Assembly (NCBI GenBank): GCA_041308845.1 | Contig: JBFZAT010000026.1 | Coordinates: 41,102 to 105,101, forward strand | Source of the DNA: Candidatus Omnitrophota bacterium | GTDB taxonomy: Bacteria; Omnitrophota; Gorgyraeia; Gygaellales; Profunditerraquicolaceae | Reading direction: 5' to 3' | Length of the DNA stretch: 64,000 nucleotides | Shown here: piece by piece, positions 1 to 64,000 of the stretch | How the letters are laid out: the number at the start of each line of letters is the position of its first letter | Position numbering within the stretch: the stretch's first letter is position 1 | Program-made: the position numbers and the translations under genes | Notes under the pieces: generated by a model | Seen by the model: only the letters and a program-made list of their open reading frames with translations | Told to the model about the DNA's origin: nothing | The model's database searches: none

Positions 1-1052
1 GGAGAATCTCTCTTAAAGGTAATCTCAAACCGATTCTGGAGCTGGAATCAGGAAGCAATGATCCGATGGCGGTTTTTTTGACTATTGGCTGTCTGGGAAT
101 ATTAACTAAAACCAATTCTTCTGTGCTGGGCCTGTTGCCTTTATTTGTGTTGAATATGGGAGTGGGATTGGTAATCGGTTATTTGATGGCCAAGGTTAGC
201 CTGATAGTTATTAATAGGATCAAGCTTGAATACGAGGGTTTATATCCGGTTTTGACTATTGCCCTGATATTGCTAACTTATTCTGTCGCCACGATAATTA
301 AAGGGAACGGATTCTTAGCAGTTTATTTCTTGGGCTTAATGGTGAGCAAAGATCATTTTATACACAAAAAGTCGATTGTGCGTTTTTATGAAGGTGTAGC
401 TTGGTTAATGCAGATTACTATGTTTTTGTCTTTGGGCTTACTGGCTTTTCCCTCTCGAATTATTGCAATCATCGGGAGCGGTTTATTAATTGCCACTATT
501 CTTATCTTTCTGGCCCGTCCGATCAGTGTTTTTATATCTTTATTGCCTTTTAAATTTTCTTACCCAGAAAAAACCATGATCTCTTGGGTAGGGTTACGCG
601 GTGCGGTTCCGATTATTTTAGCCACCTTTCCGCTGCTAGCCGGAATAACTCAAGCCCATATGATATTTAATATAGTTTTTTTTGTGGTACTAACCTCTGT
701 ATTGATCCAGGGTACAACCATCCCTTGGGTATCGAAAATGTTGGGGGTAATCGCCCCGCTTGATGCGAAAAAGAGATATCCGATTGAGTTTGAACATTCT
801 GAAGATATCGATGCTTCGCTTACGGACTTGATTGTGCCATATAATTCTGCCGTGGTTGGAAAAACTATTGCTGCTATTAATATACCGCCCAAAGCTTTGG
901 TTGTTCTTATCTCTCGGGGAGAAAAATTTATTGTGCCCAATGGATCCACAATAATTGAAGAGGGCGATGTTTTATTGTTGCTAGCTAATGACGACGATTT
1001 GCGGTTATTGCACAGCAAATTATCAGTTCTTGGGTCTGCCGAAAGTTCCTAA
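1..1052 (+). CDS. K+/H+ (CPA1/NhaP2-like) antiporter, C-terminal portion with TrkA-C (RCK_C) domain; 5' end lies upstream of the window
   Basis: The reading frame is open from nt 3 to the ORF-track ATG at 66, so the gene is truncated by the window edge. Several TM helices are followed by a soluble tail (LIVPYNSAVVGKTIAAINIPPKALVVLISRGEKFIVPNGSTIIEEGDVLLLLAN) typical of RCK_C. Confidence 0.65.
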   Translation, partial: RISLKGNLKPILELESGSNDPMAVFLTIGCLGILTKTNSSVLGLLPLFVLNMGVGLVIGYLMAKVSLIVINRIKLEYEGLYPVLTIALILLTYSVATIIKGNGFLAVYFLGLMVSKDHFIHKKSIVRFYEGVAWLMQITMFLSLGLLAFPSRIIAIIGSGLLIATILIFLARPISVFISLLPFKFSYPEKTMISWVGLRGAVPIILATFPLLAGITQAHMIFNIVFFVVLTSVLIQGTTIPWVSKMLGVIAPLDAKKRYPIEFEHSEDIDASLTDLIVPYNSAVVGKTIAAINIPPKALVVLISRGEKFIVPNGSTIIEEGDVLLLLANDDDLRLLHSKLSVLGSAESS

Positions 1053-1166
1053 CTAAGGGCAAGGGGCTGATGAAAAAGCAGTGGGAGTATGTTTGTCATG
1101 CAGATTCCTGGTAAGTATTCACCAGGTAGAAAATTTAAGATTACCAGGAATTAAAAGAAGATCTAG

Positions 1167-2000
1167 TTGAATAATCAATCCAAAATATTAATGATTATGC
1201 TTAAAATAACTATTGTCGTATTAACCGCCTGCGGTTTATTGATTATATTTCTAAGATATATTGAAGTAAAGACGATTTTTTATCCAGATAAAGAGGTCAC
1301 TATTTTTCCTGATCAAGTTAAACTTGGATTCCAAGATGTTTTTTTTGAAACCTCTGATAATCTAAAAATTAACGCTTGGATGATCCTCAGCCGAAATGCA
1401 AAATATACAATTTTGTTTTTTCACGGAAACGCTGGAAATATTAGCCACCGCATTGAAAAGATCAAGTTTTTTAATGATTTAGAATGTAATGTTTTTATCG
1501 TTGACTATCGCGGTTATGGTAGGAGTCAGGGTAAGCCTTCTGAGGCGGGGCTCTATAAAGATGCCCAGGCAGCCTATGCTTATCTTGTATCAAAGGGCAT
1601 ATTGGCTAATCAAATCATCGGATATGGTGAATCCATAGGCGGGGCGGTAGTCGTGGATTTAGCTCGTCAGAAAAAGATGAAAGCTATAATTCTAGACAGC
1701 ACGCTTTCTAGTTTAAAAGATATGGTTAAATATTCATATCCGTTTATTCCTTACTGGGTATTCGCCAGCCGGTTTGATTCTGAGAGCAAAATTAAGGTAA
1801 TCAAAATCCCCAAGCTCATTATTCATAGCGTAAACGATGAAATTGTTCCTTTTATTTTCGGCAAAAAGCTTTATATAGCTACTCCTGAACCAAAGCAGTT
1901 TTTGCAGATACATGGAGGACATAACAGTAATTTTTACGAAGCTGTAGATATATTGAGAGAAGGAATCAGTGGTTTTATTAAGAATTTACCGAGTGAATAA
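1167..2000 (+). CDS. alpha/beta-fold hydrolase (BAAT / S9-like) with an N-terminal membrane anchor
   Basis: HGNAGN oxyanion motif and GESIGG nucleophile elbow; an Asp and a His lie downstream. TTG start at 1167 (alternative ATG at 1191). Confidence 0.65.
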   Translation: MNNQSKILMIMLKITIVVLTACGLLIIFLRYIEVKTIFYPDKEVTIFPDQVKLGFQDVFFETSDNLKINAWMILSRNAKYTILFFHGNAGNISHRIEKIKFFNDLECNVFIVDYRGYGRSQGKPSEAGLYKDAQAAYAYLVSKGILANQIIGYGESIGGAVVVDLARQKKMKAIILDSTLSSLKDMVKYSYPFIPYWVFASRFDSESKIKVIKIPKLIIHSVNDEIVPFIFGKKLYIATPEPKQFLQIHGGHNSNFYEAVDILREGISGFIKNLPSE

Positions 2001-2029
2001 TTTCTTTAATATTGAAGGGGATTGAATTT

Positions 2030-3175
2030 ATGTTATTAAGTAAAAAAAATATAAACAATAAGGTATGCGTACGCACTTTCGGATGTCAGATGAATGTCCG
2101 GGATTCGCAAGTAATTTCTGGCCTACTGCGGCAAGCCGGCTATCAAATTAGTGCTACGGATCAAGATGCCGATATAATTATTTTCAACACCTGTGTGGTG
2201 CGTAAACACGCTGAAGACCGGGTTTGGAGTTTAATCGGCAGCTATAAAGGTTCTAGAATTATTGGTTTAGTAGGATGTATGGCGCAATATTTTCAAGAGC
2301 GGGCATTTGAGCGCGATTCTAGTATTAGCTTTGTTGTCGGCCCGCAAGATATCCACAAGCTCCCGGAGATTCTCAAAAAGTTCAGAGTGAAGAATTTATT
2401 TGAGGCTAAGGTGTGGGAGACGCAAGGAACTGTACGGCCCGAAGAAATTTACCACACCGAGTTTTCTCCGACTGCTCAACATGCTTATGTAGTAATATCC
2501 GAAGGTTGTTCTAATTTTTGCGCATATTGTGTGGTGCCTTATGTTCGGGGAACTTTACGTCACCGCAAGCCGCAAGATATTTTAACAGAAATTAAAGAAG
2601 CGCTTAATCAAGGAGTAACCCAGGTTACCCTCTTGGGGCAGAATGTCAATGCTTATCAGGCGGATCGGGTAAATTTTACCCAGCTGCTCAGTAAGGTGAA
2701 TGCTTTAGTTGGCTTAAAGGAGTTTGATTTTTTTACTTCACACCCTAAAGATGCCAGTTGTGATTTATTTAAAGCTATTCGCGACCTGGATAAGCTAAAG
2801 AAACGGTTACATCTACCGATACAGTCCGGATCAGACCGTATCTTGAAACTGATGAATAGGGGGTATGGCGTAAAAGATTACTTGGCTTTAATTGATTCTT
2901 ATCGTAAAATTGTTAAAGCCGGGTGGTTAAGTACAGATATTATCGTAGGCTTTCCTACTGAAACTACCAAAGAATTTCAGGAAACTTACGCCCTAGTTAA
3001 AAAGGTCGGGTTTAATGCTGCTTATATTTTTAAGTATTCTTTACGGCCCGGCACGCAAGCGGCTAAACTGCCAGATCAACTTAAGCCCGAAGAAAAAAAT
3101 AAACGCCACCAAAGAATTTTAGATTTACAGAGGGAGATTTCTCAAACATTAAGGAGTCGGTTGAATAATGGCTAA
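2030..3175 (+). CDS. miaB: MiaB-family radical-SAM methylthiotransferase; appears to lack a C-terminal TRAM domain
   Basis: N-terminal MTTase motif FGCQMNVRDSQ and radical-SAM CSNFCAYC. AAGGGG RBS at 2015-2020 precedes the ATG at 2030; the ORF track starts at TTG 2012. miaA follows. Confidence 0.7.
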   Translation: MLLSKKNINNKVCVRTFGCQMNVRDSQVISGLLRQAGYQISATDQDADIIIFNTCVVRKHAEDRVWSLIGSYKGSRIIGLVGCMAQYFQERAFERDSSISFVVGPQDIHKLPEILKKFRVKNLFEAKVWETQGTVRPEEIYHTEFSPTAQHAYVVISEGCSNFCAYCVVPYVRGTLRHRKPQDILTEIKEALNQGVTQVTLLGQNVNAYQADRVNFTQLLSKVNALVGLKEFDFFTSHPKDASCDLFKAIRDLDKLKKRLHLPIQSGSDRILKLMNRGYGVKDYLALIDSYRKIVKAGWLSTDIIVGFPTETTKEFQETYALVKKVGFNAAYIFKYSLRPGTQAAKLPDQLKPEEKNKRHQRILDLQREISQTLRSRLNNG

Positions 3176-3926
3176 AACTAAATTTATATTAATTGTTTTA
3201 TTTTTGTTTGCCTGGCCGGGTTTTTCCAAGGCTGCCTCTTTAGATTCAATAAAGGCTGATTTTTTAAATGGCGACTATGCGCGGGTAATCGCAGAAGGCC
3301 AGGCTCAGCTTGGGCGGGCGCCGCGGGCTAATGCCGATGAGTTAAACTATATTTTAGGATTAAGTTATCTTAACCAGTCCAAATTTGATCTGGCTCGGGC
3401 CTGTTTTAAGAGTATTTTGAATAATTCAGACAGTAAATTTCAGGAAGAGTCATATTTAGCCTTGGGGGATACTTATTTAGTTTCTGGTCAGTTTGCTCAG
3501 GCTGAGCAGATCTACAATAAAATAATTGTTGATTATCCGAATACCCGACAAAAAGCTGCAGTTTTATATCGTTTAAGCCAGCTGGGTTTTAAACAGGGAG
3601 ATCAGCAAAAGGGTAACAATTATTGGTTGCAACTTAAGAGCGATTTTCCGTTTAGCCCGGAATTAAGATTAAACCAAGGGTTGGTTACGGCGAGCAATTT
3701 TGTAAGTTCGGATGATGAATATTCTGTACAAGTAGGTTTTTTTGAAAATAGCGCTAACGCCAACAATCTAAAAAATTCTTTATTGGGCAAGAATTACCCA
3801 GCCTACGTAGAGAGTTTTAACAATGGTTTCCGGGTTAGAGTGGGGAAATTTAAAACAAAGCATGAAGCGTTAGAATCAGCTAATAAGCTTTCCCAAGAAG
3901 GGTTGCAAACCAAAATTTATCCGTAG
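3168..3926 (+). CDS. TPR-repeat protein with a C-terminal SPOR (peptidoglycan-binding) domain, signal peptide
   Basis: N-terminal signal-like segment, TPR-like helical repeats, and a C-terminal YSVQVGFFENSANANNLKNSL...FRVRVGKFKTKHEA SPOR pattern. Confidence 0.55.
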   Translation: MAKTKFILIVLFLFAWPGFSKAASLDSIKADFLNGDYARVIAEGQAQLGRAPRANADELNYILGLSYLNQSKFDLARACFKSILNNSDSKFQEESYLALGDTYLVSGQFAQAEQIYNKIIVDYPNTRQKAAVLYRLSQLGFKQGDQQKGNNYWLQLKSDFPFSPELRLNQGLVTASNFVSSDDEYSVQVGFFENSANANNLKNSLLGKNYPAYVESFNNGFRVRVGKFKTKHEALESANKLSQEGLQTKIYP

Positions 3927-3932
3927 CATTCC

Positions 3933-4859
3933 ATGCAAAAGAAGAATATAATTTTTCTCCTGGGGCCGACTGGAATAGGTAAATCATCAGTAGCGGTAAG
4001 TTTAGCCAAAAAGATCAAAGCTGAGATTATTTCCTGCGATTCTATGCAGGTTTATCGCAAGATGGAGGTGGTTACCTGTCAGCTGAAGCCTCGGGAAAGA
4101 AAAGTAATCAAACATCACTTGATAGGGGTGCTTAAACCGCAACAAGAATACAACGCGGCAAGATACCGCCGGCAAGCGCTGGCGATCTGTGACCAGTTAT
4201 TTACTCAAGGCAAAATTCCCCTATTTGTAGGCGGGACCGGTCTTTATTATTCGGTGATTATTGACGGGCTATTTCCAGCTGTACCCCAGGATAAATTAAT
4301 TCGCGTTAAACTGGAAAAACAGCTTAAAACCAGGGGCAGCCAATATCTTTATCGCAGGTTATCTCAGTTGGATAGCCAAGCAGCCGCTAGAATTCACCCG
4401 CATGATTCTAGAAGGATAATTCGCGCCCTGGAAGTATACTTAAAAACCGGAACCAGGATTTCTCAGTTGCAGAAAAACCGGGTTGGTCTAAATAAAGATT
4501 ATAAGGTTAGAATTTTCGGGTTAAATGCAAACCGGGCGATGATTTACAACGCGATTGATCGCAGGGTTGATCAAATGTTTAACCAGGGATTGCTAAAAGA
4601 GGTCAAAGCTTTGCTTAAATATAAATTGAGTCGTACGGCTAAATGTGCGATAGGTATCCGGGAATTAAAGGGTTATTTTGACGGAAAATATTCTCTGGAT
4701 GAAGCCAGGCGGCTAATACAGCGTAATAGCCGCCATTATGCTAAACGCCAATTAACTTGGTTTAGGAAGGATAAGCGCATTCGTTGGATTAATATCAAGG
4801 TGGGGGATTCGCCGGTTACTGTGGCCAAGCGCATATTTAAATTTTTAGACTTAAGTTAA
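3933..4859 (+). CDS. miaA: tRNA dimethylallyltransferase
   Basis: P-loop GPTGIGKS and family-wide similarity; about 308 aa. Confidence 0.9.
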   Translation: MQKKNIIFLLGPTGIGKSSVAVSLAKKIKAEIISCDSMQVYRKMEVVTCQLKPRERKVIKHHLIGVLKPQQEYNAARYRRQALAICDQLFTQGKIPLFVGGTGLYYSVIIDGLFPAVPQDKLIRVKLEKQLKTRGSQYLYRRLSQLDSQAAARIHPHDSRRIIRALEVYLKTGTRISQLQKNRVGLNKDYKVRIFGLNANRAMIYNAIDRRVDQMFNQGLLKEVKALLKYKLSRTAKCAIGIRELKGYFDGKYSLDEARRLIQRNSRHYAKRQLTWFRKDKRIRWINIKVGDSPVTVAKRIFKFLDLS

Positions 4860-4965
4860 TTTACAGATACAGAATTTATGTTTTAGGTTAGTTAAAAGCT
4901 TGCGGAATTTTCCTTGTCAGGCAGTATTAAATACTGCTTTGTAATTTCACTTAGGATCCTATTAA

Positions 4966-6225
4966 ATGGAAAGAGCTCTACTGGTAAGTGTCCAATTAAA
5001 AACAGATAAACATCACTGGCGCATTGAAGATATCTCTGCGGAGTTAGAAGAGTTAGCTGCTTCTACTACGGTGGAGGTAATAGAGAACATTATTTGTATT
5101 TGTGATCGCGCTACTCCGAATTACCTGATTGGTAAAGGTAAGGTTGAAGAAATTGCTTTTATTGCTAATGCTGAAAAAGCAGAAGTAGTAATTTTTAGCC
5201 ATGATTTAAGCGGAACTCAACAACGCAACCTAGAAAAAGCTTTAGGAAGGAGAACTATTGACCGGACGCAGTTAATCTTAGATATTTTCAGTCGTCGAGC
5301 GCGCAGTCCTGAAGGTAAGATGCAAGTAGAATTGGCGCAATTAGAGTATTTGTTTTCGCGACTGGCGGGGAAAGGCATAGTCCTTTCCGATTTAGGCGGC
5401 GGTATCGGTACCCGGGGTCCGGGAGAAACTAAGCTGGAAATGGACCGCCGGCAGGTGCGCAGGAAAATTGATAAATTAAAATCTGATTTAAGAAATGTGC
5501 AATTACATCGTTTGGCTATGCGTAAAAAAAGGCAGAGTAATGATCTACCCGCGCTGGCCTTAGTTGGTTATACCAGCGCTGGTAAATCCACGCTGTTGAA
5601 TCTTTTAACCGCATCCGCCCAACCTACCTCAGAAAAATTGTTTACTACTTTGGATCCACTCTCAAAAAATTTAGTGTTGCCTAACGGTCAAAGTGTTATT
5701 GTTTCGGATACGGTAGGATTTTTACATGAACTGCCACATCATTTAATTGAGGCATTCAAAGCTACCTTGGAAGAAGTGAATCAAGCGGATTTATTAATTC
5801 ATGTTTTGGATGCCGCAGACAGTCGGCTGGAGCAGCATAACCAGGCAGTGTTGGATGTACTTAGGCAGCTGGGAGCAGGAGATAAGCCAATCTTAGTGGT
5901 TTTGAATAAAATCGATTTAATCGATGACCGCAGTTGGCTGGAAGTCCACCGGAAAGAATTCCCCGATTCAATCATTTTGTCTGCCAAAACCGGCGAGAAT
6001 TTAAAGCTGCTGTTGGCTAAAATTACCGAGCATTTTGCTGGGCTGATGCTTAGTTTGAGCATTGTTATACCGCATCATCGTATGGAGCTGGTAGATTTTT
6101 TTTACCGGCAAGCCAAGATAAAAAAGATTGATTATTCACAAAAGGGAATAAATATTAGATTGGATATCTCCCGGGCTATTTTTAATCGCATCCGGAAGGA
6201 CCAGGAGATAAAAATTATTTGTTAG
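4966..6225 (+). CDS. hflX: GTPase HflX
   Basis: HflX N-domain signature GTRGPGETKLEMDRR plus a G-domain (GYTSAGKSTL, DTVGF, NKID). Confidence 0.9.
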   Translation: MERALLVSVQLKTDKHHWRIEDISAELEELAASTTVEVIENIICICDRATPNYLIGKGKVEEIAFIANAEKAEVVIFSHDLSGTQQRNLEKALGRRTIDRTQLILDIFSRRARSPEGKMQVELAQLEYLFSRLAGKGIVLSDLGGGIGTRGPGETKLEMDRRQVRRKIDKLKSDLRNVQLHRLAMRKKRQSNDLPALALVGYTSAGKSTLLNLLTASAQPTSEKLFTTLDPLSKNLVLPNGQSVIVSDTVGFLHELPHHLIEAFKATLEEVNQADLLIHVLDAADSRLEQHNQAVLDVLRQLGAGDKPILVVLNKIDLIDDRSWLEVHRKEFPDSIILSAKTGENLKLLLAKITEHFAGLMLSLSIVIPHHRMELVDFFYRQAKIKKIDYSQKGINIRLDISRAIFNRIRKDQEIKIIC

Positions 6226-6252
6226 TTTATCTAACAAAAATAATTATTTTAC

Positions 6253-6281
6253 TTGACAAAATAAATTAGTCGTGGTAGTAT
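6253..6281 (+). promoter_or_regulatory. sigma70-like promoter TTGACA-N17-TAGTAT upstream of the MerR-like gene
   Basis: TTGACA 6253-6258, TAGTAT 6276-6281, AGGAGG RBS 6291-6296, ATG at 6304. Confidence 0.55.
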
Positions 6282-6303
6282 TGGAATGTCAGGAGGCGGG
6301 TAA

Positions 6304-6561
6304 ATGCCATTATTCAGTGTGAAGATTGCGCCTGAAGAGCCGGTGTATGTTATCAGTGTAGTTTGTAAGTTAGTGCGTATACCGATTTGGACCTTGCGCC
6401 AACTGGATAAAGCCGGAGTGGTACGCCCAAAGCGTTTAGGTAAGAAAAACCGGTTATATTCACTTAAGGATCTTAAAAAGCTTGAATATGTGCATTACCT
6501 GATGGAGGAAAAACATGTTAATATTCATGGTCTCAAAATTATTTTAGGAAAGGAGGAGTAG
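6304..6561 (+). CDS. small MerR-family HTH regulator (HspR-like) heading the heat-shock operon
   Basis: 85 aa with a MerR-type HTH (IWTLRQLDKAGVVRPKRL...YSLKDLKKLEYV). It lies immediately upstream of hrcA-grpE-dnaK-dnaJ. Confidence 0.55.
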   Translation: MPLFSVKIAPEEPVYVISVVCKLVRIPIWTLRQLDKAGVVRPKRLGKKNRLYSLKDLKKLEYVHYLMEEKHVNIHGLKIILGKEE

Positions 6562-6579
6562 ATTTTTTTTGGGCTTATG

Positions 6580-6606
6580 TTAGCACTCTAATGATTTAAC
6601 TGCTAA
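6580..6606 (+). promoter_or_regulatory. CIRCE-like inverted repeat (HrcA operator) TTAGCACTC-N9-AACTGCTAA
   Basis: Left arm matches the CIRCE consensus TTAGCACTC exactly. Right arm matches GAGTGCTAA at 7 of 9 positions. It lies between the MerR-like gene and hrcA. Confidence 0.6.
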
Positions 6607-6611
6607 TTTTA

Positions 6612-6639
6612 TTGACAAAATAGCAGATTGTGTTAAAAT
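6612..6639 (+). promoter_or_regulatory. sigma70 promoter TTGACA-N16-TGtTAAAAT for hrcA-grpE-dnaK-dnaJ
   Basis: TTGACA 6612-6617 and an extended -10 TGtTAAAAT 6631-6639, directly downstream of the CIRCE-like element. Confidence 0.6.
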
Positions 6640-6685
6640 TACGCTTCGGGTTTTAGCGTCGAGTAATCTAACAGAGGAGCAAAAG

Positions 6686-7420
6686 GTGTGTTCAGTAGAT
6701 TATAATTCCAGGAGAAAATCAGTCTTAAATGCAGCGATTAGTCGCTACATTAAGAATGCGCTTCCGGTGGCTTCCGATGATATCGCCGCGGAGTTTGATT
6801 TGAGTTCAGCGACTATCAGGAACATATTCTCTGAGCTTGATGAATCCGGATTTCTTAAACATCCTTACACTTCTGGTGGCAGGGTGCCTACTGACAAGGG
6901 GTACCGCTATTATGTGGATTTCCTAATTCAGCAAATGGAGCTGCTAGATGAAGAAAAGCAGCGTATCCTGAAGGAATGTAAAAGGAAGATTCGTCGGTTG
7001 GATGAAGCTTTGGAAAATACTTCGGAAGTAATCTCTGAAATTACACATTTTGCCGGTATTGTTTCATTTTTACAATGGCAGGACAAAATGTTCTATAAGG
7101 GTATCAGCCGGATAATCGACCAGCCGGAGTTTAAGGACGCCGATAAAATACGCCTGTTAATCAAGCTCATGGAGGACAAAAGTAAACTCCTGGATATTAT
7201 TAACCGGGATTTTTCGGGTAAAGTTAAAGTTTATATTGGAAGTGAATTGGGTTTTCCGGAGATGGAAAACTGCTCTTTAATTGTGTCCGGCTTTAAATTA
7301 AAAAATCAACCTTCGGGTAGATTGGCTGTGCTGGGGCCGATGCGTATGGAGTATGATCATATTATTCCAACGATGGAATATATTTCCGAGGTTTTAAACC
7401 AGATTCTGGAGGAATTTTAG
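6686..7420 (+). CDS. hrcA: heat-inducible transcription repressor HrcA (short form, 244 aa)
   Basis: N-terminal winged HTH and C-terminal GPMRMEYDH motif; gene order hrcA-grpE-dnaK-dnaJ. Confidence 0.85.
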   Translation: MCSVDYNSRRKSVLNAAISRYIKNALPVASDDIAAEFDLSSATIRNIFSELDESGFLKHPYTSGGRVPTDKGYRYYVDFLIQQMELLDEEKQRILKECKRKIRRLDEALENTSEVISEITHFAGIVSFLQWQDKMFYKGISRIIDQPEFKDADKIRLLIKLMEDKSKLLDIINRDFSGKVKVYIGSELGFPEMENCSLIVSGFKLKNQPSGRLAVLGPMRMEYDHIIPTMEYISEVLNQILEEF

Positions 7421-7424
7421 GCTG

Positions 7425-7976
7425 ATGGAAGAACATAAAAGTAACCAAAAAAATAATCAAGAGCATAAAGCCGCTCAAAAAAACGCAGAAGAAATTGTTA
7501 CCTTAAAGCAAGCGGAATATTTAGCGCTTTTGGAAGAGGTGAAAAAGGGTAAAGACAGCTGGGACCAGATGCTGCGCAACCAGGCTGATTTGGAAAATAC
7601 CCGTAAGCGCCTGGACCGGGAAAAGCAGGAGTTTATTAAATTTGCCAATGAGGGCCTGATTCTGGATTTGCTTAATGTACTGGATGATTTGGAGCGTACG
7701 GTGGATCTGGCCCAGACCGGTACAGAAGATCTATCCGCTTTTATAAAAGGGGTGGAAATGATCCTGGCGCATTTATACGAAATGTTAAAAAACCATGGGG
7801 TCAAACCGATCGAGGCGGAAGGCAAAATATTTGATCCTAATTTTCATGAGGCCTTGATGCAGGTTGAGAATAAAGAGTTAGCAGAGCATACGATTATTGA
7901 AGTATTGCAAAAAGGTTATTTAATTCACGGGCGGGTTTTAAGAACCGCTAAGGTCAAGGTTACTAAAAAACAATAG
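7425..7976 (+). CDS. grpE: nucleotide exchange factor GrpE
   Basis: GrpE family similarity and operon position. Confidence 0.9.
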   Translation: MEEHKSNQKNNQEHKAAQKNAEEIVTLKQAEYLALLEEVKKGKDSWDQMLRNQADLENTRKRLDREKQEFIKFANEGLILDLLNVLDDLERTVDLAQTGTEDLSAFIKGVEMILAHLYEMLKNHGVKPIEAEGKIFDPNFHEALMQVENKELAEHTIIEVLQKGYLIHGRVLRTAKVKVTKKQ

Positions 7977-8039
7977 GTTCTACACTTGGCGTCCAACTGA
8001 ATAGCGCCGGTGTTGTTTACGTAGACAAGGAGGTTTAAC

Positions 8040-9941
8040 ATGGCAAAGGTAATTGGTATTGATTTAGGTACATCTAACTCAGCAGCCGCGGTGATGGAAG
8101 GCGGCCGCCCGGTAATTATTCCTTCTGCTGAAGGGGCCGGAGTGGCCTCTGGGAAAGCCTTTCCGTCTTATGTTGCATTCACTAAAGATGGTCAGCGCTT
8201 GGTAGGTGAACCGGCTAGACGTCAGGCGGCGATTAATGCCGAAGGAACAATTCAGGCGGCTAAACGTAAAATGGGTACAGATTTTAAGTTCAAAGTTCAC
8301 GGCACAGATTACACGCCGCAACAAGTTTCGGCGTTTATCTTGCAAAAAATTAAGCAAGATGCTGAGGCTTATCTAGGGGATAAGGTAGAGAATGTAGTAA
8401 TTACCTGCCCGGCGTATTTCAATGATAATCAGCGTCAAGCAACTAAGGATGCCGGTGAAATTGCAGGTTTAAAAGTTTTACGTATAATTAATGAGCCAAC
8501 CGCAGCGTGTTTGGCCTACGGTTTGGAAAAAGCTGGTAAAGAACAAAGAATTATGGTTTTCGATTTAGGCGGAGGAACCTTGGATGTTACCATTATGGAA
8601 ATGGCCCAAGGCGTATTCCATGTTCAGTCTACCAGCGGAGATACGCAGTTAGGCGGGACCGATATGGACAGAGTATTGTTGGAGTATATTGTTGGCCAGT
8701 TTAAGCGGGAAACCGGGATTGATCTGATGAGTGATAAAATGGCGGTGCAAAGAGTTCGGGAAGCTGCAGAAAAGGCGAAAATTGAATTATCTTCTACCGT
8801 GAGCACGGATATCAATTTACCTTTTATTACTGCTGATTCTTCTGGCCCCAAGCATTTAACTATGAATATAACTCGGGCTAAGCTAGAAGATCTGGTGGCC
8901 CCGATTATTGAACGCTGTAAGCATCCGATGGAGCAGGCATTAAATGATGCCAAGCTCACCGCAAAAGAGGTGGATCGGATTATCATGGTTGGCGGGCCGA
9001 CCCGTATGCCGATTGTGCAGAAATTTGTAGAAGATTATGTTGGTAAAAAGATTGAGCGTGGTGTAGATCCTATGGAGTGTGTGGCCTTAGGGGCAGCAGT
9101 CCAGGCGGCAATTATCACCGGAGAAGTCAAGGATGTGCTGCTTTTGGATGTCACTCCGTTATCCTTAGGAATTGAAACCTTAGGCGGGGTGAATACAAAG
9201 TTAATTGAAAGAAACGCCTCTATCCCTACTCAAAAAAGCCAGGTATTCTCAACCGCTGCTGATAATCAGACCGCAGTGACTATCCGAGTTTTACAAGGGG
9301 AAAGACAATTGGCGGATGATAATGTAGAGCTGGGAAGGTTTGATTTGGTAGGGATTCCAGCTGCTCCTCGCGGGGTTCCGCAAATTGAAGTAAAATTTGA
9401 TATTGACCGGGACGGAATTGTGCACGTTTCCGCTAAGGATCTGGGTACTGGCAAGGAACAATCTATCCGGATCAGCGCTCCGAAGAAGCTATCTAAAGAA
9501 GAGATTGATAAAATGGTTAAGGATGCCGAAAAATTTGCTGCTGATGATGCCAAAAAGAAAGAAGAAATAGAAGCTATTAATCAGGCAGATAATTTGATCT
9601 ATGCTACCGAAAAATCATTGAAAGATTACGGTGATAAAGTTAGTCAGGCCGAACGTGCGGATATCGAAGCTAAGGCTAATGATTTAAAAAGCGCGATTAA
9701 AGATAAAAACATCGAGCGAATCAAGAAGGGCATGGAGGATCTCACTAAAGTTTCTCACAAGCTGGCCGAAGAGATCTATAAGCAGGCAGCTAGTGCCAAA
9801 CAGCAAAAGTCTCAAGGCTCAGCTGGGGAAGCTGCAGAGCAGAAACAAAACAATAGCGAAGAGGCCGCTGAAGCTGGTAAAAAAGACGAGGATATTATTG
9901 ATGCTGAATATAAAGAAGAGGATAAAGACGGTAAAAAATAA
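8040..9941 (+). CDS. dnaK: chaperone DnaK (Hsp70)
   Basis: Hsp70 signatures [16 protein letters not shown] and [11 protein letters not shown]-like, with an acidic C-terminus. Confidence 0.97.
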
Positions 9942-9943
9942 AA

Positions 9944-11107
9944 ATGTCCGTTAAAGGTGATTATTACCAAATCCTGGGAGTTTCCAAGACTGCGGGTCTG
10001 GATGAAATCAAAAAGGCTTATCGTGAAATGGCGCTTAAATTTCATCCGGACCGCGTTCCTGCCGAAGAGAAGAAAACTGCGGAAGAAAAGTTTAAAGGTA
10101 TCTCTGAGGCCTATGCTGTGCTCTCGGATTCTACTAAACGTAATCTGTATGATCAATATGGGCATTCTGGTATCGACCAGAAATATGCTCAGGAAGATAT
10201 TTTTAAAGGAGCGGATTTTAGCAGTATATTTAGGGAGATGGGCGGTGGTTTTGGTGGCTCAAGCAGTATCTTCGAAGAGCTGTTTGGCGATTTGGGGTTC
10301 GACGTATCGGGTTCCCGGCAATCCCGTTCGCAAACTGCCAGACGGCGCGGCCGGGATTTGCAAATTGCTATTGAAATATCCCTGGAGGAAGCTGCTGGCG
10401 GCGTAGAGAAAATTATTACCGTGCCCCGCTATGAAACTTGTGCGGTTTGTTCAGGTAGCGGCGCTAAACCCGGGACTAAAAAAACAGTTTGTCCTCAATG
10501 CAGGGGCGCAGGTAAAACAGTGGTTTCTAATGGATTTTTTCAATTAGCGCAGACTTGTTCGCGTTGCGGCGGAGAGGGTACGTTGATCGCAGCGGCTTGT
10601 GCTGAATGCCGGGGAGAGGGCAGAGTTAAGATTACTAAAAAAATTAAAGTTAAAATCCCGCCCGGAGTGGATAACGGTTCTCAACTGCGTGTTCGTTCCG
10701 AAGGGGAGGCTGGAGTAAATAGCCGGGGAGATTTATATGTAATTATTGAGCTTAAGGAACATGCTATTTTCGCCAGACATAATAATGATATTGCTACTTC
10801 GGTGAATATTAGCTTGGCCAGAGCGGTTTTAGGCGGGGAAGTTGAAGTTCCGGCTTTAGACGGGAAATTAACAATGAAGATTCCGGCAGGTACTCAATGC
10901 GGTAAAACTTTCCGTCTTAAGGGTAAAGGTATTCCGGATCTACACTCCCGGGAGATGGGGGATGAGCTAATCAGGGTAGATATTGAAATTCCCACCCGCT
11001 TGACTGCTCAGCAGAGGCAATTGATTGAAGAATTTGCGCGTTTAAACGGAGAAAATTTAGGAGCTAAGGAAAGCTTTACGGATAAGTTCAAGAAAACATT
11101 TCGTTAA
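9944..11107 (+). CDS. dnaJ: chaperone DnaJ
   Basis: J-domain HPD motif, a G/F-rich region and four CxxCxGxG zinc-finger repeats. Confidence 0.95.
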
Positions 11108-11247
11108 TTTAAGCTATTATGTTTAGGAATATAGCCAGATAGTTTGTGCTTAATAGTAAAATTAGTTTTCGGCGTAACTATCGGTTAGCAATCCGTGAAT
11201 TTTAAGTTGTATTGACTGATTTGACTAGATAATTAAAAGGAAAAAGA

Positions 11248-11514
11248 ATGCCTACTTATGAGTACGAATGTTTATCCTGCAAACATAAATTCGAAATTTT
11301 ACAGAGTATCACCGCCAAGCCTAAAACTAAGTGCCCGCATTGCGGTAAGAAGCTTAGGAAATTAATCAGTAGCACAGCCGGGTTTATCTTTAAGGGTACG
11401 GGTTTCTATGCCACTGATTACAAAAAGCCAAATAAATCGCCAGCTGCTTCTCCGGTTGGCGCATGTCCTAAAGCCAGCTCTGGTTGTGCTGGTTGTCCGG
11501 CCAAAAGTGAATAA
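11248..11514 (+). CDS. FmdB-family zinc-ribbon protein
   Basis: MPTYEYECLSCKHKFE...CPHCG matches the FmdB zinc-ribbon pattern. Extra Cys residues occur in the C-terminus. Confidence 0.65.
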   Translation: MPTYEYECLSCKHKFEILQSITAKPKTKCPHCGKKLRKLISSTAGFIFKGTGFYATDYKKPNKSPAASPVGACPKASSGCAGCPAKSE

Positions 11515-11594
11515 ATATATTTTAATTTATTGTTTTTAGTATATTATATGGTAAAATATTAGTTTAGAATAAATTAGATTCAGCTGGAATTTCT

Positions 11595-12884
11595 ATGAGC
11601 AAAACCAAAGCTTTTAAAGCGGTTGTCTATAATCCGGAAATAATCGGCGATCTTAAGCATGTTGTTTGCCCTCCGTACGATGTTATTTCACCTCAATCTC
11701 AGATTTTGTTTGCTGAGCGATCAGTGCATAATTTTATCCATATCCTTTTAGCTAAAGATTCCCCGCTGGATGATAAATACCGCCGTTCAGGAACGCTATT
11801 CCGTAATTGGCTTAAGGACGGGGTTTTGATGCAAGATGAAAAACCAGCTATTTATTTTTATAGTCAGCAGTATGTAATCCGGGGTGAAAAAAAGACCCGT
11901 TTGGGTTTTATCTCTTTGTTAAGATTGGGGGATGAAAAAAGTTCAGCTGTATTCGGCCATGAAAATACGCATAATGCTGCTAAACTAGACCGGTTTAAGT
12001 TGGTTAAGCAGGTTAAAGCTAACTTGAGCCCGATTTTTATAATTTTTATGGATAAGAAAAGGATTATCCAGCGTATCTTTCAGAAACAAATTCCGGCGCT
12101 GCAGCCTTTTATTGAGGTGACGGATGATGAAAAGACTACGCATAAGCTTTGGCGTTTGAATGATCCAGAGTTGCTGAAACTAGTGGAAACTAGTATGAAT
12201 AGCGAAAATATGTTTATTGCCGATGGACATCATCGTTATGAAGTTTCTTGCGCTTACCGGGATATGCAGCGGGAAAAACTGGGTGCCCAATTTACTGGGG
12301 ATGAAGATTTTAATTACTGCTTAGCTTATTTTACCAATACGGATTATCGGGGATTATCCATTCTCCCTATTCACCGTCTGCTTAAGTTGGATGCAGAGTT
12401 AGATCTGGATGATTTCCTAACTAAAGCTAAAGAGTATTTTGATATTGACCAGTTCAAGGATCGCACGCGTTTTTTCTTTTTACTGGAAAAAGCCGGTTGC
12501 GCCGAGCATCTGTTAGGATTTTATGCGGATAAGAAATATTTTCTTTTACGCTTAAAGAATGTCAAAATGCTGGATAAGTTGATTGCGGATAAGCCTAAAG
12601 AGTACCGGATACTAGATGTAGCGATACTGAATTACTTGGTTCTTAAAAATATTCTTCAATTGGACTTACACAATTTAACTACGATTGAGTACAATCCGGA
12701 TCCTTACGCATTAATGGCAGAAGTGGATAATGATCCTTTAAAAGTTGCCTTTTTCTTAAATCCGGTTAAAATTCAGCAGATAATTAATATTGCTATTAGC
12801 GGTAATAAAATGCCTCCCAAATCTACTTATTTTTATCCTAAGGTGCTTTCTGGACTGGTGGTGAATAAATTCGAAAAGGAATGA
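11595..12884 (+). CDS. DUF1015 (COG4198) family protein of unknown function
   Basis: About 430 aa with the conserved N-terminal PPYDVIS motif typical of DUF1015. Confidence 0.55.
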   Translation: MSKTKAFKAVVYNPEIIGDLKHVVCPPYDVISPQSQILFAERSVHNFIHILLAKDSPLDDKYRRSGTLFRNWLKDGVLMQDEKPAIYFYSQQYVIRGEKKTRLGFISLLRLGDEKSSAVFGHENTHNAAKLDRFKLVKQVKANLSPIFIIFMDKKRIIQRIFQKQIPALQPFIEVTDDEKTTHKLWRLNDPELLKLVETSMNSENMFIADGHHRYEVSCAYRDMQREKLGAQFTGDEDFNYCLAYFTNTDYRGLSILPIHRLLKLDAELDLDDFLTKAKEYFDIDQFKDRTRFFFLLEKAGCAEHLLGFYADKKYFLLRLKNVKMLDKLIADKPKEYRILDVAILNYLVLKNILQLDLHNLTTIEYNPDPYALMAEVDNDPLKVAFFLNPVKIQQIINIAISGNKMPPKSTYFYPKVLSGLVVNKFEKE

Positions 12885-13726
12885 GCATGGCTTTATTTGG
12901 TAAACCGAAATATACCATTGTCCGCTTAAAGAAAAAAGAAATTCCCGATGGTTTATGGACTAAGTGCGAGGAATGCTCTGAAACTCTCTATAATAAAACC
13001 CTGGAAGAAAATTTCAGGGTTTGTCCTAAATGTAATTATCATTTTAGCTTAACTGCTTATGAAAGGATAAATCTATTGCTGGATGAGGGGACTTTTAATG
13101 AATTCGACAAAGAGATGGTTTCAGCGGACCCACTCGATTTTAAAGGCCCTAAGACTTATAAAGATAAAATAAAACAGGATCAGGAACATACTGGGTTAAA
13201 GGATGCTGTAATTTCCGGGGAAGGTAAGGTTCAATCCCGGCCGGTAGTAGTAGCGGTTACCGATTCGCGTTTTATTATGGGGTCGATGGGGTCGGTAGTC
13301 GGGGAAAAAATCACCCGGGCGATTGAGTACGCTACAAAAAATAAGCTTCCGATGATTATCGTTTCTGGTTCCGGAGGAGGGGCGCGTATGTATGAAGGTT
13401 TATACAGTTTAATGCAGATGGCCAAGACTTGCGCTGCTCTAACTTACCACCGGAAAGCCAAGTTAGCCTATATTTCGGTTCTTACTAATCCTACTATGGC
13501 TGGAATCATGGCTTCTTTTGCCGGAGTAGGGGATATAATTATGGCTGAGCCTAACGCTCTTATTGGTTTTACTGGCCCCCGGGTTATTGAACAGACCATC
13601 CGGCAGAAGTTACCCGCTGGTTTTCAGCGTTCGGAATTCTTATTAGAGCACGGTTTGATTGACATGATTGTGCATCGGAAGAATATGAAAATAGTTTTAA
13701 GTCAATTGCTTGACTATTTTTCTTAA
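12881..13726 (+). CDS. accD: acetyl-CoA carboxylase carboxyltransferase beta subunit
   Basis: N-terminal zinc ribbon CEEC...CPKC and a carboxyltransferase domain. Confidence 0.9.
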   Translation: MSMALFGKPKYTIVRLKKKEIPDGLWTKCEECSETLYNKTLEENFRVCPKCNYHFSLTAYERINLLLDEGTFNEFDKEMVSADPLDFKGPKTYKDKIKQDQEHTGLKDAVISGEGKVQSRPVVVAVTDSRFIMGSMGSVVGEKITRAIEYATKNKLPMIIVSGSGGGARMYEGLYSLMQMAKTCAALTYHRKAKLAYISVLTNPTMAGIMASFAGVGDIIMAEPNALIGFTGPRVIEQTIRQKLPAGFQRSEFLLEHGLIDMIVHRKNMKIVLSQLLDYFS

Positions 13727-13737
13727 TTTTGTATAAT
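13710..13737 (+). promoter_or_regulatory. strong sigma70 promoter TTGACT-N16-TATAAT (TG directly upstream of the -10)
   Basis: TTGACT 13710-13715 overlaps the accD 3' end; TATAAT 13732-13737. It is positioned to drive the ABC ATPase gene at 13812. Confidence 0.55.
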
Positions 13738-13811
13738 AATAAAAGTTTATTTTAATTATCAGCAGAGTTAATTCTTAATAACCAGCATGCAAGCCTACAG
13801 GGAGTAAGGAA

Positions 13812-14915
13812 ATGGCCCAGGTAAGTTTAAGAGATGTCTGTAAGGTTTTTCCGGGTAATGTGACTGCGGTAAATAAAGTGAATTTAGGGATTGAAAATAA
13901 AGAGTTTATGGTGCTGGTCGGGCCCTCTGGTTGTGGTAAATCTACTACCTTAAGAATGATTGCAGGTTTAGAGGAAATCAGCTCTGGGGATGTTTATATC
14001 GGGAACAAACGGGTTAATGATGTCCCGGCTAAAGACCGGGATATTGCCATGGTTTTTCAAAACTACGCTCTTTATCCACACATGACGGTTCAGGAAAATA
14101 TGTCATTCGGTTTAAGGCTTAGGCATTTATCCAGGCAGGAAATTAACCAACGGGTAAATGAAGCGGCTGAAATTCTAGGAATTAAAAGATTATTAGACCG
14201 TAAGCCCCGCGAGCTTTCCGGAGGGGAGCGCCAGAGAGTAGCTGTCGGAAGGGCAATCGTCAGAAAGCCGATGGTTTTTTTATTCGATGAACCTTTAAGT
14301 AATTTGGATGCCAAAATGCGCGTGCAGATGCGCACCGAAATACATAAATTACATATTCGCCTGCAGACTACTATTATTTATGTCACTCATGATCAAGTGG
14401 AAGCTATGACGATGGGTGATCGTATTGCCGTGATGAAGGATGGATTGATTGCGCAACTTGGCGATCCAATCGATGTTTATGACCATCCGAAGAATAAATT
14501 TGTTGCTAGTTTTATTGGTTCCCCCCCGATGAATTTTATGCAGGGCAAAATTATTAAAAAAGAGGGGAAGTTATATTTTGATGAAGGTAAAATTCAGGTT
14601 AAGCTGGTAGAGGATATGTTCAAGAAGATGGCTAACTATGTTGAGCGGGAGGTTTTCTTTGGTATCCGCTCTGAAGATATCTATGATAAATTATTTGTTT
14701 CCCAGGCTCCTCCGGAAAATATTGTCCGGGTTAATTGCGAGGTTTTTGAGCCGATGGGGTCTGAGGTTTATCTCTACTTGAATACGGGTAAGCATACCTT
14801 TATTGCCCGGGTCAGCGCGCATGACCGTCCCAAAGTGAACCAGGAAATGGATGTGGTTTTTGATATGAGTAAGGTGCATTTCTTCGATAAAAATACCGAA
14901 GAAACAATCTGTTAA
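13812..14915 (+). CDS. ABC transporter ATP-binding protein, MalK/UgpC/MsiK type (sugar importer ATPase with C-terminal TOBE-like domain)
   Basis: Walker [13 protein letters not shown] signature LSGGERQRV, Walker [12 protein letters not shown], and a ~120-aa regulatory C-terminus. Confidence 0.85.
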
Positions 14916-14945
14916 GGCCGCAACACCTTCTTAGTTAAAAGCTCT

Positions 14946-16229
14946 ATGCAGCAAAATATTACCCGCAAAAAATTCTGGTTGTATTTATTATCCTTGGCCG
15001 GGTTGCTTTTGATCGGTAGTTTCGTTTTCTTCCCACAAAAAATTTCTCCGTTTCTTTTTCTCGTATTTATTCTGATCAACGTTTTTATTTCTATTTTCCT
15101 GCTTAAGTTTTATTCGGATAAAATTCAACTGAACCAGTCCCGCTGTGAACATGATCAAGAAGCAATCAATATTGTACAAGTCGTAAATAAAAAAAGCCAA
15201 GAGTATAATCTGGCTTTAAAATCGAAAATCCAGCGTTACAATAATTTAAAAAAATTAATCGAGGATCTTAACCTGAGCTTGAAGCTAGATATCTTAATCC
15301 GGGTTTTAAGCTCAACCGTTTACACGTTGATCTCCGATAGTACTGGTTTGGCATTATTTTATTTATTGGACAATCATCGTCAAAAGCTTAATCTGGTCTA
15401 TTCAATCAAAGAGCAAAGTGATCTGGTAGTATTGGCTAAAGAAGGGGATATTTTTGATCAATGGGTTTTGAGGCATTCTAGCCAGCTATTAATCGAAAAT
15501 CTAAAAAGTGATTTTCGTTTCGATGCCGGTAGCATCCGCAGTCAGGAAATGCGCGAAGTTGCATCTTTAATTAGTTCGCCGTTGGTCAGTAATAATTCTT
15601 TACTGGGATTGTTGCGGCTAGAAAGCAGAAATGATAATTTTTTCAACCAGGATGATCTGCGCTTTCTTTCTTTGGTAGCAGATTTAGGGTCAGTGGCTCT
15701 GGAGAACAGCCTACTTTTTCAGAAGACGCAGGATTTGGCTATCCATGATGACCTCACCGCTTTATACACCCGTAATTATTTTATTGATCGTTTACGAGAG
15801 GAGGCTAAGCGCTGCCAGCGCTTGGATCAGCATTTGTCGCTTATGATGATCGATATTGATTTTTTTAAACAGTACAATGATAAATTTGGTCATATTGCCG
15901 GAGACTTGGTGTTAAAACATCTGGGAATATTATTAAAGAATGAATTGGCGGCATATAATCCTTTAATCTGCCGCTTTGGGGGGGAAGAATTTTTAGCGAT
16001 GTTTTCCGGAATAGATAAAAAGAGATCGTTAACCATCGCGGAGGCTTTACGGCAGAGGATTCAAAAAGAAAAAATTACTCTGCGCCGGCAAGATACGCAG
16101 ATAACCGTTTCTATTGGAGTGGCTAGTTTACCTTTGGACACCAAAGATGAAGATGAATTAGTCCAGAAAGCGGATAAGTCGATGTACGCCGCTAAGGGAA
16201 AAGGCAGAAATCAAGTATGTTCAATATAA
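14946..16229 (+). CDS. membrane-anchored GAF-GGDEF diguanylate cyclase
   Basis: Two N-terminal TM helices, a GAF-like middle, and a GGDEF domain with an intact RFGGEEF active site. Confidence 0.8.
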   Translation: MQQNITRKKFWLYLLSLAGLLLIGSFVFFPQKISPFLFLVFILINVFISIFLLKFYSDKIQLNQSRCEHDQEAINIVQVVNKKSQEYNLALKSKIQRYNNLKKLIEDLNLSLKLDILIRVLSSTVYTLISDSTGLALFYLLDNHRQKLNLVYSIKEQSDLVVLAKEGDIFDQWVLRHSSQLLIENLKSDFRFDAGSIRSQEMREVASLISSPLVSNNSLLGLLRLESRNDNFFNQDDLRFLSLVADLGSVALENSLLFQKTQDLAIHDDLTALYTRNYFIDRLREEAKRCQRLDQHLSLMMIDIDFFKQYNDKFGHIAGDLVLKHLGILLKNELAAYNPLICRFGGEEFLAMFSGIDKKRSLTIAEALRQRIQKEKITLRRQDTQITVSIGVASLPLDTKDEDELVQKADKSMYAAKGKGRNQVCSI

Positions 16230-17212
16230 TTTTATATTTAATTATTACTTTGGCTATTAGTTTATTACTAAGAGAATTTTTTGTGAGCCAAATAAGAGAG
16301 CAACAGAGGCATGTCCTTGATTTAACCGATGAGCTTAAGCGTTCCAACCTTTCAAATGAACAATTAAATTTAGAAAATAGTTTACTGACTAAAAAGCTTG
16401 AAGACACATTAGCCCTTTATGAGTTAACTAAAGATATATGCCGGAGTTTAGATGAAGAAAAAGTGTTTGCTATTTTTAAGCAAAATTTAGATAAACATTT
16501 GGGGCCGGGTGATTACCGCTATATTAAAAATAGTTCGGATTTGATAAAATATACAAATTATACTGTTTTACCTTTAAAGTTAGAGGGTGATCAAATCGCC
16601 GGCTATTTGGCAGTGGATAGAATCTTAGAAACCGATAAGGAAAAGTTCGGAATTTTGGTCCAGCAATTTATGATTGGCTTAAGAAGGGCATTACTTTATC
16701 AAAAGGTCCAAGCTTTAACGATTATGGACGTTTTAACCGGGGTTTATTGCCGCCGGTACTTTTTAGAGCGTTTTAGCGAAGAACTTAAACGCGCAAAAAA
16801 GAATAAATTGGCTTTAGCTTTTCTGATGATTGATATAGATAATTTTAAGCAATTCAATGACCGTTACGGGCATCTGGTTGGGGATGCGATATTACGCCAG
16901 GTTTCTAAGACCATCCGGGATGCGGTCAGACAGATTGATTTTATCGGCCGTTACGGAGGTGAAGAAATAGTCGTAATTTTAGCCGAAACCGGTAGGGAGC
17001 AGGCTAATTTTGCCGCTGAGCGTATCCGGCAGGCAATTACTGCCGAAGTAATCAGGGTCTATGATGAAGAAATTAGAGTGACTGTTAGTATCGGGGTAGC
17101 TACTTTTCCGGACAATGCTCTGAATATGCAAAATTTGATTGAACTGGCGGATCAGGCTTTATATTTAGCCAAGGAAACCGGCAAGAACAGGGTGTGTTTT
17201 TCTCCGGCCTAA
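16217..17212 (+). CDS. GAF-like-GGDEF diguanylate cyclase
   Basis: N-terminal TM and coiled coil; GGDEF domain with RYGGEEI. Overlaps the previous DGC by 13 nt. Confidence 0.8.
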   Translation: MFNIILYLIITLAISLLLREFFVSQIREQQRHVLDLTDELKRSNLSNEQLNLENSLLTKKLEDTLALYELTKDICRSLDEEKVFAIFKQNLDKHLGPGDYRYIKNSSDLIKYTNYTVLPLKLEGDQIAGYLAVDRILETDKEKFGILVQQFMIGLRRALLYQKVQALTIMDVLTGVYCRRYFLERFSEELKRAKKNKLALAFLMIDIDNFKQFNDRYGHLVGDAILRQVSKTIRDAVRQIDFIGRYGGEEIVVILAETGREQANFAAERIRQAITAEVIRVYDEEIRVTVSIGVATFPDNALNMQNLIELADQALYLAKETGKNRVCFSPA

Positions 17213-17375
17213 TTACTCGCCTTAATAGCAGGGGTATGAACAATCTTATTTAGGCTGTAGTAATCAGAAATAATTTTAGTTTTCGGCAGCGCATAGAGGC
17301 ACCAGTGGATATTTCTGGTAAGGCTTGATCGCGCTCAGTGATATTTGTTTATAAGCCAAACGTTCATTAAATCCC

Positions 17376-17404
17376 TTGTAAATCCTTATGTTTTAAGATA
17401 AAAT
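17376..17404 (+). promoter_or_regulatory. sigma70-like promoter TTGTAA-N17-TAAAAT; the predicted TSS is at or near the glk ATG
   Basis: TTGTAA 17376-17381 and TAAAAT 17399-17404; ATG at 17412. No SD-like purine tract lies between them (sequence is acctccc). Confidence 0.45.
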
Positions 17405-17411
17405 ACCTCCC

Positions 17412-18338
17412 ATGGTTAAAAGATTCATAATTGCAATTGATCTAGGTGGTACTAATCTAAAGTGTGCTTTATTGGATTCCAGGTTAAAGATTAAGGCCAG
17501 AAGTTCTTTAGACACAAAGAGTTTTAACAATAAGTCTAAGCTGATTACTGGGATAACCGATTCAGTAGCGGCTTTTATTCTAAATCAAGGATTAAATCGA
17601 TCGGTTATTGCGGGGGTAGGTATCGGCGTGCCTGGTCCAGTGAATACTTTAAAGGGCATTGTGCATTTTTTACCGAACATCCCAGGGTGGAAGGAAGTCA
17701 ATCTGAAAGCAATCTTAGAAAGAAGAACCGGGTTGCCGGTTTTTATTGATAATGATGCCAAATTAATGACTCTAGCTGAACATAAAACTGGAGCAGCCAG
17801 GAATTATAGAAACGCATTATGCTTAACTTTGGGTACAGGGGTTGGAGGAGGCTTGGTAATTAATAATTCAATCTACCGAGGTTCCGATAATGCTGCTGGT
17901 GAACTCGGGCATTTTCCGCTTAATCCTAAAGGTCCGCTTTGCGGCTGCGGGGCGCGGGGGTGTTTAGAAACTTATGTTGGTAACCAGCGCATTATTAAAC
18001 AGGCTCGCAAGCTGTTCGGTCCGCGTATCAGCTTAGAAAGAGTAACCCAAATGGCCGCAAAGAATAACTTTCAAGCTATAAAATTTTGGAGTCAAGTGGC
18101 TAGAAAACTGGGGATAGCTTTAAGCGGAATTATTAATTTGCTTAATTTAGATGTGGTGGTTATCGGCGGCGGGGTCTCGGGGGCCGGTAAAGTTTTATTT
18201 AAAAATATTAAAAGCACTGTTTTTCAGCAGGCTATGCGGGTGCAGGCCAGAAGAGTAAAGATTGTTAAGGCTAAATTAGGTAAAGACGCTGGTATTATCG
18301 GAGCCGGCTATTTAGTTAAGGAAAGGTTAAGTCAATGA
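17412..18338 (+). CDS. glk: ROK-family glucokinase
   Basis: [10 protein letters not shown]-terminal motif and the ROK zinc motif [10 protein letters not shown]. Confidence 0.8.
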
Positions 18339-18994
18339 AAATCTTTATCGATACAGCGAATGTTAACGAAATAAAGCAAGCCTGTAATCTAGGGTTAATC
18401 GACGGAGTAACTACTAATCCGACATTGATGGCTAAGGAAGGGCGGAATCCTGAGCAGGTGCTCAAGGAGATCTGTGCTTTAGTTAATGGCCCGGTCAGTG
18501 CCGAGGTGATCAGTTTGGATTCTGCCGGCATGCTCAAAGAAGCGCGCGGATTGACTAAGCTGGCCAAGAATATTGTTGTTAAAGTGCCGTTAACTATTGA
18601 GGGTTTAAAAGCTGTAAACATTTTAGCGGCCGAAGGTATTAAAACTAATGTTACGCTTTGTTTTTCCCCGGCCCAGGCATTATTGGTAGCTAAGGCTAAA
18701 GCAACCTATGTCTCTCCTTTTATCGGCCGCCTGGATGATATTGCCCAGGAGGGGATGCAGTTAATCGCGGATATTAAGAAAATATATATGAATTATGATT
18801 TCGAAACTCAAATTATCGTTGCTTCCGTGCGCAATCCGGTGCATGTAGTTAATGCCGCTTTAATCGGGGCGGATATTGCTACTATTCCTTATGCGGTAAT
18901 CGAACAATTGGTTAAACATCCTTTAACTGAAACTGGCATCAACAGATTTCTACAGGATTATAACAAAATTTCTCAATTGAATAATGATAAATAG
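18335..18994 (+). CDS. transaldolase / fructose-6-phosphate aldolase (short TalC/FSA family)
   Basis: 219 aa, [13 protein letters not shown]...GVTTNP, with the Schiff-base Lys region characteristic of the FSA/Tal subfamily. Confidence 0.8.
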
Positions 18995-21206
18995 AATAGA
19001 TATATACTTTCGGGGTATACAGCTGAGCTTGGTTTTGATCCTGGTTTGTATTCTAGGGACGGGTTTGTTGTTTGCCCAGCCTGTCAAAGATTCGCCGATG
19101 ATTATTAACGGTGATAATGTTGAATATTCCGCTGATAGCCAGGAGGTAGTGGCGACTGGGAATATTGAGGTGATTTACAAAGGAACTAAATTAACTTGCA
19201 ATAGATTAAAAGTAAATATGCAGACCAAAGAAGCTTTGGCTGAAGGAAATGCTCGGATCCAGGATGCTCGGGGTATTGTAACTGGAGAAAAAATTATTTA
19301 CGATTTTACGAATAAAACCGGAATTATCTATAATGCTGATTTTCGTGCTAATCCCTATTTCGGGAAAGCCAGGAAGCTGCAGAAAGTCAGTGAAAGCGAA
19401 TTTATATCCAAACATGGTTATTTCACTACCTGTAATTTAGAACATCCTCATTACCGCTTTGCGACTAAAAAAATTAATATGTTCCCCGAGGATAAAGTGC
19501 AGGCAAAAGAAACCACGCTTTATCTGTGGAACATCCCTTTAGTCTATCTACCGCGGTTGAACTACTCGATGAAAGAGCCAATTATGCATGTTCAGGTAAA
19601 ACCCGGCAGGCGCAAGGATTGGGGTCCTTTTATCTTAAGTGCTTGGCGTTATAATCTGACGGATAATTCAAACCTGAGAATTTTCCTAGATTACCGTACT
19701 AAGCTAGGTATAGCTGAAGGTTTTGATTTAAACTACCGTTCTCCGTCCACCGGCAGGGGCGATTTTAAATTTTATTATACCAATGAAAAAACGGATGATT
19801 TGCCGGCTGGGGCACCTAAAGAATTTCAACGTTATTTCTTGCGTTGGCGTCATAAATGGGATATTGGCCCGCGGACTAATTTGATTGCTGAATTTTATAA
19901 AATTTCTGACGCCCGGCGTAAATATGAAAATTTCCCGGCCCCTAATCTTAACGCGCATAACATTCTACAGGATTATTTTTTCCGAGAATACGAAAAAGAT
20001 TCTCAGCCGCTGACCTATGCTTTATTTCACCATGCTTTTGACTATTCTAGCTTGGATGTGTTTTTACAGAAGCGTACTAATCATTGGTTTGATCAGTTAG
20101 ATAAACTTCCGGAGATCAATTATAATTTGCCTAGTTTACGCCTTGGGCAAACCCCGTTGTATTTCGATCATTCCAGCCAATTCGGGATTTATAATAAGAA
20201 GGCCGAAACCGCGCCGCTTAGCGCTGACGATGTTACGCTCACCCGCTTAGACATTACCAACCGGGTATCTTTACCGATGAAGTTGGGTTTTTTACAATTT
20301 AAACCCTTTGTTTCTTCCCGGCAAACCCTTTATGATAAGGGAGCCAACGGTCAAAGTCAGATTGTGCGTTCGGTATTCTATAGCGGTGTGGATATGAGCG
20401 CTAAATTTTACCGGTTGTTCGATGTCCAGACTGACCTTCTGGGTTTAGGTCTAAATGGTTTACGCCATATAATTACTCCTACTCTAGGTTATCTGTATAC
20501 TCATGCCCCGAGTATCCCGATCAGTAATCTTAGGCAAATAGATGCAGTAGATGCGATTAACCGCGGGAATACTTTAACCTTTAGCCTATCAAATAAATTG
20601 CAAACTAAGCGCAATGGTCAAAGCGTAGATTTCCTGGATTTTTTGATTACCAGCGAATATATCTTGGATCCTAAGACCGGGGACAATGCCTTATTAATTC
20701 CTCGTACCGGTGAAAAATTGAAAAGCGATTTTTCGGATATTATCTTTAAATTAAAAGTGTTACCGTATTCCTGGTTGAGGCTGGAATCGGAACTTACCTT
20801 TGAGCATTCTGATCAGAGCAATGCCAATTATAATAAATTTGCCTTGGTTAATTACAATTTGATTTTTGATTTAGGTAAAGAACGCGCATTTTCCATTGGC
20901 CAGCGTTATGAACGAAAAGGCTATAATGAAGTTACCGCTGCTTTTAACTGGCGGATCAGTCCGAAATGGAAATTTGGTATTTATCAGCGTTATAACTTTA
21001 AAGAATCTTCTACTTTAGATAAAGGCTTTCAAGAGCAGGAGTATACTTTAACTCGCGATCTGCATTGCTGGGATTTCGATATTAGCCTGAACAGAAAAGA
21101 GGACACCGGAACCACGCTCTATTTTACCTTCCGGCTTAAAGCTTTCCCCGAGAATGAATTCGGATTCGATCAGAAAATGAGCGAAAAAAGATCCGGAGCG
21201 CAATAA
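18984..21206 (+). CDS. lptD: LPS-assembly outer-membrane protein LptD (OstA)
   Basis: Signal peptide, N-terminal OstA-like domain ([15 protein letters not shown]...GNIEV) and a large C-terminal beta-barrel region; 740 aa. Confidence 0.75.
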
Positions 21207-21224
21207 ATCTAAAGGTATAAACCA

Positions 21225-22523
21225 ATGAATATTTCTATTATCGGTTCCGGGTATGTAGGGTTAGTTTCCGGAGCTTGTTTTGCCGAATTAGGCAATCAGG
21301 TTATTTGTGCTGACCATGACTTAAATAAAATTAACCGGCTCAAAAAAGGAAAATGCCCAATCTATGAGCCTGGGTTACAGGAATTAATTGCCAATAATCT
21401 TAAGAACAAACGGCTTAAATTTACTAATAGTATTAAAGAAGCGGTTCGGGGCAGTGAAGTAATTTTTATTGCGGTGGGCACTCCAGTTTCTGGAAATGGA
21501 GAAGCGGATTTAACCGGGATCGAACTTGTTGCTCGCAGCATCGCCCGCAATATGGATGGTTATCGCTTGATTGTTGAAAAATCTACGGTGCCGGTAGAAA
21601 CCTGTGCTTGGGTTAAGAAGACTATTGCCACTTACGTCAAAAAAAATATAAAATTTGATGTTGTTTCTAATCCGGAGTTTCTCCGGGAAGGTTCGGCGAT
21701 CAACGACTTTAACCGTCCTGACCGGATTGTGTTGGGTTTGGAAGGGGCGAAAGCTAAGCAGATCATGACTGATTTGTATCGCTCATTGAACCGTCCGATT
21801 TTAATCACCAGCATAAAATCTGCGGAGTTGATTAAGCATGCTTCTAATGCTTTCCTGGCGACAAAAATTTCATTTATTAATGCTTTGGCCAGGATTTGCG
21901 ACCGGGTCGGCGCAGATGTTAAGGAAGTGGCGCAGGGGATGGGCTTAGATAATCGTATCGGGAGGTATTTTTTACACGCCGGAATTGGCTATGGTGGCTC
22001 CTGTTTTCCTAAAGATCTAGAGGCTTTTATCGCGATAACCGAAAAATTAGGTTGTGATTTCCAGATCTTGAAAGCGGTGAGAAGCACGAATCAAGAACAG
22101 AAAGATTATGTTTTAAGGAAAATAAAAGATGCATTATGGGTAATTCAAGATAAAACAGTGGCAGTTCTGGGCCTTTCTTTTAAGCCGAATACCGATGATT
22201 TAAGGAGCTCTCCGAGTATTGCTTTAATCCAGGCTTTGATTGAAGCTGGAGCAAAAATTAAGGCCTATGATCCTCAGGCAATGGGCAAAGCCAAACAAGT
22301 TTTGAAAAATGTGGTTTTTTGTAAAGATGCTTATAAAGCCTGCAGCGGGGCTGACTGTTTGATTGTGGCTACGGAATGGAATGAGTTTAAAGAGTTAGAT
22401 TTTAAAAAAGTTAAAAAACTGCTCAAACGTGCCTTGATTATTGACGGCAGGAATATTTATGAACCTAAACTACTGACTAGTCTAGGTTTTACTTATATCG
22501 GCGTGGGGCGCGGAAATGGATAA
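21225..22523 (+). CDS. ugd: UDP-glucose 6-dehydrogenase
   Basis: N-terminal Rossmann IGSGYVGLV, catalytic Cys region GGSCFPKD, and a C-terminal UDP-binding domain. Confidence 0.9.
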   Translation: MNISIIGSGYVGLVSGACFAELGNQVICADHDLNKINRLKKGKCPIYEPGLQELIANNLKNKRLKFTNSIKEAVRGSEVIFIAVGTPVSGNGEADLTGIELVARSIARNMDGYRLIVEKSTVPVETCAWVKKTIATYVKKNIKFDVVSNPEFLREGSAINDFNRPDRIVLGLEGAKAKQIMTDLYRSLNRPILITSIKSAELIKHASNAFLATKISFINALARICDRVGADVKEVAQGMGLDNRIGRYFLHAGIGYGGSCFPKDLEAFIAITEKLGCDFQILKAVRSTNQEQKDYVLRKIKDALWVIQDKTVAVLGLSFKPNTDDLRSSPSIALIQALIEAGAKIKAYDPQAMGKAKQVLKNVVFCKDAYKACSGADCLIVATEWNEFKELDFKKVKKLLKRALIIDGRNIYEPKLLTSLGFTYIGVGRGNG

Positions 22524-23826
22524 AGTGTTAGCTCAATTAGAAAAAAAAATCAAAGCTAAACAATTAGAAATTGCGGTAGTTGGTTTGGGCTATGTGGGGT
22601 TTCCTCTGGCTTTAGAATTTGCCAAAAAAAAAGTTAAAGTCACCGGCATTGAAATCGATACTGATCGCTTAAAGTCTATTGCGCAGCAAAAATCATATAT
22701 TACCGATATCAGTAACCAGGAGCTAAAGTCTTTGTTAGCTGGCGGGTATTTCCGGGCTAGCTCCGATTTTGCGGATATAGCGCAATCTGATGCAGTACTT
22801 ATCTGTGTTCCCACTCCTTTGAAGGGTAAATATCTTCCTGATATTTCTTTCATTAGAACTGCCGTTAGGCAAGTCAGGCGGCATTTAAAAATAGGAGCGC
22901 TGGTCATTTTAGAGAGCACTACTTATCCGGGGACTACCGAAGAAGAGATTTTGCCGATTTTTGAAGAGCAGGGATTTAAACACGGTCAGGATTTTTACCT
23001 GTGTTTTTCTCCAGAAAGAATTGACCCGGGCAATAAAAATTTTCCGGTACAAAAAATTCCTAAAGTTATCGGTGGTATCAGTGAGCAGGCGAGCCGACTG
23101 GCGATGGCTGTTTACCGGGTGATCATTCAGCAGGTAGTATTGGTGAGTAGTTGCCGGGCGGCCGAAACAGTCAAGCTACTGGAAAATACCTTTCGTTTGA
23201 TTAATATCGGGTTGATTGATGAGTTATCCATGATGGCCCATAAAATGAAGATTGATATTTGGGAAGTAATAGCCGCTGCCAGTACGAAACCGTTTGGTTT
23301 TATGCCCTTTTTTCCCGGTCCGGGGGTGGGTGGGCATTGTATTCCCAAAGATCCTTTATATCTGCATTGGAAAGCGAAAAGTTTTGGTTTTCATTCTCGT
23401 TTTATAAAACTGGCTTCCGGGGTGATAAGTGATATGCCCGAATATATCGTAAAAAGGGTGGCAGAGGGCCTACAGCGGACTGGTAAAAATTTGGCCAGAG
23501 CGAAAATATTGGTGGTCGGGGTAACTTATAAGAGAGATATTAAGGATTTACGTAAGTCTCCGAGTATTGATGTGATAAATAGCTTAAAAAAGCAAGGGGC
23601 TGAAGTTTCTTATACTGACCCGTTAATTCCTTTTCTTCAGCTAAAAGGGATTAACTTGAAGTCCGTGCCGCTGAAACCAGAAAAGATCCAGCGCTTTGAT
23701 TGTTGTTTGATCAGTACAGATCACAGCCAGCTTAATTATGAAATAATATTAAAAAATTCCAGATTTATTTTTGATGCCCGGAATGTTTTTAAGGGTAAGC
23801 ATATTGAGAAAGTGGAGAGGCTATGA
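22516..23826 (+). CDS. nucleotide-sugar dehydrogenase, UDP-GlcNAc/ManNAc 6-dehydrogenase type (WbpO/WecC-like)
   Basis: VVGLGYVGFPLA Rossmann and GGHCIPKD catalytic-Cys motif. It sits directly upstream of a WbpP-like epimerase. Confidence 0.75.
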   Translation: MDKVLAQLEKKIKAKQLEIAVVGLGYVGFPLALEFAKKKVKVTGIEIDTDRLKSIAQQKSYITDISNQELKSLLAGGYFRASSDFADIAQSDAVLICVPTPLKGKYLPDISFIRTAVRQVRRHLKIGALVILESTTYPGTTEEEILPIFEEQGFKHGQDFYLCFSPERIDPGNKNFPVQKIPKVIGGISEQASRLAMAVYRVIIQQVVLVSSCRAAETVKLLENTFRLINIGLIDELSMMAHKMKIDIWEVIAAASTKPFGFMPFFPGPGVGGHCIPKDPLYLHWKAKSFGFHSRFIKLASGVISDMPEYIVKRVAEGLQRTGKNLARAKILVVGVTYKRDIKDLRKSPSIDVINSLKKQGAEVSYTDPLIPFLQLKGINLKSVPLKPEKIQRFDCCLISTDHSQLNYEIILKNSRFIFDARNVFKGKHIEKVERL

Positions 23827-24758
23827 GTAAATTTCTAGTTACCGGGGGTGCGGGTTTTATTGGTTCTCATATTGTAGAAGCGCTAGTTCAACAGGGGCAA
23901 AAGGTGCGGGTTTTAGATAATTTTTCCAGCGGTAAAATAAATAACCTTAAAGGTCTTGAGAAAAAAATTGATTTAATTAGAGGGGACATTTGTTCTAAAG
24001 CTACTTGTTTTAGAGCCACCCGTGGTATTGATTACGTTTTGCATCAGGCTGCCTTAAGAAGTGTGCCTAAGAGTATGCTTGAGCCACATGCTTATAACCG
24101 GGTGAACATTGACGGCACCCTCAATATGTTAGAGGCTTGTAGCCGGAATAAAGTAAAACGTTTTGTTTTTGCTTCATCCAGTTCTGTCTATGGCGAGGTT
24201 GAAAACTATCCACAGAAGGAAAATTTTCTACCCCGGCCCATTTCTCCCTATGCGTTAAGTAAGTTAACAGGCGAGCATTATTGCAATATATTCAGCCTGC
24301 ATTTTGGTTTATCTACAGTGGCCTTACGTTATTTTAATGTTTTTGGCCCGCGTCAAGCTTTAGATGATGATTATGCAGTAGTGATCCCAAAATTTATCAA
24401 TTGTTTACTTGGTAATCGGCCTACTCCGATTTTTGGCACCGGCCGGCAATCCCGGGATTTTACTTTTGTCCAAAATGTGGTCTCGGCTAATTTGCTTGCC
24501 GCCAGTAGCTACAAAGGTTTATTCGGTATTTTTAATATTGCTGCGGGTAAGAATATCACAATTTTAGAACTAGTTAAAATTTTGAATAAACTGATGGGCA
24601 AAGCTATCCAGCCGAAATTGTTACCCGTCCGGCCAGGGGATGTATTTAAGACCCTGGCGGATATTTCTTCTGCCAAAAGATTATTGAACTTTGAGCCTAG
24701 CGTTGATTTTATTGAGGGTTTAAGAATTACTCTAAATTATTGGAAGAAAAATGCCTAA
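23823..24758 (+). CDS. NAD-dependent nucleotide-sugar 4-epimerase (WbpP / UDP-GlcNAc(A) 4-epimerase-like)
   Basis: [10 protein letters not shown] and YxxxK (YALSK); extended SDR epimerase family. Confidence 0.7.
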
Positions 24759-25701
24759 GCAGACTATTTTGATTACCGGCGGAGCGGGTTTTATCGGCTC
24801 CCATCTATGCCAGCGGTTTTTAGAAAAAAATTATAAAGTTATCTGCCTAGATAATTTAATTACCGGTCGGCGGGAGAATTTAAAATCAGCCTCTAAAGAC
24901 AAAAATTTTCGTTTAGAGGTCTGCAATGTTTCCGAACGTATTAAGATTCCTGGTAGGTTGGATTATGTATTACATTGTGCTTCTTTAGCTTCTCCTAAGG
25001 ACTATTTAGACTTTCCAATTCAGACCTTAAAAGTTGGTTCCTTGGGGACACATAATGTGCTAGGTTTAGCTAAGCAAAAGAAGGCTGTTTTTATGCTCTT
25101 TTCTACTTCGGAAGTTTACGGAGATCCGCGTGAGCGTCCGCAAAAGGAGAGTTATTGGGGCCATGTCAATCCAGTGGGCCCACGTGGTTGTTATGATGAG
25201 TCTAAGAGATTTGCTGAAGCTATAACCATGGCCTATCATCGCGTACATAAGATAGATACTAAAATCGTACGTATTTTTAATACTTATGGGCCCCGGATGC
25301 GTCAAGACGACGGCCGGGTAGTTCCCAATCTCATCAGCCAGGCTTTAGCAGGTAAACCGCTTACGGTTTACGGAAAAGGGCAGCAAACTAGAAGTTTTTG
25401 TTATATTGATGACATGATTGAGGGATTGGTTCGTTTAATGCTTTCTGGTGAGCATATGCCGGTTAATTTGGGCAATCCGGATGAATATACGATCATGGAT
25501 TTGATAAAAATAATTTTAAGATTAACTGGATCCCCAAGTAAGATAGTTTTTAAAGCGCTGCCTCAAGATGATCCACAGCAACGTCAGCCGGATATCGAAA
25601 AAGCCAGAAAGCTTTTAGCTTGGCAACCGTTTGTCTCACTTGAGGATGGACTAAAGCGCACCATCGCTTGGTTTAAGGAAGAATTTAGGTCTCTTGCTTG
25701 A
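24751..25701 (+). CDS. uxs: UDP-glucuronate decarboxylase (UDP-xylose synthase)
   Basis: [20 protein letters not shown], and YDESKRFAE containing the YxxxK; overall UXS-type extended SDR. Confidence 0.85.
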
Positions 25702-25726
25702 CAATCTAACTGGATATATGTTATAC
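25698..25726 (+). promoter_or_regulatory. candidate sigma70 promoter TTGACA-N17-TTATAC upstream of the cvpA-like gene
   Basis: TTGACA 25698-25703 overlaps the uxs stop region; a -10-like hexamer at 25721-25726. Confidence 0.35.
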
Positions 25727-25794
25727 TTTTTGATAAATAAAAATAATCCCGATTCATCCCGGTTCCAGCCATAATAATTACTTAGGTGTAATTT

Positions 25795-26376
25795 ATGATT
25801 ATCGACATCGTTGCCCAGTTTAATTTTCTGGATTTTATTATTATAATTCTTTTATTCAGAATATGTTACATTGCAGCTAAAATGGGCTTATCCGTAGAGA
25901 TCTTTAAGCTCTCGGGGGTTATATTTTCTACCTATATTGCCTTACACTACTATACCATTATTTCTGATTTGATTCAGCGTAAGTTTCTGCCGAAAGCCAT
26001 GCCGTTGGAGTTTATGGACTTCATCGTTTTCCTGCTGTTAATTACCGTTGGTTATTTGTGTTCTATCGGTTTACGCAGCTTACTTTACCGTTTTATTCAA
26101 CTCAATGCATTGCCACGGATTAATCAATTGATCGGGTTATTTTTGGGGATTGTTCGAGGTTTTTTGATTATTGGGCTATTGGCCTACGCTTTGGCTATTT
26201 CCAGTGTTAATTATTTCAGTAATTCGGTCAAGCGTTCTTATTTTGGCATCCGAGCAGTGAAGATTGCTCCAGGTACCTACGACTGGATCTGGAATAATAT
26301 TTTTTCTAAATTCTCCGGTCAGGAAAAGCTCAATTCTACAGTTATCGAAGCTATGGAGAAACTAAATCGCAAATGA
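25795..26376 (+). CDS. CvpA-family membrane protein
   Basis: 193 aa with four predicted TM helices and a CvpA-like N-terminal pattern. Confidence 0.5.
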   Translation: MIIDIVAQFNFLDFIIIILLFRICYIAAKMGLSVEIFKLSGVIFSTYIALHYYTIISDLIQRKFLPKAMPLEFMDFIVFLLLITVGYLCSIGLRSLLYRFIQLNALPRINQLIGLFLGIVRGFLIIGLLAYALAISSVNYFSNSVKRSYFGIRAVKIAPGTYDWIWNNIFSKFSGQEKLNSTVIEAMEKLNRK

Positions 26377-27257
26377 AATTGATTAGTTTTTATAATCAAA
26401 TGGTACGCTTAGGCCGCCTGGCTGATCCGCGCAGAGATAAAACTGCGATTAAATCTTTCCCGGATTCGGCAATTCTTTTCGGTCAGCCTAATTTAGAGAT
26501 AAATAAAATTATGGTGGGTATCGATATTGAAGTGGCTGAGCTTTTATTGGCTGACCGTATTCGTCAAAAGGAAGGATTGGATTTAGTTCTAGCTCATCAT
26601 CCTGAAGGCAAGGCTTACGCCGGCTTACATGAAGTGATGCGCCTGCAAATAGATCTCTTAATCCGAGCCGGAGTTGCCCAACAGACTGCTCGGCGGTTAT
26701 TAGAAGAGCGGATGGCTGAAGTAGAGCGCAGGGTACTGCCTCAAAACCATACCCGCCCGGTAGACGCAGCCAGGTTATTGAACATTCCGTTTATGAATAT
26801 GCATACGCCGGCTGATAATCATGTTTACCGCTACCTGGAAGCTATCTTTCGGAAAAAATCAACCATTCCGGTCCGGGTAGAGGATGTAGTGACAGTATTA
26901 AATACTATTCCTGAATATCAGCTGGCCCGGAAATTTAATACCGGTCCGCGGATTATTTTGGGCAATCCTAAGCGGCCGGTAGGTAAGATACTTTTGGAGA
27001 TGACCGGAGGCACTGAGGGGTCTAAAGATGTTTTTGATAAATTATATAAAGCCGGGGTAAGGACTTTGGTGTCGATGCATCTAAGTGAAGAGCATTTTAA
27101 AAAGGTCAAAGACGCCAATTTAAATGTAGTTATTGCTGGCCATATTTCTTCGGATACCCTGGGACTAAATCTGCTTTTGGATAACATCGAAAGATCTGCT
27201 GGTCAGGAATTTCAAGTGGTTGCTTGCTCTGGTTTCACCCGCATTAAAAGAAAGTAG
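26373..27257 (+). CDS. Nif3-like (YqfO/YbgI family) dinuclear-metal-centre protein
   Basis: LVLAHHP and a C-terminal AGH motif with NIF3-like spacing. Its position upstream of dnaG-rpoD is conserved in many bacteria. Confidence 0.5.
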   Translation: MKLISFYNQMVRLGRLADPRRDKTAIKSFPDSAILFGQPNLEINKIMVGIDIEVAELLLADRIRQKEGLDLVLAHHPEGKAYAGLHEVMRLQIDLLIRAGVAQQTARRLLEERMAEVERRVLPQNHTRPVDAARLLNIPFMNMHTPADNHVYRYLEAIFRKKSTIPVRVEDVVTVLNTIPEYQLARKFNTGPRIILGNPKRPVGKILLEMTGGTEGSKDVFDKLYKAGVRTLVSMHLSEEHFKKVKDANLNVVIAGHISSDTLGLNLLLDNIERSAGQEFQVVACSGFTRIKRK

Positions 27258-27261
27258 AAAG

Positions 27262-29028
27262 ATGACTGGAAGGATTCCCGAAAACTTTTTAGAAGATATC
27301 CTGGGGCGGATAGATATCGTTGAGGTTATTTCCGGTTATATCCCGCTTAAAAAAGCCGGAGCGAACTTTAAAGCGAATTGCCCGTTTCATCATGAAAAGA
27401 CTGCCTCTTTTATGGTTTCTCCGGAGCGTCAAATTTACCATTGTTTTGGCTGCGGTGAATCCGGCAATGCATTTAAATTCCTGATGCGTCATGAACGGAT
27501 GGAATTTCCCGAAGCAGTAGAAATCTTGGCAAAGAAATGCGGGGTCAACCTTCCGGATCAGCATAAACCGGGATTAGAGCGGACCGCCAGTTTAAATAGC
27601 CAGTTATATAAAGTGAATGAATTGGCGCTGGGATTTTATGAAAACAGCTTACAGTCCGTCGATTCCCAGGCAGCTAGGGATTATTTGCTTAAGCGTGGAG
27701 TTAAGCTGGTAACGATTAAAGAATGCCGTTTAGGCCTAGCTACATCGGGTTGGGATAATTTGATTAATTTTTTACGTTCTCAAGGCATAAATTTAGCCTT
27801 GATGGAGCAAGCGGGCTTAATTCTGCCTAAAGATACAGGAGGTTATTACGATCGGTTTCGTAACCGGATTATCTTCCCTGTATTTGACTTACGTAGCCGT
27901 TTGATTGGATTTGGAGCTCGGGTACTAGATGATAGTTTGCCTAAATATGTAAATTCACCGGAAACCCCGGTTTATAGTAAGGGTAAAAATCTCTTCGGTT
28001 TTAATCTATCCAAAGATTTTATCCGTCAAACAGATAGCGTGGTCATTGTGGAAGGTTATCTGGATTTCATTATTCCGTATCAAGAAGGTTTAAAAAATAT
28101 TGTTGCTTCGCAAGGAACCGCTTTAACTATAGAGCAGATAAGATTAATCAAACGATATACCCATAATGCAGTTATGGTATATGATGGTGATACCGCTGGG
28201 CAGCTGGCTACCTTAAGAAGTTTGGATTTGTTGATTGAGGAAGGGCTGGATGTAAAAATTGTTCCTTTACCTAAGGGTGTTGATCCTGATGTTTTAGTTC
28301 GCCAAGAGGGGGTCGATACTTTAAAAAATCGGGTGCGCCAGGCAGTAAGCTTTTTCGATTATAAATTGGAGGTGTTAAAGAGTCTGCATGACATAAGAGA
28401 TGCCCACGGTAAAACTAGGATTGCTCAAGAGATGCTTTTGACGATAAATAAATTTGAAAATGCTATTTTGAGAGGGGAATATATTAAAAGATTATCTGAT
28501 CAGATGCGCATACCGGAGCCCTACATTTTGGAGGAGTTGCATAAATTAAAACCTGCTTTTTATCGGTCCGTCGATCAACCGGCTACTCCTACGCCTAAAC
28601 CTTTAGCGATCAATCCGGCCGAGAAGCTTTTAATCAAATTTATGTTGGAAGGTAATGAGGCAATCGAAAGAATCATGAGTGAACTTTCACTCTCTGACTT
28701 TCAGGATGCCCGGACAGCTAAAATTGTTGCCTTGATGCAGGAATTAGTCCTACAAGGTAAAAGTATTTCACCCAGTATTTTGATGAATTATTTTAATGAA
28801 GATGATGCTAGCCAATTAGTTTGCGAAACAATGTTTATGCCGGCGCTGAGCGATCAGAGCAGGGAAAAAGCGGTTAATGATTGTATTGCGCGAATTAAGG
28901 TACAAAGGCTTAAATCAAGACGCGAACATCTTCATATACAGATTAAAAGTGCCCAATCCTTAGGTGACCAGGATCGGTTAAGTAGTCTTATTCAAGAATT
29001 TCATAACCTCATAAAGAAAGGCGATTAA
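27262..29028 (+). CDS. dnaG: DNA primase
   Basis: Zinc-binding [11 protein letters not shown]...CFGCG and a TOPRIM domain. The ATG at 27262 follows the upstream stop at 27257; the ORF-track start at 27220 overlaps that gene. Confidence 0.9.
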
Positions 29029-29030
29029 TC

Positions 29031-30590
29031 ATGAAGAAAACCCCGCAGCAACCCACTAAAGATATGGAGAAACTGATTGCCCTGGGTAAACAAAAAGGTT
29101 TCCTTACTTACGATGAGGTTAATGATTTACTGCCGGAGGATCTTTCTAGTACCGTAGCTATTGATCACCTTTTTGAACTTTTGGGTAATGAAGATATCCA
29201 GGTGGTGGAAGGCGAAACTGATGCTGGTTTATCGGCTAACCGGGCTTCTCAGCAGGATAAGCAGAATTTAGTTCAACAGCGCGAAGAACTGTTGAGTGAA
29301 CAATTAAAAAGCGAAGAACGATTTATGCCTTTAGATGATCCGGTTAAAATGTACTTAAAGCAGATGGGTTCGATCTCTTTATTGAGCAGGGAGAATGAAA
29401 TTGAGCTGGCTAAAAAAATTGAGGATGCCGAAGATAAGTTTAAACGCGCCAGTTTAGTTACCAAATTTGTCAGAAATGAAGTTTTAGTGGTAGCTGCTAA
29501 TATCCTCGAGGATAAAATCAATATGGAAGAGGTGGTCAAGGAAGATATCCATATTAAAAAAAGTAGTTTATTGGGTAGATTTAAGCGAATTTTAGGGAAA
29601 ATTAAGCAAACGCGGAGTGAAAGTAACGCGATAAATTTAATTTTACAGCTTAATTTCACTACTTCGGTTATTGAGGCTGCGGTACGTAAATTAAGCCTGC
29701 AGCTACGGGAGTTGGAGCATCAGCGCCGGATGAATAAACGGGCTAACCTGCGCAGCCGGCAGATATTAAAAGATTTTGGGCAGCCCTACAGTAAAATCAA
29801 AGAACAAATAAAAGTTATTAAATCCGCCCATCTTAAATTCAGCCGGACAAAAAAGAAGTTAGTAGAAGCCAACCTTCGTTTAGTAGTGAGCATTGCTAAA
29901 AAATATACTAACCGTGGGCTTTCTTTTCTAGATTTAATTCAGGAAGGTAATATTGGTTTGATGCGGGCGGTAGAAAAATTCGAATATAAGCGTGGTTATA
30001 AGTTTTCCACCTACGCTACTTGGTGGATCCGGCAGGCGATTACCCGTTCTATCGCTGACCAGGCCCGGACTATCCGAATACCTGTACATATGACTGAGAC
30101 AATTAATAAAATCATCCGTTTCTCACGTGTTTTCGTACAAAAGAATGGCAGGGAGCCTACCCCGGAAGAGATCGCGCATAAAATGCGTTTTCCTCAAGGC
30201 AAGATTAAGTCTATATTAAAGATTGCCCAGGAGCCGATTTCCCTGCAAATGCCTATTGGTGATGAAGGAGATACGCATTTCGGTGATTTTATACAGGATA
30301 AAAAAGCAGTTTCCCCGGCTAATGAAACAGTGCGTTCAATGTTAAAAGATGAAATGAATTCAGCCTTGGGCACTTTAACCGAACGAGAGAAAAAGATTTT
30401 AGTTTTACGTTTTGGTATTCAAGATGGGTCTGCGCGTACCCTAGAAGAAGTCGGTAATGTTTTTAAGGTCACCCGGGAAAGGGTCAGGCAGATTGAGGCT
30501 AAAGCTTTAAAGAAACTCAGGCATCCTTCACGCTCGCGCCGCTTAAGGACGTTTATGGATATGACTTTAGCGCACCAGAGGGAATATTAA
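29031..30590 (+). CDS. rpoD: RNA polymerase sigma factor RpoD (sigma70)
   Basis: Regions 1.2 to 4.2 are present, including the [19 protein letters not shown] rpoD box. Confidence 0.95.
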
Positions 30591-30652
30591 GTTACTGATT
30601 ATTAAGTTGCTAATTAAGGAAGATTAAATGGTTTATTGGAAAAATGGGTCTG

Positions 30653-30690
30653 GGCAACTACTTAAATTTAAGCAGCTGCCTTTTTGTTTG
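30653..30690 (+). terminator. rho-independent terminator after rpoD
   Basis: Imperfect stem GGCAACTACTT / AAGCAGCTGCC with loop AAATTT, followed by TTTTTGTTTG. Confidence 0.55.
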
Positions 30691-30715
30691 TAGGTTGATT
30701 AGTTGTTGACTAAAA

Positions 30716-33700
30716 ATGGAAAATCATAAAAAACAAAATTTTGAAACCACTTTAGCCAAGCTGCGTAAGGTAGAATTTCAGCAGAAAGCAATCTTGGATA
30801 ATATTCCGGATATCGCCTGGCTTAAAGATCTTCAAGGTAGATTTATTGCGGTCAATCAGCCTTTTGCTAAAGCCTGTGGTTTTAAAGTCGGAGAAATTAT
30901 TGGTAAGACGGATTTGGAAATCTGGCCTAGAGAATTAGCGCTTAGTTATATTGCTGATGACCGGGAGGTCATCGAAAGTAAAAAACGTAAGTGTGTTCAG
31001 GAACGGTTGATGTATCAGGAAGGTGGCGAGCAGTGGATTGAGACTATCAAGACCCCGTTTTTTGATGATCACGGAGATGTCATCGGCACTACCGGGATTG
31101 CCAGAAATATTACTTTGCACAAAAGTGAAGCCGAAAGGTTAAAAGAAATCCGTGCTGAGCTTGAACTTAGAGTTAAGGTGCGCACTTCGGAGCTAGCCAG
31201 TTTTAACGAAGCCTTACGTAAAGAAATGCGGGTAACTCAAGAAGCTCAAAAAGAACTCGCCAGCCTGGGCAACTTTCTTACTAATGTTTTTAATAGTATC
31301 CAAGACGGGTTATCGGTTCTGGATAATAAGATGAATATTGTGCGGGTTAACCCGACAATGGAGAAGTGGTATGCATTTAACATGCCGCTTATCGGAAAGA
31401 AATGTTATCAGGCTTATCATCAGCGCAGCAAACCTTGCGAAGTTTGTCCGGTAGCGGAAACTTTCAAGACGCATCAAGCTGCGCATTTTATTAATCCAAT
31501 GGATGATAAGGATGGAAAAACAATCGGATATTTTGATTTATATAGTTTTCCCATGTTTGATGAAAATACTAAAGAATTAATCGGAGTGATTGAATATGTA
31601 CGAAATATCACCGAGCAAAAATTTGCCCAGGAGGCTTTACGATTAAGTGAAGAAAAATTTAAAAGCATCTTTGAATATTCTAATCTTGGTTTATTAGTTT
31701 TAGATGCGCAAACCCGCAAATTTATTTTATGCAACCGTATAATTCAAAAGATGCTCGGTTATAGGCAAGAAGAGCTTCTACAGATGAAAGTCTCCGATAT
31801 TCATCTTCAGAATGATTTATCCCAGCTAAACGCTCATTATGAGGGCTTAAAAAATAGCGGCCAAGTTTATTTACATTTCTTCCCGGTTAAAAGAAAAGAT
31901 GGCGGTATTTTTTATGCCGATATTAATGCTACCAAGCTGGTTTTAGATGGTAAGGAATGCGTTTTAGCTAATTTTGAAGATGTTACCGCGCAGAAGGAGA
32001 ATGTAGATAAATTAGCCAGGGCTGAAGAGCGCTACCGTTTAATTACGGAACAAACCGGCCAGTTGATTTATGATCTAGATATGTCAACCCAAAAAATTAT
32101 CTGGGGCGGATTAATTGAGAATATTACCGGCTTTAGCCAAGAGGAGTTTAGTCAGGTTGATCTTAAGCGTTGGGAGGAGATGATCCATCCCGATGACCGT
32201 AAAAACGCTGTGGATTTATTGAATCAATCTATAAAATCCGGCCAAGCATATAAGGCGGATTACCGTCTTTTACATAAAAACGGTTCATATATATATATGG
32301 GTGATCGGGGTGCATTCTTAAGGGATAATAATGGTGTCGTTTATCGTATGTTAGGCTGTATGGAAGATGTTAGTAAAAACCTAGAATATGCCAATGAGCT
32401 TAAGATATATCGGGAGAAGTTGGAAACATTAGTTGAACAGAGGACAAAATCTTTGGAATTAGAAATTGCTACGCGTAAAGAAATGGAAGAAAAAGCGGGT
32501 ATTTTACATCAACAGCTGGAGTTTATCTTAGGGGTTACTAAAACCGGGCTGGATATTATTGATCAAGATTATAACTTACGTTATGTTGATCCGGCTTGGG
32601 CGAGTAATTACGGTGAATGGAAAGGCAAGAAGTGTTATGAATATTTTATGGGCCGTAATAGTTCCTGTGCCAACTGTGCTATCGAAGAAGCTTTTAGAAC
32701 CAAAAAAACCGTAATCAGCGAGGAGATTTTAACCAGAGAAGGCAATCGGCCGATTCAGGTCACAACGATACCTTACCAGGATAAGAATAATGATTGGTTG
32801 GTAGCCGAAATTAATCTCGATATTACTCAGAAAAAAATAATTGATGAAGAGCTCAAGCGTTACCGTAATGATTTAGAGGCCCTGGTCGGTGAACGGACTC
32901 GTGATCTTTTGGAGGAAACTAATCGTTATAAAGCTGCGGAATTGGAGAAAAGTAAGCTTAATCGAGAGCTAATTAAGGTTAACGAAAAATTAAAAAGCAT
33001 TTCACTGATTGACGCGCATACGGGTTTATACAACTATCGTTATCTGCAGGAAGCTATTGAAGTGGAGTTTCATCAAGCCAGAAGGTATGCCCAAAATTTA
33101 TCGATTATCATGCTGGATGTAGATTATTTTAAATCGATTAATGATGTTTACGGAATAGTTTTCGGAGACCTGGTTTTAAAGCAGCTGGCCAAACAACTGA
33201 AACGTATGGTGAGGCGTTACGATATCCTTGTCCGTTACAGCGGCGAGGAATTTATTATCATCTCTCCCCGCTTAAACCGCAGTACGGCTTTTAATATGGC
33301 TCAAAGATTATTGGATTCTTTAAATTTCATTAATTTCGGTAATAAAAAACATAGTGTTAAATTAAAAATCAGCCTTTCGGTTGTTTCTTTTCCGGAAGAC
33401 CGAGCAAAAAACGGCATGGATTTAATTAATTTAGCCGATTTATTATTAAGCCGGGCTAAAGAAAGCGGTGGTAACCGCGTCTATTCATCTCTGGATATGA
33501 AAAACTCGCTGACTAAAGGGATGGAAAGAATTTCTAAATCCGTGGGAATAAAAACTTTAAAGAATACCATTAGTAAGCTGAACAAGCAATCTAAGCAAGG
33601 GCTTAGTGAATCAATCTTTGCTTTTGCTAAGACCCTGGAATTAAAAGATCATTATACTGGTGAACATGTTGAAAACACGGTGCATTTTGCTACCGGTGTG

Positions 33701-34156
33701 GCTAAAGAACTGAATCTGCCGAAAGAGGAAGTAGAACTAATTAAGCAGGCGGCTATGCTGCACGACCTGGGTAAAATCGGTATCAGCGAAAATATCCTGC
33801 TTAAAAAAGGAAAGCTTAACAAAAAAGAATTCGAAGAGATAAAAAAACATCCGCAGATTGGTGCTGATATTATCCGTCCGATCCAATTTTTGCACGACCT
33901 GATCCCTTTTATTTTTTATCACCATGAGCGTTGGGATGGTAAAGGTTACCCTAGTGGAATTAGGGGTGAAGACATCCCTTTGGGTGCCCGAGTAATCGCG
34001 ATTGCTGATGTTTATCAAGCTTTGATTAGTGATCGGCCGTATCATAAAGCATTTACTAAGAGCGCAGCCATTGAAATCATCAAAAAAGCCTCCGGAACGC
34101 AATTCGATCCCCGTATTGTCAGCGTTTTTCTTAAGGTGATCGGAGAAGAAAAGTAA
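30716..34156 (+). CDS. multidomain c-di-GMP signalling protein: about 5 PAS domains, a GGDEF with a degenerate site (SGEEF), and an HD-GYP phosphodiesterase
   Basis: Repeated PAS cores; GGDEF region RYSGEEFIII; C-terminal HD-GYP motifs HD..GK and HHERWDGKGYP. Two PAS domains carry a C-X10-C-X2-C triad. Confidence 0.85.
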   Translation: MENHKKQNFETTLAKLRKVEFQQKAILDNIPDIAWLKDLQGRFIAVNQPFAKACGFKVGEIIGKTDLEIWPRELALSYIADDREVIESKKRKCVQERLMYQEGGEQWIETIKTPFFDDHGDVIGTTGIARNITLHKSEAERLKEIRAELELRVKVRTSELASFNEALRKEMRVTQEAQKELASLGNFLTNVFNSIQDGLSVLDNKMNIVRVNPTMEKWYAFNMPLIGKKCYQAYHQRSKPCEVCPVAETFKTHQAAHFINPMDDKDGKTIGYFDLYSFPMFDENTKELIGVIEYVRNITEQKFAQEALRLSEEKFKSIFEYSNLGLLVLDAQTRKFILCNRIIQKMLGYRQEELLQMKVSDIHLQNDLSQLNAHYEGLKNSGQVYLHFFPVKRKDGGIFYADINATKLVLDGKECVLANFEDVTAQKENVDKLARAEERYRLITEQTGQLIYDLDMSTQKIIWGGLIENITGFSQEEFSQVDLKRWEEMIHPDDRKNAVDLLNQSIKSGQAYKADYRLLHKNGSYIYMGDRGAFLRDNNGVVYRMLGCMEDVSKNLEYANELKIYREKLETLVEQRTKSLELEIATRKEMEEKAGILHQQLEFILGVTKTGLDIIDQDYNLRYVDPAWASNYGEWKGKKCYEYFMGRNSSCANCAIEEAFRTKKTVISEEILTREGNRPIQVTTIPYQDKNNDWLVAEINLDITQKKIIDEELKRYRNDLEALVGERTRDLLEETNRYKAAELEKSKLNRELIKVNEKLKSISLIDAHTGLYNYRYLQEAIEVEFHQARRYAQNLSIIMLDVDYFKSINDVYGIVFGDLVLKQLAKQLKRMVRRYDILVRYSGEEFIIISPRLNRSTAFNMAQRLLDSLNFINFGNKKHSVKLKISLSVVSFPEDRAKNGMDLINLADLLLSRAKESGGNRVYSSLDMKNSLTKGMERISKSVGIKTLKNTISKLNKQSKQGLSESIFAFAKTLELKDHYTGEHVENTVHFATGVAKELNLPKEEVELIKQAAMLHDLGKIGISENILLKKGKLNKKEFEEIKKHPQIGADIIRPIQFLHDLIPFIFYHHERWDGKGYPSGIRGEDIPLGARVIAIADVYQALISDRPYHKAFTKSAAIEIIKKASGTQFDPRIVSVFLKVIGEEK

Positions 34157-34191
34157 CTCCTTCGCCGTCTTTAATTTAAACAATTTTTAAC

Positions 34192-34220
34192 TTGCCAAAA
34201 ATCCCTAAAAATAGTAATAT
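34192..34220 (+). promoter_or_regulatory. sigma70-like promoter TTGCCA-N17-TAATAT upstream of the tRNA cluster
   Basis: TTGCCA 34192-34197 and TAATAT 34215-34220, about 40 nt before the tRNA. Confidence 0.5.
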
Positions 34221-34260
34221 ATAGTATTATTTTAAGATATGATTATCCGTTAAATTAGCG

Positions 34261-34334
34261 GGGCCCATAGCTCAGTCGGTTAGAGCAGTTGACTCATAAT
34301 CAATTGGTCCGGGGTTCGAGTCCCTGTGGGCCCA
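34261..34334 (+). tRNA. tRNA with anticodon CAT; features favour tRNA-Ile2 (lysidine) over elongator Met
   Basis: Manual cloverleaf: acceptor GGGCCCA/TGGGCCC, D-arm GCTC-AGTCGGTTA-GAGC, anticodon stem GTTGA/TCAAT with loop CTCATAA, T-arm CGGGG-TTCGAGT-CCCTG. C4-G69 and C5-G68 in the acceptor and a TTGGTC variable loop resemble tRNA-Ile(LAU). Confidence 0.85.
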
Positions 34335-34450
34335 TTTATATAATTATTTGCGCATAGCGGCCACCCGGACCAAAAGGGGTGCGGGGAAAAGATCCCCGCG
34401 AATTCGGGGTAACAGCAAGCGCCATAGGGGCAGAGCCATTTGGAAATATA

Positions 34451-34478
34451 GTCCGGGGTTCGAATCCCTGTAGGCCAA
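34451..34478 (+). repeat. degenerate direct repeat of the tRNA(CAT) 3' end (T-arm plus acceptor 3' strand) with no matching 5' half
   Basis: GTCCGGGGTTCGAATCCCTGTAGGCCA here versus GTCCGGGGTTCGAGTCCCTGTGGGCCC at 34308-34333. No complementary 5' acceptor strand or anticodon arm could be built. Confidence 0.5.
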
Positions 34479-34570
34479 TTTTAGAATGCCATCCGGGGCA
34501 TGGTGTGGCCTGCGAACCTGGCAGGAATATACAGTTTAGTTTTGACAAGGTGGTTAAATAAAACGGTTAT

Positions 34571-34644
34571 GGGCGATTGGCTCAGTTGGTTAGAGCGCTA
34601 CATTCACATTGTAGATGTCAGAGGTTCGAGTCCTCTATCGCCCA
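34571..34644 (+). tRNA. tRNA-Val (anticodon CAC)
   Basis: Manual cloverleaf: acceptor GGGCGAT/ATCGCCC, D-arm GCTC-AGTTGGTTA-GAGC, anticodon stem CTACA/TGTAG with loop TTCACAT, T-arm AGAGG-TTCGAGT-CCTCT. Confidence 0.85.
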
Positions 34645-34675
34645 TTAAAATATCTCAACAGAGAGATTTCCTGAC

Positions 34676-35386
34676 ATGGATTTAAAAACTCAGCTTATTG
34701 GTTTAGTCAAGTTGCAGGAATTAGACAGCGAAATTTATGCTTTGGGGAATGAATTGGCAGCTAAACCTGAAGAAATTAAACTGCTAGAGGCGGGTTTTGC
34801 AGCTAAAAAACAGGGATTAACGCTTTTAGAGAAAAAATCATTAGATTTACAAAAACAGCGTAAAGAGCAGGAGCTTGAGCTGGCGACTAATGCCGAAGGA
34901 GTCAGAAAGCTCAGCGGTCAGCTGTTTTCTTTAAAAACTAATAAAGAATTCCAGACGATGCAGCAGCAGATCGCCGATGCAAAAGCGGATGCAGCGGTGA
35001 TCGAAGAGAAAATCCTGATTTCTTTCGAAGAATCAGATAAGATTAAAGCTCAGATAGATGCTGAGAACCTAAAACTTAAGGATGAAGAAAAGCTCTTTCT
35101 TCAGCAGAAGAAAAGCGTAGAAATGCGTATTCAAGAGATTGGCGACCGGTTACGCCAGCTGGATGCACAAAGAAAGCAGCTTATCCCTGGTATCGACCCT
35201 AAGATGCTACAGGAATATGAAAGAATTTTATCCAGCCGGGGCGGTTTGGCTATTGTTACGGTCAAGGATAATTCTTGTGGCGGATGCCATATGTTAGTGC
35301 CTCCACAGGTAATTAATTTAATTAAGATGTACGAACATATTGTCACTTGTGAAGTCTGTAACCGTATTCTTTATATTAAAGAATGA
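34676..35386 (+). CDS. COG1579-type coiled-coil protein with a C-terminal C4 zinc ribbon
   Basis: Long coiled coil, then CGGCHMLVPPQ...CEVCNRILY. This family commonly accompanies rnhA and rnpB. Confidence 0.7.
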   Translation: MDLKTQLIGLVKLQELDSEIYALGNELAAKPEEIKLLEAGFAAKKQGLTLLEKKSLDLQKQRKEQELELATNAEGVRKLSGQLFSLKTNKEFQTMQQQIADAKADAAVIEEKILISFEESDKIKAQIDAENLKLKDEEKLFLQQKKSVEMRIQEIGDRLRQLDAQRKQLIPGIDPKMLQEYERILSSRGGLAIVTVKDNSCGGCHMLVPPQVINLIKMYEHIVTCEVCNRILYIKE

Positions 35387-35799
35387 ACCATTTAGAGGTT
35401 TATATTGACGGGGCGTCTCAGGGTAATCCCGGGCATAGTGGAGTAGGGATCGTAATTTTTCATCATGGTTTACGGATTAAGAATATCTCAAATTATATCG
35501 GCAAGGCAACCAATAATGTCGCCGAATATACTGCTTTGATTTATGCTTTGGAAGAAGCGTTATTGCTGAAAGCTAAAAGCCTGAAAATTAATACCGATAG
35601 CCAACTCTTAGCCCGGCAGTTAAATAAAATTTATAAAGTTAAACATGCCGGGATAATAGGTTTATTTAACCGGGCGACTCATCTCTTAACCGGTTTTGAA
35701 AAAGTTGTAGTTAACCATATCCCCCGGGAAGAAAATAAGCTGGCGGATAAATTGGCCACCCAGGCGATTAATTCTTTTCTGGGAAAATCTTTGATTTAA
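35383..35799 (+). CDS. rnhA: ribonuclease HI
   Basis: 138 aa: DGASQGNPG (catalytic Asp), E in EYTALIYALEEA, TDSQ, and a C-terminal D in ENKLADKLA. Confidence 0.8.
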   Translation: MNHLEVYIDGASQGNPGHSGVGIVIFHHGLRIKNISNYIGKATNNVAEYTALIYALEEALLLKAKSLKINTDSQLLARQLNKIYKVKHAGIIGLFNRATHLLTGFEKVVVNHIPREENKLADKLATQAINSFLGKSLI

Positions 35800-36203
35800 G
35801 CAGGCAGAGTGTGGCTGCCCGCCACTATATCAGTGGCGGGAGGAAAGTCCGGGCTCCAGAGGGTAGCGTAACGGATAATGTCCGTCCTGTATAGTTAATA
35901 TGCAGAGGATCCCCGTTTAAAATCTAGCGGGGCCGCCATTTTCGGCGAAAGAGCCACAGAGACGAGTAACCGCTTTTAAAAGCGGCGAAGTGAAACGCGG
36001 CAATCTCTACGCGGAGCAAAGTAGAATAGGAGATGAGCGCTGATCCGGCGCGCTTTCCGCCTCGGCGGAAAACAATCTCGGGTAAACTGCTAAAGTTCTC
36101 GCGGTAACGCGGAAATTGAGAGGAATAGCCACTGCGATGTAGCATGCGCCTGCCTTGCCGGCAGGCGGGCATCAAGACAAAACCCGGCTTATTCTGCCTG
36201 CTT
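35800..36203 (+). ncRNA. rnpB: RNase P RNA (bacterial type A-like)
   Basis: Universal motifs GGGAGGAAAGTCCGGGCTCCA near the 5' end and ACAAAACCCGGCTTA near the 3' end; P1 pairing GCAGGCAGA (35800-) with TCTGCCTGC (-36201). ORF-track entry 35924..36175(-) lies inside it and is spurious. Confidence 0.85.
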
Positions 36204-36280
36204 TAATCTTAGACTGAACGATATATAATTTATCGGTAGATTACCGTATTAAACATCAATTAAACATTAAAGGAGGATTT

Positions 36281-37036
36281 ATGTCAGGTCATTCTAAGTG
36301 GAAAACAAATAAAGGGAAAAAAGGTATTGCCGATGCTAAGCGCGGGGCAACCTTTACTAAAATTATTAAAGAGTTGGTGGTGGTGGCTAGAGACGGGGGA
36401 GGGAATCCTGATACTAATCCGCGTCTGCGAGCTATTATGCAAAAGGCTAAAGAGGCTAATATGCCTTCGGATAATGTCAAGATGGCGATTAAGCGAGGAA
36501 CCGGTGAATTACCTGGGATAGTCTACGAGGCGGTAATGTATGAAGCCTATGGTCCGGGGGGAGTGGCCATTTTGATTGACTCCTTGACTGATAATAAAAA
36601 CCGGACTACCGCTGAAATACGGAATATTATGTCTAAAAAAGGCGGTAACATGGCCGGAGCAGGTTCAGTTAGTTGGATGTTTGTGCAAAAGGGCTATATT
36701 TCGGTGGCTAAAGATAAAATCAAGGAAGACGAATTGATGAATATCGTTCTGGATGCCGGAGCCGAGGACATGAAACATGAAGCCGATGTTTATGAAATTT
36801 TTACTGCCATTCAGGATTTAGAGAAAGTTAAGCAGGCCCTTATGGATAAAGGGATTAAGTGGGAGGATGCCGAATTAACGATGATTCCTTCTTCTACAAT
36901 TAAGGTGACCGGGCACGAAGCTAAGCAGGTTTTAGCTCTGATTGAAACCCTGGAAGACCATGACGATGTGCAACAGGTTTATGCAAATTTTGATATTCCG
37001 GATGAAATTTTGGATGAGGTGGCTGCCGAAGAATGA
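36281..37036 (+). CDS. yebC: YebC/PmpR-family transcriptional regulator
   Basis: MSGHSKWKT...KRG N-terminus diagnostic for the family. Confidence 0.9.
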   Translation: MSGHSKWKTNKGKKGIADAKRGATFTKIIKELVVVARDGGGNPDTNPRLRAIMQKAKEANMPSDNVKMAIKRGTGELPGIVYEAVMYEAYGPGGVAILIDSLTDNKNRTTAEIRNIMSKKGGNMAGAGSVSWMFVQKGYISVAKDKIKEDELMNIVLDAGAEDMKHEADVYEIFTAIQDLEKVKQALMDKGIKWEDAELTMIPSSTIKVTGHEAKQVLALIETLEDHDDVQQVYANFDIPDEILDEVAAEE

Positions 37037-37515
37037 TTATTGTAGGAATTGATCCGGCATTAGCCGTTAGCGGTTATGGGGTAATTCAGGTACATAAATC
37101 TTCTCTGTCTTTAATTGAGGCCGGTATAATTAAGACTACGGTTAAAGATGCTCTGCCCGGACGTTTAGATAAGATTTATCGCGGCGTACTCAAATTAATT
37201 AGTGATACACAAGCGGATTGTTTAGTCTTGGAAAAAATATATGCGCATTACAAGCATCCGGCTACGGCTTGTATTTTAGGACAGGCCAGAGGAGTGATTT
37301 GTCTGGCAGCTTTTAGCGCAAAAATTTCGTTTTTTGAGTATTCGGCTACCCGTATAAAAAAAGCAATTGTCGGAAAAGGTCTGGCTTCTAAAGCCCAGGT
37401 ACAAAGAATGGTTACTCACACTTTAGGGTTAAGAACCTTAACTCCTTATTTGGATGTTACAGATGCTTTAGCCTTGGCGATCGCGCATAGCTCTATTATG
37501 AAAGTAAAACTATGA
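37033..37515 (+). CDS. ruvC: Holliday junction resolvase RuvC
   Basis: IVGIDPALAVSGYG start and gene order yebC-ruvC-ruvA. Confidence 0.9.
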   Translation: MIIVGIDPALAVSGYGVIQVHKSSLSLIEAGIIKTTVKDALPGRLDKIYRGVLKLISDTQADCLVLEKIYAHYKHPATACILGQARGVICLAAFSAKISFFEYSATRIKKAIVGKGLASKAQVQRMVTHTLGLRTLTPYLDVTDALALAIAHSSIMKVKL

Positions 37516-38135
37516 TTGCTCGAATTAGCGGTTTAGTTAAAGAAAAAGGGGCCAATTATCTGATTCTGGATTTAGGCGGGTTGAGCTATGAGGTCTTAAT
37601 TCCTGCCTGCGTGATGCAGAATTTAGAGGTATCTATCCAGCAAGAAAGCAGGATCTCGTTATTTACTTATCATTATTACCAAGTTGATCAAACTAAGAGT
37701 ATTCCCGTTTTAATCGGGTTCTTAAATCAGGTGGAAAAAGATTTTTTCGAGGTTTTTATTACGGTTTCTGGTATCGGTCCGCGGGGGGCTTTAAGAGCTT
37801 TAAATAAACCCATCTCTTTAATCGCTAAAGCTATCGATGAAGCAGATCTGGTTACTCTTAAATCTTTACCGGGAATTGGCGAGCAAAGAGCTAAAGAAAT
37901 TATTGCTAAACTGCAGAATAAGGTAGGTAAATTCGGTCTAATCCAAGATCGCCATATTCCAGAGAAGAGTTTACCTAAGAATATGGCCGAAGAGGCCTTG
38001 GAGGTATTGTTACAGTTGGAATATAAAAAAGCAGAGGCCCTGGGGATGATTAAAAAAGTTTTAGAATTCAATTCCCAGGTTAATTCAACCGAAGAATTAT
38101 TGAACTTGGTGTATAAACAAAAAAGGACCGGTTAA
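37512..38135 (+). CDS. ruvA: Holliday junction branch-migration protein RuvA
   Basis: MIARISG N-terminus, OB fold, HhH motifs LPGIGEQRAKEII, and a C-terminal domain. Confidence 0.85.
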   Translation: MIARISGLVKEKGANYLILDLGGLSYEVLIPACVMQNLEVSIQQESRISLFTYHYYQVDQTKSIPVLIGFLNQVEKDFFEVFITVSGIGPRGALRALNKPISLIAKAIDEADLVTLKSLPGIGEQRAKEIIAKLQNKVGKFGLIQDRHIPEKSLPKNMAEEALEVLLQLEYKKAEALGMIKKVLEFNSQVNSTEELLNLVYKQKRTG

Positions 38136-38141
38136 GTCAAG

Positions 38142-38753
38142 ATGGAAGACAATAATTTAAAATCTGCGGTAGAAGCTTTAATTTTTGCATCGGAAAGACC
38201 TATTACTACAGAACAAATCAAAAAAGTTTTAGGCGCGTTGGATACGCCCGGAGTCAATAAAATAATCGCGGAATTAAAAACTGAGTATGAAACACAAAAT
38301 CGGGGTATACGTTTAATTGAGATTGCTGGCGGTTTCCAGATGATTACTAGCAGTAATTTTGCCCCCTTTTTAAAAAAACTTTTTAAAAATCGTTATAACG
38401 ATAAATTATCCAAACCGGCTTTGGAATCCCTGGCCATTATTGCCTATAAACAACCTTTGACCAAAGCCGAAATCGAGTCTTTAAGGAATGTCAATGTAGA
38501 TGGAGTAATGAAAAGTCTACTGGAAAAAAATTTGATACGTATTTGTGGTAGAAAAAAGATTCCCGGCCGTCCATTTGTTTTTGGCACAACCCGGGAATTT
38601 CTTGAGCATTTTGGTTTAAAATCCCTGGCTGAACTGCCGAAAATGGAGGATTTTGCGGTGTTGGCAGAAGAGCAGGAAGGCGCTAAAAGTGGCGTTGAAC
38701 CGGTCAGTCCAACAGATTTGGAGGCTAAACATGAGTCTGAGCAAATTGCGTAA
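38142..38753 (+). CDS. scpB: segregation and condensation protein B
   Basis: Tandem winged-helix pattern (ALIFASERPIT...; LESLAIIAYKQPLTKAEIE...). Confidence 0.8.
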   Translation: MEDNNLKSAVEALIFASERPITTEQIKKVLGALDTPGVNKIIAELKTEYETQNRGIRLIEIAGGFQMITSSNFAPFLKKLFKNRYNDKLSKPALESLAIIAYKQPLTKAEIESLRNVNVDGVMKSLLEKNLIRICGRKKIPGRPFVFGTTREFLEHFGLKSLAELPKMEDFAVLAEEQEGAKSGVEPVSPTDLEAKHESEQIA

Positions 38754-39792
38754 AAAAATCGATGCTTTAGATAAAAAAATAATTAATTTATTAAATTTAC
38801 GCGCAGCAACGACCAAAGATATTGGTAGGCTTAAAATCAATTCCGGTAAATATATTTATGTGCCGGAAAGAGAGATGCAGGTTTTAAGCAGAATTTCTAC
38901 ACTCAATAAAGGGCCGCTTAGAAAAAGCGCTTTGCAGGCTATTTATCGCGAAGTGATGTCAGCGAGTTTAGCTTTGGAAAAACCGTTGAAGATCGCCTAT
39001 TTGGGGCCGCAAGCCAGTTTTACTAACCTGGCGGCGATAAAAAAATTCGGTTCTCAAGTAAGTTATGTTGCCTGCAATAGTATTGCTGAAGTTTTTCTGG
39101 AAGTGGAGAAGGCTAGTGCGGATTATGGAGTGGTGCCGATAGAAAATTCAATTGAGGGAGCAGTTAGCCACACCCTGGATGTTTTTGTGGATTCAGATTT
39201 AAAAATCTGTGCCCAGATAATTTTAGAGGTGACGCATAATTTACTGGCTAATTGTATGAAACCGAAAATTCGTTATGTTTATTCTAACCCTCAGGTATTT
39301 GGCCAGTGCCGGATCTGGCTGCAGAAAAATCTTGGCGCTGCTACGCTAGTTGATGTTTCCAGCACGACGCGCGCTGCCGAAATGGCAAAAAAAGAAAAAA
39401 ACACCGCGGCGATCGCTTCGCTGCTAGCATCTAAGGTTTACGGGTTAAAAGTTTTGGCCAGTGGTATTCAGGATTCTGCGCATAATATTACCCGTTTTTT
39501 AGTAATCGGTAGAAATATCGCTGCCCGTACGGGCAAAGATAAAACCAGCTTGTTTTTTTCGATTAAAGACCGGGTGGGTGCTTTATATGAGATGCTCCTG
39601 CCATTTCGTAAATACGCGGTTAATCTGACTAAAATTGAATCCCGCCCTTCAAAAAAGAAAGCCTGGGAGTATTATTTCTTTGTGGATATTCTTGGGCATC
39701 AGGATGATATTTTAATTAAGAAGGCCTTGCATGAATTAGAATCTAAGTGCAGTTATCTAAAAATATTAGGTTCTTATCCAATTGGAGAATAA
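38731..39792 (+). CDS. pheA: bifunctional chorismate mutase / prephenate dehydratase (P-protein)
   Basis: N-terminal CM helix LRKKIDALDKKIINLL..R, a PDT domain, and a C-terminal ACT. The ATG at 38731 overlaps the scpB end; the ORF-track start at 38653 is an overextension. Confidence 0.85.
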   Translation: MSLSKLRKKIDALDKKIINLLNLRAATTKDIGRLKINSGKYIYVPEREMQVLSRISTLNKGPLRKSALQAIYREVMSASLALEKPLKIAYLGPQASFTNLAAIKKFGSQVSYVACNSIAEVFLEVEKASADYGVVPIENSIEGAVSHTLDVFVDSDLKICAQIILEVTHNLLANCMKPKIRYVYSNPQVFGQCRIWLQKNLGAATLVDVSSTTRAAEMAKKEKNTAAIASLLASKVYGLKVLASGIQDSAHNITRFLVIGRNIAARTGKDKTSLFFSIKDRVGALYEMLLPFRKYAVNLTKIESRPSKKKAWEYYFFVDILGHQDDILIKKALHELESKCSYLKILGSYPIGE

Positions 39793-39794
39793 TT

Positions 39795-40895
39795 GTGCAA
39801 CCATTAATTCGTAAAAGTATTTTAGCGGTCAATCCCTATCAGCCGGGCAAACCCATTGAAGAGACCAAACGCCAACTGGGGTTAAAAAAGGTAATCAAAT
39901 TGGCCTCTAACGAAAACCCTTGGGGCCCTTCCCCTAAAGCGGTGAGCGCGGTTAAAAAAGCCCTGGGCACAGTTAACCGGTATCCGGATGCGCAGGGTTA
40001 TTATTTAAAAAAGCGCCTGGCTAAATTTTATGGATTGTCTTCCGGGAATTTCGTCCTGGGTAATGGTTCGGATGAATTGATTGATGTAGTGATTAAAACT
40101 TTCATGGAAGCAGATGAGAATATCGTGACTTCTGAAGGGACTTTTTTAGAGTACGAGATCATCGCCCAGGTTAATGATCGTAAAGTTAAAAAAGCGCCTT
40201 TACGTTATTTCAAATATGATTTGACGGCCATACTAAGATTAGTTGATAAAAAGACCAAGCTGATTTTTATTGCCAATCCGAATAATCCTACCGGTACCTA
40301 TGTTACTAGCGCTGAAGTTAAAGAATTTATCAGCGCTTTACCGCAGGAGGTAGTGGTAGTATTTGATGAGGCTTATGATACTTTCATCAGTGTTAATGAT
40401 TATCCAGATTCTTTGGGTTATCTGAGAAAGAAAAAAAATATTATTATTCTGAAAACTTTTTCAAAGGCTTATGGTCTAGCCGGATTGCGTTTGGGTTATG
40501 CGATTGCTCCTTTGGAAATAGCTGCTTATCTGGAGCGTATCCGCCAGCCATTTAATGTTAATCTTCTGGCCCAGGTTGCCGGTTTAGCCGCCTTAGAGGA
40601 TAAAGCTTTCTTAAAAAAGACCCGGCAGATGACTTTAAGCGGGAAAGATTTTGTTTATCAAGAACTTTCCCGGATGGGGTTAGGGTATGTGCCTTCGGAG
40701 GCTAATTTTATTTTGATCGATGTAGGCAGGGATAGCCAGGAATTATTTAAAGCTTGTCTTAAATTCGGGGTGATTGTCCGGGAGATGAGCCAATATGGGC
40801 TAAAAAATTTTATCCGCTTGACTATTGGTACGCCAAAAGAAAACCGAAGGTTTTTAAGGGTCCTTAAGAAGGTAATCCAGGAGAAGAAAACATGA
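39795..40895 (+). CDS. hisC: histidinol-phosphate / aromatic aminotransferase (class II PLP)
   Basis: NPYQPGKP...KLASNENPWGPSP N-terminus and a PLP Lys region FSKAYGLAGLRLGY. GTG start at 39795 follows the pheA stop. Embedded in an aromatic amino-acid gene block. Confidence 0.75.
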   Translation: MQPLIRKSILAVNPYQPGKPIEETKRQLGLKKVIKLASNENPWGPSPKAVSAVKKALGTVNRYPDAQGYYLKKRLAKFYGLSSGNFVLGNGSDELIDVVIKTFMEADENIVTSEGTFLEYEIIAQVNDRKVKKAPLRYFKYDLTAILRLVDKKTKLIFIANPNNPTGTYVTSAEVKEFISALPQEVVVVFDEAYDTFISVNDYPDSLGYLRKKKNIIILKTFSKAYGLAGLRLGYAIAPLEIAAYLERIRQPFNVNLLAQVAGLAALEDKAFLKKTRQMTLSGKDFVYQELSRMGLGYVPSEANFILIDVGRDSQELFKACLKFGVIVREMSQYGLKNFIRLTIGTPKENRRFLRVLKKVIQEKKT

Positions 40896-41920
40896 TCATT
40901 GTTTTAAAACCCGATGCCAGCCCTGAACAAATTGAGCATATTATTGCCAAGGTAAAGCTTTTAGGTTTAGTGCCGCATTTGTCTAAAGGCGCGCAGAGAT
41001 CGATTATCGGCGTAATTGGGCCGGAAGATGTTTTACGGGTTACTCCCCTTGAGGTATTTCCGGGAGTAGAAAATGTGATACCGGTGCTTTCGCCTTTCCG
41101 CCTGGTTTCGCGTGAGTTTAAGCCGGAAGATTCGGTTATTGATTTGGGCAAGGGGGTAAAAATCGGAGGGGAAGAAATCGTCATGATGGCCGGCCCCTGT
41201 ACTATTGAAAGTCTAGATAGTCTGTTGGCGATTGCCCGGGAGGTTAAGAAAGCCGGGGCCACGGTATTACGCGGTGGCGCTTTTAAGCCGCGTACTTCTC
41301 CGTATAGTTTCCAAGGTCTGGGCAAGGCGGGTTTAGAAATGTTGCGGGAAGTCGGCCAAGAGTTAGGTTTAGTTACCGTTAGTGAAGTGATGGACAGTCG
41401 GGATGTGGCTTTAGTGGCTGATTACGTTGATGTTTTGCAAATCGGTTGCCGGAATATGCAAAATTTTAATCTTTTAAAAGAAGTGGGAGCAACAAAGAAA
41501 CCGGTGGTTCTAAAGCGGGGGATGGCTTCTACGGTTAAAGATATGTTGATGTCGGCTGAATATATTTTAAGCGGAGGTAATTTTTCGGTTATCCTTTGCG
41601 AAAGAGGAATCCGTACTTTTGAAGATGCTACGCGAAATACCCTAGACATTAGCGCCGTGCCGGTAGTTAAGCAGCTCTCGCATTTACCGATTATTATTGA
41701 TCCTTCGCATGCTGCCGGAAAATGGAGCTGGGTGCCGGCTTTATCTAAAGCCGCGATTGCTGCTGGCGCCGACGGTCTAATTATTGAGGTGCACAACCAT
41801 CCGGAAGATGCGGTTTCTGATGGAGCTCAATCATTAATCCCGGAGAAATTTTTAAAACTGTCAGGGGAGCTGAAAGCAGTCGCCCGGGCCGTAGGAAGGC
41901 AAATGCATGATAATGTTTAA
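40892..41920 (+). CDS. 3-deoxy-7-phosphoheptulonate (DAHP) synthase, class I-beta with an N-terminal ferredoxin-like regulatory domain
   Basis: A Thermotoga-type N-terminal regulatory domain followed by a KDO8P/DAHPS TIM barrel (GPCTIES, KPRTSPYSFQG). Confidence 0.8.
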   Translation: MIIVLKPDASPEQIEHIIAKVKLLGLVPHLSKGAQRSIIGVIGPEDVLRVTPLEVFPGVENVIPVLSPFRLVSREFKPEDSVIDLGKGVKIGGEEIVMMAGPCTIESLDSLLAIAREVKKAGATVLRGGAFKPRTSPYSFQGLGKAGLEMLREVGQELGLVTVSEVMDSRDVALVADYVDVLQIGCRNMQNFNLLKEVGATKKPVVLKRGMASTVKDMLMSAEYILSGGNFSVILCERGIRTFEDATRNTLDISAVPVVKQLSHLPIIIDPSHAAGKWSWVPALSKAAIAAGADGLIIEVHNHPEDAVSDGAQSLIPEKFLKLSGELKAVARAVGRQMHDNV

Positions 41921-42737
41921 TAAAGTAGTAATTATCGGTACCGGATTAATCGGAGGGTCTCTGGGCTTAGCTTTAAAAAAACAGCGCCTGGCGGTTGAAG
42001 TGGTTGGTTTGAGCCGGCATTTGCAGAATGCCAGAATAGCTAAAAAGATGGGCGCAATTGATTTTGTTGGCAGGTCTTTAGCGGTCGTGGCGGATGCAGA
42101 CCTGGTCATCTTAGCCACCCCGGTTAATACCATTATTGAAATCGCGGTAAAAATCGCCAAAAAGATAAAAAAAGACTGTGTAGTTATTGACGTTGGCAGC
42201 ACTAAAAAGCAGATTGTTACTCAGCTCGAATCATTGATTCCTAATTTTATAGGCACGCATCCTTTGGCCGGCTCGGAAAAAAAAGGAATTCTCAACTTAG
42301 ATGCGCATATTTTTAGGGGTTCGGTTTGTATTATTACTCCTGGAGTAAAAACAGCTAAAAAAGCTTTAGCACAGGTTGAAATGCTTTGGCAGGCTTTGGG
42401 GGCGCAGATCGTTAAGTTTTCGGCTGCTCAGCATGACCAAGTATTGGGGTTGACCAGCCATTTGCCGCATTTGGTAGCCTTTGCATTGATTGATGCCATT
42501 CCCGAGCGCTACTTAAAGTTTAGTGCTAACGGCTTAAGAGATACTACGCGTATTGCCGGTTCGGATACTCAGCTTTGGAATCAAATCTTTATGAGTAATC
42601 GGGGTAATTTATTAGCCGGGTTAAAGATTTTTCAGATTAAGCTTTCCGCTTTGATGCTTGCCTTAAAAAATAAAGATAAAACCCGCTTGGCTAAGATTCT
42701 TCTTCGGGCCAAAACAAAAAGAGACAAATTAGGATGA
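41907..42737 (+). CDS. tyrA: prephenate dehydrogenase
   Basis: VVIIGTGLIGGSLG Rossmann and a TyrA dimerisation/catalytic domain (HPLAGSE). Confidence 0.8.
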   Translation: MIMFNKVVIIGTGLIGGSLGLALKKQRLAVEVVGLSRHLQNARIAKKMGAIDFVGRSLAVVADADLVILATPVNTIIEIAVKIAKKIKKDCVVIDVGSTKKQIVTQLESLIPNFIGTHPLAGSEKKGILNLDAHIFRGSVCIITPGVKTAKKALAQVEMLWQALGAQIVKFSAAQHDQVLGLTSHLPHLVAFALIDAIPERYLKFSANGLRDTTRIAGSDTQLWNQIFMSNRGNLLAGLKIFQIKLSALMLALKNKDKTRLAKILLRAKTKRDKLG

Positions 42738-43396
42738 TTATTGCTATTGATGGTCCAGCCGGCGCAGGTAAGAGTACGGTAGCTAAACTTTTGGCTAAAC
42801 GGCTAGGTTTTCTTTATATTGATACCGGGGCAATGTACCGGGCCCTGACATTAAAGGCCTTAGAGAATAATATCCCCATTGATGATGAAGCCGGGCTGGT
42901 AGGTTTAGCTAATGAGATTAAATTAGAATTGCATAATAACCCGGATGGTTCCTTAACGGTAATGCTAGACGGAGAAGATGTGTCTTTAGCTATCAGACAA
43001 GCGCGGATCACTCAGTTTGTTTCAGATGTAGCAAAAATTAAAAAGGTGCGCCAGGTACTGGTAAAATTGCAAAGAGCGCTTGGCCAAAAGGGAAATTGTG
43101 TTTTAGACGGTCGGGATATTGCCACAGTAGTTTTTCCAGACGCGCAGAAAAAATTCTTTATCGATGCTTCAGCCCAGGAACGCACTCGCAGGCGGTTTAA
43201 AGAATTAACCGGTTTAGGCCAAAAGGTAGCTGAAGCTGATGTGGCTAAAGATTTGGCTAACCGTGACCAGATTGATTCTACCCGAGAAGCCTCTCCACTG
43301 CGCCAGGCTCCGGATGCAATTTATATTGATACCACTGATCTTTCCATAGAGCAGGTGGTAGATAAGATGTATAACTTATGTAAAACAAATGGATAG
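42734..43396 (+). CDS. cmk: cytidylate kinase
   Basis: IAIDGPAGAGKST and Cmk family similarity. Confidence 0.9.
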   Translation: MIIAIDGPAGAGKSTVAKLLAKRLGFLYIDTGAMYRALTLKALENNIPIDDEAGLVGLANEIKLELHNNPDGSLTVMLDGEDVSLAIRQARITQFVSDVAKIKKVRQVLVKLQRALGQKGNCVLDGRDIATVVFPDAQKKFFIDASAQERTRRRFKELTGLGQKVAEADVAKDLANRDQIDSTREASPLRQAPDAIYIDTTDLSIEQVVDKMYNLCKTNG

Positions 43397-45188
43397 GTCG
43401 CGGCTGAGAAATTTCTCGATTATTGCCCATATTGATCACGGTAAATCTACTTTGGCTGACCGGATTTTAGAGATCACCGGAGCGGTAGATCGCAAGCATA
43501 AAGGCGATCAGCTTTTGGATGACATGGAATTAGAAAAGGAGCGCGGGATCACGATTAAGGCTTCAATGGTCAGGTTAAACTATTTTTCCAAAAAATTTAA
43601 TCAGGAATATATTCTAAATTTAATTGATACTCCCGGACATGTAGATTTTACTTATGAAGTATCTAAATCTTTAGCGGCTTGTGAGGGCGCGGTGCTAGTT
43701 GTAGATGCCGGGCAGGGTATTGAAGCGCAAACGGTAGCCAATTATTATTTAGCTTTAGAAAATAATTTACATGTTATTCCGGTGATTAATAAAGTGGATT
43801 TAATTTCTGCGGACGTGCCGCGGGTGAAGGCTCAAGTGGAGACGGTTTTGGGGTTCAAAGAAGAAGAAATTATCCTGGCTTCGGCTAAAGAAGGCCAGGG
43901 TGTGATAGAAATTCTAGACCGGATTATTGAGACTATTCCGGCTCCCGGCGGACAGATCGACAGCCCTCTGAAGGCTTTGATTTTTGACTGTCGTTTTGAT
44001 CCTTTCAAAGGCGTGGTTGTTTTTATAAAGATTATTGACGGTCAGGTCACCCCTAAAACCCAACTAAAAATGTTTCACACCGGTAAAGTTTATAAACTGG
44101 AAGAATTGGGTGTTTTTAAAGATTTAAAATATTCCGCCGCCGATAGCCTGGTATGTGGTGAAGTAGGGTATTTTACGGCAAATTTACGTGATCCGCGGGA
44201 TGTGGTGATCGGGGATACGATCACCGATCCGAAAAACCCCTGTAATCAAGCTTTACCCGGATACCGTAAAGTTAGACCGCTAGTTTTTTGTGGAATTTAT
44301 CCGGTTAACCCGGCGGATTTTCCAGAATTGCGTGACGCGATGGATAAATTAAAACTTTCCGATGCTTCTTTTGTATTTGAACCGGAAAATTCGCAATCAT
44401 TCGGCGCAGGGTTTCGCTGCGGTTTTCTTGGATTGTTGCATATGGAGATTGTCCAAGAAAGGCTGGAGCGTGAATATAACTTGAATTTAATCCTTACTGT
44501 GCCTAATGTAGTCTATCGGGTAAAGACTAAGTCTGGTGAATTATTGGAGGTGGATACACCGATGAAGTTGGGCGCCTCTGGCGACATTCAAGAGGCGCAA
44601 GAACCATTTGCTGATCTATTGATGATTGTTCCGGTTGATTCTATCGAAGCAGTTTGTGATTTTACTAAATCCCGCCGTGGGGTGTTTGTTGCTAATGAAT
44701 ATTTAGGTGAAGACCGGGTAAAAATAATTTTTTCCATACCGCTTTCTGAAATCATTGTGGATTTTTATGACCGGATGAAATCGATTACCCGGGGTTACGG
44801 TTCTATGGATTATGAAGTTAAAGAATATCGCCCAACCAGATTGGTTAAGCTGGACATACTTTTAAACGGTCAGATTTGTGATGCTTTTTCATCTTTGATG
44901 TTTAAAGAAAAGGCTACGGGCCGGGCGCATCTCCTGGTTTCCAAGCTTAAAGAATTAATTCCTCGGCAGCTTTTTGAGGTGACCGTACAGGCGGCGGTCG
45001 GCAGCCAGATTCTCGCTTCTGAAAGAGTGCGTTCGGTAGGTAAAAATGCCACCAGTAAATGTTCCGGAGGGGACATTACCCGTAAGCGTAAACTTTGGGA
45101 GACACAGAAGAAAGGTAAACAGCGGCTAAAGCAGTTTGGTAAAGTTGAGATACCGCAGGAGGCTTTTTTGGAGGTTCTAAAAATATGA
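43389..45188 (+). CDS. lepA: elongation factor 4 (LepA)
   Basis: IRNFSIIAHIDHGKSTLADR and the unique LepA C-terminal domain. Confidence 0.95.
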   Translation: MDRSRLRNFSIIAHIDHGKSTLADRILEITGAVDRKHKGDQLLDDMELEKERGITIKASMVRLNYFSKKFNQEYILNLIDTPGHVDFTYEVSKSLAACEGAVLVVDAGQGIEAQTVANYYLALENNLHVIPVINKVDLISADVPRVKAQVETVLGFKEEEIILASAKEGQGVIEILDRIIETIPAPGGQIDSPLKALIFDCRFDPFKGVVVFIKIIDGQVTPKTQLKMFHTGKVYKLEELGVFKDLKYSAADSLVCGEVGYFTANLRDPRDVVIGDTITDPKNPCNQALPGYRKVRPLVFCGIYPVNPADFPELRDAMDKLKLSDASFVFEPENSQSFGAGFRCGFLGLLHMEIVQERLEREYNLNLILTVPNVVYRVKTKSGELLEVDTPMKLGASGDIQEAQEPFADLLMIVPVDSIEAVCDFTKSRRGVFVANEYLGEDRVKIIFSIPLSEIIVDFYDRMKSITRGYGSMDYEVKEYRPTRLVKLDILLNGQICDAFSSLMFKEKATGRAHLLVSKLKELIPRQLFEVTVQAAVGSQILASERVRSVGKNATSKCSGGDITRKRKLWETQKKGKQRLKQFGKVEIPQEAFLEVLKI

Positions 45189-45760
45189 GCGTGCGCAAGA
45201 AATCCGTTATTCGTGATTGGGCGGAATCGATTATTATTGCTTTTTTATTGGCTTTAGTTATCCGGGCTTTTCTGGTGCAGGCCTTTAAAATTCCTACCGG
45301 ATCAATGCGTATGACTTTGATCGAAGGCGACTTGATCCTGGTTAATAAATTTATTTATGGTGCTAAAATTCCTTTTACCAATTTACGGTTACCGGCGGTC
45401 AAGGTGCCCAAGCGCGGGGATGTTATTGTATTTATCTACCCGGAAGATAAAAAGAAAGATTTTATTAAGCGGTTAGTCGGTCTACCCGGGGATGTTATTG
45501 AAATCAAGGGCGGATCGATCTATATTAATGGCAAGCCCGCTCCGGAAAAAATTTTTAATCAGATCTATTATTATAACCGGGGACAATTAGGACTTGCGGG
45601 TGAGAAACTCGTAGTACCGTCAGACAGTTATTTTGTTCTCGGGGATAATTCAGCTACTTCCCAAGATAGCCGTTATTGGGGATTTGTGCCGAAGAATAAT
45701 TTACTCGGGCAGGCGATGGTAATTTATTGGCCGCCGCAGCGTATCAGGGTGATTAAGTGA
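45185..45760 (+). CDS. lepB: signal peptidase I
   Basis: Catalytic GSM (Ser) and KRLVGLPGD (Lys) boxes. Confidence 0.85.
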   Translation: MSVRKKSVIRDWAESIIIAFLLALVIRAFLVQAFKIPTGSMRMTLIEGDLILVNKFIYGAKIPFTNLRLPAVKVPKRGDVIVFIYPEDKKKDFIKRLVGLPGDVIEIKGGSIYINGKPAPEKIFNQIYYYNRGQLGLAGEKLVVPSDSYFVLGDNSATSQDSRYWGFVPKNNLLGQAMVIYWPPQRIRVIK

Positions 45761-46320
45761 ACATCGCAAATAAAATTTCTACTTTTAGGATCCTAAGCGT
45801 GCCTTTTTTTATCGCTTGTTTAGTGTATTATGCTCCGGGTAAAGAATATCTGCAGAGCTTAGCTTTGGTGATTTTTGTGCTGGGGGTTATTTCTGACGGT
45901 TTAGACGGTTATATTGCCAGAAAAACTAAGATGCAATCCAAGGCCGGGTTAATCTTGGATCCGCTGGGGGATAAACTTTTACTTATGAGCGCTTTCGTTT
46001 TTTTATCGCCGATCTGCCGGTTGATTTTAAAATTCCCGCTTTGGGTAAGTTTCATCGTTATATCCCGCGATTTGATTATCATTATGGGAGCGGTGGTTAT
46101 TTATATGGTTAAACAGAATTTAGACTTACGACCGACTAGATGGGGAAAGCTTACTACTACCTTTCAGATGCTTTCGGTGATTTTAGTTTTATTACAGTGG
46201 AATCTGGCACAAACCTTCTGGTGGCTGGCGGTAATTTTTACGGTGATTTCGGGTTTTGATTACGTAAGGAAAGGTTTTAAAATTTTATATGCTACTGACA
46301 ATCGTCGCGCTATTAATTAG
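45757..46320 (+). CDS. pgsA: CDP-alcohol phosphatidyltransferase (PgsA-like)
   Basis: DG..AR...........G..LDP..DK CAPT motif (DGLDGYIARKT...GLILDPLGDK). Confidence 0.7.
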   Translation: MNIANKISTFRILSVPFFIACLVYYAPGKEYLQSLALVIFVLGVISDGLDGYIARKTKMQSKAGLILDPLGDKLLLMSAFVFLSPICRLILKFPLWVSFIVISRDLIIIMGAVVIYMVKQNLDLRPTRWGKLTTTFQMLSVILVLLQWNLAQTFWWLAVIFTVISGFDYVRKGFKILYATDNRRAIN

Positions 46321-46930
46321 TTATCTTATCGGTTCGTTACCTACTGCCTACCTTTTTGGGATCTGGCTGAAGGGAATCGACATTCGTAAAATCGGCTCTG
46401 GTAATGTGGGCGCTACTAATGCTTTACGGGTCCTAGGTAAGGGGCCGGGGATTACTGTTTTATTATTAGATATCTTGAAAGGATTCCTGACAGTAGTTTT
46501 TTTGGGCGATTTATTTTCTTATCAGCCAGTTAATTTATCCGCGGAAAATTTGCGTATAATTATGGGCCTGGTTTGTATTTGTGGTCATAATTGGCCGGTA
46601 TTTTTACAGTTTAAAGGGGGTAAAGGAATTGCCACTTCTTTTGGCGTTTTGCTCGGCTTGTCGCTGAAGATTCCCGGTTTGCATTTAGTGATCGGTTTAT
46701 TGATTCTGGTTTGGTTTTTAGTTTTTTTCCTTTTTCGAATCGTGTCTTTAGCGTCGATTTGCAGCGCTATTGCTTTTCCTTTTTTTTCCTGCCTATCTAA
46801 GCTGCCCGCAATATTTATTTATTTAAGTCTAGCACTTTGTTTTTTTGTGCTTATCCGACATAAATCTAATCTGTTCAGAATTTTCTCCGGACAGGAACCC
46901 CGGTTAGATTTTAAAAAAACCGGTCGCTAA
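46289..46930 (+). CDS. plsY: glycerol-3-phosphate acyltransferase PlsY
   Basis: GSGNVGATNALRVLG motif and five TM helices. Confidence 0.85.
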   Translation: MLLTIVALLISYLIGSLPTAYLFGIWLKGIDIRKIGSGNVGATNALRVLGKGPGITVLLLDILKGFLTVVFLGDLFSYQPVNLSAENLRIIMGLVCICGHNWPVFLQFKGGKGIATSFGVLLGLSLKIPGLHLVIGLLILVWFLVFFLFRIVSLASICSAIAFPFFSCLSKLPAIFIYLSLALCFFVLIRHKSNLFRIFSGQEPRLDFKKTGR

Positions 46931-46962
46931 TCTCATACCAAGCAAACGCTTTCTTTTTTAGG

Positions 46963-46990
46963 CCAAATCGTATTGATTTGGTATTTTTTT
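46963..46990 (+). terminator. rho-independent terminator after plsY
   Basis: Perfect 7-bp stem CCAAATC / GATTTGG with loop GTATT, followed by TATTTTTTT. Confidence 0.7.
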
Positions 46991-47000
46991 AGAGTCATAC

Positions 47001-47345
47001 TTGAGTATGAGAAATTTACTCTATAAAAACCTGACTTTTCCTAAACGCGGCCGTAAAATTATTGCCAGCAGCGAGGTAGCTGATAAAGAAGGTATCCATA
47101 GCGTGGTGCGCCGCCATTTTACTTACATGGTTAAGCCGGTTCCCAGAACAGGAGTAATTTCAGCGCAACCGTATCTATATGTATTAAAGCAAAGGGATAA
47201 CAAACAAAGACGTGAACATTTTTTTTGTAAAGTTAAAGGCAGCGTGCTGGCGGTAAGCCATGGAAACTTCTTTCAAGTTCTATTTGTGCACACTTTGACT
47301 ATTGATTTGACTTCAGCGGTCAAGCTCAGCGAACAGCTTGGTTAA
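47001..47345 (+). CDS. hypothetical protein (doubtful), 114 aa, TTG start
   Basis: ORF only. It has no recognisable motif, starts inside an inverted repeat right after the plsY terminator, and lies in a convergent intergenic region. Confidence 0.2.
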   Translation: MSMRNLLYKNLTFPKRGRKIIASSEVADKEGIHSVVRRHFTYMVKPVPRTGVISAQPYLYVLKQRDNKQRREHFFCKVKGSVLAVSHGNFFQVLFVHTLTIDLTSAVKLSEQLG

Positions 47346-47357
47346 TCCTGCCCGTAG

Positions 47358-50300
47358 TTAGCTTAAATAAATATCGATTTTTTTAATTTCCCGCGATCTG
47401 ACTGCCTGGGCATAAGGTGGAGGAATTACCGCGCCCTCTAACTGCACGGATTGTTTTTTATCCTGGAGTACGATCCTGTTGATTATGGCGGCTTGCCGGC
47501 CGAAAGTGTTTTTTCTTTTAGGGTTATGGTAGGTTACCCGGACCTGACTTAAAAAATTAAAAGTATATTCCCCGTTTTTGTTAAATAACCAGCCGGGTAA
47601 ATTTGGCTTAAAAATTAAGTTTAGCTGTCCGGTTTTGTTTAGGGTAAAAGGAGTAATCCCTGCGTGCATGATTAACCAAATCTGCAAGAATTCAGCAGTT
47701 GAACCGGAAAGCCTGGCTACAAACCCATTGCCATGCAATTTTTTGTCTGCGAATGCGCTGCTGACTAAAAAAGAAGAATTTTCTAGAATACTGCGTCCGT
47801 AGACCTGCGGGTTCTGAAAAGGGATTAAAACTTGTTTAAATTCGGTATAAAATTCTTCGACCAATCCAGCCTTGAGCAGTTCTAGAATATACTTGTACTC
47901 CATATGCAACCAAATAGATTCGTTCTCCAGCCAGCCTGGGCTAAAGATTCTGCAACGGCCGATTTCTTCCGGCATGCTGGTTAGAGAGGCGGTTACTTTA
48001 TACATTTTAAGTTTTTTATCAAAAAGCGCACTGTTTTTGGTTGCTTGGTGCAGGGCTAATTTCTGTTGCGGTTCATCTGCCAACCTTAATGCATGCATCT
48101 GGCCCTCCAGGAATAAAGGGAGGGGTTTTTGAATGAATTTTTTAGGCTTTAAAAAGTGGTCCCGGATTAAATCATACTCTACAACTTCATTAATAAAATA
48201 TGAATGGTAAACTCCTTTTTTACTGTCGAGTGCCTTATTTAGGCCTGCTTCTACTTTGTTCAGCCCCGCTTCAAGAAAAAGGTTTAGTTTATCTACAGAA
48301 AGATTTAATAGGCGTCCGGAAAACCCCAAACGAGTTTTGTGCCGGAAATTTTCTTTCAAGGTATTGCTTTTATCCCAATAAGAAAAAGCTGTATCTGTAA
48401 ATATCGGCAAGAGTTCTTCAATAAACACCGCTATTTCTTCGGGCATTTCTACTTCTCCGGATGCGGAGAGCTTTAAAGCTTGTTTAGTCATTTTAAGCAA
48501 GCGCTTTAATTCAAATGTTTCGCAGGCCGATGATCCAAAAAGAGCTGGCAATCCGTTAAGCGAATCAAACCAGTTTGGTTTATTAGCCTCCATTTCAATG
48601 CCCACTCCGCAGGCATCCAGTGAAGCCAGTTTATTCACTGCTAAGCATAAAAGTTTTACCATTAGGCTGGTATAATAGATCTGGCCTTCTCCGTTCAGCA
48701 TTCTGAGAGCATGCGGGTTAACCTTGCGCCGGCGCAGGAGCTCTTTTTTATGGCTGTCAAGCGTAAGGGAATGTAGTTGACGAGGTTGTCCGTTATACAA
48801 TATGTATTTTTCACTACGCGGTCGAACGGTCTCGGGATTATCAAAAAACGAAAAAACTTTCCGGGTCCAAAAGAGTTCTTTTGCTTTTTCCGGGAATAAC
48901 TCTAGGTAGCGATCAATTAAATCTAGATTATACGTCCAGTGGTCAGTCCAGAACCCTTCTCCGTGTTCAGCCTCGTGAATTTTTAAGGCATGAGAAAGGA
49001 TAATATCCAGGAACTCATCATAGGAGGAGTTGATTTTAATTTTGTTTTCTTCGATAAAAAAGATCAGCTCGCCCGGGCTAAAAGGCTTTTTCAGAAAAAC
49101 GCAAAGTTTATCCTTATCGGTTTCTTGGCTGACGGTTTCCAAGAGTTCATGCTTATCCAGATTTTCCTCAACCAGAAAACTCTCCGGTTTGACCACTAAG
49201 GGATTGAAGCCATCCGCTTGGATTAAATTCATAAAGAAAACAATGTTTTCATCTTGAATATCCGGATTAAACCAGGGGTCATTACGGCGGTTTTGGTTGG
49301 TGTCCCGGTAATTGCCGTTGCCTTGGGAAAGATAAGTAGGCTGTAACTGAAATTTATTATAATCTCTTTCCAGGTCTCCGTGTTTACGCGAATAAAGATA
49401 AAAAACTACCCCGGATTTAAAAACTTCAGGATATCCTCCGCGCATAATGTTGTCCAGGTAAGTCTGGCCGGAGTATAAGTTGAATTCAGCGCTGCTGCTT
49501 TTAGTTAAAATATTATTTTTTAAACTTTCAATGAGCGCCAGATTTTGCAGCGCTTTTTCTTCGATATACCCGGGGGCAATAATTTTTTTTACCGATTGAT
49601 TTAAGGTCTCTGGATTACGTGCCTGTCCGCTTACTGCGTAAAATAGCTCCGCCTGGGCAGGTTTTAATTCTAAATTTAATAAGAGCAAAGCACTGGGAGT
49701 TTTGCTTTGCTTGAGTTGCTGTCTGGGATAGGAAAATTTATTAGTAGAAAGAAAAGTGGCTGGATAAGAAAAATCGGTCACCGGACCAAAGACTGCTTGT
49801 GGATCAACAATTGGTTTTATTATTAGATTTTTCCCTCTTTGCTTGCTGAATCCCAGGTAGAAGTTTCCTGGTTCAATATGCACTACTTCCGGACGGTCAG
49901 CCGGATCAACCTGGAGCCTGTAAAAGGGCACGGAGTTTTCTAGGTTGTCAACTGTCATCCAGGCTTCAATGGTGCGCCCGAGTTTTTTAAGGAAGAAGTT
50001 ATTTGTCCCGAAGGGGACGGTTTGCACTAGCCCGTCGATTAGCTGTAGGGATTTGATTTTCCTGCCGGTATTTTCGATACTTACTGTCCGGCTTAAGCCG
50101 GCGTAGTTATCATTAGGGATATTAAAATATCTTACTTGGATTTTTATCCCTAGAGTATGATTTTCTTCTTCCAAGATTAATTCTTGCGAAGCGATGCGCA
50201 GGCGGTTGCTGATTTGGTATTTAAGATTATTATAGCCATTATGGAAAGGTTCATAATAAATCGGTTCGGATTTCTTGTCCTGGAGTTTAATGAATGTGCG

Positions 50301-50555
50301 GAAGCCATGGCTTGTAGATAATTGCCAGGCCTTATTGGCCGGAAAGAATTCTAGGATCGCATGGTCTTTGTCTTTAGTTCCGAAGCTGCAAATACATTGA
50401 CCGCGGTTGACATAGAAGACCCACATCGGGATCCCGTATTTACCGGCTATTCCCGGGAAGAAATTAGCAAAGGGCTTGGCGTAATTATAATTTTCAATAA
50501 CAAATTCACCTTGCGGGTTGAGATAATATTTGGGTTTTAATTGTCGGTTTGGCAT
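47358..50555 (-). CDS. GH94-family glycoside phosphorylase-like protein (size and architecture resemble 1,2-beta-oligoglucan / cellodextrin phosphorylases)
   Basis: 1065 aa. The N-terminal beta-sandwich resembles the cellobiose-phosphorylase N-domain (EFVIENYNYAKPFANFFPG versus the EYVITTPHTPYPWINYLG pattern). An (alpha/alpha)6 region carries a G.G.RD.NQ phosphate-site-like motif (QGNGNYRDTNQNR). It is the only minus-strand gene in the window. Confidence 0.55.
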   Translation of the reverse strand: MPNRQLKPKYYLNPQGEFVIENYNYAKPFANFFPGIAGKYGIPMWVFYVNRGQCICSFGTKDKDHAILEFFPANKAWQLSTSHGFRTFIKLQDKKSEPIYYEPFHNGYNNLKYQISNRLRIASQELILEEENHTLGIKIQVRYFNIPNDNYAGLSRTVSIENTGRKIKSLQLIDGLVQTVPFGTNNFFLKKLGRTIEAWMTVDNLENSVPFYRLQVDPADRPEVVHIEPGNFYLGFSKQRGKNLIIKPIVDPQAVFGPVTDFSYPATFLSTNKFSYPRQQLKQSKTPSALLLLNLELKPAQAELFYAVSGQARNPETLNQSVKKIIAPGYIEEKALQNLALIESLKNNILTKSSSAEFNLYSGQTYLDNIMRGGYPEVFKSGVVFYLYSRKHGDLERDYNKFQLQPTYLSQGNGNYRDTNQNRRNDPWFNPDIQDENIVFFMNLIQADGFNPLVVKPESFLVEENLDKHELLETVSQETDKDKLCVFLKKPFSPGELIFFIEENKIKINSSYDEFLDIILSHALKIHEAEHGEGFWTDHWTYNLDLIDRYLELFPEKAKELFWTRKVFSFFDNPETVRPRSEKYILYNGQPRQLHSLTLDSHKKELLRRRKVNPHALRMLNGEGQIYYTSLMVKLLCLAVNKLASLDACGVGIEMEANKPNWFDSLNGLPALFGSSACETFELKRLLKMTKQALKLSASGEVEMPEEIAVFIEELLPIFTDTAFSYWDKSNTLKENFRHKTRLGFSGRLLNLSVDKLNLFLEAGLNKVEAGLNKALDSKKGVYHSYFINEVVEYDLIRDHFLKPKKFIQKPLPLFLEGQMHALRLADEPQQKLALHQATKNSALFDKKLKMYKVTASLTSMPEEIGRCRIFSPGWLENESIWLHMEYKYILELLKAGLVEEFYTEFKQVLIPFQNPQVYGRSILENSSFLVSSAFADKKLHGNGFVARLSGSTAEFLQIWLIMHAGITPFTLNKTGQLNLIFKPNLPGWLFNKNGEYTFNFLSQVRVTYHNPKRKNTFGRQAAIINRIVLQDKKQSVQLEGAVIPPPYAQAVRSREIKKIDIYLS

Positions 50556-50579
50556 CTGTAAAATTAAGTTAATTGAATT

Positions 50580-50608
50580 ATTTTACACATTTTATTCCGA
50601 TTTGTCAA
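50580..50608 (-). promoter_or_regulatory. sigma70 promoter TTGACA-N17-TAAAAT on the minus strand for the GH94-like gene
   Basis: The reverse complement of 50603-50608 is TTGACA and of 50580-50585 is TAAAAT. The start codon at 50555 gives a very short leader. Confidence 0.55.
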
Positions 50609-50661
50609 CTTATAAGGGGATTTAGGGCAGCAGGGGAAACAATAATCTTAAAGTAGTAATG

Positions 50662-50690
50662 TTGACTTTTGGGAAGAAAGGTGTTAAAAT
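50662..50690 (+). promoter_or_regulatory. sigma70 promoter TTGACT-N17-TGtTAAAAT for gatCAB (divergent from the GH94 promoter)
   Basis: TTGACT 50662-50667 and an extended -10 at 50682-50690; GGAGGGG RBS before the ATG at 50711. Confidence 0.6.
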
Positions 50691-50710
50691 GCTAAAAATT
50701 TGGAGGGGAA

Positions 50711-50998
50711 ATGTCCATTGATCAGGAAACCATTAAACATGTGGCGCATTTAGCGCGTATCGAATTGCGGTCTAACGAGTTAGAGGAGTTATCCGGCCAA
50801 CTGCATGAAATCTTGGATTTTATCGATAAACTTAAAGATTTAAATGTTGATCAAGTTAAACCTGCCAGCCATATTTTACCAATAAGCAATGTTTTGCGTG
50901 AAGATCAGCCGCAGGTTTCTTTAACCCCAGCCCAGGCTCTGGAAAATGCCCCGAGTAAGCAAGGGAATTTCTTTAGTGTCCCGCAAATACTGGAATAA
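50711..50998 (+). CDS. gatC: Asp/Glu-tRNA amidotransferase subunit C
   Basis: 95 aa with a GatC pattern; gatA and gatB follow. Confidence 0.85.
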
Positions 50999-51000
50999 AT

Positions 51001-52431
51001 ATGGAATTAAATCAACTTACTGCCCACGCATTATTGGAAAAGATTAAAAACCAAGAAACCACTCCGAATGCGGTCTTAGAATCCTTAGGCCTGCGTATTA
51101 AAAATACCGATGGTAAAATTAAAGCTTATGTTAGGAATCCGGGATTGATTGATTCCGTTTTTGATTATCCTACAGGCTTCCTTAAAGGGTTACCGATTAC
51201 GGTTAAAGATAATATTTGTACCGCAGGATTAGTTACTGAGTGTTGTTCAAAAATTTTACAGGGTTTCTGCCCGCCTTATGATGCTACAGTAATCAAAAAA
51301 CTCAAAGCCAGTGGCGCAGTAATTTTCCCATTAAAGGCTAATATGGATGAGTTTGCTTTTGGTTCTTCTACGGAAAATTCTTATTTTGGGCCTACGCGTA
51401 ATCCTTGGAATTTGGATTGTGTGCCTGGTGGCTCCTCGGGGGGAAGCGCTGCTGCCGTAGCCGCAGATGAAGCAATCTGGGCTTTAGGTAGTGATACCGG
51501 TGGCTCTATCCGTCAGCCGGCAGCTTTTTGCGGGGTAGTCGGCTTAAAACCGACTTATGGCCGGGTCTCGCGTTTGGGATTGATCGCATTTGCTTCTAGC
51601 CTTGATCAGATTGGACCGATTACCAAAGATGTCCAAGACGCGGCAATTTTAGCCGGAGTGATCTGTGGTTATGACCCCGCTGATTCAACTTCGGTTAATC
51701 AGAGCGTTCCGGATTATACTCAAAGCTTGGGTATGGATATTCGGGGAGTAAAGATCGGTATACCCGATGAATATTTTGTCACAGGCATGGATCCAGAGGT
51801 TAAGTCTATTATCGAAGAGGCAGTTAATAAACTTAAAAGTTTAGGCGGGGTCACTGACCGTGTATCATTACCCCATACGCAATACGCCGTGCCGGTTTAT
51901 TATATTATCGCTACGGCAGAGGCCAGCTCAAATCTGGCCAGGTTTGATGGGGTACAATACGGTTACCGCGCCGCTTTCGATAATTTGATCCAGATGTATA
52001 AAATGACCCGCGCCCAGGGGTTTGGCGCGGAGGCTAAACGCCGCATTATATTAGGTACCTTTGCTTTATCCCATGGATATTACGATGCCTACTATTTGCG
52101 TGCTTTAAAGGTGAGGACTTTAATTAAAGAAGATTTCGATGCAGTTTTTCAGGATTATGATTGTATTGTTACCCCGACTTCTCCGACCAGTGCCTTTAAA
52201 ATCGGTGAGCGGATGCAGGATCCGTTGAAGATGTACCTTTCTGATATCTATACGATTTCCGTAAATTTAGCGGGGATCCCGGCGATTTCTATCCCCTGCG
52301 GTTTTACCAAAGCAGGATTACCCGTAGGATTACAGATTATGGCAAAACCATTCAATGAGCAAATGCTTTTTAGGGTGGCGCACGCTTTCGAGCAGCATAG
52401 CGATTGGCATAAACTTAAACCCCGGCTATGA
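51001..52431 (+). CDS. gatA: Asp/Glu-tRNA amidotransferase subunit A
   Basis: Amidase signature [12 protein letters not shown] and a Ser-cisSer-Lys triad region. Confidence 0.95.
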
Positions 52432-53861
52432 AATACCAAACTGTTATCGGCCTTGAAGTTCACCTGCAATTAAATACAAAAACCAAAGCTTTTTGCGGTT
52501 GCTCAACAGATTTCGGCAAGGCGCCTAATTCTAATGTTTGCCCGGTTTGCCTGGGGTTACCCGGTGCACTTCCGGTTTATAACCGTCAGGCTCTTAATTT
52601 TGCAATTAAATTGGCTTTAGCCTTTAGTTGCCAGATCCAGGCGTATACCAAATTTGATCGTAAAAATTATTTTTATCCGGATTTACCGAAAAACTATCAG
52701 ATTTCTCAATTCGATCTACCGCTATCGCGCCAAGGTTTTTTAGATATTCCCAGCCAGAATAAAATTAAGCGCATCGGGATTACTCGTGTACATTTAGAAG
52801 AAGACGCCGGTAAATTAATCCATGCCGAAGGGGTCAGCTTAGTGGATTTTAATCGCACCGGGATTCCTCTGTTAGAGATTGTGAGCGAGCCGGATCTCAA
52901 CAGCCCGCAGGAAGCTTTTGAGTACCTGACCAGTTTAAAGAATGTTATCGAATATTTGGACGTCTCGGATTGCGATATGGAAAAGGGTTCTTTGCGCTGT
53001 GACGCTAATATTTCTTTGCGCCTCCAGGGAGCCCAAGAATTAGGGGTAAAAACTGAACTTAAGAATATGAATTCTTTTAAAGGGGTTAAAGATGCTTTGA
53101 CTTATGAGGTAGGGAGGCAAACTCAGCTTTTAGAATCAGGGCAGAAGCTGATTCAGGAAACGCGGCTTTGGGATGTGGAAAAAGGGGTGACCGTGGCTAT
53201 GCGGACCAAAGAAGGGGCAAAAGATTACCGCTATTTTCCGGATCCGGACCTGACCGTTTTTACCATTGATCAACCTATGATTGAGCGGATTAAGGCTGAG
53301 TTACCGGAACTACCCCAGGAAAAAGTGCGGCGGTTGGTTAAAATTTACGGGTTAACCGAATATGACGCTAAGATTCTTTCTGTTTCTAAAAAAGATGCGG
53401 AATTCGCCGAGAGCTGTATTCAGAATTATCCGGCCAAAGATAAAAAGGAAATCGTCAACTGGCTGATTGGACCGTTGATGTCCGAGGCTAACTTGCGTAA
53501 AGTGCAGTTACACCAGTTGAACCTTAGCCAAAAAGAATTAATCAGTTTGATTGGTTTTGTACAAAGCCAGGAGATTTCCCATCTTTCGGCTAAAGGCGTG
53601 TTAACCCAGTTAATCGATACCCAAAAATCAGCCCAGGAGTTGATCCGTCAAGGTAATCTTGAGCAGATATCTAATGTTGATATGCTCACTCAGGTGATTG
53701 AATCGGTAATTAGCGAGAATGCTAAATCCGTTAATGACTTTAAAGCGGGTAAGGATAATGCATTAATGTATTTAGTCGGCCAGGTAATGAAGAAAAGTTC
53801 AGGTAAAGCTAATCCTAAAATAGTGGGGGAATTAATCAGACGGAGGTTCTTTGATGCGTAA
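52428..53861 (+). CDS. gatB: Asp/Glu-tRNA amidotransferase subunit B
   Basis: [13 protein letters not shown]-terminus and a GatB/YqeY C-terminal domain. Confidence 0.95.
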
Positions 53862-55128
53862 GTTTGTCGGTTTATCAATTCTATTTTTTCTGCTGATCTT
53901 TTTGGGGGCCCAGCGGGGTTTCTCTGAAAGTAAAAAGAAAAATTCTGACCAGCTCTATAAGCAGGTAGAATTATTTTCTGATTCTTTAGCGATTATTCAA
54001 AGCGAGCATGTGCAAGAGGTAAAAACTAAAGATTTAATTTACGGAGCGCTTAAGGGTATGTTAGCTTCTCTGGATGCGCATAGTCAGTTTATGGATCCGC
54101 AGACCTACGAAGAGTTAAAAGTTGATACTCAGGGTAAATTCGGGGGGTTAGGGATTGAAATTACGACCAAAGATGGTTTATTAACCGTTATTACTCCGAT
54201 TGAAGATACTCCGGCCTGGAAAGCCGGGATTAAAGCCAATGATCATATCGTTAAGATTGATGAGGTCTTGACTCGTGATATGCCGCTTAGCGAAGCAGTC
54301 AGAAAAATGCGCGGTAAGCCCGGAGAAGCGGTGAGTCTTACTATTTTAAGAGATAGCGAAAAGAAGCTGATCGATTTTAAAATCATCCGGGATATGATTA
54401 AAATTACCGATATAAAACACGTGCGTATCCTAGAATCCGGGATTGGTTATATCCGTTTGACTGAATTCCGCGAAACCACCTTTGCGGAATTAAATAATGC
54501 TTTAAGTAATCTTTCTAAACAGGGGCTCAAGGCTTTGATTATTGATTTGCGTAATAATCCTGGTGGGCTGCTGGATGTAGCGGTTAAAGTGACAGGAAAA
54601 TTTTTAGGGCCGAATAAATTAATTGCTTATACCAAAAGCCGGCACAAAGAGCAGGAGCTAGAATTTTTCTCCGAAGCTAAACATGCCAGACTAGAGTTAC
54701 CGTTGGTGATTCTGATTAATGAGGGCTCAGCTTCCGGTAGCGAGATTGTCGCCGGAGCCCTGCAGGATTACAAGCGCGCTATAATTATCGGCCAGAAATC
54801 TTTTGGTAAGGGGTCGGTACAAACAGTGATTCCTTTAGGGGATGGCTCGGCTTTACGCCTGACTACCAGCCATTATTTTACGCCTTCCGGAAAGATTATT
54901 CAAGGCCGGGGGATCACTCCGGATATTCTGGTGTCGGATAAGCTGTCTGGGCAGGGTAAAGCCGATGGGCTAGAAAGCAGAAAAGCCGAAGAAATATTTG
55001 ATGAAATCGAAAATAAAACGCCGATTAACCAACCGGATAAAAACGGTTTTAATTATAAAACTGACCTCCAGCTTATGCGTGCTGTAGATACATTAAAAGC
55101 CATTGAAATCTACAAACAAGTTAAATAA
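53851..55128 (+). CDS. ctpA: carboxy-terminal processing protease (S41)
   Basis: Signal peptide, PDZ domain, and S41 catalytic Ser/Lys region (GSASGSEIVAG...K). Confidence 0.85.
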   Translation: MMRKFVGLSILFFLLIFLGAQRGFSESKKKNSDQLYKQVELFSDSLAIIQSEHVQEVKTKDLIYGALKGMLASLDAHSQFMDPQTYEELKVDTQGKFGGLGIEITTKDGLLTVITPIEDTPAWKAGIKANDHIVKIDEVLTRDMPLSEAVRKMRGKPGEAVSLTILRDSEKKLIDFKIIRDMIKITDIKHVRILESGIGYIRLTEFRETTFAELNNALSNLSKQGLKALIIDLRNNPGGLLDVAVKVTGKFLGPNKLIAYTKSRHKEQELEFFSEAKHARLELPLVILINEGSASGSEIVAGALQDYKRAIIIGQKSFGKGSVQTVIPLGDGSALRLTTSHYFTPSGKIIQGRGITPDILVSDKLSGQGKADGLESRKAEEIFDEIENKTPINQPDKNGFNYKTDLQLMRAVDTLKAIEIYKQVK

Positions 55129-55930
55129 AAAGAAGGCTAATTTTAATTCCGCCCCGCTAAGTCCTAAAACTTTTAAGCTGTTGGGCATTGTTTTCCTTTT
55201 GTTGGTGTTCATCGCTTTAATTATTTCCCCATTGCATAAGACAAAAACTCCGGTTGTAAAAATACCTCTCTGGCGCGGACGGATAGCGATTGTGGTTGAT
55301 GATTGGGGGTATAGTTTAAATAACTTATCAGTGATTAATCAAATAAAACAACCTTTGACCTGCGCTGTACTTCCTGGCCTGAAAAATTCTACTCTGGTGA
55401 TGAATAAGCTCAACAGCCTAGGTTTCGAGATAATCTTGCATTTACCAATGGAACCCAAGGAAAAGCTTAATCTGGAGGCGGATACAGTTATGGTCGGCAT
55501 GGGGCCTGAAAAAATTCGTAATATTTTCGAGCAAGCACTGAGTAGTGTTTATTTGGCTAAAGGAATATCGAATCATATGGGTTCGAAAGTGACCGAAGAT
55601 GCTAGAACGGCTACCTTAGTGATGAGCGAAGCAAAAAAACGTAAATTATATTTTTTTGATAGTTATGTAACTGCTGGTTCGGTTTGTCCGCAACTAGCCG
55701 AGAAGATCGGGATCAGGTTTACCAAAAGAGATGTCTTTTTGGATAATCAGGATGATCCTGGGTATATCCGGGGACAGTTAGCCAAGTTGAAAGCTCTAGC
55801 TAGAAAACAAGGTACAGCTATCGGTATCGGCCATGACCGCAAAAATACTATGTTGGTATTAAAAGAAGTACTGCCGGAATTAGAAAAAGAAGGGTATAAA
55901 TTTATTTTTCTTTCGCAGGTGGGGCAATGA
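55103..55930 (+). CDS. divergent polysaccharide deacetylase family protein (YibQ-like)
   Basis: N-terminal TM, IAIVVDDWGYS and HLPMEP motifs of the PF04748 family. Confidence 0.6.
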   Translation: MKSTNKLNKKKANFNSAPLSPKTFKLLGIVFLLLVFIALIISPLHKTKTPVVKIPLWRGRIAIVVDDWGYSLNNLSVINQIKQPLTCAVLPGLKNSTLVMNKLNSLGFEIILHLPMEPKEKLNLEADTVMVGMGPEKIRNIFEQALSSVYLAKGISNHMGSKVTEDARTATLVMSEAKKRKLYFFDSYVTAGSVCPQLAEKIGIRFTKRDVFLDNQDDPGYIRGQLAKLKALARKQGTAIGIGHDRKNTMLVLKEVLPELEKEGYKFIFLSQVGQ

Positions 55931-56934
55931 TCGTTTTAGGTATTGAAAGTTCCTGCGATGAGACTGCCGTGGCGCTGGTTAAAAATGGTAAAATCATCCT
56001 GTCTAATGTGGTGGCTACCAGCTTGAAGTTACATAGCCGCCACGGCGGGGTAATCCCGGAGATTGCTTCACGTATGCAGTTAGAAAGTATAGCTCAGGTA
56101 TTTAAACAAGCGCTGAGGCAGGCAAAGATAAAATCCGGGCAGATTGATTTAGTGGCGGTGACTACTCATCCGGGGCTGCCCGGTTCGCTTATGGTGGGCG
56201 TGGCTTTCGCCAAGGCATTAGCTTTAAGTTTATCCAGGCCGTTACTGGGGGTTAATCATATTTACAGCCATGTTTACGCCAATGTCCTTAGTCATCGGGC
56301 ACTTAAGTTACCGGCGGTAGCCTTGGTGGTTTCTGGCGGTCATACCTCTTTATTTTATATCCCTCATTTTTCTAGAATCCAGACCTTAGGGGAAACCCGG
56401 GATGATGCTTGTGGAGAGGCTTTTGATAAAGTAGCTAAGATTATGGGTTTAGGATATCCCGGAGGTCCATTAATTGAACGATTGGCTAGGAACGCAAATA
56501 ACCATAAGATTCGCTTTTGCTGTTCAGGTACTCAGAATAGGCTGGATTTTAGTTTTAGCGGTATAAAAACCGCAGTTTTATACTATTTAAAGAAGAATAA
56601 GCTGGATGCCAAACTAAAAGCTGACTTGGCTGCTTCATTTCAGGAAAGCGTTCTGGAAGTTTTAGTGAAAAAATCTTTTTTAGCCTGTAAACAAAAAAAA
56701 GTACATCGGTTAATCGTCGGTGGTGGAGTAGCGGCGAATCAGGCTTTACGGCAGAAATTTATGCGGAATGCAAAGATCGCAGGGGTGGAATGTTTTTTTC
56801 CGGAGGTTCCTTTATGTATGGATAACGCTGCGATGGTTGCTGGTTTCGGAGGCTGTCTTTATAAGGCTAAGGCGGGGACAACTCTTAATTTCAACATTCA
56901 GTTAAAAGAGGAGGGCAAATGCCTACAGATCTAG
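55927..56934 (+). CDS. tsaD: tRNA N6-adenosine threonylcarbamoyltransferase
   Basis: MIVLGIESSCDET N-terminus, His metal site HRHGGV, and the Kae1/TsaD fold. Confidence 0.9.
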   Translation: MIVLGIESSCDETAVALVKNGKIILSNVVATSLKLHSRHGGVIPEIASRMQLESIAQVFKQALRQAKIKSGQIDLVAVTTHPGLPGSLMVGVAFAKALALSLSRPLLGVNHIYSHVYANVLSHRALKLPAVALVVSGGHTSLFYIPHFSRIQTLGETRDDACGEAFDKVAKIMGLGYPGGPLIERLARNANNHKIRFCCSGTQNRLDFSFSGIKTAVLYYLKKNKLDAKLKADLAASFQESVLEVLVKKSFLACKQKKVHRLIVGGGVAANQALRQKFMRNAKIAGVECFFPEVPLCMDNAAMVAGFGGCLYKAKAGTTLNFNIQLKEEGKCLQI

Positions 56935-57365
56935 AGATGATTATGCGCCTGTTGCTAACTTTAGTACTAAGCGGTTTAATTGGCTTAGAAAGGCAGGTCC
57001 ACCGCAGGGATGCTGGTTTGCGTACGCATATACTAGTGGCGCTGGGTAGTTGTCTTATCATGTTGACATCTTTGTATGTTTTTGATATATATAAAGATCA
57101 GGTATCTCTGGATCCGGTACGTATTGCTGCCGGTGTAGTTACCGGAATTGGTTTTTTAGGAGCCGGCACAATCATTCGCGAATCTGATGGAGTCAGAGGT
57201 TTAACTACAGCGGCCAGCCTTTGGGTGGCAGCCGGAATTGGCTTAGCGGTAGGGACGGGTTTTTGTAAAATTGCTATCTATACTACGGTTTTAGTTTTAA
57301 TTGTACTGCATTTTTTACGCTATTTAGAAGTACCACTTTCCAAGGAGGGTAAACATGGCCTTTAA
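56919..57365 (+). CDS. MgtC/SapB-family membrane protein
   Basis: 148 aa with four TM helices and LIGLERQVHRRDAGLRTHILVALGS matching the MgtC N-domain. Confidence 0.7.
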   Translation: MPTDLEMIMRLLLTLVLSGLIGLERQVHRRDAGLRTHILVALGSCLIMLTSLYVFDIYKDQVSLDPVRIAAGVVTGIGFLGAGTIIRESDGVRGLTTAASLWVAAGIGLAVGTGFCKIAIYTTVLVLIVLHFLRYLEVPLSKEGKHGL

Positions 57366-57858
57366 AAAGAATCTGGAAGAAAAAACTCTGGATGTTGATG
57401 CGGCAATGCAGGGGACGTTAACTTTTAAGGACCCGGTTAATCTGCGTATTAACGGTAAATTTGAAGGTAATCTGGATACGCGGGGCAATTTAACCATTGG
57501 TACTACAGCCGTTATTAATGCCGATATACTGGGAGATAATATTATTATCGGCGGGCGGGTTAAGGGTAAAATTACGGCTAAAGAAAGATTGACCTTGCTG
57601 CCCCAGGCAATTGTAGAAGGGAATATTTACCCGGCTAAACTTAACATTACTGAAGGCGCAGTTTTTGAGGGTCATTGTACGATGCTGCATGATTTCCTTA
57701 ATTCCGAACAGTTATCCAAGTATCTGGAAGTAGAGTTGAGTTCGATTATGGAATGGGCTAGTTCCGGCAAAGTACCAGCGACTAAAGAAAATAACGATTG
57801 GAAATTTGAGCGTAAAGCGATTGATTCCTGGGTAGCTTCAGGGAAAATCGCCAAATAA
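57355..57858 (+). CDS. bactofilin with a C-terminal excisionase/MerR-type HTH (HTH_17-like) extension
   Basis: Beta-helical bactofilin core (GNLDTRGNLTIGTTAVINADILGDNIIIGG...EGAVFEG), then KYLEVELSSIMEWASSGKVPATKENNDWKFERKAIDSWV. Confidence 0.65.
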   Translation: MAFKKNLEEKTLDVDAAMQGTLTFKDPVNLRINGKFEGNLDTRGNLTIGTTAVINADILGDNIIIGGRVKGKITAKERLTLLPQAIVEGNIYPAKLNITEGAVFEGHCTMLHDFLNSEQLSKYLEVELSSIMEWASSGKVPATKENNDWKFERKAIDSWVASGKIAK

Positions 57859-57862
57859 AAAT

Positions 57863-58174
57863 ATGACCGAAGAAAAAATGCTCACCGTCAGGGATGTTGC
57901 GGTTATGCTCGGAGTTACGGAGAAAGATGTCTTAGACCTTACCGAGCAGGGTAGGATTCCGGGGTATAAGGTGGGAGGAGTATACCTAAGGTTTAAGAAA
58001 GATCAAGTAGAGCAGTATAAAAAACAGCAGAGCCTGTTAGATCCTAAACCGGTTAAACCCGGGGCTGACGGTTTGGGCAATAAAGTTTTCGATTTTTTTT
58101 ATTTTAACGATTTTTATATTTTCGCTTTAATTTTAATTTGCCTTTTAGGGTATCTGGTTTACCGGGGTTTATAG
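57863..58174 (+). CDS. small HTH_17-like protein with a C-terminal transmembrane anchor
   Basis: LTVRDVAVMLGVTEKDVLDLTEQGRIPGYKVGGVYLRFKKDQV HTH, then the hydrophobic helix FYIFALILICLLGYLVY. It lies 4 nt after the bactofilin gene. Confidence 0.5.
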   Translation: MTEEKMLTVRDVAVMLGVTEKDVLDLTEQGRIPGYKVGGVYLRFKKDQVEQYKKQQSLLDPKPVKPGADGLGNKVFDFFYFNDFYIFALILICLLGYLVYRGL

Positions 58175-58178
58175 AGCG

Positions 58179-58850
58179 ATGGCCGCAGGCAAGGGATTTT
58201 GCGATTTGGGATTTGCTAAGATTGATACCGACCGCCAGAAACGCAAAGGATTTGCAGAGGTTATCTATTGCCCGGGCAAAGACCGCCAGCATTTAAAGGA
58301 TATTGCTAAAAAAATTATTACAGCTAGGCAGGACCTGTTATTAACTAGGCTGGATAAAACTACCTTTTCCTTTTTAAAAAAAGCCATCCCGGTTCTCAAG
58401 TATAATTCTTTGGCTAAAATCGGCTATTATTCTGTTAAGGCTAAATCTACCAGAGGCGGTTTAGTGCTGGTGGTTTCTGCCGGTACTGCAGATATTCCGG
58501 TAGCCGAAGAGGCGGTGCAGACTTTATCGTTGATGGGTAACCGAGTAGAGAAGTTATATGATGTCGGTGTCGCCGGAGTGCACCGGCTGATGAATAATCT
58601 GGATAAACTTAGGTCTGCGCAGGTGATTGTTGTCGTAGCTGGCATGGAAGGGGCTTTAGCTAGCTTAATCAGCGGGTTGGTTAAAGCGCCGATTGTGGCA
58701 GTGCCCACCAGTTGTGGATACGGATCAAGTTTTTCCGGATTGGCTGCGCTTTTAACGATGCTAAATGGTTGTTCGCCTGGGGTGGGCGTAGTTAATATTG
58801 ATAACGGTTTCGGAGCAGGCTATTTGGCTAGTTTAATCAACCAAAAATAA
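58179..58850 (+). CDS. larB: nickel-pincer cofactor biosynthesis protein LarB (PurE-like P2CMN synthase)
   Basis: AEVIYCPGK, VVVAGMEGALASL..G....PIVAVPTSCGYG and VVNIDNGFGAG motifs of LarB / PurE class. Confidence 0.75.
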   Translation: MAAGKGFCDLGFAKIDTDRQKRKGFAEVIYCPGKDRQHLKDIAKKIITARQDLLLTRLDKTTFSFLKKAIPVLKYNSLAKIGYYSVKAKSTRGGLVLVVSAGTADIPVAEEAVQTLSLMGNRVEKLYDVGVAGVHRLMNNLDKLRSAQVIVVVAGMEGALASLISGLVKAPIVAVPTSCGYGSSFSGLAALLTMLNGCSPGVGVVNIDNGFGAGYLASLINQK

Positions 58851-58852
58851 TC

Positions 58853-60184
58853 ATGGGGCTTTCAGGTTTAGATATCTATAAATTATTACCTAAGACTAAT
58901 TGCCGTGAATGCGGATTAGCTACTTGTTTAGCTTTTGCTATGCAACTGGCCAAGAAAACATTACCTATTGAAAAATGTCCTTTTATTTCTGCTGAGGCAA
59001 AATCTGCCTTGGAGGCCCAGGCTTTAGCACCGATTAAGTTGATTACGTTAGGTAATACCGATACGAAATTCCAGGTGGGTAACGAAACAGTGATGTTTAG
59101 GCATGAAGAAAAATTTCGTAATCCCACAGGCGTAGGTTTTATAATCGAGGATACGCTTAGCGATAGCCAGATTAAAGAGCAGCTGGGAAAAATCAATCAG
59201 TTAAAATTCGAACGCGTCGGCCAGGAGCTCAGCGTTAATCTGGTTAGTCTAAGGCAGAATAAAGATGCTGTTCGGTTTCTGCAGGCGGCGAAGATACTTT
59301 TAGATAATACTTTGCTGCCGATAATGTTGATGAGCAGTGATTTATTAGCTTTACAGCAGGCGGCCGCCCTCTGCCGGGGAGTTAAACCATTACTTTACTG
59401 TGCTGACCAGGCAAACTTTGTTCAACTGGCTGCGCTGGCTCAAGAATTTCAGCTTCCGCTGGTTGTAGCCGCTCAGGATATAGATCAGCTCAGCCGGCTA
59501 ACTCAAGAGATCAACCGTTTAGGCCTCAGCGAGTTGATACTAGATACCGGCATCAAGCCTCTGGCAGATAAGCTCTGGGATTTAACCCAAATCCGCCGGC
59601 AGGCCTTAAAAAGATCCAATCGCGCGCTGGGTTATCCTGTACTGGCCATTGCTGAACAGGCCGATCCTTATCAAGAAGCTATAGAGGCTAGCGCTTATAT
59701 TGCTAAGTATGCGGGTATTGTTTTAATTAAAGGTTTTTCTACTTGGGAAGTTCTTTCTATATTAACCTTAAGACAGAATATCTATACCGATCCGCAGAAA
59801 CCTCTGCAAATTGACCCTCAACTTTACGCTATCGGCAAGGTAGGCCCGGATTCGCCGGTTTTGGTCACTACTAACTTTTCTCTGAGTTATTATACTGTTT
59901 TAGGGGAAGTAGAAGCCAGTAAAATACCGGTTTACATCTTAAGCGTTGATACTCAAGGGATGTCTGTGCTGACTGCCTGGGCCGCTGAGAAATTCAACCC
60001 CGAAGCAATTACTAAATCACTGGATACTTTTAAAGTCAGGGAAGTGGTTAAGCATAAGAATTTGATTATTCCCGGTTATGTGGCGATGATCAGCGGTGAA
60101 TTGGAAGAGCAGTCAGGATTCAGAATTATTGTGGGCCCTAAAGAAGCTGCCGGAATTCCCGCTTTTTTAAAAAATCTTAATTAA
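58853..60184 (+). CDS. acsC: corrinoid iron-sulfur protein large subunit (acetyl-CoA decarbonylase/synthase gamma)
   Basis: N-terminal [4Fe-4S] motif NCRECGLATCLAFAM...CPF almost identical in pattern to Moorella AcsC; 443 aa. Confidence 0.85.
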   Translation: MGLSGLDIYKLLPKTNCRECGLATCLAFAMQLAKKTLPIEKCPFISAEAKSALEAQALAPIKLITLGNTDTKFQVGNETVMFRHEEKFRNPTGVGFIIEDTLSDSQIKEQLGKINQLKFERVGQELSVNLVSLRQNKDAVRFLQAAKILLDNTLLPIMLMSSDLLALQQAAALCRGVKPLLYCADQANFVQLAALAQEFQLPLVVAAQDIDQLSRLTQEINRLGLSELILDTGIKPLADKLWDLTQIRRQALKRSNRALGYPVLAIAEQADPYQEAIEASAYIAKYAGIVLIKGFSTWEVLSILTLRQNIYTDPQKPLQIDPQLYAIGKVGPDSPVLVTTNFSLSYYTVLGEVEASKIPVYILSVDTQGMSVLTAWAAEKFNPEAITKSLDTFKVREVVKHKNLIIPGYVAMISGELEEQSGFRIIVGPKEAAGIPAFLKNLN

Positions 60185-60200
60185 GATAAAAAATTAATAT

Positions 60201-62126
60201 ATGCGGAAATTTAAAGTTAGATTTCTACCCGATAATCTGGTGATTATGGTAGAAGAGAATAAAACCATTCTTTCTGCGGCGATATCCGCAGGCATTTATC
60301 TGAACTCTAATTGTTCTGGTGAAGGTACTTGTGGAAAATGTAAAGTGGTGATCAAGCAGGGGACAGTTAAAACTCGACCTAACGGAATGATCAGCGAGCA
60401 AGAAAAAAAGGATAATGTATATTTAGCTTGTTTGACTACTGTTCAAGGGGAGCTGGAAGTTTTAATCCCGGAGAGCTCCCGGTTTGATTTTGATCAACTT
60501 ACACCCGAGCAGTTACAAGAACGCTTAGTAGGTTTATACGCTCAGGCTGAGGAGCTCCCGCTAGAAAATCCGAAATTTGAAGATGAAATTTTTCAGCATT
60601 CGCCTTTTTCCAGGAAAGTATATTTAGAACTGCCGAAACCTACACTTAATGATAGCATTAGCGATTTAGAAAGGTTATACCGCAGCTTGCGTAATCTGGA
60701 GAATTTTCCGGTCATCTCAACCGGGATATTTAATATTCGCCAGTTAGGTGAGTTATTACGTAATTATGATTGGAAGGTTACTGTAACTTTGACCCGGCGT
60801 CACGATGCAGTGGAGATTGTATCCATTGAACCCGGTGATACTAGTGATAAGAATTTCGGGTTTTGTTTTGATATCGGTACGACTACAATTTCCGGTCAAT
60901 TAGTAAACCTGAATACTAACCAGGTTATTGGGACTAAGGCTGCTTCTAATCCGCAGGCGGCTTTTGGCAGCGATGTCATCACCCGGATTGTTTATGCCGC
61001 TCAAGTTGCAGGGTTAGAGAAATTGCACCTGATGGTCTCAGATACGATGAATCGGATTATTCAGGATTTAACCGCTGAGTATCAAATTGCTCTCAATGAC
61101 GTTAATTGTATTGTTTGTTCGGGTAACACCACGATGATTCATTTACTTTTACGCATGGACCCTCAACATATTCGTCGGCATCCCTACATTCCTACGGCAA
61201 ATTACATCCCGGTTCTACCAGCTAAGGAAGCGGGAATTAAAATTAATCCGCGCGGGTTTATGCGTTGCGTTTCCGGGGTAGCTAGTTATGTTGGCGGAGA
61301 TGTTACTGCCGGCGTTTTGTCCAGCCGGATATATAAGCAGACAGATCCTTGTATTTTGATCGATATCGGCACAAACGGGGAAATTATATTGGGGAATCGG
61401 GATTTCTTAGTAGCTGCTGCGGCTTCTGCCGGGCCGGCTTTTGAAGGCAGCGGAGTAACCAGCGGTATGCGCGCCGCCAGCGGAGCGATCCAAAAAGTAA
61501 GAATTGATAAAAAAGATTTAAACGTTCAATATAGCACGATCCAGGATAAGTTACCCCGTGGAATCTGCGGTTCGGGTTATATTGATTTATTGAGTGAAAT
61601 GTTAAGTTCCGGGGTAATTGACAAGGCCGGGAAAATTAAGGTTCAGGGCCGGCGTGTCCGTCCTAGCGCTAGCGGTTTAGAATTTGTAGTTTGTTTTAAG
61701 GAAGATATCCAAGCCCAGGCAGATATTGTAATTAACGAAGCAGATATCGAAAATCTCAAGCGCTCTAAAGCCGCTATTTATTCTGCTACGGCAATTTTGA
61801 CTAGGCATTTAGAGCTAAGTTTCTGCAATATCTCTAAAATATTTATTGCTGGCGGATTCGGGACGTATCTGGATGTCCAAAAGGCAATCAGTATAGGGTT
61901 ATTACCGGATTTACCGCTTAATAAATTTATCTTTATCGGAAATAGTTCTTTAGCCGGAGCCCGGGAAATTCTTTTATCCCAACAAGCAATGGTAATGGCC
62001 GATACACTGGCGGCTAAAATTACTTATTTTGAATTATCTGTAGACCCGGCTTACATGGATGAATACGGGCAGGCATTATTCTTTCCGCATACAGATTTAA
62101 CTAAGTTTCCCCGGGTGAGCTTTTAA
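60201..62126 (+). CDS. acsV: reductive activator of CoFeSP (RACo): [2Fe-2S] ferredoxin domain plus ASKHA ATPase domain
   Basis: N-terminal plant-type ferredoxin CSGEGTCGKCKV; 641 aa; a C-terminal ASKHA fold. It sits between acsC and cooC as in Moorella orf7. Confidence 0.75.
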   Translation: MRKFKVRFLPDNLVIMVEENKTILSAAISAGIYLNSNCSGEGTCGKCKVVIKQGTVKTRPNGMISEQEKKDNVYLACLTTVQGELEVLIPESSRFDFDQLTPEQLQERLVGLYAQAEELPLENPKFEDEIFQHSPFSRKVYLELPKPTLNDSISDLERLYRSLRNLENFPVISTGIFNIRQLGELLRNYDWKVTVTLTRRHDAVEIVSIEPGDTSDKNFGFCFDIGTTTISGQLVNLNTNQVIGTKAASNPQAAFGSDVITRIVYAAQVAGLEKLHLMVSDTMNRIIQDLTAEYQIALNDVNCIVCSGNTTMIHLLLRMDPQHIRRHPYIPTANYIPVLPAKEAGIKINPRGFMRCVSGVASYVGGDVTAGVLSSRIYKQTDPCILIDIGTNGEIILGNRDFLVAAAASAGPAFEGSGVTSGMRAASGAIQKVRIDKKDLNVQYSTIQDKLPRGICGSGYIDLLSEMLSSGVIDKAGKIKVQGRRVRPSASGLEFVVCFKEDIQAQADIVINEADIENLKRSKAAIYSATAILTRHLELSFCNISKIFIAGGFGTYLDVQKAISIGLLPDLPLNKFIFIGNSSLAGAREILLSQQAMVMADTLAAKITYFELSVDPAYMDEYGQALFFPHTDLTKFPRVSF

Positions 62127-62878
62127 TGGGATACCTGATTGCTTTAGCCGGCAAAGGAGGCACGGGTAAGACTACGCTCGCTGCTTTACTTATCCGTATT
62201 TTAAAAGAAAAAAAAATGGGCTCAATCCTGGCCATTGACGCTGATCCCAATAGCAATCTGGGTGAAGTTCTAGGAGTTAAGGTAACCGATAATGTTGGCG
62301 CGATCCTGGATCAGATTACTTCTAGTCCGGAAAAGATACCGGCGGGTATGGCCAAAGAACGTTTTATCCAACATCAGGTGCAAGCGGCGATTTATGAAGC
62401 GGATGGTTTTGATTTATTAAATATGGGTAAACCCGAAGGTCCGGGTTGTTATTGTTACGTAAACAACATTTTACGCGGTCTGATCTCTAAATTGATCCAG
62501 GATTATGAATTTGTGATCATGGATAATGAAGCTGGATTAGAGCATTTGTCGCGGCGCACCAGCCGCTTGGCGGATATTTTAATTGTGGTTTCTGATCCTT
62601 CTTGTGTAGGTTTAAGTTCGGCCCAGCGGATCAGTGAACTTGCTGAGGCTTTAAAATTCGAAATTAAGAAGAAGGTGCTGTTAGTTAACCGTTATAACCG
62701 TGTTCTGCTTGAAGATAAAATTCAAGAAACTGGCTTAGAACTTTTAGGTAGCCTGCCTTTTGAGGCTCAACTACAGGAATTAAGTTTTAACGGCGGATCA
62801 GTTTTTGATTTAAATTCAGATGCGCAAATTCTAAAGGCACTTAATTCGTTAGGAGGCCGAATATGGAACCACAACTAA
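62126..62878 (+). CDS. acsF: CooC-type nickel-insertion ATPase (MinD/ParA family)
   Basis: Deviant Walker A GKGGTGKTT and a CooC-like CxC region (GPGCYCYV). Confidence 0.8.
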   Translation: MGYLIALAGKGGTGKTTLAALLIRILKEKKMGSILAIDADPNSNLGEVLGVKVTDNVGAILDQITSSPEKIPAGMAKERFIQHQVQAAIYEADGFDLLNMGKPEGPGCYCYVNNILRGLISKLIQDYEFVIMDNEAGLEHLSRRTSRLADILIVVSDPSCVGLSSAQRISELAEALKFEIKKKVLLVNRYNRVLLEDKIQETGLELLGSLPFEAQLQELSFNGGSVFDLNSDAQILKALNSLGGRIWNHN

Positions 62879-63798
62879 TCCTTGAAAAATGGCCGGGAGT
62901 AATTTCTACAGTGTCAATCGGAGCTAGCCCCGGCGCGGGCGTATCCGGCAGTCCGGCTTTATCAATCGGTGGCCAGACGGGTATGCCTTTATTATTTAAA
63001 GAAGGTTTAATGCCTAACCCGCCAAAGATTGCCTTCGAAATATGGGATATTGCTCCGTTTGATCTTGATCAAGCATTGCTTACTGTTTACGGTTCTTGCT
63101 TGAAGGATCCTATAGCCTGGGCAGAGCATTGTGTTTATGAATATAAAGCCCAGTTGCTCTGTTTAAAGATGCAGGGAGCGCATCCTGATTTTGGTGATAA
63201 GACTCCCCAACAGTCTGCTGAGTTTGTTTCCAAGTTATTAACTAAGCTTAAGGTGCCTTTAATTATTGTCGGCAGCGGGGATAACGCTAAGGATAATTTA
63301 ATTATGCCGGCTTGCTCGGAGGCAGCTAAAGGCCAGCGTTGTTTGATCGGTAGCGCAGTCCAGGATAATTACAAAACTTTGGTTGCCAGCGCTCTAGCTG
63401 ATGGCCACAGTATTATTGCTGAAAGTCCGATTGATATTAATATTGCCAAGCAATTAAATATACTAATCTCTGATATGGGATTAAGTTTAGAGCGCATTGT
63501 CATGGATCCGACCATCGGAGCTTTAGGTTATGGTTTAGAATATGCCTATTCAATTATGGAAAGGGCTAGATTAGCGGCTTTGTCCGGGGATAAAACCTTA
63601 GCTTGTCCGTTTATTTGTTTTGTCGGCCAGGAGGCCTGGAGGACTAAAGAAGCCAAAGTATCCTCGGAGCAGGGAATTATCTGGGAAACATTGACTGCCA
63701 CTAGCTTAATTCAGGCCGGAGCTGACCTTTTGGTAATGCGCCATCCGCAAGCCGTTGAGCAAGTACGGAATTTTATAAAACTTTTGTTTAAGGAGTAA
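62863..63798 (+). CDS. acsD: corrinoid iron-sulfur protein small subunit (acetyl-CoA decarbonylase/synthase delta)
   Basis: 311 aa TIM-barrel protein of AcsD size; position between cooC and acsE. Confidence 0.75.
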   Translation: MEPQLILEKWPGVISTVSIGASPGAGVSGSPALSIGGQTGMPLLFKEGLMPNPPKIAFEIWDIAPFDLDQALLTVYGSCLKDPIAWAEHCVYEYKAQLLCLKMQGAHPDFGDKTPQQSAEFVSKLLTKLKVPLIIVGSGDNAKDNLIMPACSEAAKGQRCLIGSAVQDNYKTLVASALADGHSIIAESPIDINIAKQLNILISDMGLSLERIVMDPTIGALGYGLEYAYSIMERARLAALSGDKTLACPFICFVGQEAWRTKEAKVSSEQGIIWETLTATSLIQAGADLLVMRHPQAVEQVRNFIKLLFKE

Positions 63799-63800
63799 GG

Positions 63801-64000
63801 ATGTTTATTGTCGGTGAATTAATTAATGGGATGTATGCGAATATTGCTTTAGCGCTTAAAGAGCGGAATAAGAGTATTGTGCAAACCTGTGCTTTAGAGC
63901 AAATTGCCGCTGGGGCAGATGCTTTGGACCTTTGCTGTGGGCCGGCTTCTTTAAATCCGTTAGTGGATATGCCTTGGCTGGTGGAAACAGTGCAGGAGGT
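63801..64000 (+). CDS. acsE: methyltetrahydrofolate:corrinoid/iron-sulfur protein methyltransferase, N-terminal 66 aa (3' end beyond the window)
   Basis: MFIVGELINGMYANI...ALDLCCGPA matches the AcsE/MeTr N-terminus (ERINGMF...ALDLNVGPA). Confidence 0.7.
   Translation, partial: MFIVGELINGMYANIALALKERNKSIVQTCALEQIAAGADALDLCCGPASLNPLVDMPWLVETVQE

Follow-up and report, generated by a model that had tools for sequence, protein, structure and literature searches.

PAS domains are among the commonest intracellular sensors, and the cofactor or ligand of most of them is unknown. A single open reading frame (positions 30716..34156, + strand) within the window analyzed here, a 64,000-nucleotide stretch of DNA from a Candidatus Omnitrophota bacterium, encodes a protein of 1146 amino acids in which two of five PAS domains carry three cysteines at identical spacing, and the question that it raises is what these cysteines bind and how their occupant might act upon c-di-GMP turnover. 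The Cys-triad PAS domains aside, the gene is that of an ordinary multi-PAS GGDEF-HD-GYP protein, best explained as a cytoplasmic one-component c-di-GMP signaling enzyme, and the answer developed below is that this ordinary architecture likely holds a new variant of metal-binding PAS sensor. The same output architecture has been recognized in PAS-GGDEF-HD-GYP proteins since HD-GYP was first described (bioRxiv 10.1101/2021.11.05.467447). Candidatus Omnitrophota MAGs supply one protein, P0001, that is 100% identical, as well as full-length homologues that are 45-79% identical.

The layout given in the initial annotation, namely five PAS domains, a GGDEF domain with the signature SGEEF and an HD-GYP domain over 1146 residues, is borne out by Pfam, which delimits five PAS stretches, GGDEF at residues 764-921 and HD_5 (HD-GYP) at 971-1134, with a coiled-coil linker between the PAS array and the output domains. 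Specifically, PAS1 (residues 24-133, the best Pfam PAS_4/PAS stretch; 30785..31114), which is without the cysteine triad, is followed by PAS2 (residues 180-314, including an N-cap helix and a C-terminal helix; 31253..31657), PAS3 (residues 313-430; 31652..32005; best TIGR00229 stretch 311-430, PAS_8 at 313-359), PAS4 (a PAS_3 core in Pfam, residues 461-548; 32096..32359) and PAS5 (residues 590-724 in an AF2 model; 32483..32887), all of these, like every feature below, on the + strand. PAS2 and PAS5 are the triad-bearing domains, designated type A and type B, respectively. PAS5 lies directly upstream of the linker to GGDEF, which is predicted by the AF2 model of PAS5 and by the sequence to be helical over about residues 716-763 (32861..33004); the C-terminal helix reaches the end of the modeled segment and probably carries on into the GGDEF domain.

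Six of the 11 cysteines in the protein make up two C-X10-C-X2-C triads: C230-X10-C241-X2-C244 in PAS2 (31403..31447), with H235 five residues after the first cysteine (Cys1+5) and P245 after the CxxC, and C640-X10-C651-X2-C654 in PAS5 (32633..32677), with E642 at Cys1+2 and M645 at Cys1+5. At this composition the pattern is expected by chance 7.5e-4 times per protein, and two copies were obtained in none of 200,000 random placements; against that expectation, two copies of identical spacing uphold the claim that these are not chance cysteines. The longer motif described as common to PAS2 and PAS5 also stands, apart from the Lys or Ser placed directly before the second cysteine, a position occupied in PAS2 by Pro240, with K239 one residue further back. 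Among the other proteins of the window the pattern does not recur, save for a trivial match to the DnaJ zinc-finger repeats at about 10565.

Orthologues lacking the cysteines had been named as the observation on which the idea of a functional site would founder, and that comparison went the other way: when the motif was used to extract the domain from about 120 Omnitrophota homologues, each of the 177 copies obtained had all three cysteines. The three likewise do not vary in alignments A1-A4, two of which (A2 and A3) were chosen through the first cysteine only, or in cross-phylum alignments of 80 and 59 proteins. Among the best 147 library proteins, X10 spacing is found in 233 of 237 GxxC[YFHW]...CxxC contexts, these being domains picked by the motif itself. 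Up to five copies occur in one protein, tandem copies of different subtypes are found, and the PAS5 copy is kept in nearly all of the shorter orthologues examined.

Where the triad lies within the fold is indicated by models and alignments that agree with one another. Both domains have the five-stranded antiparallel beta-sheet and the C, D, E and F alpha-helices of a PAS fold and match PAS profile HMMs, and the two AF2 models (pLDDT 93.2, and 85.7 for PAS5) present the same order of secondary structure. In these models helix 51-56 begins with the first cysteine and helix 66-73 follows directly on the CxxC; similarly, in a profile alignment to the LOV domain of YtvA, the first cysteine falls on the flavin-adduct cysteine (GKNC) and the CxxC falls where F-alpha starts. 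The triad is thus predicted to map to the canonical PAS cofactor pocket, and because of that position the original suggestion of a metal, Fe-S or redox site appears to be the most reasonable reading.

The same alignment invites an explanation without metal, in which the pocket lined by the cysteines would receive an organic ligand or a covalent cofactor, such as a flavin or a bilin-type thioether, as in LOV and PYP. The best fold matches are LOV domains, the best PDB profile match is YtvA-LOV, and the first cysteine aligns exactly with the adduct-forming cysteine of YtvA (PDB 2pr5). However, assignment as a LOV domain was rejected, since the flavin-binding N, R and Q of the GXNCRFLQ motif are replaced (GKKCYQAYH and GKKCYEYFM here), and the present domains have two further invariant cysteines, whereas a single thioether needs no three. 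A c-type heme PAS was also considered and set aside, as there is no CXXCH and P or A, not H, comes after the CxxC. An organic cofactor is, on balance, very improbable.

Comparison with PAS domains of known cysteine chemistry leads instead toward a metal cofactor. To our knowledge, only a few Fe-S PAS domains have been characterized, NreB and OrpR. In Bacillus licheniformis NreB, the [2Fe-2S] ligands are C63, C66 and C78, the last just before the short helix Tyr79-Ala82 (PDB 9wex, PMC13478379). Like the domains described here, the NreB PAS ([4Fe-4S] in Staphylococcus, three-Cys [2Fe-2S] in B. licheniformis) is cytoplasmic, places its cysteines in the E-alpha region and just before F-alpha, and manages with three cysteines, the fourth ligand being non-protein or variable. 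Its cysteine order is nevertheless the mirror image, C-X2-C-X11-C(-X2-C) as against C-X10-C-X2-C, and NreB belongs to a Bacillota histidine kinase whereas the Cys-triad subfamily spans many anaerobic phyla and archaea. With the order reversed and the NreB ligand pattern absent, assignment as an NreB-type PAS finds no support. NreB (9wex_A) was the only Cys-bearing PAS recovered in a search of PDB sequences, at E 4e-4 with a single sequence and 2e-4 with a profile, a weak match comparable to or weaker than that to LOV.

A second likeness is offered by OrpR of Desulfovibrio vulgaris, in which a [4Fe-4S] cluster is held by three PAS cysteines, C52, C61 and C65, with a conserved acidic residue at Cys1+2 (PMC8359166). 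OrpR is a redox sensor of an anaerobe; its three conserved PAS cysteines stand in a 1+2 arrangement, as they do in PAS2 and PAS5, and its E54, at Cys1+2, has its counterparts in E642 of PAS5 and Q232 of PAS2. The spacing differs (C-X8-C-X3-C in OrpR), as does the output, a sigma-54 activator, so that the triad does not follow the OrpR pattern although the acidic or amide residue at +2 is present; OrpR was compared through its published description. Of 288 representatives, 209 have E, Q or D at position +2 and 211 have a proline directly after the CxxC, the representatives having been selected by the motif itself. This proline recalls the "C-P" with which ferredoxin cluster motifs end.

Queries of the literature for C-X10-C-X2-C, written several ways, returned only unrelated proteins (RdhA, FhuF, RING fingers), and those on zinc or Fe-S PAS domains, cysteine triads and archaeal kinases returned only NreB, OrpR, WalK, AccS and PdtaS, none with the motif. 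NCBIfam holds no specific model, the best match being the generic LIC_12097 kinase (E 3e-8), and no solved structure, curated model, paper or described function was found for the Cys-triad PAS subfamily. We tentatively propose, with somewhat less than even confidence, that PAS2 and PAS5 represent a distinct PAS subfamily in which the triad is a metal-cofactor site, most likely for Fe-S, that controls c-di-GMP turnover.

Three cysteines leave room for a further ligand, and the residues around the first cysteine bear on what the site might hold. In type A the histidine at Cys1+5 shows a conservation of at least 90% across phyla; among the same 288 motif-selected representatives the +5 residue is H in 163, M in 35, E in 26 and Q in 24, and the Met of type B is exchanged for R, K, L, S, A, V or Y in some orthologues. 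The only recurrent extra cysteine lies at Cys1+6, in 15 of the 288 motif-selected representatives, 14 of the 15 having it after a +5 His ("HC"). A ligand-capable residue at +5 beside a recurrent cysteine at +6 suggests that a fourth ligand is contributed there. Elsewhere in the domain, E114 on I-beta is 90% conserved across subtypes, again in domains chosen by the motif.

These same features lend some weight to a structural Zn(II), bound by the triad with His235 or another residue, which would staple the E-alpha/F-alpha lid without being the sensed element, the domain sensing something else or serving only to dimerize or transmit. Textbook zinc sites combine a Cys3His set with a CxxC knuckle where a helix begins, the +5 His is strongly kept in type A, and AF2 builds the loop with high confidence and without any cofactor. 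PAS domains can bind zinc, the precedent being the WalK PAS, as cited in PMC10468136. Set against this, the site is not peripheral but lies in the canonical sensing pocket, and the variation of the fourth ligand among H, E, M and Q, together with tandem copies of different subtypes, looks more like the tuning of a reactive site. A purely structural ion would also leave unexplained the bias to anaerobic lineages described below, and we consider zinc in this role a possibility on the unlikely side.

A CxxC at a helix N-terminus is also the geometry of thioredoxin-like redox-active disulfides, and the triad might accordingly be a metal-free thiol/disulfide switch, the CxxC forming a disulfide and the first cysteine acting as third partner through exchange or sulfenylation, which would report cytoplasmic redox state or ROS. 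Thiol-based redox sensing by PAS domains and kinases has precedents in ArcB and AccS. The strict X10 distance to a third invariant cysteine, the ligand-type residue at +5 and the cysteine at +6 are, however, hallmarks of coordination, and such a switch seems improbable.

The distribution of the module bears on these choices as well. It is present in more than 575 species genomes, usually on histidine kinases, and 2,979 library proteins match at E<=1e-30, with all PAS copies of a protein summed in this count. In the 80 best genome matches it is 45-67% identical to PAS2 across bacterial and archaeal phyla, an identity unusually high for PAS domains, which implies tight constraint. The bacteria among these 80 include Omnitrophota, Thermodesulfobacteriota, Planctomycetota (Planctomycetia, Phycisphaerales, Sedimentisphaerales), Aminicenantes and Fibrobacterota, and the archaea Methanoperedens, Methanomicrobiales, Hadarchaeota and Promethearchaeota. 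Nearly all of the 80 derive from anaerobic lineages, a bias read from MAG labels in the top 80 of at least 575 matches, and this is more in keeping with an O2-labile cofactor than with a structural ion; Nitrospira, Bdellovibrio and Verrucomicrobiota, which are not strict anaerobes, also appear among the labels. The same breadth tells against a trigonal S3 thiolate site that would directly sense a soft metal or metalloid, namely As(III), Cu(I), Hg(II), Cd(II) or Pb(II), even though three-Cys sites are the signature of As(III)-binding proteins, several papers describe such sites, and only three residues are strictly invariant here. Moreover, the Omnitrophota gene sits in a conserved housekeeping neighborhood adjoining rpoD, with no resistance or efflux genes adjacent to it, and direct sensing of a soft metal or metalloid is thus very improbable.

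Returning to the metal-cofactor reading, we envisage that the first cysteine, at the start of E-alpha, and the CxxC just before F-alpha would form a site at the mouth of the PAS pocket, occupied most likely by a redox- or O2-labile iron-sulfur cluster. The fourth ligand may be supplied or tuned by the Cys1+5 residue (His235 in PAS2, elsewhere Met, Glu or Gln) or, alternatively, by a conserved Glu that faces inward from the I-beta strand (E293, E698). Loss or oxidation of the cofactor, or ligand exchange, would change the E-alpha/F-alpha lid and the beta-sheet, and the helical linker that follows PAS5 would relay the signal to the GGDEF-HD-GYP pair, where hydrolysis of c-di-GMP may gain or lose relative to its synthesis (or to GTP/c-di-GMP sensing). 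What the analysis itself establishes is the motif, its invariance, its place in the fold, its broad distribution and the intact residues of the output domains; from these we infer that a metal binds, which metal it is, what signal is sensed and which way the output changes.

The state of the two output domains is pertinent to that last step. The GGDEF domain (residues 764-921; 33005..33478; Pfam E 4.7e-37) does not have a GG(D/E)EF A-site but SGEEF (residues 842-846; 33239..33253), in which Ser replaces the first Gly; among homologues the signature is SGEEF in 84, GGEEF in 28 and AGEEF in 7. That Gly alone is replaced: DxDYFKSIND, GD, GEEF, KxxGGNR and the RxxD I-site are all conserved, and the metal/GTP residues and I-site are at least 95% or at least 70% conserved across 117 homologues. 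The I-site, R833-R-Y-D836 (33212..33223), lies five residues upstream of SGEEF, the same spacing as in PleD. The natural SGDEF enzymes ECA3270 and VF_A0057 are active, while the SGEEF protein CdgG is inactive (PMC3974145, PMC10402110). A decayed domain was rejected, since all other catalytic residues are conserved, and the initial annotation's view of a probably non-catalytic GGDEF with degradation as the net output is not supported, given also the retained I-site and the activity possible in SGDEF cyclases; the SGEEF motif by itself is no guide to cyclase activity. The HD-GYP domain (residues 971-1134; 33626..34117; Pfam HD_5 E 6e-36) is intact, as had been stated, with DHYTGEH, LHDLGK, KHPQIG, YHHERWDGKGYP and IADVYQALxSDRPY present. 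These place HD at 1016, HHE at 1069 and GYP at 1077, comprising HD, HHExxDGxGYP and the further His, Asp and Glu metal ligands; conservation reaches at least 95% in every metal-ligand motif, and of PDB entries the active phosphodiesterase PmGH (4mcw) matches best, at E 2.4e-41.

Should the proposed cofactor be confirmed, it would constitute a new input class for c-di-GMP biology; neither "iron-sulfur" nor "Fe-S" occurs as a term in a census of c-di-GMP sensory inputs from 2022 (PMC8846402). The subfamily could likewise explain redox and oxygen sensing in many uncultured anaerobes, including methanogens, the methanotrophic archaea Methanoperedens, Asgard archaea and candidate phyla, and the C-X10-C-X2-C motif would provide a simple annotation for thousands of "PAS domain S-box" proteins. 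A wider proposal, which we advance with appreciable doubt, is that this PAS represents an unrecognized Fe-S family of anaerobic bacteria and archaea in which the +5/+6 residue (His, Glu, Met, Gln or Cys) may tune cluster type or reactivity, tandem copies that are differently tuned, such as PAS2 with PAS5 here and arrays of up to five in other proteins, would allow O2, redox state, NO or sulfide to be sensed in a graded way, and the present protein would supply the first Fe-S input into c-di-GMP signaling in Omnitrophota, conserved beside the primary sigma factor gene. With regard to c-di-GMP in the window as a whole, three GGDEF proteins in 64 kb do not in themselves support the unusually dense circuit put forward in the initial annotation. 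Two ORFs at 14946-17212 had both been described as GAF-GGDEF; the second, with GGEEI and without a GAF match, does not answer to this description, while the first does, having a Pfam GAF domain and a canonical GGEEF.

The forward-strand ORF at 30716..34156 encodes a sensor of 1146 aa in which five PAS stretches are recognized by Pfam and NCBIfam models, together with a GGDEF domain (residues 764-921, E 4.7e-37) and an HD_5/HD-GYP domain (residues 971-1134, E 6e-36). PAS-GGDEF-HD-GYP is a long-recognized domain arrangement; what appears to be new, judging from sequence, is a putative metal-binding variant of the Cys-ligated PAS sensor carried by an ordinary c-di-GMP enzyme. Six of the 11 cysteines are taken up by two C-X10-C-X2-C triads, located in PAS2 (Cys 230/241/244) and PAS5 (Cys 640/651/654). 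Given the length and Cys content of the sensor, only 7.5e-4 triads are expected by chance, and two triads arose in none of 200,000 random placements; thus the triads noted in two PAS domains by the initial annotation are confirmed as real, non-chance features. The only other C-X10-C-X2-C in the window, at ~10565 (+), lies within the CxxCxGxG zinc-finger repeats of ORF 9944-11107, taken from this motif to be DnaJ, and is unrelated to the PAS motif.

Within Candidatus Omnitrophota MAGs, one protein identical to the sensor and full-length homologues at 45-79% identity were found, with orthologues falling into size classes of ~1146, 1020, 890, and 760 aa and varying in PAS number. A motif scan of the 120 best homologues, most of which carry the triad at both PAS sites or, failing that, in the one adjoining GGDEF, returned 177 Cys-triad domain copies, all three Cys being present in each by construction. 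Two types can be distinguished: type A, resembling PAS2 (GKKCYxAYHxxxxPCxxCPxxET), and type B, resembling PAS5 (GKKC[YF]EYFMxRKxxCPxCAIEEAF). The type-B domain adjoining GGDEF is kept in nearly all shorter orthologues examined, and type A is sometimes missing. When both types are aligned jointly, invariance is confined to columns D24, G48, K50, C51, C62, C65, P100, and E114 in domain numbering, to which 179 is added to obtain PAS2 residue numbers.

The triad is also found well beyond this phylum. With each GTDB species represented by a single genome, a scan for the pattern G[KR]KC[YF][QEA][AYV][YF][HM] gave matches in at least 600 rows, of which at least 575 were confirmed by tblastn. The best 80 of these at least 575 matches share 45-67% identity with PAS2 across ~115-135 residues and belong, according to record titles, to Omnitrophota (17), Thermodesulfobacteriota and other 'delta' lineages (17), Planctomycetota (12; Planctomycetia, Phycisphaerales, and Sedimentisphaerales), archaea (9; Methanoperedens, Methanosarcinales, Methanomicrobiales, Hadarchaeota, and Promethearchaeota), Aminicenantes (5), Fibrobacterota/Chitinivibrionales (5), and Nitrospirota (3), the remainder including WOR-3, Dehalococcoidaceae, and Clostridiales. 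Of 59 non-Omnitrophota proteins bearing the domain, most are histidine kinases (HATPase_c in 38), and six or seven carry GGDEF and HD-GYP. Searched with a profile, a set of 1.84 billion representative proteins yielded 94,802 hits at E<=1e-3, 30,397 at 1e-10, and 2,979 at 1e-30, E-values that apply to whole proteins, such that multi-PAS proteins score cumulatively. The motif is present in 142 of the 147 best new library proteins, in up to five copies per protein, and the X10 spacing is kept in 233 of 237 contexts. Other subtypes preserve this spacing without a His at +5, counted from the first Cys (Cys1), for example GEKCYRxYEG...IC.xCPVE and GxKCYExLQG..EPCxFCTN. The triad thus marks a broad, modular, and widespread PAS subfamily rather than an oddity of one protein. 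Judging from the best 80 matches, the subfamily occurs mainly in anaerobic lineages, and its motif is strongly constrained. Non-His(+5) subtypes, including a further example, GEYCYKTY...ICxDCPVE, share proteins with type A at eight genome loci (L006, L007, L014, L038, L041, L046, L047, and L068), and one library protein, P0121, bears five copies of a Glu(+5) subtype.

AF2 models of PAS2 (pLDDT 93.2) and PAS5 (pLDDT 85.7) display ordinary PAS topology, with Cys1 opening a short helix (51-56) and the CxxC in a loop that leads up to helix 66-73. Among PDB entries, the profile matches the YtvA LOV domain best (2pr5, E 5e-5), in an alignment that is gap-free across the triad region and pairs Cys1 with the flavin-adduct Cys of GKNC and CxxC with the start of F-alpha. 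LOV membership was rejected because the LOV flavin-binding residues are absent, and the match therefore denotes positional equivalence. Ligand statistics were drawn from 288 motif-selected representatives less than 70% identical, in which the G and three Cys are fixed by construction. At +5, His predominates (163), followed by Met (35), Glu (26), and Gln (24); an additional Cys recurs at +6 alone (15/288), preceded by the +5 His in 14 of 15 cases ('HC'). The +2 position is occupied by E, Q, or D in 209, and Pro directly follows CxxC in 211. P100, D24, and E114 are conserved at 95%, 92%, and 90%, respectively; E114 lies two residues before the LOV signalling Gln position, counting back from the DIT motif, and by strand register its side chain should point into the PAS pocket. 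The +5 Met of type B is not invariant, and the fourth ligand of this type, if any, would thus come from elsewhere or be exogenous. Triad position, invariance, and the +5/+6 pattern favour a four-coordinate metal site within the PAS pocket, and lend support, as a hypothesis, to the metal or redox site initially proposed.

Two characterized sensors offer comparisons. Bacillus licheniformis NreB (PDB 9wex) ligates a [2Fe-2S] cluster through C63, C66, C78, and a labile sulfur ligand; C78 directly precedes a short helix, Tyr79-Ala82 (PMC13478379). Its cysteines occupy the same location in a mirrored pattern (2+1 in NreB, 1+2 here), and the two sequences are weakly similar (E 2e-4 to 4e-4). Desulfovibrio vulgaris OrpR binds a redox-sensitive [4Fe-4S] cluster via C52, C61, and C65, with a conserved D/E at position 54 and, in the authors' model, thiols separated by 5-8 A (PMC8359166); by its published description it shares the 1+2 order, with X8/X3 rather than X10/X2 spacing. 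An Fe-S cluster is tentatively ranked first as occupant, given the analogy with NreB/OrpR, the bias towards anaerobes, a fourth ligand that varies, and the CP ending. Structural zinc is ranked second, with somewhat lower confidence, and a dithiol switch, soft-metal sensing, or an organic cofactor each fall behind both Fe-S and zinc. No description of a C-X10-C-X2-C PAS was found in the literature searched, though the subfamily could still be described elsewhere; NCBIfam has no specific model, and the terms 'iron-sulfur' and 'Fe-S' are absent from a 2022 census of c-di-GMP sensory inputs (PMC8846402).

With regard to output, the GGDEF signature reads SGEEF (residue 842), leading to the earlier proposal of a probably non-catalytic domain and net c-di-GMP degradation. 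This proposal is not supported. With the exception of Ser842, the domain retains DxDYFKSIND, GD, GEEF, KxxGGNR, and, five residues upstream of SGEEF, an RxxD I-site, all conserved in 117 homologues. Close orthologues carry SGEEF (84) or AGEEF (7), and more distant paralogues GGEEF (28). Natural SGDEF/AGDEF cyclases can be active (ECA3270, VCA0965, VF_A0057), whereas CdgG, an SGEEF protein, is inactive (PMC3974145, PMC10402110). Accordingly, the domain may act as a cyclase, perhaps a weak one, may regulate the phosphodiesterase by binding GTP or c-di-GMP, or may do both. The HD-GYP domain, with HD, HHE, and GYP at 1016, 1069, and 1077, contains every metal-ligand motif and matches the active tri-iron enzyme PmGH (E 2.4e-41). 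Elsewhere, 14946-17212 holds two adjacent GGDEF genes overlapping by 13 nt, the first encoding hydrophobic N-terminal segments, a GAF domain, and GGEEF, and the second an unusual GGEEI (Phe to Ile) without a Pfam-detectable GAF.

The sensor gene lies directly downstream of rpoD (29031-30590), itself preceded by dnaG (27220-29028), and is followed by two tRNAs (34261-34334 and 34571-34644), a CT398-like zinc-ribbon gene (34676-35386), a bacterial class A RNase P RNA (35798-36207, 158 bits), and then yebC and ruvC. Promoter and terminator signals around the sensor gene do not rise above background. The order dnaG-rpoD-sensor-zinc-ribbon gene (27220-35386) is kept in several diverged Omnitrophota MAGs (loci L001, L003, L004, L016, L026, and L060), whose RpoD proteins are 74-91% identical, which places the sensor among the stable core genes of the phylum, not among accessory insertions; in Omnitrophota, the gene for the primary sigma factor thus has a c-di-GMP enzyme as its constant neighbour.

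The window has ~40% GC, with genes almost all on the forward strand. On the minus strand, ORFs of at least 150 aa number just two: one of 1065 aa (47358-50555), with no Pfam family at E<=1e-3, and one of 153 aa overlapping plus-strand genes. A shorter antisense ORF within the HD-GYP coding region (33737-34183, -; 148 aa, TTG start) is probably spurious. GC skew is positive in all 2-kb bins (1-64000), which, with the near-exclusive plus-strand placement of ORFs of at least 150 aa, is consistent with a single replichore and strong gene-strand bias.

Follow-up and report, generated by a model that had tools for sequence, protein, structure and literature searches.

A putative mobile structured-RNA cassette with tRNA-matched arms at tRNA genes of Omnitrophota

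The 3' ends of tRNA genes reportedly serve as att sites of tyrosine integrases, for which a classification is ascribed to Williams (2002), and starts in the T loop or the variable loop are the classical sublocations of tRNA-site integrases. Bacterial genomes also harbour interspersed structured repeats and MITEs (REP/BIME, BOX, ERIC, Correia), and in two RNAs, the prime-editing pegRNA and the IS110 bridge RNA, a scaffold lies between two target-matched arms. HDV-like 'theta' ribozymes have been found to adjoin phage tRNA genes (PMC10879173). Here we describe a sequence element from a window of 64 kb (i.e. the whole stretch of DNA analysed, 64,000 nucleotides of a Candidatus Omnitrophota bacterium), for whose scaffold family a full-text literature search returned no published description.

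Like tRNA-site integrative elements, it brings a direct repeat of the tRNA 3' end that starts in the T or variable loop, leaves the tRNA intact and has empty sites; it departs from them in its size (130-190 nt), in being without an integrase, in using one core for 25 tRNAs and in possessing both a further T-arm copy in antisense and RNA-type covariation. With REP/BIME, BOX, ERIC and Correia it has in common that it is small, non-coding, multi-copy, intergenic and hairpin-rich, that it shows presence/absence variation and that it occurs in tandem or as mosaics (some copies have true terminal inverted repeats, as in MITEs). Unlike these repeats, it keeps its core nucleotide for nucleotide at about 35-70% GC with tertiary-type covariation, its arms are rewritten for each tRNA and its strand bias is absolute (108 to 0). 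As with theta ribozymes (PMC10879173), a compact structured RNA would lie immediately 3' of same-strand tRNA genes, but no HDV-like or other ribozyme model matches it, a leader and an antisense arm precede the core, a copy of the tRNA end is carried along and the element is not phage-associated. The likeness to pegRNA and bridge RNA is an analogy of layout only: the 5' arm complements one DNA strand and the 3' arm matches the other, the two arms being complementary to each other (as in the pegRNA), whereas the arms described here are 8-34 nt long and adjoin their own target, and no recurrent protein gene accompanies them.

In the window, the element lies between tRNA(CAT) and tRNA-Val genes, within a segment that the initial annotation had singled out as GC-rich, which its composition bears out (59% GC vs about 30% in the flanks; more precisely, 0.589 at 34350-34478, 0.305 in the immediate flanks and 0.413 over the whole window). 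This block is a worn copy of a widespread, uncatalogued structured RNA-like module of ~90-100 conserved nucleotides (Table 1). The covariance model R1, built without the window sequence, recovered it at 60.3 bits (E 3.8e-10, model positions 1-89) as the sole copy in the 64 kb, and its parts follow in the order of the family: an A-run, G tract 1 (34376-34379), helix Ha, the joiner with G tract 3 and UAACAG, a minimal Hb and Hc. It is a decaying family member (60 bits vs 83-101 for intact copies), in which Hc is damaged, as GCCAT replaces the invariant GCCCC and two positions are unpaired in the R1 alignment. The host tRNA, in which CCA is not encoded, appears to resemble tRNA-Ile2 (lysidine type) more closely than an initiator tRNA, and both arms of the element take their sequence from its T arm and 3' end. 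The 5' arm (X') is antisense to TTGGTCCGGG, which spans the variable loop and the 5' strand of the T stem, while the 3' arm comprises the T stem-loop, the acceptor 3' strand and the discriminator, with three mismatches in the T loop and acceptor strand. Two pairing options are available to X': 34451-34457 of the 3' copy (7 bp in the window, 10-13 bp in intact relatives) or the upstream tRNA itself. Leaders in 69 related copies measured 10-100 nt and usually started with a T(A/T)AAAT-like sequence.

Table 1. Coordinates of the element, its parts and the neighbouring genes in the window
Feature	Position	Strand	Basis
tRNA(CAT), host	34261-34334	+	ARAGORN; Rfam tRNA 73.5 bits
AT-rich leader TTTATATAATTATTTGCGCATAGCGGCCA	34335-34363	+	sequence; leaders of 69 related copies
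5' arm X' CCCGGACCAA	34364-34373	+	reverse complement of tRNA positions ~43-52
Conserved scaffold	34370-34444	+	covariance-model match
Helix Ha GCGGGG-AAAAGAT-CCCCGC	34381-34399	+	99% of cells paired across 48 sequences
Invariant joiner G-AATTC-GGGGTAACAG	34400-34415	+	
Hb remnant (CAAG), then conserved CGCC	34416-34423	+	variable hairpin at minimal size
Helix Hc with 3x3 internal loop (ATA GGGGC AGA GCCAT TTGG)	34424-34443	+	model alignment
3' arm, sense copy of the tRNA 3' end	34451-34478	+	25/28 identical
Extra spacer, outside the scaffold family; hairpin and GGTGTGGCC...GGCAGG motif	34479-34569	+	
tRNA-Val(CAC), downstream	about 34571-34644	+	ARAGORN, Rfam

Of 45 syntenic Omnitrophota loci, 9 carry the family, which turned up in at least 120 taxonomically unassigned metagenome contigs as well; its scaffold is an invariant multi-helix unit of ~90 nt. 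Compensatory changes were registered in 12 of the 23 pairs, with 106 such cells against 37 in shuffles (a level reached by 0 of 500), and the paired fraction amounted to 86%, vs 40-62% in slid controls. The hairpin GCGGGG-aaaagat-CCCCGC, pointed out earlier from the single sequence, turned out to be the most conserved helix of the family, with U-A/C-G covariation (pair 13-34: UA 28, CG 17 and UG 3 in 48 sequences). The other hairpin drawn at that time (CACCC...GGGTG, 34362-34381) can be folded and shows compensatory variants in a few lineages (CGCCC/GGGCG in L010, TACCC/GGGTA in L133), but it is not conserved family-wide, and its 5' strand overlaps the tRNA-antisense arm. Hb ranges from 8 to 110 nt in relatives (with a covarying closing pair: CG 26, UA 10, GC 9), Hc was invariant as GGGGC/GCCCC in all 48 seed sequences, and the core nucleotides stayed invariant across contigs whose local GC content runs from about 35% to 70%. 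Statistics per column, taken over 108 unique copies, disclosed a three-way covariation between the positions that correspond to 34411 (A), 34425 (T) and 34440 (T), which read either A,U,U or G,G,A. Minimum-free-energy folding did not recover one common fold, since the folds differed among copies, and hence we relied on the comparative structure. Wobble pairs, where present, are G-U on the tRNA strand. The suspicion that the segment might be an unrecognised structured small RNA is thus borne out as far as the core is concerned (strongly conserved, covarying, uncatalogued and on the tRNA strand), while the structured molecule may be RNA or single-stranded DNA, as the sequence fits both.

Covariance-model searches assigned the scaffold to no Rfam 15 family: none of the models matched over it at its gathering score, whether in the window or in the 10 loci tested that carry intact copies, and permissive scans gave sub-threshold hits only. 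HDV-like/theta, twister, hatchet and other known ribozymes or riboswitches were discarded (no model match; a hand mapping onto the HDV fold failed). The 5' third of the scaffold resembles RF02937 (Clostridiales-2) in its A-rich run, GGGGUG, GGGG/CCCC hairpin and CG; on the other hand, the scores stay far below the gathering score of 58.6 (22.4 bits with E 0.003 in L111, 11.7 in the window and 18.8 in a viral mini-motif) and the middle of that model does not align with the scaffold. The viral mini-motif itself (GC-rich, two hairpins, found with a looser pattern) scored 17-35 bits, had no tRNAs nearby and was not counted as family. A single match to a viral contig was a chance match within a coding region.

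Of the 79 copies available in full, 51 follow a same-strand tRNA whose end lies no more than 200 nt upstream. Of the neighbouring tRNAs, 108 lie on the scaffold strand and none on the opposite strand, and the hosts span 25 isoacceptor types. Both arms are matched to the neighbour: judged by the longest exact match, the 3' copy agreed with the cognate tRNA over 18 nt (median) vs 6 nt for others, and X' over 8 nt (median) vs 5 nt for non-cognate tRNAs. X' becomes CGACGACCAA where the T stem of the host is GGTCGGAGG (L032, L040, L065, L112), and at orthologous Lys and Ile2 loci both arms follow the species-specific differences in T stem and acceptor. A crude longest-helix test of closure in cis brought no separation (8.15 for own vs 7.78 for foreign downstream sequence), so that our case for arm specificity is built on the exact-match comparison with tRNAs. 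At several loci, terminator-like hairpins stand between tRNA and element.

The repeat of the tRNA 3' end that had been noticed in the window is real and is the only other near-copy of that end in the 64 kb, yet its identity is 25/28 (24/27 over the last 27 nt), and the 25/27 given at first was wrong; in relatives, 17-25 of 25 positions are identical, and the repeat stops exactly at the tRNA end unless another cassette comes next. A direct repeat that runs from the T or variable loop to the exact tRNA end is what would be expected from an attL/attR scar, i.e. a large integrase-borne element (prophage or ICE) later deleted down to its att-proximal piece. We consider such an origin very unlikely, as the same ~90-nt core with RNA-type covariation sits between the repeats at 25 tRNA species, no integrase was seen at more than 120 loci, the single viral-contig match was due to chance and the antisense arm beside the core would have no role. 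Of the proposed integration scar, the bracketing of an insertion by a tRNA-end direct repeat stands, while the remains of a large integrase-bearing element do not: with its ~130-190 nt, the insert forms a small unit that is complete in itself. As had been observed, no integrase-like ORF adjoins the site in the window, and no recurrent protein was found nearby at the related loci.

The presence of a T arm and an acceptor 3' strand could equally bring to mind a degenerate tRNA duplicate, or a permuted tmRNA-like or tRNA-like gene, in which TGGCCTG (34506-34512) might pair with TAGGCCA and to which a beta_tmRNA match of 9 bits could be attributed. We deem this extremely improbable. ARAGORN and Rfam called only the flanking tRNAs, and the D arm, the anticodon arm and the 5' acceptor strand are all missing from the segment; of 69 leaders across the family, 2 contain a 5' acceptor strand, vs 3.2 by chance, which speaks against the pseudogene suggested by the initial annotation. 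The acceptor-like pairing proposed by RNAalifold (GGGU with GCCC) is workable for the Ile2 sequence only. As for tmRNA, permuted forms included, ARAGORN reported none, the 9 bits fall far short of the gathering score (84), a tag reading frame is lacking and only 64 nt separate the candidate 5' strand from tRNA-Val.

Comparison of the same tRNA locus in relatives, as had been proposed, uncovered a marked site polymorphism. The insert is missing from most of them: in 27 of the 45 syntenic loci, only 3-36 nt separate tRNA(CAT) from tRNA(Val), whereas the scaffold is present in 9 loci and the window (as a tandem pair in L032), and fragments persist in L021, L036 and L037, so that clean empty sites, tandem arrays and decayed remnants are all represented. 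In filled sites, the spacer beyond the 3' copy equals the entire spacer of empty ones (L009 GAATATATTAA vs L015 GAATATATTGA). The 3' copy in L010 has AATTGG at its junction, vs ACTTGG in the host tRNA. An idiosyncratic Hb hairpin (CCGCCAAGTTTTGTGGCGG) is common to copies beside Lys, Ala, Gln, Ile2, Phe and Thr tRNAs; both observations would agree with a spread from locus to locus. In the tRNA-linked form, X' and its 3' counterpart X are inverted T-arm copies around the core, with the right 'repeat' running on into the acceptor strand, and no target-site duplication was detected outside X' and X. In search of a protein partner, we clustered all ORFs of 90 aa or more that lie up to 4 kb from any of 122 copies, and no recurrent protein gene emerged (only synteny-specific clusters and one artefactual antisense ORF over the RNA); no parent IS with a transposase was found within 4 kb at the examined loci, no circular or excised form was seen and no enzyme for movement was found.

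We reason, with a probability of roughly one half, that the window segment represents a decaying structured-RNA cassette of a type that is mobile but non-autonomous, common in Omnitrophota and gained or lost via the tRNA-end repeat. The cassette would consist of an AT-rich leader, X' antisense to the T-arm region, the ~90-nt scaffold and a 3' arm that extends through the discriminator; on the tRNA strand, X' would pair with the start of the 3' arm and thereby close the scaffold, the real tRNA being the alternative partner. With the end of the tRNA gene repeated in the 3' arm, entry into a tRNA locus could proceed by a single crossover or a homology-arm event that leaves the tRNA intact, and recombination between the two tRNA-end repeats would permit a clean exit; entry and exit via the repeats would thus generate filled sites, empty sites, tandem arrays and remnants. 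Owing to its position at the tRNA end and the antisense/sense bracketing by T-arm sequence, the unit looks like a small 'retargetable' mobile element. We infer that the scaffold would be the part under selection and would function at the RNA level, most probably as a ribozyme-like or protein-binding RNA domain that needs the flanking helix. Mobility is indicated indirectly, by the site polymorphism, the many target loci and the tandem and truncated copies, and the patchy distribution could also reflect one old insertion followed by many losses. The cassette reading leaves the rewriting of the antisense arm for each tRNA unexplained, for which we can only suggest a template-switch correction of the inverted repeat. 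Moreover, the conservation of the scaffold, its orthologous orphan copies and its copies in 5' UTRs before ribosome-binding sites would fit a host function equally well.

The host function in question would be that of a co-transcribed, beneficial RNA that gates the folding or processing of its own tRNA, with spread being secondary. The antisense arm would then pair with the real T arm or, alternatively, with the decoy 3' copy, and the scaffold would act as a ligand- or protein-binding domain or as a self-cleaving ribozyme. Such gating agrees with the location of all 108 neighbouring tRNAs on the scaffold strand, with an X ... X' ... X layout that permits two mutually exclusive pairings and with the invariant joiner nucleotides and the three-way covariation. 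The scaffold was also recovered from 5' UTRs, where copies start at a hairpin and end at the SD/ATG (with a good TTGACA-17-TATTAT promoter just upstream in L160) and would gate access to the ribosome-binding site; the helix by AAAGGGG is loop-closed or open depending on the form (5' UTR vs tRNA), a permutation of a kind known from small ribozymes. Orphan copies are kept in synteny in several genomes (L081, L099, L101, L144). Nonetheless, the genes that follow the element in 5' UTRs have nothing in common (spoVG-like, HU-like, response regulator, transporter-like and others), and with most copies standing behind tRNAs, a generic riboswitch is not supported either. Most close relatives do without the element at the same tRNA locus, many copies (that of the window included) are decayed or truncated, one is antisense to an rRNA operon, the terminator-like hairpins separate tRNA from element and no known ribozyme or riboswitch model matches. 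On balance, we hold a primarily host-serving RNA to be rather unlikely.

Other settings bear on a single-stranded DNA reading, namely a structured repeat whose movement depends on an enzyme that acts in trans and recognises hairpins, as in REP/BIME-RAYT or IS200/IS605 systems, whereby the hairpins and the flank-complementary arm would serve as DNA recognition and guide, and the strand bias would stem from the direction of replication instead of transcription. The scaffold occurs inside MITE-like elements with terminal inverted repeats and hairpinned ends (in one subgroup CTAGTGTGCTGTCC...GGACACGACACTAG), and one copy lies antisense beside a 5S gene, i.e. against rRNA transcription, together with a 38-nt duplication of the 5S end. 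Its hairpins are rich in GCGAAGC-type and tandem G-A units, which are very stable as DNA, and a stretch inside the element base-pairs with the flank that precedes the insertion point, in the manner of IS608 guide sequences. Against this stand the lack of Y1/HUH genes in the 4-kb neighbourhoods (as judged by ORF clustering only), target duplications of 17-34 nt, which are not a known feature of that family, the placement of 5' UTR copies exactly between promoter and ribosome-binding site and G-U wobbles on the tRNA strand that fit RNA at least as well. We therefore see movement of this kind as quite improbable.

Returning to the mobile cassette, a bolder version would make it a new class of RNA-directed element, in which the two arms read both strands of the T-arm region like a natural two-armed guide, the scaffold serves as a ribozyme of a new kind or as a handle by which an unlinked enzyme homes to tRNA genes, and the rewriting of the arms retargets the element among 25 tRNA species; we put this forward as speculative and unlikely. 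Should the cassette reading proper hold, Omnitrophota would harbour a gene-free element of about 100 conserved bases that settles behind at least 25 kinds of tRNA by arm matching. Such an element would represent a natural reprogrammable nucleic-acid module and a new structured RNA family (with catalysis, ligand binding or protein binding as candidate roles).

For annotation, the family accounts for a class of GC-rich 'spacers' that uncultured bacteria carry in their tRNA operons, along with spurious ORFs, and model R1 lets annotators mask such spacers; the window segment is accordingly to be labelled as a degraded family member and not as a tRNA or tmRNA gene. The three ORFs listed over it (34336..34548-, 34379..34561+ and 34500..34685+) are present and cross tRNA and structured-RNA sequence; they are taken as spurious, and the antisense 'ORF' cluster conserved across loci just tracks the RNA. 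The promoter formerly placed at 34192 (TTGCCA-N17-TAATAT) did not stand out from chance, with a 9/12 match to consensus and 2 such sites found vs 1.4 expected from shuffles. A candidate internal promoter (the T loop as -35, with a -10-like box where the leader begins) was dismissed for its inconsistent spacing between loci. Downstream of the element, the GGTGTGGCC...GGCAGG motif of the extra spacer recurs in the corresponding spacer of two other loci (L005 and L010).

The 235-nt spacer between tRNA(CAT) and tRNA-Val(CAC) contains a block (34350-34478) with a GC content of 59%, as compared with 30% in its flanks and 41% in the window, and the block closes (34451-34478) by repeating the final 28 nt of tRNA(CAT) with 25/28 identities; no other such copy exists in the 64 kb. 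The initial annotation had pointed out the GC-rich block and its terminal repeat correctly, though it gave the identity of the latter as 25/27. Scanning the spacer with Rfam 15 returned no family at threshold (the best permissive scores, 9 bits for beta_tmRNA and 11.7 bits for Clostridiales-2, are at noise level). We conclude that the segment belongs, as a degraded copy, to a family of tRNA-linked structured cassettes that is uncatalogued and probably mobile. Such a cassette is composed of a leader, a 5' arm antisense to the upstream tRNA, a conserved multi-helix core of ~90 nt (the scaffold) and a 3' arm that copies the tRNA end in sense orientation. Two earlier readings, the 'unrecognised small RNA' and the 'decayed inserted element', each hold in part.

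Features of the window, the compared loci (L numbers) and the cassette arms
Feature	Location	Strand	Remark
tRNA(CAT)	window, 34261-34334	+	ARAGORN and Rfam agree
tRNA-Val(CAC)	window, 34570/1-34644/5	+	ARAGORN and Rfam agree
Zinc-ribbon protein gene	window, 34676-35383		just downstream of the tRNA pair
RNase P RNA gene	window, 35798-36207		same ARAGORN/Rfam annotation
Three-way covarying positions	window copy, 34411, 34425, 34440
Antisense arm, tRNA-Thr			CCCGACCC, antisense to GGGTCGGG
Antisense arm, tRNA-Arg			GGCAGGACTCGAACC, antisense to GGTTCGAGTCCTGCC
Antisense arm, tRNA-Phe			GCCCCACGC, antisense to GCGTGGGGGG
Antisense arm, window			CCCGGACCAA, antisense to TTGGTCCGGG
Scaffold-bearing inverted-repeat elements	L049, L054, L080, L084, L093, L116, L130, L154, L158
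Second recurrent structure	L002 3490-3560 and 3670-3740; L005 3315-3400; L010 911-985; L042 3706-3780

The same locus was compared in relatives by fetching syntenic loci through the zinc-ribbon protein gene (n = 47, all titled Omnitrophota/Omnitrophica or, for a few, 'uncultured Planctomycetales'), and the insert was present in some and absent in others. Where both tRNAs were found, the spacer measured 3-36 nt in 27/45 loci and 49-457 nt in 18/45. Clear homologues of the GC block occurred in nine loci (L002, L009, L010, L025, L026, L029, L032, L038 and L040), as a 5'-truncated copy in L002 and two tandem copies in L032, and scaffold fragments were recovered from L021, L036 and L037. Every full copy ends in the 3' end of its own host's tRNA, including L032 and L040, in which the host T arm differs (GGTCGGAGGTTCGAACCCTTC) and the copy has the same version. 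The bases separating the 3' copy from tRNA-Val in filled sites equal the entire spacer of empty ones (e.g., L009 GAATATATTAA, filled; L015 GAATATATTGA, empty), hence the insert sits behind the tRNA as one cleanly bounded unit.

A pattern derived from the best-conserved part of the scaffold was found in at least 120 contigs of a metagenome collection; its sole match in viral contigs was a chance one, inside a coding region. By running ARAGORN on copies oriented by scaffold strand, we found a tRNA ending within 200 nt upstream in 51 of the 79 copies analysed in full, and the tRNAs near copies lay exclusively on the scaffold strand (108 vs 0 on the opposite one). The upstream tRNAs represent 25 isoacceptor types (Thr, Lys, Ile2/Met, Gln, Arg, Ser, Leu, Phe, Val, Ala, Trp, Tyr, Asn, Glu and Gly), and no recurrent protein family was found within 4 kb of the copies.

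Each tRNA-linked copy repeats at its 3' end that of the very tRNA beside it (median longest exact match 18 nt for the cognate tRNA vs 6 nt for tRNAs of other anticodons). This repeat has its end precisely on the discriminator base, or on CCA if the gene encodes it, and its apparent run-on in L057, L065, L067, L073, L078 and L129 is the next, tandem cassette. The 10-20 nt just 5' of the A-run/GGGG are antisense to a portion of the T arm region of this neighbouring tRNA (median exact match 8 nt, cognate, vs 5 nt), and at orthologous Lys loci both arms mirror species-specific differences in the T and acceptor stems. Many copies have a 3' arm whose T loop is changed at C56/G57 or holds an inserted GC hairpin; such an arm is unable to form a T arm, which leaves it free to pair with its antisense counterpart. 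The first of the two tandem cassettes of L032 (3610-3669) carries such a 20-nt hairpin (CCTGCCTGCCGGCAGGCAGG), and a whole subgroup of copies next to Gln, Lys(CTT), Arg and Asn tRNAs is characterised by similar T-loop insertions (UAG + hairpin + GGAG). The element lacks a 5' acceptor strand (2/69, chance expectation 3.2), which rules out a tRNA-like gene; the initial reading as a tRNA pseudogene is wrong.

The structure derived from a 48-sequence alignment comprises three supported helices: Ha (99% paired), Hb (a variable hairpin, closing pair CG 26 / UA 10 / GC 9) and Hc (a 3x3 internal loop and a 2-3 bp extension covarying CG 38 / UA 8). Compensatory changes were registered in 12/23 pairs, with 106 compensatory cells vs 37 ± 5 after shuffling (0/500 shuffles reach 106), and sliding the partners lowered pairing from 86% to 40-62%. 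The joiners (AAAGGGGUG... and CG-YUUUY-GGGGURACAG) are invariant. Furthermore, the R in GGGGURACAG covaries with the central base on either strand of the Hc internal loop (A[U/G]A, U[U/A]U), the states being A,U,U in about 57 copies and G,G,A in about 37; this pattern points to a tertiary contact, resembling a base triple or a docking interaction. The scaffold is extremely conserved across contigs of about 35-70% GC, down to wobble pairs (on the tRNA strand) and the tertiary-type covariation, which demonstrates selection on the structure as such. We have high confidence in the existence of the family and in its architecture.

Model R1, a covariance model of the scaffold built without the window sequence, matches the window at 34370-34444 (60.3 bits, E = 4e-10) and nowhere else in it, while intact copies score 83-101 bits. 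As Hb is minimal, Hc broken (GCCAT replacing GCCCC), the closing helix left with only 7 bp and the tRNA-end copy altered at three positions, we read the window copy as a decaying family member. The remainder of the spacer (34479-34569) consists of a hairpin followed by G(G/C)YGTGGCC-N3-8-GGCC/GGCAGG. This motif recurs in the equivalent spacers of L005 (~3480-3560) and L010 (~1000-1060), in the latter separating AAAA from GGGTG within a second scaffold copy that is itself truncated, and may be another small insertion module.

The scaffold also occurs in other settings. Eight copies make up the whole 5' UTR of unrelated genes, with a hairpin (GGTTCTTTCG...CGAAAGAACC) abutting AAAGGGG and the scaffold ending at the ribosome-binding site. 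About nine lie within terminal-inverted-repeat elements (CTAGTGTGCTGTCC...GGACACGACACTAG; ~230-330 nt, typically ~235 nt, longer in L080) that often start in a stop codon: each end folds back onto an internal copy, and the left CTAG is often the stop codon of the upstream gene. Seven 'orphans' have a tRNA-Gln-like tail, lack the upstream tRNA and share the same neighbourhood in several contigs, and several copies are simple-hairpin forms. One copy (L121, 8095-8426) occupies a 23S-5S rRNA spacer in antisense orientation. A 38-nt duplication of the 5S 5' end flanks this copy and stops no more than 3 nt from that 5' end. The 5' arm of the copy (CCCGTTCCC) complements the beginning of the duplication, thus the matching of arm and neighbour extends beyond tRNAs and beyond the transcribed strand. 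Since a helix (loop-closed or formed with the distal 3' arm) lies directly 5' of AAAGGGG in all settings, the forms are circular permutations of one architecture.

With moderate confidence, a small non-autonomous mobile element fits better than a fixed host gene, given that close relatives either have or cleanly lack the insert at a single locus, and given the tandem arrays and truncated or decayed copies, the many different tRNA loci occupied, the idiosyncratic Hb hairpin (CCGCCAAGTTTTGTGGCGG) shared by copies next to Lys, Ala, Gln, Ile2, Phe and Thr tRNAs, the L010 3'-copy junction that differs from the host tRNA, and the lack of a consistent gene partner. Such an element would enter as a unit with one tRNA-end copy, by a single crossover or a homology arm, leaving the tRNA undamaged, and would exit by recombination between the two tRNA-end repeats, being precisely removed. 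The antisense arm could be rewritten at each new tRNA if template switching corrects the inverted repeat that it forms with the T arm next to it (an ordinary possibility) or, more novel, if an RNA-directed mechanism uses the arms to read both target strands. For the scaffold we favour an RNA-level role (ribozyme-like or protein-binding), because of its conservation, strand bias and 5' UTR copies; a role as single-stranded DNA would look the same at the sequence level.

The cassette shares its repeat geometry with tRNA-site integrative elements but differs in size, lack of an integrase, common core and antisense arm. In small size, multiplicity and hairpin content it is like REP/BOX/ERIC/Correia-type repeats, which, to our knowledge, have neither a deeply conserved, covarying core nor target-matched arms. 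Theta (HDV-like) ribozymes likewise lie 3' of tRNAs (PMC10879173), but no ribozyme model matches the scaffold. The sole database resemblance is that of its 5' third to Rfam Clostridiales-2 (sub-threshold, 22.4 vs 58.6 bits). No description of such a tRNA-linked element was found in open-access full texts, and it may have been described elsewhere.

A second recurrent structure starts directly behind tRNA ends or tRNA-end copies, with an AT-rich hairpin (e.g., TGAATTTTTACGAAGTAAAAATTCA) followed by CTTCGnnCG...CATCTAGTnTAAGnnCGAAGGAG; it is also found after cassettes in L079, L115 and L152, and had no Rfam match as far as the scans of its loci reached. The 5' side of tRNA-Val seems to collect inserts as well, since partial copies of its 5' part (GGGCGATTGGCTC...), followed by unrelated hairpins, precede it in the L005, L010, L026 and L031 spacers; L009 has two tRNA-Val genes (3743-3816 and 3903-3975). 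Further downstream in the window, an RNase H-like ORF (35383..35799) leads directly into the RNase P RNA gene, which a spurious ORF of 83 aa (35924..36175) overlaps in antisense; in L038 the zinc-ribbon protein gene is likewise followed by RNase H and then RNase P RNA.

Upstream of phage genes in viral contigs of 70% GC (L174, L175, L176 at 6972-7030, L194 and L202) we observed a short two-hairpin motif (GGGGUGC-AGGGG..CCCCU-GC-C-GGGGURC-GGGGC..GCCCC) with no nearby tRNAs. It scores 31-35 bits with model R1, but with the middle third missing, and 18.8 bits with Clostridiales-2, and could be a distant or minimal scaffold relative or merely GC-rich hairpins. A GC-rich scaffold version with a simple 5' hairpin lies in the dnaA upstream region of L105 (4632), between dnaA (3154-4455, minus strand) and a PHP-domain ORF; as this contig has ~65-70% GC, the family may reach beyond the low-GC Omnitrophota.

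Follow-up and report, generated by a model that had tools for sequence, protein, structure and literature searches.

Characterised glycoside phosphorylases of family GH161 act on β-1,3-glucans (PMC6484121, PMC8140972). The β-1,3-glucan phosphorylases (EC 2.4.1.97) of this family include PapP from Paenibacillus polymyxa ATCC 842, THA_1941 (TaBGP) from Thermosipho africanus, OcP1 from Ochromonas and the bacterial enzymes with structures in the PDB entries 9qqk, 9sr2, 9h8v and 9gy9. The family was defined over a range of 31-58% identity, with 31-41% for its bacterial members, which were mostly found in Firmicutes, where the genes belong to clusters for carbohydrate utilisation that also encode components of ABC transporters and glycoside hydrolases (PMC6484121). 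The T. africanus enzyme had initially been taken for a cellodextrin phosphorylase before its specificity was corrected to β-1,3 (PMC8140972). GH161 shares clan GH-Q with GH149, which includes the β-1,3-oligoglucan phosphorylases EgP1 from Euglena gracilis and Pro_7066 (PDB 6hq6, 6hq8), and with GH94, which includes the laminaribiose phosphorylase PsLBP (PDB 6ggy) and the cellobiose, chitobiose, cellodextrin and β-1,2-oligoglucan phosphorylases. GH161 enzymes have a four-part architecture composed of an N-terminal β-sandwich, a helical linker, an (α/α)6 barrel and, C-terminally, a jelly roll. In our search of the literature, no paper was found that treats GH161 in Omnitrophota.

Family assignment of a lone minus-strand gene product

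The stretch of DNA analysed here (the window) comprises 64 kb from a Candidatus Omnitrophota bacterium. On its minus strand, an open reading frame with an ATG start (47358..50555) encodes a protein of 1065 aa and 122.8 kDa, a predicted β-1,3-glucan phosphorylase of the GH161 family. This is the sole minus-strand gene among 57 protein genes, two tRNAs and the RNase P RNA, the three RNA genes also being encoded on the + strand. The remaining minus-strand ORFs of at least 120 aa in the whole window are shadows within larger + strand ORFs, and no minus-strand ORF of weight was found in the intergenic gaps. The initial annotation had thus described the ORF and its solitary orientation correctly, and its placement of the product among the large inverting glycoside phosphorylases of the GH94-related superfamily (clan GH-Q) was confirmed.

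The same annotation had gone on to propose a GH94 phosphorylase of the ~1100-aa cellodextrin/β-1,2-oligoglucan subgroup, acting on β-1,4- or β-1,2-glucans, for example in periplasmic glucan turnover. Comparison with proteins of known structure gave a different result. Residues 17-1062, hence the protein from end to end, aligned with 9qqk_A (783 bits, E = 4e-234), a structure entitled 'GH161 phosphorylase in complex with beta-1,3 glucooligosaccharide', and with 9h8v_A (E = 2e-233), whereas the best GH94 chain, 6ggy (PsLBP), reached 22.6 bits (E = 2e-4) over residues 617-919 only and 4zle reached 12 bits. Identity to the characterised or solved GH161 proteins is modest; for 9qqk it was gauged indirectly, from library proteins of the same bit score, which are ~42% identical. 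The family founder OcP1 was 34% identical (566 bits; query residues 12-1064 aligned to OcP1 87-1221), a value within the range that defines GH161 and also within that of its bacterial members. Like the known GH161 enzymes, with which it is collinear throughout, the protein falls into a size class of about 1040-1230 aa and carries its catalytic Asp in a W-x-D loop. It also has the motifs SR.HGD.ERDYN, YRD..QNR, GWLENES.W.H, ENSSF and RLSGST in common with them. No Pfam family matched the phosphorylase at E ≤ 1, save a spurious WG repeat, and no Pfam match was obtained for any of 120 homologues either.

A structural model led to the same ranking. The AF2 model (mean pLDDT 65.6, active-site loops <50) was built from a shallow alignment of 34 sequences and is usable for fold ranking, not for active-site geometry; it is β-rich at 85-312, mostly helical at 315-965 and β again at 970-1064, a layout that would fit the four parts of GH161 enzymes. 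In Foldseek searches with this model GH161 came first (9gy9 and 9qqk, E = 1e-54, TM 0.62-0.64), followed by GH149 (1e-23), the GH94 LBP (2e-18) and the GH94 CBP/CDP (1e-13). GH149, the second-best fold match, resembles the protein in clan, substrate class, approximate size and multi-domain layout, and the GH149 profile NF058639 of NCBIfam gave a weak but significant match (117.6 bits, E = 4e-34). Membership in GH149 was nevertheless rejected, as this score compares with an equivalog cut-off of 1150 bits, and the Foldseek alignment showed ~14% identity at a TM of about 0.5. For GH94 enzymes just the catalytic domain aligned in sequence, the TM values were 0.3-0.5, cellodextrin phosphorylase structures gave TM 0.32-0.36 at E of about 1e-12, and a β-1,2-oligoglucan phosphorylase was absent among the top 50 Foldseek matches.

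The GH94 proposal does account for some observations, since the RD..Q motif, the catalytic Asp of the W-x-D loop and an E/H pair all align with 6ggy, as befits a shared clan. Also, the length is similar and orthologues carry the NCBI name 'cellobiose phosphorylase'. The precedent of the T. africanus enzyme speaks against the proposal. Sequence and fold ranking together largely refute a GH94 enzyme, which we regard as very improbable, and on the same two grounds the product of the lone minus-strand gene is assigned to CAZy family GH161. With the family being GH161, the length-based guess at a β-1,2-oligoglucan or cellodextrin specificity falls, these being GH94 traits.

The location of the protein also bears on the periplasmic role. 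A 19-residue hydropathy scan detected neither a signal peptide nor a hydrophobic segment, with maximal values of 0.84 in the first 60 aa and 1.57 across the entire protein. Because its N-terminus is not hydrophobic, the phosphorylase is predicted to be cytoplasmic, and lacking a signal peptide it would have no direct access to the periplasm, which makes a direct role in periplasmic glucan turnover unlikely.

Active site and predicted specificity

The codons for the catalytic loop W662-F663-D664 lie at 48564..48572 on the minus strand, and D664 is the predicted general acid. In the alignments it falls on the Asp of the loops WND (OcP1 and PsLBP) and WYD (9qqk). The His and Glu of PsLBP are matched by H884 and E877. 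The catalytic Asp is present, as are all residues that would be expected to contact phosphate and the -1 sugar, among them the His common to GH161, GH94 and GH149. The residues W662, D664, R390, R397, R417, D418, Q421, E877, H884, S928 and S950 are invariant in 34/34 Omnitrophota sequences, and the nine outside the loop are also identical in 9qqk and OcP1. The motifs that contain them (PGWLENESIWLHMEYKY, ENSSF and GFVARLSGST) do not differ from their counterparts in the solved GH161 protein, and the active-site motifs, including W-x-D, are kept in 120/120 close homologues. The motif initially read as G.G.RD.NQ does contain the genuine active-site RD..Q, but its real form, G.G..RD.NQ, is one residue longer (G412-N-G-N-Y-R417-D-T-N-Q421).

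The catalytic residue of THA_1941 is D625, within W623-N624-D625, and the Asn of this loop was modelled as hydrogen-bonding glucose (bioRxiv 10.1101/2025.04.05.647330). Residues R390, R417, E877, S928 and S950 would correspond to THA_1941 R345, R373, E840, S891 and S913, a mapping that relies on identical motifs and on their spacing (exact both for E-to-S, 51, and for S-to-S, 22) and not on a direct alignment. For residue mapping in general we used the OcP1 sequence from the supplement of the respective paper, PDB alignments and motif spacing.

Unlike THA_1941 and OcP1, which have Asn in the middle of the loop, and 9qqk, which has Tyr, the protein studied here has Phe at this position. WFD is found in 110/120 members of the Omnitrophota clade and WYD in the other 10, and among 150 representatives of the family the loop reads WND in 56, WYD in 49 and WCD in 28 cases, a split that may mark GH161 subfamilies. 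One might therefore think of a GH161 fold with diverged specificity, in which the WFD-bearing Omnitrophota clade acts on some other β-glycoside, be it one with a different linkage, a glucan that is decorated or of mixed linkage, or a cell-wall oligosaccharide from prey or host. F663 replaces the very Asn that was modelled to contact glucose in THA_1941, the residue at this position divides the family, and PapP and Pro_7066 accept β-linked disaccharide acceptors of other linkages (PMC6484121).

The neighbourhood could be read in the same direction. No laminarin-utilisation neighbours surround the gene of the clade, and in non-syntenic relatives, most of whose neighbours are unrelated housekeeping genes, a GH5 (one case) or a polysaccharide deacetylase (two cases) sometimes takes the upstream position. 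In general, no transporter, glucanase or phosphoglucomutase gene adjoins the phosphorylase gene here or in syntenic relatives, and the genomic context therefore lends no support to any particular physiological substrate. Against diverged specificity, every other motif of the -1 subsite and of the phosphate site is shared unchanged with the solved GH161 protein in which a β-1,3-oligosaccharide is bound, and that protein itself has the near-equivalent Tyr. As the ligand complex of 9qqk has Tyr there, an aromatic residue is tolerated in the middle of the loop, and WYD occurs within the clade as well. Furthermore, all GH161 enzymes characterised so far are β-1,3-specific in the bond that is made or broken (PMC8140972). 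We consider a change of substrate rather unlikely, and phosphorolysis of β-1,3-gluco-oligosaccharides, as known for PapP and TaBGP and suggested by the ligand complex of 9qqk, is the likely activity (PMC6484121, PMC8140972).

Promoter, boundaries and age of the locus

The phosphorylase gene is flanked by a pgsA-like gene and plsY on the left and by gatC, gatA and gatB on the right. Upstream of its start codon, a sigma-70-type promoter (50580..50608, minus strand) consists of a -35 element TTGACA (50608-50603), a 17-nt spacer and a -10 element TAAAAT (50585-50580), matching at 11/12 positions. At a distance of 53 bp from this -35 element, the divergent promoter of gatCAB (50662..50690, + strand) has the structure TTGACT-17-TAAAAT with a TG ahead of the -10 element, and it is conserved in relatives. 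The back-to-back arrangement reported initially was thereby confirmed, as was the view that the gene is monocistronic and has a promoter to itself. Taken alone, the pattern is not statistically unusual, with 2 matches (≤1 mismatch) versus 0.97 expected in 64 kb; both matches fall in the one divergent intergenic region between the phosphorylase gene and gatC, and the phosphorylase promoter is the sole exact match in the window. Both promoters are invariant across five genomes whose proteins are just 65-74% identical, in the case of the phosphorylase promoter in hexamers as well as spacing. The window also contains a gene for an RpoD-type sigma factor (29031-30590).

An invariant AATTAACTT block (50566..50574, minus strand; columns 137-145 of alignment A1), which separates the -10 element from the start codon, is predicted to hold the transcription start and a short leader. 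A role of AATTAACTT as a recurring operator was rejected, as the window shows no excess of this motif. The leader is short and AT-rich, and the ATG at 50555 has no Shine-Dalgarno sequence ahead of it; gatC has GGAGGGG upstream.

At the 3' end the initial annotation required revision. It had the gene ending opposite the plsY terminator, in a convergent arrangement. However, ~375 bp separate the plsY hairpin (46962-46982) from the phosphorylase stop codon, the T-run of the hairpin is confined to the + strand, and no intrinsic terminator was found after the phosphorylase stop on the minus strand by pattern scan, RNA folding (z = -0.06) or inverted-repeat search. The intervening DNA contains a conserved gene for a basic protein of 112 aa (47007..47345, + strand), which had been missed and whose stop codon is 12 bp from that of the phosphorylase gene. 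The small gene was called at every syntenic locus, its orthologues share 62-67% identity, and differences by codon position were 29.6, 16.4 and 60.3. All 204 homologues of the protein are from Omnitrophota. This gene is the true downstream boundary of the phosphorylase unit and not a part of the enzyme system. No RNA families were found in the gap between plsY and the phosphorylase gene or in the 235-bp gap between the tRNAs.

The gene had been thought to be inserted between plsY and gatCAB, and a recent horizontal acquisition would explain both its strand and its codons. Of 57 genes it alone lies on the minus strand. Its synonymous codon usage deviates more strongly than that of any other gene in the window (z = -8.6), and for this reason horizontal transfer was considered. 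It was then rejected. The order plsY/112-aa gene/phosphorylase gene/gatCAB recurs together with the opposite orientation in dozens of Omnitrophota species (among others at loci L001-L006) and reaches relatives down to about 56% protein identity. Among GTDB species representatives gatC is divergently adjacent in 34/67 that could be assessed, and plsY is convergent in 23/63. The GC content of the gene (0.413) equals the mean of its neighbours (0.413), and in four relatives it follows that of host and locus (hosts 0.41 to 0.51). The physical strand on which G exceeds C at fourfold sites is the one seen for the other genes too, and the skews resolve into a shared coding preference and a sign-reversed strand effect (G+T-rich leading strand). 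The deviation in codon usage is thus a strand effect, as expected for a gene that has long resided on the lagging strand. No mobile-element genes or repeats flank the gene, and its promoter is conserved. Recent acquisition is accordingly highly unlikely, and the opposite orientation is, judged from the relatives compared, an old and conserved feature of the locus and not an insertion scar. The phosphorylase probably forms part of a large orthologous group whose inheritance within Candidatus Omnitrophota has been vertical.

Predicted role in Omnitrophota

Our preferred explanation, which we hold with good confidence from sequence comparison and analogy, is that the gene encodes a cytoplasmic, vertically inherited GH161 phosphorylase of Omnitrophota with predicted activity on β-1,3-gluco-oligosaccharides or glucans. 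As in characterised members, such an enzyme would use phosphate to remove glucose from the non-reducing end of β-1,3-linked gluco-oligosaccharides or glucans and would release α-D-glucose-1-phosphate through a single displacement with inversion (EC 2.4.1.97 type). The general acid would be D664, with W662 and E877 binding the glucose in subsite -1 and R390, R417, H884, S928 and S950 binding the phosphate. Glucose-1-phosphate could then enter glycolysis via phosphoglucomutase with no ATP spent, which would suit organisms described, like Omnitrophota, as sugar fermenters with an energy-limited way of life. Sugar transport, glycolysis and acetogenesis are encoded by most genomes of the classes Gorgyraia and Velamenicoccia of Omnitrophota (PMC10066038). 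A ROK glucokinase-like protein (17412-18338) could phosphorylate the glucose that is left over; the statement that no sugar kinase accompanies the gene therefore holds locally but not for the window. The MalK-type ATPase at 13812 is a genuine orphan, as had been noted. Possible sources of the glucan are imported oligosaccharides, environmental or prey-derived, or an endogenous polymer.

Unlike its counterparts in Firmicutes, the Omnitrophota GH161 gene stands alone among housekeeping genes and in opposite orientation. A speculative reading, to which we assign a low probability, is that GH161 in Omnitrophota is a core, vertically inherited component of carbon and energy metabolism and not an accessory enzyme for scavenging sugars; it may cycle an intracellular β-1,3-glucan reserve, as is thought for chrysolaminarin in heterokont algae, or harvest glucan of prey or host. 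Hints in this direction are the long retention in a housekeeping locus, the near-consensus promoter and the recruitment, in at least one case, of an intact GH161 module into a giant multi-enzyme protein (L053, >5,000 aa), beside HMGL-like and kinase-like domains.

The chemistry and the fold are already known, and nothing is mechanistically new. What changes is the annotation, since the evidence favours GH161 and β-1,3-glucan over the NCBI label 'cellobiose phosphorylase' and over GH94, and with it the substrates that would be inferred for uncultivated, ultra-small Omnitrophota bacteria. The locus is also a cautionary case, in that a lone opposite-strand gene with deviant codons resembles an insertion and yet is ancient, its codon signal being a replication-strand effect. 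The range of GH161 is widened by an Omnitrophota clade of at least 120 clusters (90% identity) from dozens of GTDB species, which makes Omnitrophota GH161 a candidate marker of β-glucan use in anoxic groundwater and sediment communities.

Family assignment and predicted active site

The phosphorylase, encoded on the minus strand at 47358..50555 by an ORF of 3,198 nt that begins with ATG and specifies 1065 amino acids, had no match in Pfam, and in NCBIfam only a distant match to GH149 was obtained (117.6 bits against a cut-off of 1150). When compared with the sequences of solved structures, residues 17-1062 aligned with the GH161-annotated entries 9qqk and 9h8v (E-values of 4e-234 and 2e-233, respectively; about 783 bits), whereas the best GH94 chain, laminaribiose phosphorylase 6ggy, reached 22.6 bits and aligned in the catalytic domain only. 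Similarly, the GH161 founder OcP1 from Ochromonas, the sequence of which was taken from the supplement of the paper defining the family (PMC6484121), aligned along its entire length (34% identity, 566 bits), and this identity falls inside the range of 31-41% reported for bacterial GH161 members (PMC6484121). An AlphaFold model obtained from 34 orthologues was of moderate confidence only (pLDDT 65.6). In a Foldseek search of the PDB with this model, 9gy9 ("bacterial beta-1,3-glucan phosphorylase from family GH161") and 9qqk ("in complex with beta-1,3 glucooligosaccharide") ranked first, both near E 1e-54, followed by GH149 (1e-23), GH94 laminaribiose phosphorylase (2e-18) and GH94 cellobiose/cellodextrin phosphorylases (about 1e-13). 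As this fold ranking agrees with the sequence ranking, with the OcP1 match and with the matches to solved GH161 proteins, sequence and predicted structure place the phosphorylase in GH161, its kinship with GH94 being at the clan level only. The initial annotation had correctly spotted the enzyme and mis-assigned it: neither its placement in GH94 nor the idea, derived from protein length, of a cellodextrin or beta-1,2-oligoglucan phosphorylase can be upheld, and the phosphorylase is a new clade member of a known enzyme family. The GH161 enzyme of Thermosipho africanus was itself first mistaken for a cellodextrin phosphorylase, until its products were shown to be beta-1,3-linked (PMC8140972), and the NCBI label "cellobiose phosphorylase" carried by the orthologues repeats this confusion.

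The predicted catalytic loop is W662-F663-D664, with D664 aligned to the aspartate of WND in OcP1, of WYD in 9qqk and of WND in the GH94 laminaribiose phosphorylase PsLBP. In THA_1941, the T. africanus enzyme, the counterpart is W623-N624-D625, with D625 being catalytic (bioRxiv 10.1101/2025.04.05.647330). Residues R390, R397, R417, D418, Q421, E877, H884, S928 and S950 are invariant across 34 Omnitrophota sequences, and the motifs around them (PGWLENESIWLHMEYKY, ENSSF and GFVARLSGST) are identical in the solved GH161 protein. The E840-S891-S913 triad of THA_1941 shows spacings of 51 and 22 residues, exactly as in the phosphorylase, whereas the spacing of the two arginines is one residue off (27 in the phosphorylase versus 28), so that residues of THA_1941 are mapped here by motif and not by direct alignment.

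The active site departs from the family pattern at a single position, the middle residue of the loop, which is Phe in the phosphorylase, in contrast to Asn in THA_1941 and OcP1 and to Tyr in the solved complex 9qqk. Among 120 close homologues it is Phe in 110 and Tyr in the remaining 10; of 150 representatives of the wider family, 56 have Asn, 49 Tyr and 28 Cys. Since the complex with a beta-1,3-oligosaccharide carries Tyr, an aromatic residue at this position is compatible with beta-1,3 binding. Across the retrieved homologues (P0001-P0270) the middle residue of W-x-D divides GH161 into sizeable groups, with Phe in most of the Omnitrophota clade, and the Cys and Phe groups appear to be without a characterised enzyme. 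Neither a hydrophobic N-terminus nor a membrane segment was found in the phosphorylase, which should therefore act in the cytoplasm.

A conserved head-on gene and its promoter

As the initial annotation had stated, the phosphorylase is the single opposite-strand gene. Every other minus-strand ORF of at least 120 amino acids in the window lies inside a larger plus-strand ORF, and a scan of the intergenic gaps revealed no credible small minus-strand gene. The strand bias is extreme, as the plus strand carries 56 of the 57 protein genes together with both tRNAs and RNase P RNA (window 1-64000), and co-orientation is equally strong among the neighbours in all syntenic relatives. Coding sequence makes up 95% of the window. 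GC skew is positive throughout, and the plus strand thus behaves as the leading strand, with the phosphorylase head-on to replication. The neighbours had also been named correctly; a CDP-alcohol phosphatidyltransferase and PlsY are encoded to the left of the gene, and GatC, GatA and GatB to its right.

Elsewhere on the plus strand, three cyclic-di-GMP signalling proteins are encoded within 20 kb (14946-17212 and 30716-34156). One has GAF and GGDEF domains, another a GGDEF domain, and the third, of 1146 aa, combines multiple PAS domains with one GGDEF and one HD-GYP-type HD domain. A non-coding gap of 235 bp (34335-34569) separates tRNA-Met from tRNA-Val; it gave no Rfam match even at permissive thresholds, and its ORFs on both strands are implausible. 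Three of the larger intergenic gaps are occupied by small plus-strand ORFs of 85, 88 and 103 aa (6304-6561, 11248-11514 and 57863-58174, respectively), of which the second opens with MPTYEYECLSCKHKFE, resembling the beginning of a zinc ribbon, and the third takes the position of an HTH_17 gene in relatives.

The initial annotation had regarded the phosphorylase gene as inserted and had named synteny as its refutation test, with GC and codon comparisons as further checks. The gene order lepA-lepB-pgsA-plsY-112-aa gene, followed by the opposite-strand phosphorylase and by gatCAB-ctpB and the genes beyond, is shared by relatives at 74, 72, 70 and 65% protein identity. The comparison also took in the best 80 loci of GTDB species representatives, almost all of which bear an Omnitrophota label. 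A divergent gatC adjoins the phosphorylase in 34 of the 67 loci that could be assessed, a convergent plsY lies downstream in 23 of 63, and this arrangement takes in essentially all orthologues above about 56% identity. In more distant Omnitrophota the phosphorylase occurs in other contexts, co-directional with its neighbours. Its GC content of 0.413 coincides with the average over the other 56 genes (0.413; sd 0.023) and, in four relatives, tracks that of the host from 0.41 to 0.51. In synonymous codon usage the gene deviates strongly from the rest (z = -8.6). At fourfold-degenerate sites, however, G (.26) exceeds C (.21) and T (.37) exceeds A (.16) on the coding plus strand of the other genes. 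On the minus strand, which codes for the phosphorylase, C (.31) exceeds G (.22), with A and T nearly equal. G is thus in excess over C on the same physical strand, and the opposite strand bias offsets the preference for T in third positions. Strand accounts for the codon deviation, and the GC skew of orthologues in relatives is likewise lowered when compared to their neighbours. No flanking repeats or mobile-element genes were found around the gene. Taken together, synteny, GC content, strand-explained codon usage and the lack of mobile flanks indicate that the arrangement is ancestral to a large Omnitrophota sub-clade; the phosphorylase is an old, conserved, head-on resident with a conserved promoter, and a recent insertion is rejected.

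A pattern scan confirmed the promoter described initially, TTGACA-17 nt-TAAAAT (50608..50580, minus strand), back-to-back with that of gatC, TTGACT-17-TAAAAT (50662..50690, plus strand). With at most one mismatch allowed, the bare pattern is statistically unremarkable in 64 kb (2 matches versus 0.97 expected). The pair is credible because both matches sit in one divergent intergenic region and because hexamers and spacing are invariant in five genomes whose proteins are merely 65-74% identical. In the same alignment the block AATTAACTT (50566-50574), between the -10 element and the start codon, is invariant. It lies just downstream of the -10 element in a short, AT-rich leader (50556-50579, minus strand), with transcription predicted to start near 50573. 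The block is not over-represented elsewhere in the window; it may serve as an operator, form the first part of the transcript or act as a signal for translation. The phosphorylase ATG lacks a preceding Shine-Dalgarno sequence; the divergent gatC carries a strong GGAGGGG.

At the other end, the phosphorylase had been thought to end opposite the plsY terminator. In fact, a 112-aa gene (47007..47345, plus strand) sits between it and the plsY hairpin (46962-46982; T-run on the plus strand only), with only 12 bp between the two stop codons. This gene is considered real since a gene call is present at this position in all syntenic relatives, its orthologues show 62-67% identity at unchanged length, and substitutions concentrate in third codon positions (29.6/16.4/60.3 per pair at positions 1/2/3). 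Pattern scan, RNA folding (z = -0.06 past the stop) and inverted-repeat search revealed nothing resembling a terminator on the minus strand beyond the phosphorylase stop codon. Many syntenic relatives have a gene of about 930 aa between the 112-aa gene and the phosphorylase (e.g., L004:11221-14007 and L005:11297-14092, both minus strand). This gene encodes a single TPR repeat at the N-terminus, matches an outer-membrane beta-barrel only faintly, gave no NCBIfam match, and is absent from the window and its closest relatives (L007-L009, L015 and L019), marking this junction as a spot of its gain or loss.

Distribution and a giant open frame

More than 5,300 clusters (90% identity) match the phosphorylase; the best 120 of them are 60-78% identical, and the named ones are all Omnitrophota. 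An exhaustive search of the 50%-identity set gave 633 representatives at E <= 1e-30. The nearest relatives outside the clade, among them Margulisiibacteriota and Melioribacteraceae, show 45-50% identity. Our literature search found no publication on this gene in Omnitrophota.

In Ca. Omnitrophica UBA6233 (DJWJ01000026.1), locus L053:1-15189 is, as assembled, a single open frame of more than 5,046 aa that runs beyond both ends. Its apparent GH161 module (6001-9189) is intact, 57% identical to the phosphorylase and contains all catalytic motifs including PNWYDALNG. Upstream in the same frame lie an APH-like kinase domain and an HMGL-like/homocitrate-synthase-like domain, and the 2,013 aa downstream of the module gave no Pfam match. 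The frame may be a chimeric assembly; the same MAG also holds a normal stand-alone copy (L021). P0121 and P0271, from loci L055 and L068, are similar proteins truncated at contig ends.

Proposed reaction and glucan supply

By analogy with the family (PMC8140972; PMC6484121), the phosphorylase would catalyze an inverting, single-displacement phosphorolysis in which D664 would give a proton to the glycosidic oxygen as phosphate attacks C1, and the expected products would be alpha-glucose-1-phosphate and a glucan one unit shorter.

Neither in the window nor in syntenic relatives does a gene for a transporter, glucanase or phosphoglucomutase adjoin the phosphorylase. Where synteny is lost, most neighbours are unrelated (isochorismatase, NAPRTase, DinB, PurK, M48 peptidase), with the exception of one GH5 and two polysaccharide deacetylases, all located upstream. 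The window also encodes an orphan MalK/UgpC-type ABC ATPase (13812-14915, plus strand) that has ABC_tran, OB_MalK and TOBE domains and scores above the cut-off for the UgpC subfamily. Its neighbours are unrelated, namely DUF1015, an AccD-like carboxyltransferase and two GGDEF proteins, and neither a permease nor a binding protein is encoded close by. Some 2.5 kb beyond it, a ROK glucokinase-family gene is followed by an overlapping transaldolase/FSA gene (17412-18994, plus strand). Firmicutes GH161 clusters hold ABC importers without their ATPase (PMC6484121), and the orphan ATPase is compatible with this pattern and proves nothing. The simplest source of glucan would seem to be beta-1,3-oligosaccharides imported from the environment or from prey; an endogenous reserve glucan may serve instead. 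The alpha-glucose-1-phosphate released would enter glycolysis via phosphoglucomutase with no ATP spent, and such an entry is in keeping with the acetogenic metabolism, based on sugar fermentation, that has been described for Gorgyraia and Velamenicoccia, two classes of Omnitrophota (PMC10066038).

Follow-up and report, generated by a model that had tools for sequence, protein, structure and literature searches.

A bactofilin that carries a winged helix-turn-helix, and its membrane-anchored partner, as a conserved gene pair of Omnitrophota

Two adjacent genes in the DNA analyzed here, a 64-kb stretch from an Omnitrophota bacterium that we refer to as the window, encode a conserved two-protein module that would set DNA-binding-type winged helix-turn-helix (wHTH) domains on the inner face of the cytoplasmic membrane. 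We regard tethering or organizing the nucleoid as its most likely role, with a probability of roughly 0.4. The first protein (ORF1) is a bactofilin that ends in a wHTH, and the second (ORF2) is a small protein that begins with a wHTH and ends in a membrane anchor (Table 1). Bactofilins are nucleotide-independent scaffolds that recruit client proteins, and the only link between bactofilins and DNA that we know of is an indirect one, through PadC and ParB. A wHTH in every bactofilin subunit, always paired with the same partner and, throughout an uncultured phylum, conserved beyond the universal enzyme TsaD, points to an undescribed core cell-biological function.

Architecture of the gene pair

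The two ORFs lie on the same strand and are separated by 4 nt, with the coordinates of both exactly as in the original prediction. Upstream is mgtC, whose 3' end contains the ORF1 Shine-Dalgarno sequence and overlaps ORF1 by 11 nt, while an AIRC/LarB-like gene, CdhD and RACo lie downstream in the window. No further bactofilin or HTH_17 copies were found in the 64-kb window, and a scan for promoters and terminators gave counts no higher than those in shuffles. In some relatives the spacer holds a conserved hairpin, which has no Rfam match and is missing from the window.

Table 1 Features of the gene pair, with positions in the window
Feature	Position	Strand	Basis and remarks
Shine-Dalgarno AAGGAGGG	57342..57349	+	5-6 nt 5' of ORF1 ATG; read from sequence
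ORF1, bactofilin-wHTH fusion	57355..57858	+	167 aa; Pfam Bactofilin and HTH_17; AF2 mean pLDDT 86
ORF1 N-terminal tail MAFKKNLEEK	57355..57384	+	Disordered (pLDDT <50, residues 1-9); resembles bactofilin membrane-targeting sequence
ORF1 beta-helix core, residues 11-110, incl. F104	57385..57684	+	Pfam 88 bits; PDB alignments 2n3d, 6ria; Foldseek 2n3d
ORF1 C-terminal winged HTH, residues 114-163	57694..57843	+	HTH_17 33.2 bits; pLDDT 81-91; Foldseek; dN/dS ~0.018
ORF2, tail-anchored wHTH membrane protein	57863..58174	+	103 aa; HTH_17 and TIGR01764 both above cut-off
ORF2 winged HTH, residues 6-57	57878..58033	+	HTH_17; AF2; Foldseek
ORF2 linker, residues 58-70	58034..58072	+	Variable, mildly basic; pLDDT <50 at 60-69; dN/dS ~0.38
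ORF2 aromatic juxtamembrane helix, residues 71-82	58073..58108	+	Motif DFFYFND; model helix 71-81
ORF2 C-terminal transmembrane helix, residues 83-101	58109..58165	+	Predicted; hydrophobic; only 2 residues past helix

Residues 12–108 of ORF1 match the Pfam Bactofilin family (PF04519, also DUF583; E = 5e-25, 88 bits with the cut-off at 27.9). In the AF2 model, residues 11–110 are all-beta, with block pLDDT values mostly of 92–97 and of 74–85 at the N-terminal end, and the model matches the right-handed beta-helix of solved bactofilins (Foldseek TMt of 0.83 and rmsd of 2.0 Å to 2n3d; TMt of 0.75 to 6rib). Profile and model thus both bear out the bactofilin core proposed earlier for this 167-aa ORF. 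Canonical bactofilins (BacA of C. crescentus, TtBac and CcmA) have in common with ORF1 the PF04519 beta-helix and the interface phenylalanine: F104 aligns in HMMER alignments with the polymerization-critical BacA F130 and TtBac F105, and its column, with leucine as the consensus in more distant ORF1 family members, stays hydrophobic. ORF1 also begins with a short stretch of basic and hydrophobic residues, which reads MAFKKNL in the window, most relatives having MAFKKKL, and is reduced to basic residues in some distant clades. It is similar to the bactofilin membrane-targeting consensus MFSKKKK (PMC12448750) with one additional alanine, and may bind the membrane.

The C-terminus is where ORF1 departs from its relatives. 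The C-termini of canonical bactofilins are short and disordered, whereas the ORF1 tail is a folded wHTH of 50 residues that is highly conserved and, in this clade, is separated from the core by only ~5 linker residues. Residues 114–163 score above the cut-off for HTH_17 (PF12728; E = 6e-8, 33.2 bits against 27) and below it for TIGR01764 (19.5 bits against 28.8). The AF2 model places helices at 117–124, 128–137 and 153–161 and a hairpin at 143–152, at a confidence (pLDDT 81–91) that rules out a mere disordered bactofilin C-terminus and, together with the HTH_17 score, upholds the original assignment of the tail as an HTH. Foldseek superimposes it on BldC, RdfS, RacA and Xis at rmsd values of 1.2–1.9 Å, and Y123, L124, E125, W134, P141 and W159 are invariant. 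As modeled, every ORF1 subunit is therefore a bactofilin beta-helix plus a folded Xis/MerR-type wHTH, and the best 120 of its 1,509 homologs all carry both domains.

Residues 6–57 of ORF2 score well above the cut-offs of HTH_17 (E = 3.6e-11, 43.6 bits against 27) and of the TIGR01764 'excise' model (43.5 bits against 28.8). The AF2 model has the same helix-helix-hairpin-helix arrangement as the ORF1 tail, followed by a disordered linker, which differs in length among lineages, and two C-terminal helices. The aromatic motif of the first of these, DFFYFND, is kept across the phylum. The last helix is confidently modeled (block pLDDT of 83 for residues 81–90 and 92 for 91–100), and the hydropathy of the tail peaks at 2.07 (Kyte–Doolittle, 19-residue mean), with peaks of at least 1.9 in 77 of 77 close orthologs; the distant clade retains the hydrophobic tail as well. 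HTH_17, the model and the hydropathy all agree with the earlier reading of this ORF as an N-terminal HTH followed by a single C-terminal transmembrane helix. Down to 39% identity, orthologs preserve its reading frame, length and motifs. The best Foldseek match of ORF2 is RacA (5i44; TMt of 0.65–0.67, rmsd of 1.9 Å), and a search of PDB sequences found no sequence-level relatives of ORF2 among solved structures.

The two HTHs of the window had been called paralogous, which holds insofar as they are homologous and fails if recent duplicates are meant. BLASTP finds no similarity between them. Comparison of the two family profiles with hhalign, on the other hand, gives a probability of 95.6% (E = 1e-8, 15% identity), and within-locus Smith–Waterman scores between the ORF1 and ORF2 HTHs beat those of shuffles in most genomes (median z of 5.9–7.8; 3.6 in the window). 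Because the similarity is visible only in profile and shuffle-controlled comparisons, we reject the reading as recent paralogs; judged from these alignments, the domains are homologs of ancient divergence.

Conservation and genomic context

The pair is not an accident of one lineage, a point on which the original prediction stands. ORF2 follows ORF1 in 79 of 79 close loci (species genomes) and is present in all 77 distant loci with room for it, comprising six loci on divergent contigs (L081–L086) and 71 metagenome loci, the latter from a scan that used a profile built from a 7-sequence subset. Six further distant loci end at contig ends and were left out of this count. As far as named hits show, the bactofilin–HTH fusion is limited to Omnitrophota.

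Both genes are under strong purifying selection across the phylum. ORF1 is the most conserved gene of the block, with a median identity of 81% compared to 65% for TsaD, and its dN/dS is about 0.02–0.04. Constraint on the tail (0.018) is no weaker than that on the core (0.035).

The pair occurs in three unrelated neighborhoods (TsaD-MgtC...AIRC, MnmA/Def/PAP2/AsmA...AcpS-YdjC-SurE, and SPOR/TPR-PDZ), and is itself the only unit common to all three. The pair persists without MgtC, which was not detected in L041, L049 or L057, and without AIRC, which L083 and several further loci lack. Neither gene occurs in L086 or, with two exceptions, in the loci of the second clade. Since the pair is kept where these genes are missing, we rejected a functional tie to MgtC or LarB. 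In all contexts the neighbors are housekeeping genes, in line with the earlier remark that the pair sits apart from division genes. FtsZ and the dcw genes are still present in Omnitrophota, which led us to discard the idea that the pair might replace FtsZ; on this count, no missing function hints at the role of the module. A literature search for bactofilins combined with excisionase or with Omnitrophota found no paper, and we came across no earlier account of the pairing.

A possible nucleoid tether

The closest solved folds to both HTHs are those of RacA (5i44), BldC (6ama), RdfS (8dgl) and the Pukovnik Xis (4j2n), all of them DNA-bound proteins with an architectural or tethering role, which Foldseek matched with rmsd values of 1.0–1.9 Å and TMt values of 0.65–0.83 and, because the domains are small, with weak E-values of 0.004–0.5. 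BldC and Xis/RdfS have the same HTH_17 fold as the pair (rmsd of 1.0–1.6 Å to BldC) and belong to a family that oligomerizes head to tail on DNA. They differ from it in being free-standing small proteins, and the pair has no mobile-element context.

The residues through which these proteins contact DNA are kept in part. RacA R19 and BldC R30 are essential for DNA binding, and mutating either abolishes it. The equivalent ORF1 position, 133, is E or D in 163 of 167 loci, and ORF2 position 25 is D, E or N in the clade of the window (D25 in the window itself) and K or R in only 39 of 77 distant loci. A MAFFT alignment maps RacA K15 and R19 to K21 and D25 of ORF2 and to S129 and E133 of ORF1, which in this clade lacks the second base-contact lysine (N/S129). 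Among the BldC contacts K26, R30 and R47/R48, ORF2 retains K21 and R43, and ORF1 retains K150 in this clade only. All 156 ORF2 sequences have R43, which aligns with R48, a minor-groove residue of BldC; K36 is K or R in all but 4 of the 156, and the same is true of K/R45. Counted from sequence, the net charge of both HTH domains is near neutral, as is that of the RacA domain. DNA binding is not assured, because the essential arginine is acidic in ORF1 throughout the phylum and in ORF2 of this clade.

Precedents for a tether of this kind come from RacA, RocS and RicO, in which a MerR-type wHTH, a multimerization domain and a membrane or pole anchor position chromosomes. In RocS, a transmembrane domain can stand in for the amphipathic helix. 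RacA (B. subtilis), RocS (S. pneumoniae), RicO (S. aureus) and pSK1 Par are chromosome or plasmid tethers with a small MerR/Xis-type wHTH of the kind found here; in them it is combined with a multimerizing element and a membrane or pole anchor, and like the pair they are encoded outside the division cluster. The transmembrane tail of ORF2 would be the counterpart of the transmembrane-substituted RocS, the anchors native to that family being an amphipathic helix or DivIVA binding. The differences are considerable. RacA-type tethers are single proteins with a coiled coil, whereas here the functions are divided over two proteins, with the bactofilin beta-helix as the multimerizing part; the models contain no coiled coil, ORF1 forming a beta-helix and ORF2 a disordered linker. 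The wHTH is N-terminal in the RacA family and C-terminal in ORF1, the arginine of RacA R19 and RicO R18 is replaced as described above, and RacA, RocS and RicO come from Bacillota while the pair comes from Omnitrophota. Searches of PDB sequences, including RacA 5i44, with phmmer and hmmsearch returned no match to RacA at E-values up to 1 for ORF1 and 10 for ORF2.

Taking the RacA and BldC fold matches together with the RacA/RocS/RicO precedent, we consider it plausible that the pair acts as a membrane–cytoskeleton–DNA tether. ORF1 would polymerize through the ends of its beta-helix, as suggested by its retention of the interface phenylalanine F104, and its MAFKK N-terminus would keep it on the membrane, with the tails forming a dense, periodic array of wHTHs. 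ORF2 would insert by its C-terminal helix and present a second wHTH close to that surface. Many weak and probably low-specificity contacts with chromosomal DNA could then sum to retain it at the scaffold. ORF2, with its better contact set (K21, K36, R43 and K45), would probably be the main DNA binder, and ORF1 would provide the multimerization that a coiled coil provides in RacA, RocS and RicO. We propose more tentatively that the bactofilin filament, with one wHTH per subunit, is itself a DNA-binding cytoskeletal polymer and forms with ORF2 a membrane-attached nucleoid scaffold or segregation anchor. If so, chromosome and cytoskeleton would be coupled in a way that has no counterpart in any studied bacterium and that is conserved, and near-essential, in a whole phylum of ultra-small cells. 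Binding of DNA would also make the pair a new solution to nucleoid anchoring, parallel to RacA, RocS and RicO of Firmicutes and assembled from different parts.

The bactofilin system nearest to this proposal is BacNOP-PadC-ParAB of Myxococcus xanthus, in which a bactofilin scaffold is tied to chromosome organization indirectly, via the adaptor PadC and ParB/ParA. In the Omnitrophota pair the bactofilin itself carries a fused DNA-binding-type domain, and the neighborhoods examined contain neither PadC nor a ParB-like gene, which agrees with the earlier claim that the two systems are unlike.

Other readings of the winged HTH domains

It is possible, if rather unlikely, that the wHTHs are protein–protein adaptors that do not bind DNA, with ORF2 serving as an integral-membrane receptor or assembly regulator of the polymer in a morphogenetic role. 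The ORF1 tail could dock on the ORF2 head, for example as a BldC-like head-to-tail wHTH heterodimer, and so fix the cytoskeleton to the membrane. The acidic residue at the essential arginine site fits such a role, as does the strict co-occurrence of two homologous domains. BldC and RdfS self-associate head to tail with the same fold, CbpM, a MerR-like example of a protein-binding domain, is among the fold matches, and integral membrane clients are common for bactofilins. Furthermore, BacR of B. subtilis is a regulator to which bactofilins bind, and the contact is predicted to lie near its HTH. However, the basic residues of the ORF2 wing are kept phylum-wide, and half of the distant clade has K or R at the arginine site of ORF2; unless DNA or another polyanion is bound, such residues are difficult to account for. 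ORF1 would reach the membrane by its MAFKK N-terminus alone, and coevolution between the two proteins does not rise above a within-clade permutation null (0.265 vs 0.262 ± 0.012; mutual information with APC over 150 ORF1–ORF2 pairs, Neff of 67, a test of low power). Were DNA not bound, the pair would clearly exemplify the reuse of a winged HTH as a cytoskeleton–membrane adaptor.

BacR also provides the model for a transcriptional switch, in which sequestration, by the polymer for ORF1 and at the membrane for ORF2, governs the access of wHTH regulators to DNA and couples gene expression to the state of the envelope or cytoskeleton. In B. subtilis, BacR (YhbD, DUF4004) is an HTH protein whose recognition helix reads '...YRW' and whose gene lies beside those of the bactofilins BacE and BacF; it physically interacts with bactofilins, which keep it at the membrane, and it relocates to the nucleoid upon bactofilin depletion or cell-wall stress. 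Membrane-tethered transcription factors form a known class, and the HTH_17 fold family contains regulators such as BldC. Even so, we think a switch unlikely. BacR is a separate, soluble protein of the 200-aa class with a DUF4004 C-terminal domain, is neither fused nor membrane-spanning, and regulates its own operon, whereas DUF4004 matches neither ORF1 nor ORF2 at E-values up to 1. A 1:1 fusion would make the "regulator" as abundant as the structural subunit, and the pair sits inside different operons in each clade, with no conserved upstream non-coding region as an autoregulatory target. By sequence and model, ORF2 lacks a sensor domain and extends hardly any residues into the periplasm, and the missing DNA-contact arginine of ORF1 weighs against a switch as well.

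A mobile-element excisionase (recombination directionality factor) or a component of MADS anti-phage defense is highly improbable: ORF2 passes the TIGR01764 'excise' model and both proteins bear a weak likeness to MADS MAD1, but their scores with MAD1 NF047737 (35.6 and 39.5 bits) fall far below its cut-off of 80, no integrase, phage or defense genes occur in ~160 loci among housekeeping neighbors, and inheritance looks vertical and phylum-wide under very strong purifying selection, so that context and sub-threshold scores effectively refute this reading. With the PADLOC mad1 model, the two proteins score 14.7 and 27.9 bits.

Domain organization and predicted structures

The pair comprises ORF1, the bactofilin–winged HTH (wHTH) fusion gene, and ORF2, its downstream partner, which lie 4 nt apart on the + strand at the coordinates originally predicted. 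A Pfam search returned the expected domains, with Bactofilin (residues 12–108, E = 5e-25, 88 bits) and HTH_17 (residues 114–163, E = 6e-8, 33.2 bits; cut-off 27) in ORF1, and HTH_17 (residues 6–57, E = 3.6e-11) in ORF2. The strong Shine-Dalgarno sequence of ORF1 is AAGGAGGG, and its start shares 11 nt with the 3' end of mgtC, an overlap that suggests translational coupling. The neighborhood is likewise as first described: genes for an S41 peptidase, Polysacc_deac_2, TsaD and MgtC precede the pair, and an AIRC/LarB-like gene, CdhD and RACo follow it.

Coordinates of the pair and associated features (window positions unless a locus is named)
Feature	Position	Strand	Description
Conservation block	55927-57858		compared with L001-L080, species-genome loci close to the window
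mgtC	56919-57365		
ORF1	57355-57858	+	167 aa
ORF1 charge-switching sites	57718-57804		residues 122, 129, 144, 150
ORF2	57863-58174	+	103 aa; 4 nt from ORF1
ORF2 charge-switching sites	57890-57937		residues 10, 21, 25
AIRC/LarB-like gene, CdhD, RACo	58179-62126		
Long ORF1-ORF2 spacers	L001:4505-4608, L002:4505-4585, L005:4505-4601, L006:681-749, L015:4505-4585		

The AlphaFold2 model of ORF1, built from a 61-sequence alignment, has a mean pLDDT of 86 and places the beta-helix at residues 11–110. The tail is modeled as helices 117–124 and 128–137, a hairpin (143–152) and a final helix (153–161) at pLDDT 81–91, which argues that it is a folded winged helix, as proposed, and not a disordered bactofilin C-terminus. 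In the ORF2 model (pLDDT 68), the head adopts the same fold as the ORF1 tail (strand-helix-helix-hairpin-helix) and is followed by a disordered stretch (~57–70), a helix (71–81) and a hydrophobic helix (83–101), the last agreeing with the C-terminal transmembrane helix read from the sequence. Foldseek searches of the PDB match the ORF1 core to BacA (2n3d, TMt 0.83) and TtBac, and both HTHs to BldC, RacA, RdfS and Pukovnik Xis with rmsd values of 1.0–1.9 Å. F104 of ORF1 aligns with the polymerisation-critical residues F130 of BacA and F105 of TtBac, and the ORF1 N-terminus (MAFKKNL in the window, MAFKKKL in most relatives) is similar to MFSKKKK, the membrane-targeting consensus published for bactofilins (PMC12448750).

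The window's AIRC/LarB-like gene is directly 5' of CdhD (acetyl-CoA synthase corrinoid protein subunit) and the reductive activator RACo, while in L081, a divergent contig locus, a LarC-type Ni_insertion gene follows AIRC instead. A LarB-like carboxylase adjoining Wood-Ljungdahl genes may merit separate attention.

Conservation of the pair

Close homologues of the fusion number 1,509, with both Pfam domains present in every one of the best 120. Apart from a handful of MAGs bearing the label Pacebacteria or Planctomycetales, the named homologues are all Omnitrophota. When 1.84 billion representative proteins were searched exhaustively, some two dozen clusters of full-length fusions (36–56% identity) came up ahead of ordinary bactofilins, and a profile made from the distant fusions retrieved 496 further proteins, the named ones again all Omnitrophota.

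ORF2 is directly 3' of ORF1 in 79/79 species-representative genomes with room for it (80 were sampled, and one contig ends too early), measuring 100–103 aa where the start is unambiguous, and in 6/6 divergent contig loci (L081–L086; the seventh, L087, is too short). In a second clade, sampled through 80 metagenome loci, ORF2 is complete in 71 and 6 are cut by contig ends; downstream sequence in the 9 metagenome loci that lack it never exceeds 346 nt. The profiling suggested for conserved co-occurrence thus finds ORF2 after ORF1 in every locus with room. The genes around the pair run GatB-S41-Polysacc_deac_2-TsaD-MgtC upstream and AIRC downstream in the clade of the window and in four divergent lineages (ExbB/ExbD replaces AIRC in L083), MnmA, GT4, Def, PAP2 or AsmA upstream and AcpS-YdjC-SurE downstream in the second clade, and SPOR and TPR-PDZ genes upstream and small ORFs downstream in L086. 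Because the neighbors differ by clade while the pair stays, the pair is the sole unit conserved phylum-wide. Linkage to MgtC is dispensable, since MgtC goes undetected in three close relatives (L041, L049 and L057) and in every second-clade locus except two.

With a median identity to the window protein of 81%, ORF1 is the most conserved member of its gene block, ahead of MgtC (78%), LarB (75%), CdhD (68%), ORF2 (61%) and even TsaD (65%), a universal tRNA-modification enzyme encoded two genes 5'. Nei-Gojobori dN/dS estimates, only approximate with dS close to saturation, are ~0.035 for the ORF1 core and ~0.018 for its tail, and ~0.08, ~0.38 and ~0.15 for the HTH, the linker and the aromatic motif plus transmembrane segment of ORF2. 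By these estimates, constraint on the ORF1 tail appears at least equal to that on the beta-helix. Strong constraint and phylum-wide occurrence argue against the pair being a lineage-specific accident, as the original prediction had allowed.

Several close relatives have an ORF1–ORF2 gap of 70–105 nt rather than 4 nt. These long spacers hold a conserved stem-loop (...AGCGGATAYCGCTTAG...AAGTTTAGGCCGCG...), absent from the window and without an Rfam match, that may act in processing or attenuation and so set the ORF1:ORF2 expression ratio. In one ORF2 sub-lineage (L106, L108, L109, L111, L114, L118, L120-L123, L126-L130, L132 and L134), a conserved polar extension past the transmembrane helix (...YWFLHTTVSS or ...YWFLRTAVSS) would put a few residues into the periplasm, whereas the window's ORF2 stops 2 residues past the helix.

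Kinship of the two HTHs

The HTHs had been called paralogous. Those of the window share no BLASTP-detectable similarity; their family profiles align with an hhalign probability of 95.6% (E = 1e-8, 15% identity), and within-locus Smith-Waterman scores exceed those of shuffles in most genomes. The median z is 5.9 for close-clade loci and 7.8 for distant ones, the maximum lies near 15, and the window reaches 3.6. Distant-clade ORF2 also carries a 'FLEVE' motif similar to the invariant 'YLEVE' of ORF1. Paralogy therefore holds in the sense that the sequences point to homologous domains, for which an ancient duplication is plausible, and not in the sense of recent copies.

Possible DNA binding and function

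The HTHs were aligned by MAFFT with RacA and BldC, whose sequences agree with every residue number quoted in their papers. RacA contacts bases through K15 and R19, with R19A abolishing binding, and phosphates through wing residues R30 and Y36 (PMC4914108). RacA K15 (BldC K26) aligns with ORF2 K21 and ORF1 S129, RacA R19 (BldC R30) with D25 and E133, and BldC R48 with R43 and K150. Position 133 of ORF1 is E/D in 163/167 loci, and the tail appears to deviate from the canonical DNA docking mode. At position 25 of ORF2, members of the window's clade have D/E/N, and 39/77 distant members have K/R. ORF2 R43 never varies, and K36 and K/R45 stay basic in all but 4/156 sequences each, wing residues that make ORF2 a credible candidate for wing-dependent DNA binding.

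On the surfaces of both proteins that putatively face DNA, charged residues change in concert from the window's clade to the distant one, in ORF1 (K122 to Q, N/S129 to R/K, K144 to F/Q, K150 to V/I) and in ORF2 (R10 to E/D, K21 to Q/P/D, D25 to K/R/Q). These switches could be relocated contacts or ORF1–ORF2 compensation; mutual information between tail and ORF2 head was not above a within-clade permutation null, at an effective sample of 67 sequences with little power.

The predicted architecture, a bactofilin–HTH fusion with a membrane-anchored HTH partner, proved right. Our tentative reading, with a probability of about 40%, is that a membrane-proximal, bactofilin-scaffolded wHTH array tethers or organises DNA, in which ORF1 would multimerise and scaffold the array near the membrane, and ORF2 would be both anchor and chief DNA binder. 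It is doubtful that the wHTH domains are instead adaptors, attaching the bactofilin to the membrane through protein–protein contacts. The closest functional analogues of the pair are RacA, RocS, RicO and pSK1 Par, which position DNA using a MerR-type wHTH together with a coiled coil and an anchor at the membrane or pole; the amphipathic helix of RocS can be replaced by a transmembrane segment. The Omnitrophota module would split the same three functions over two proteins, and a bactofilin would stand in for the coiled coil.

A sequestration switch is improbable, although it has a precedent in BacR (YhbD), an HTH protein of B. subtilis whose gene adjoins the bactofilin genes; the bactofilins bind it, with a predicted contact near the HTH, and thereby keep it at the membrane and block it from DNA (PMC13649987). 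At the sequence level, the pair belongs to neither the BacR nor the RacA-type families. An excisionase or defence role is effectively excluded: although ORF2 scores above the TIGR01764 'excise' cut-off (43.5 bits against 28.8), no integrase or phage genes occur at any locus examined.

Neither PadC nor ParB, the partners in the Myxococcus BacNOP system, accompanies the pair, which is in this respect distinct from bactofilin-PadC-ParAB, as anticipated. The literature searched describes no bactofilin–HTH fusion and does not discuss bactofilins in Omnitrophota. As Omnitrophota retain FtsZ and dcw genes (PMC12283558), the module is not a divisome replacement. The nearest HTH-less bactofilin cores include a 253-aa bactofilin-PilZ fusion (P0161, Pfam) and a protein with a hydrophobic C-terminus (P0155), and C-terminal effector domains therefore look modular on the bactofilin lineage of ORF1.
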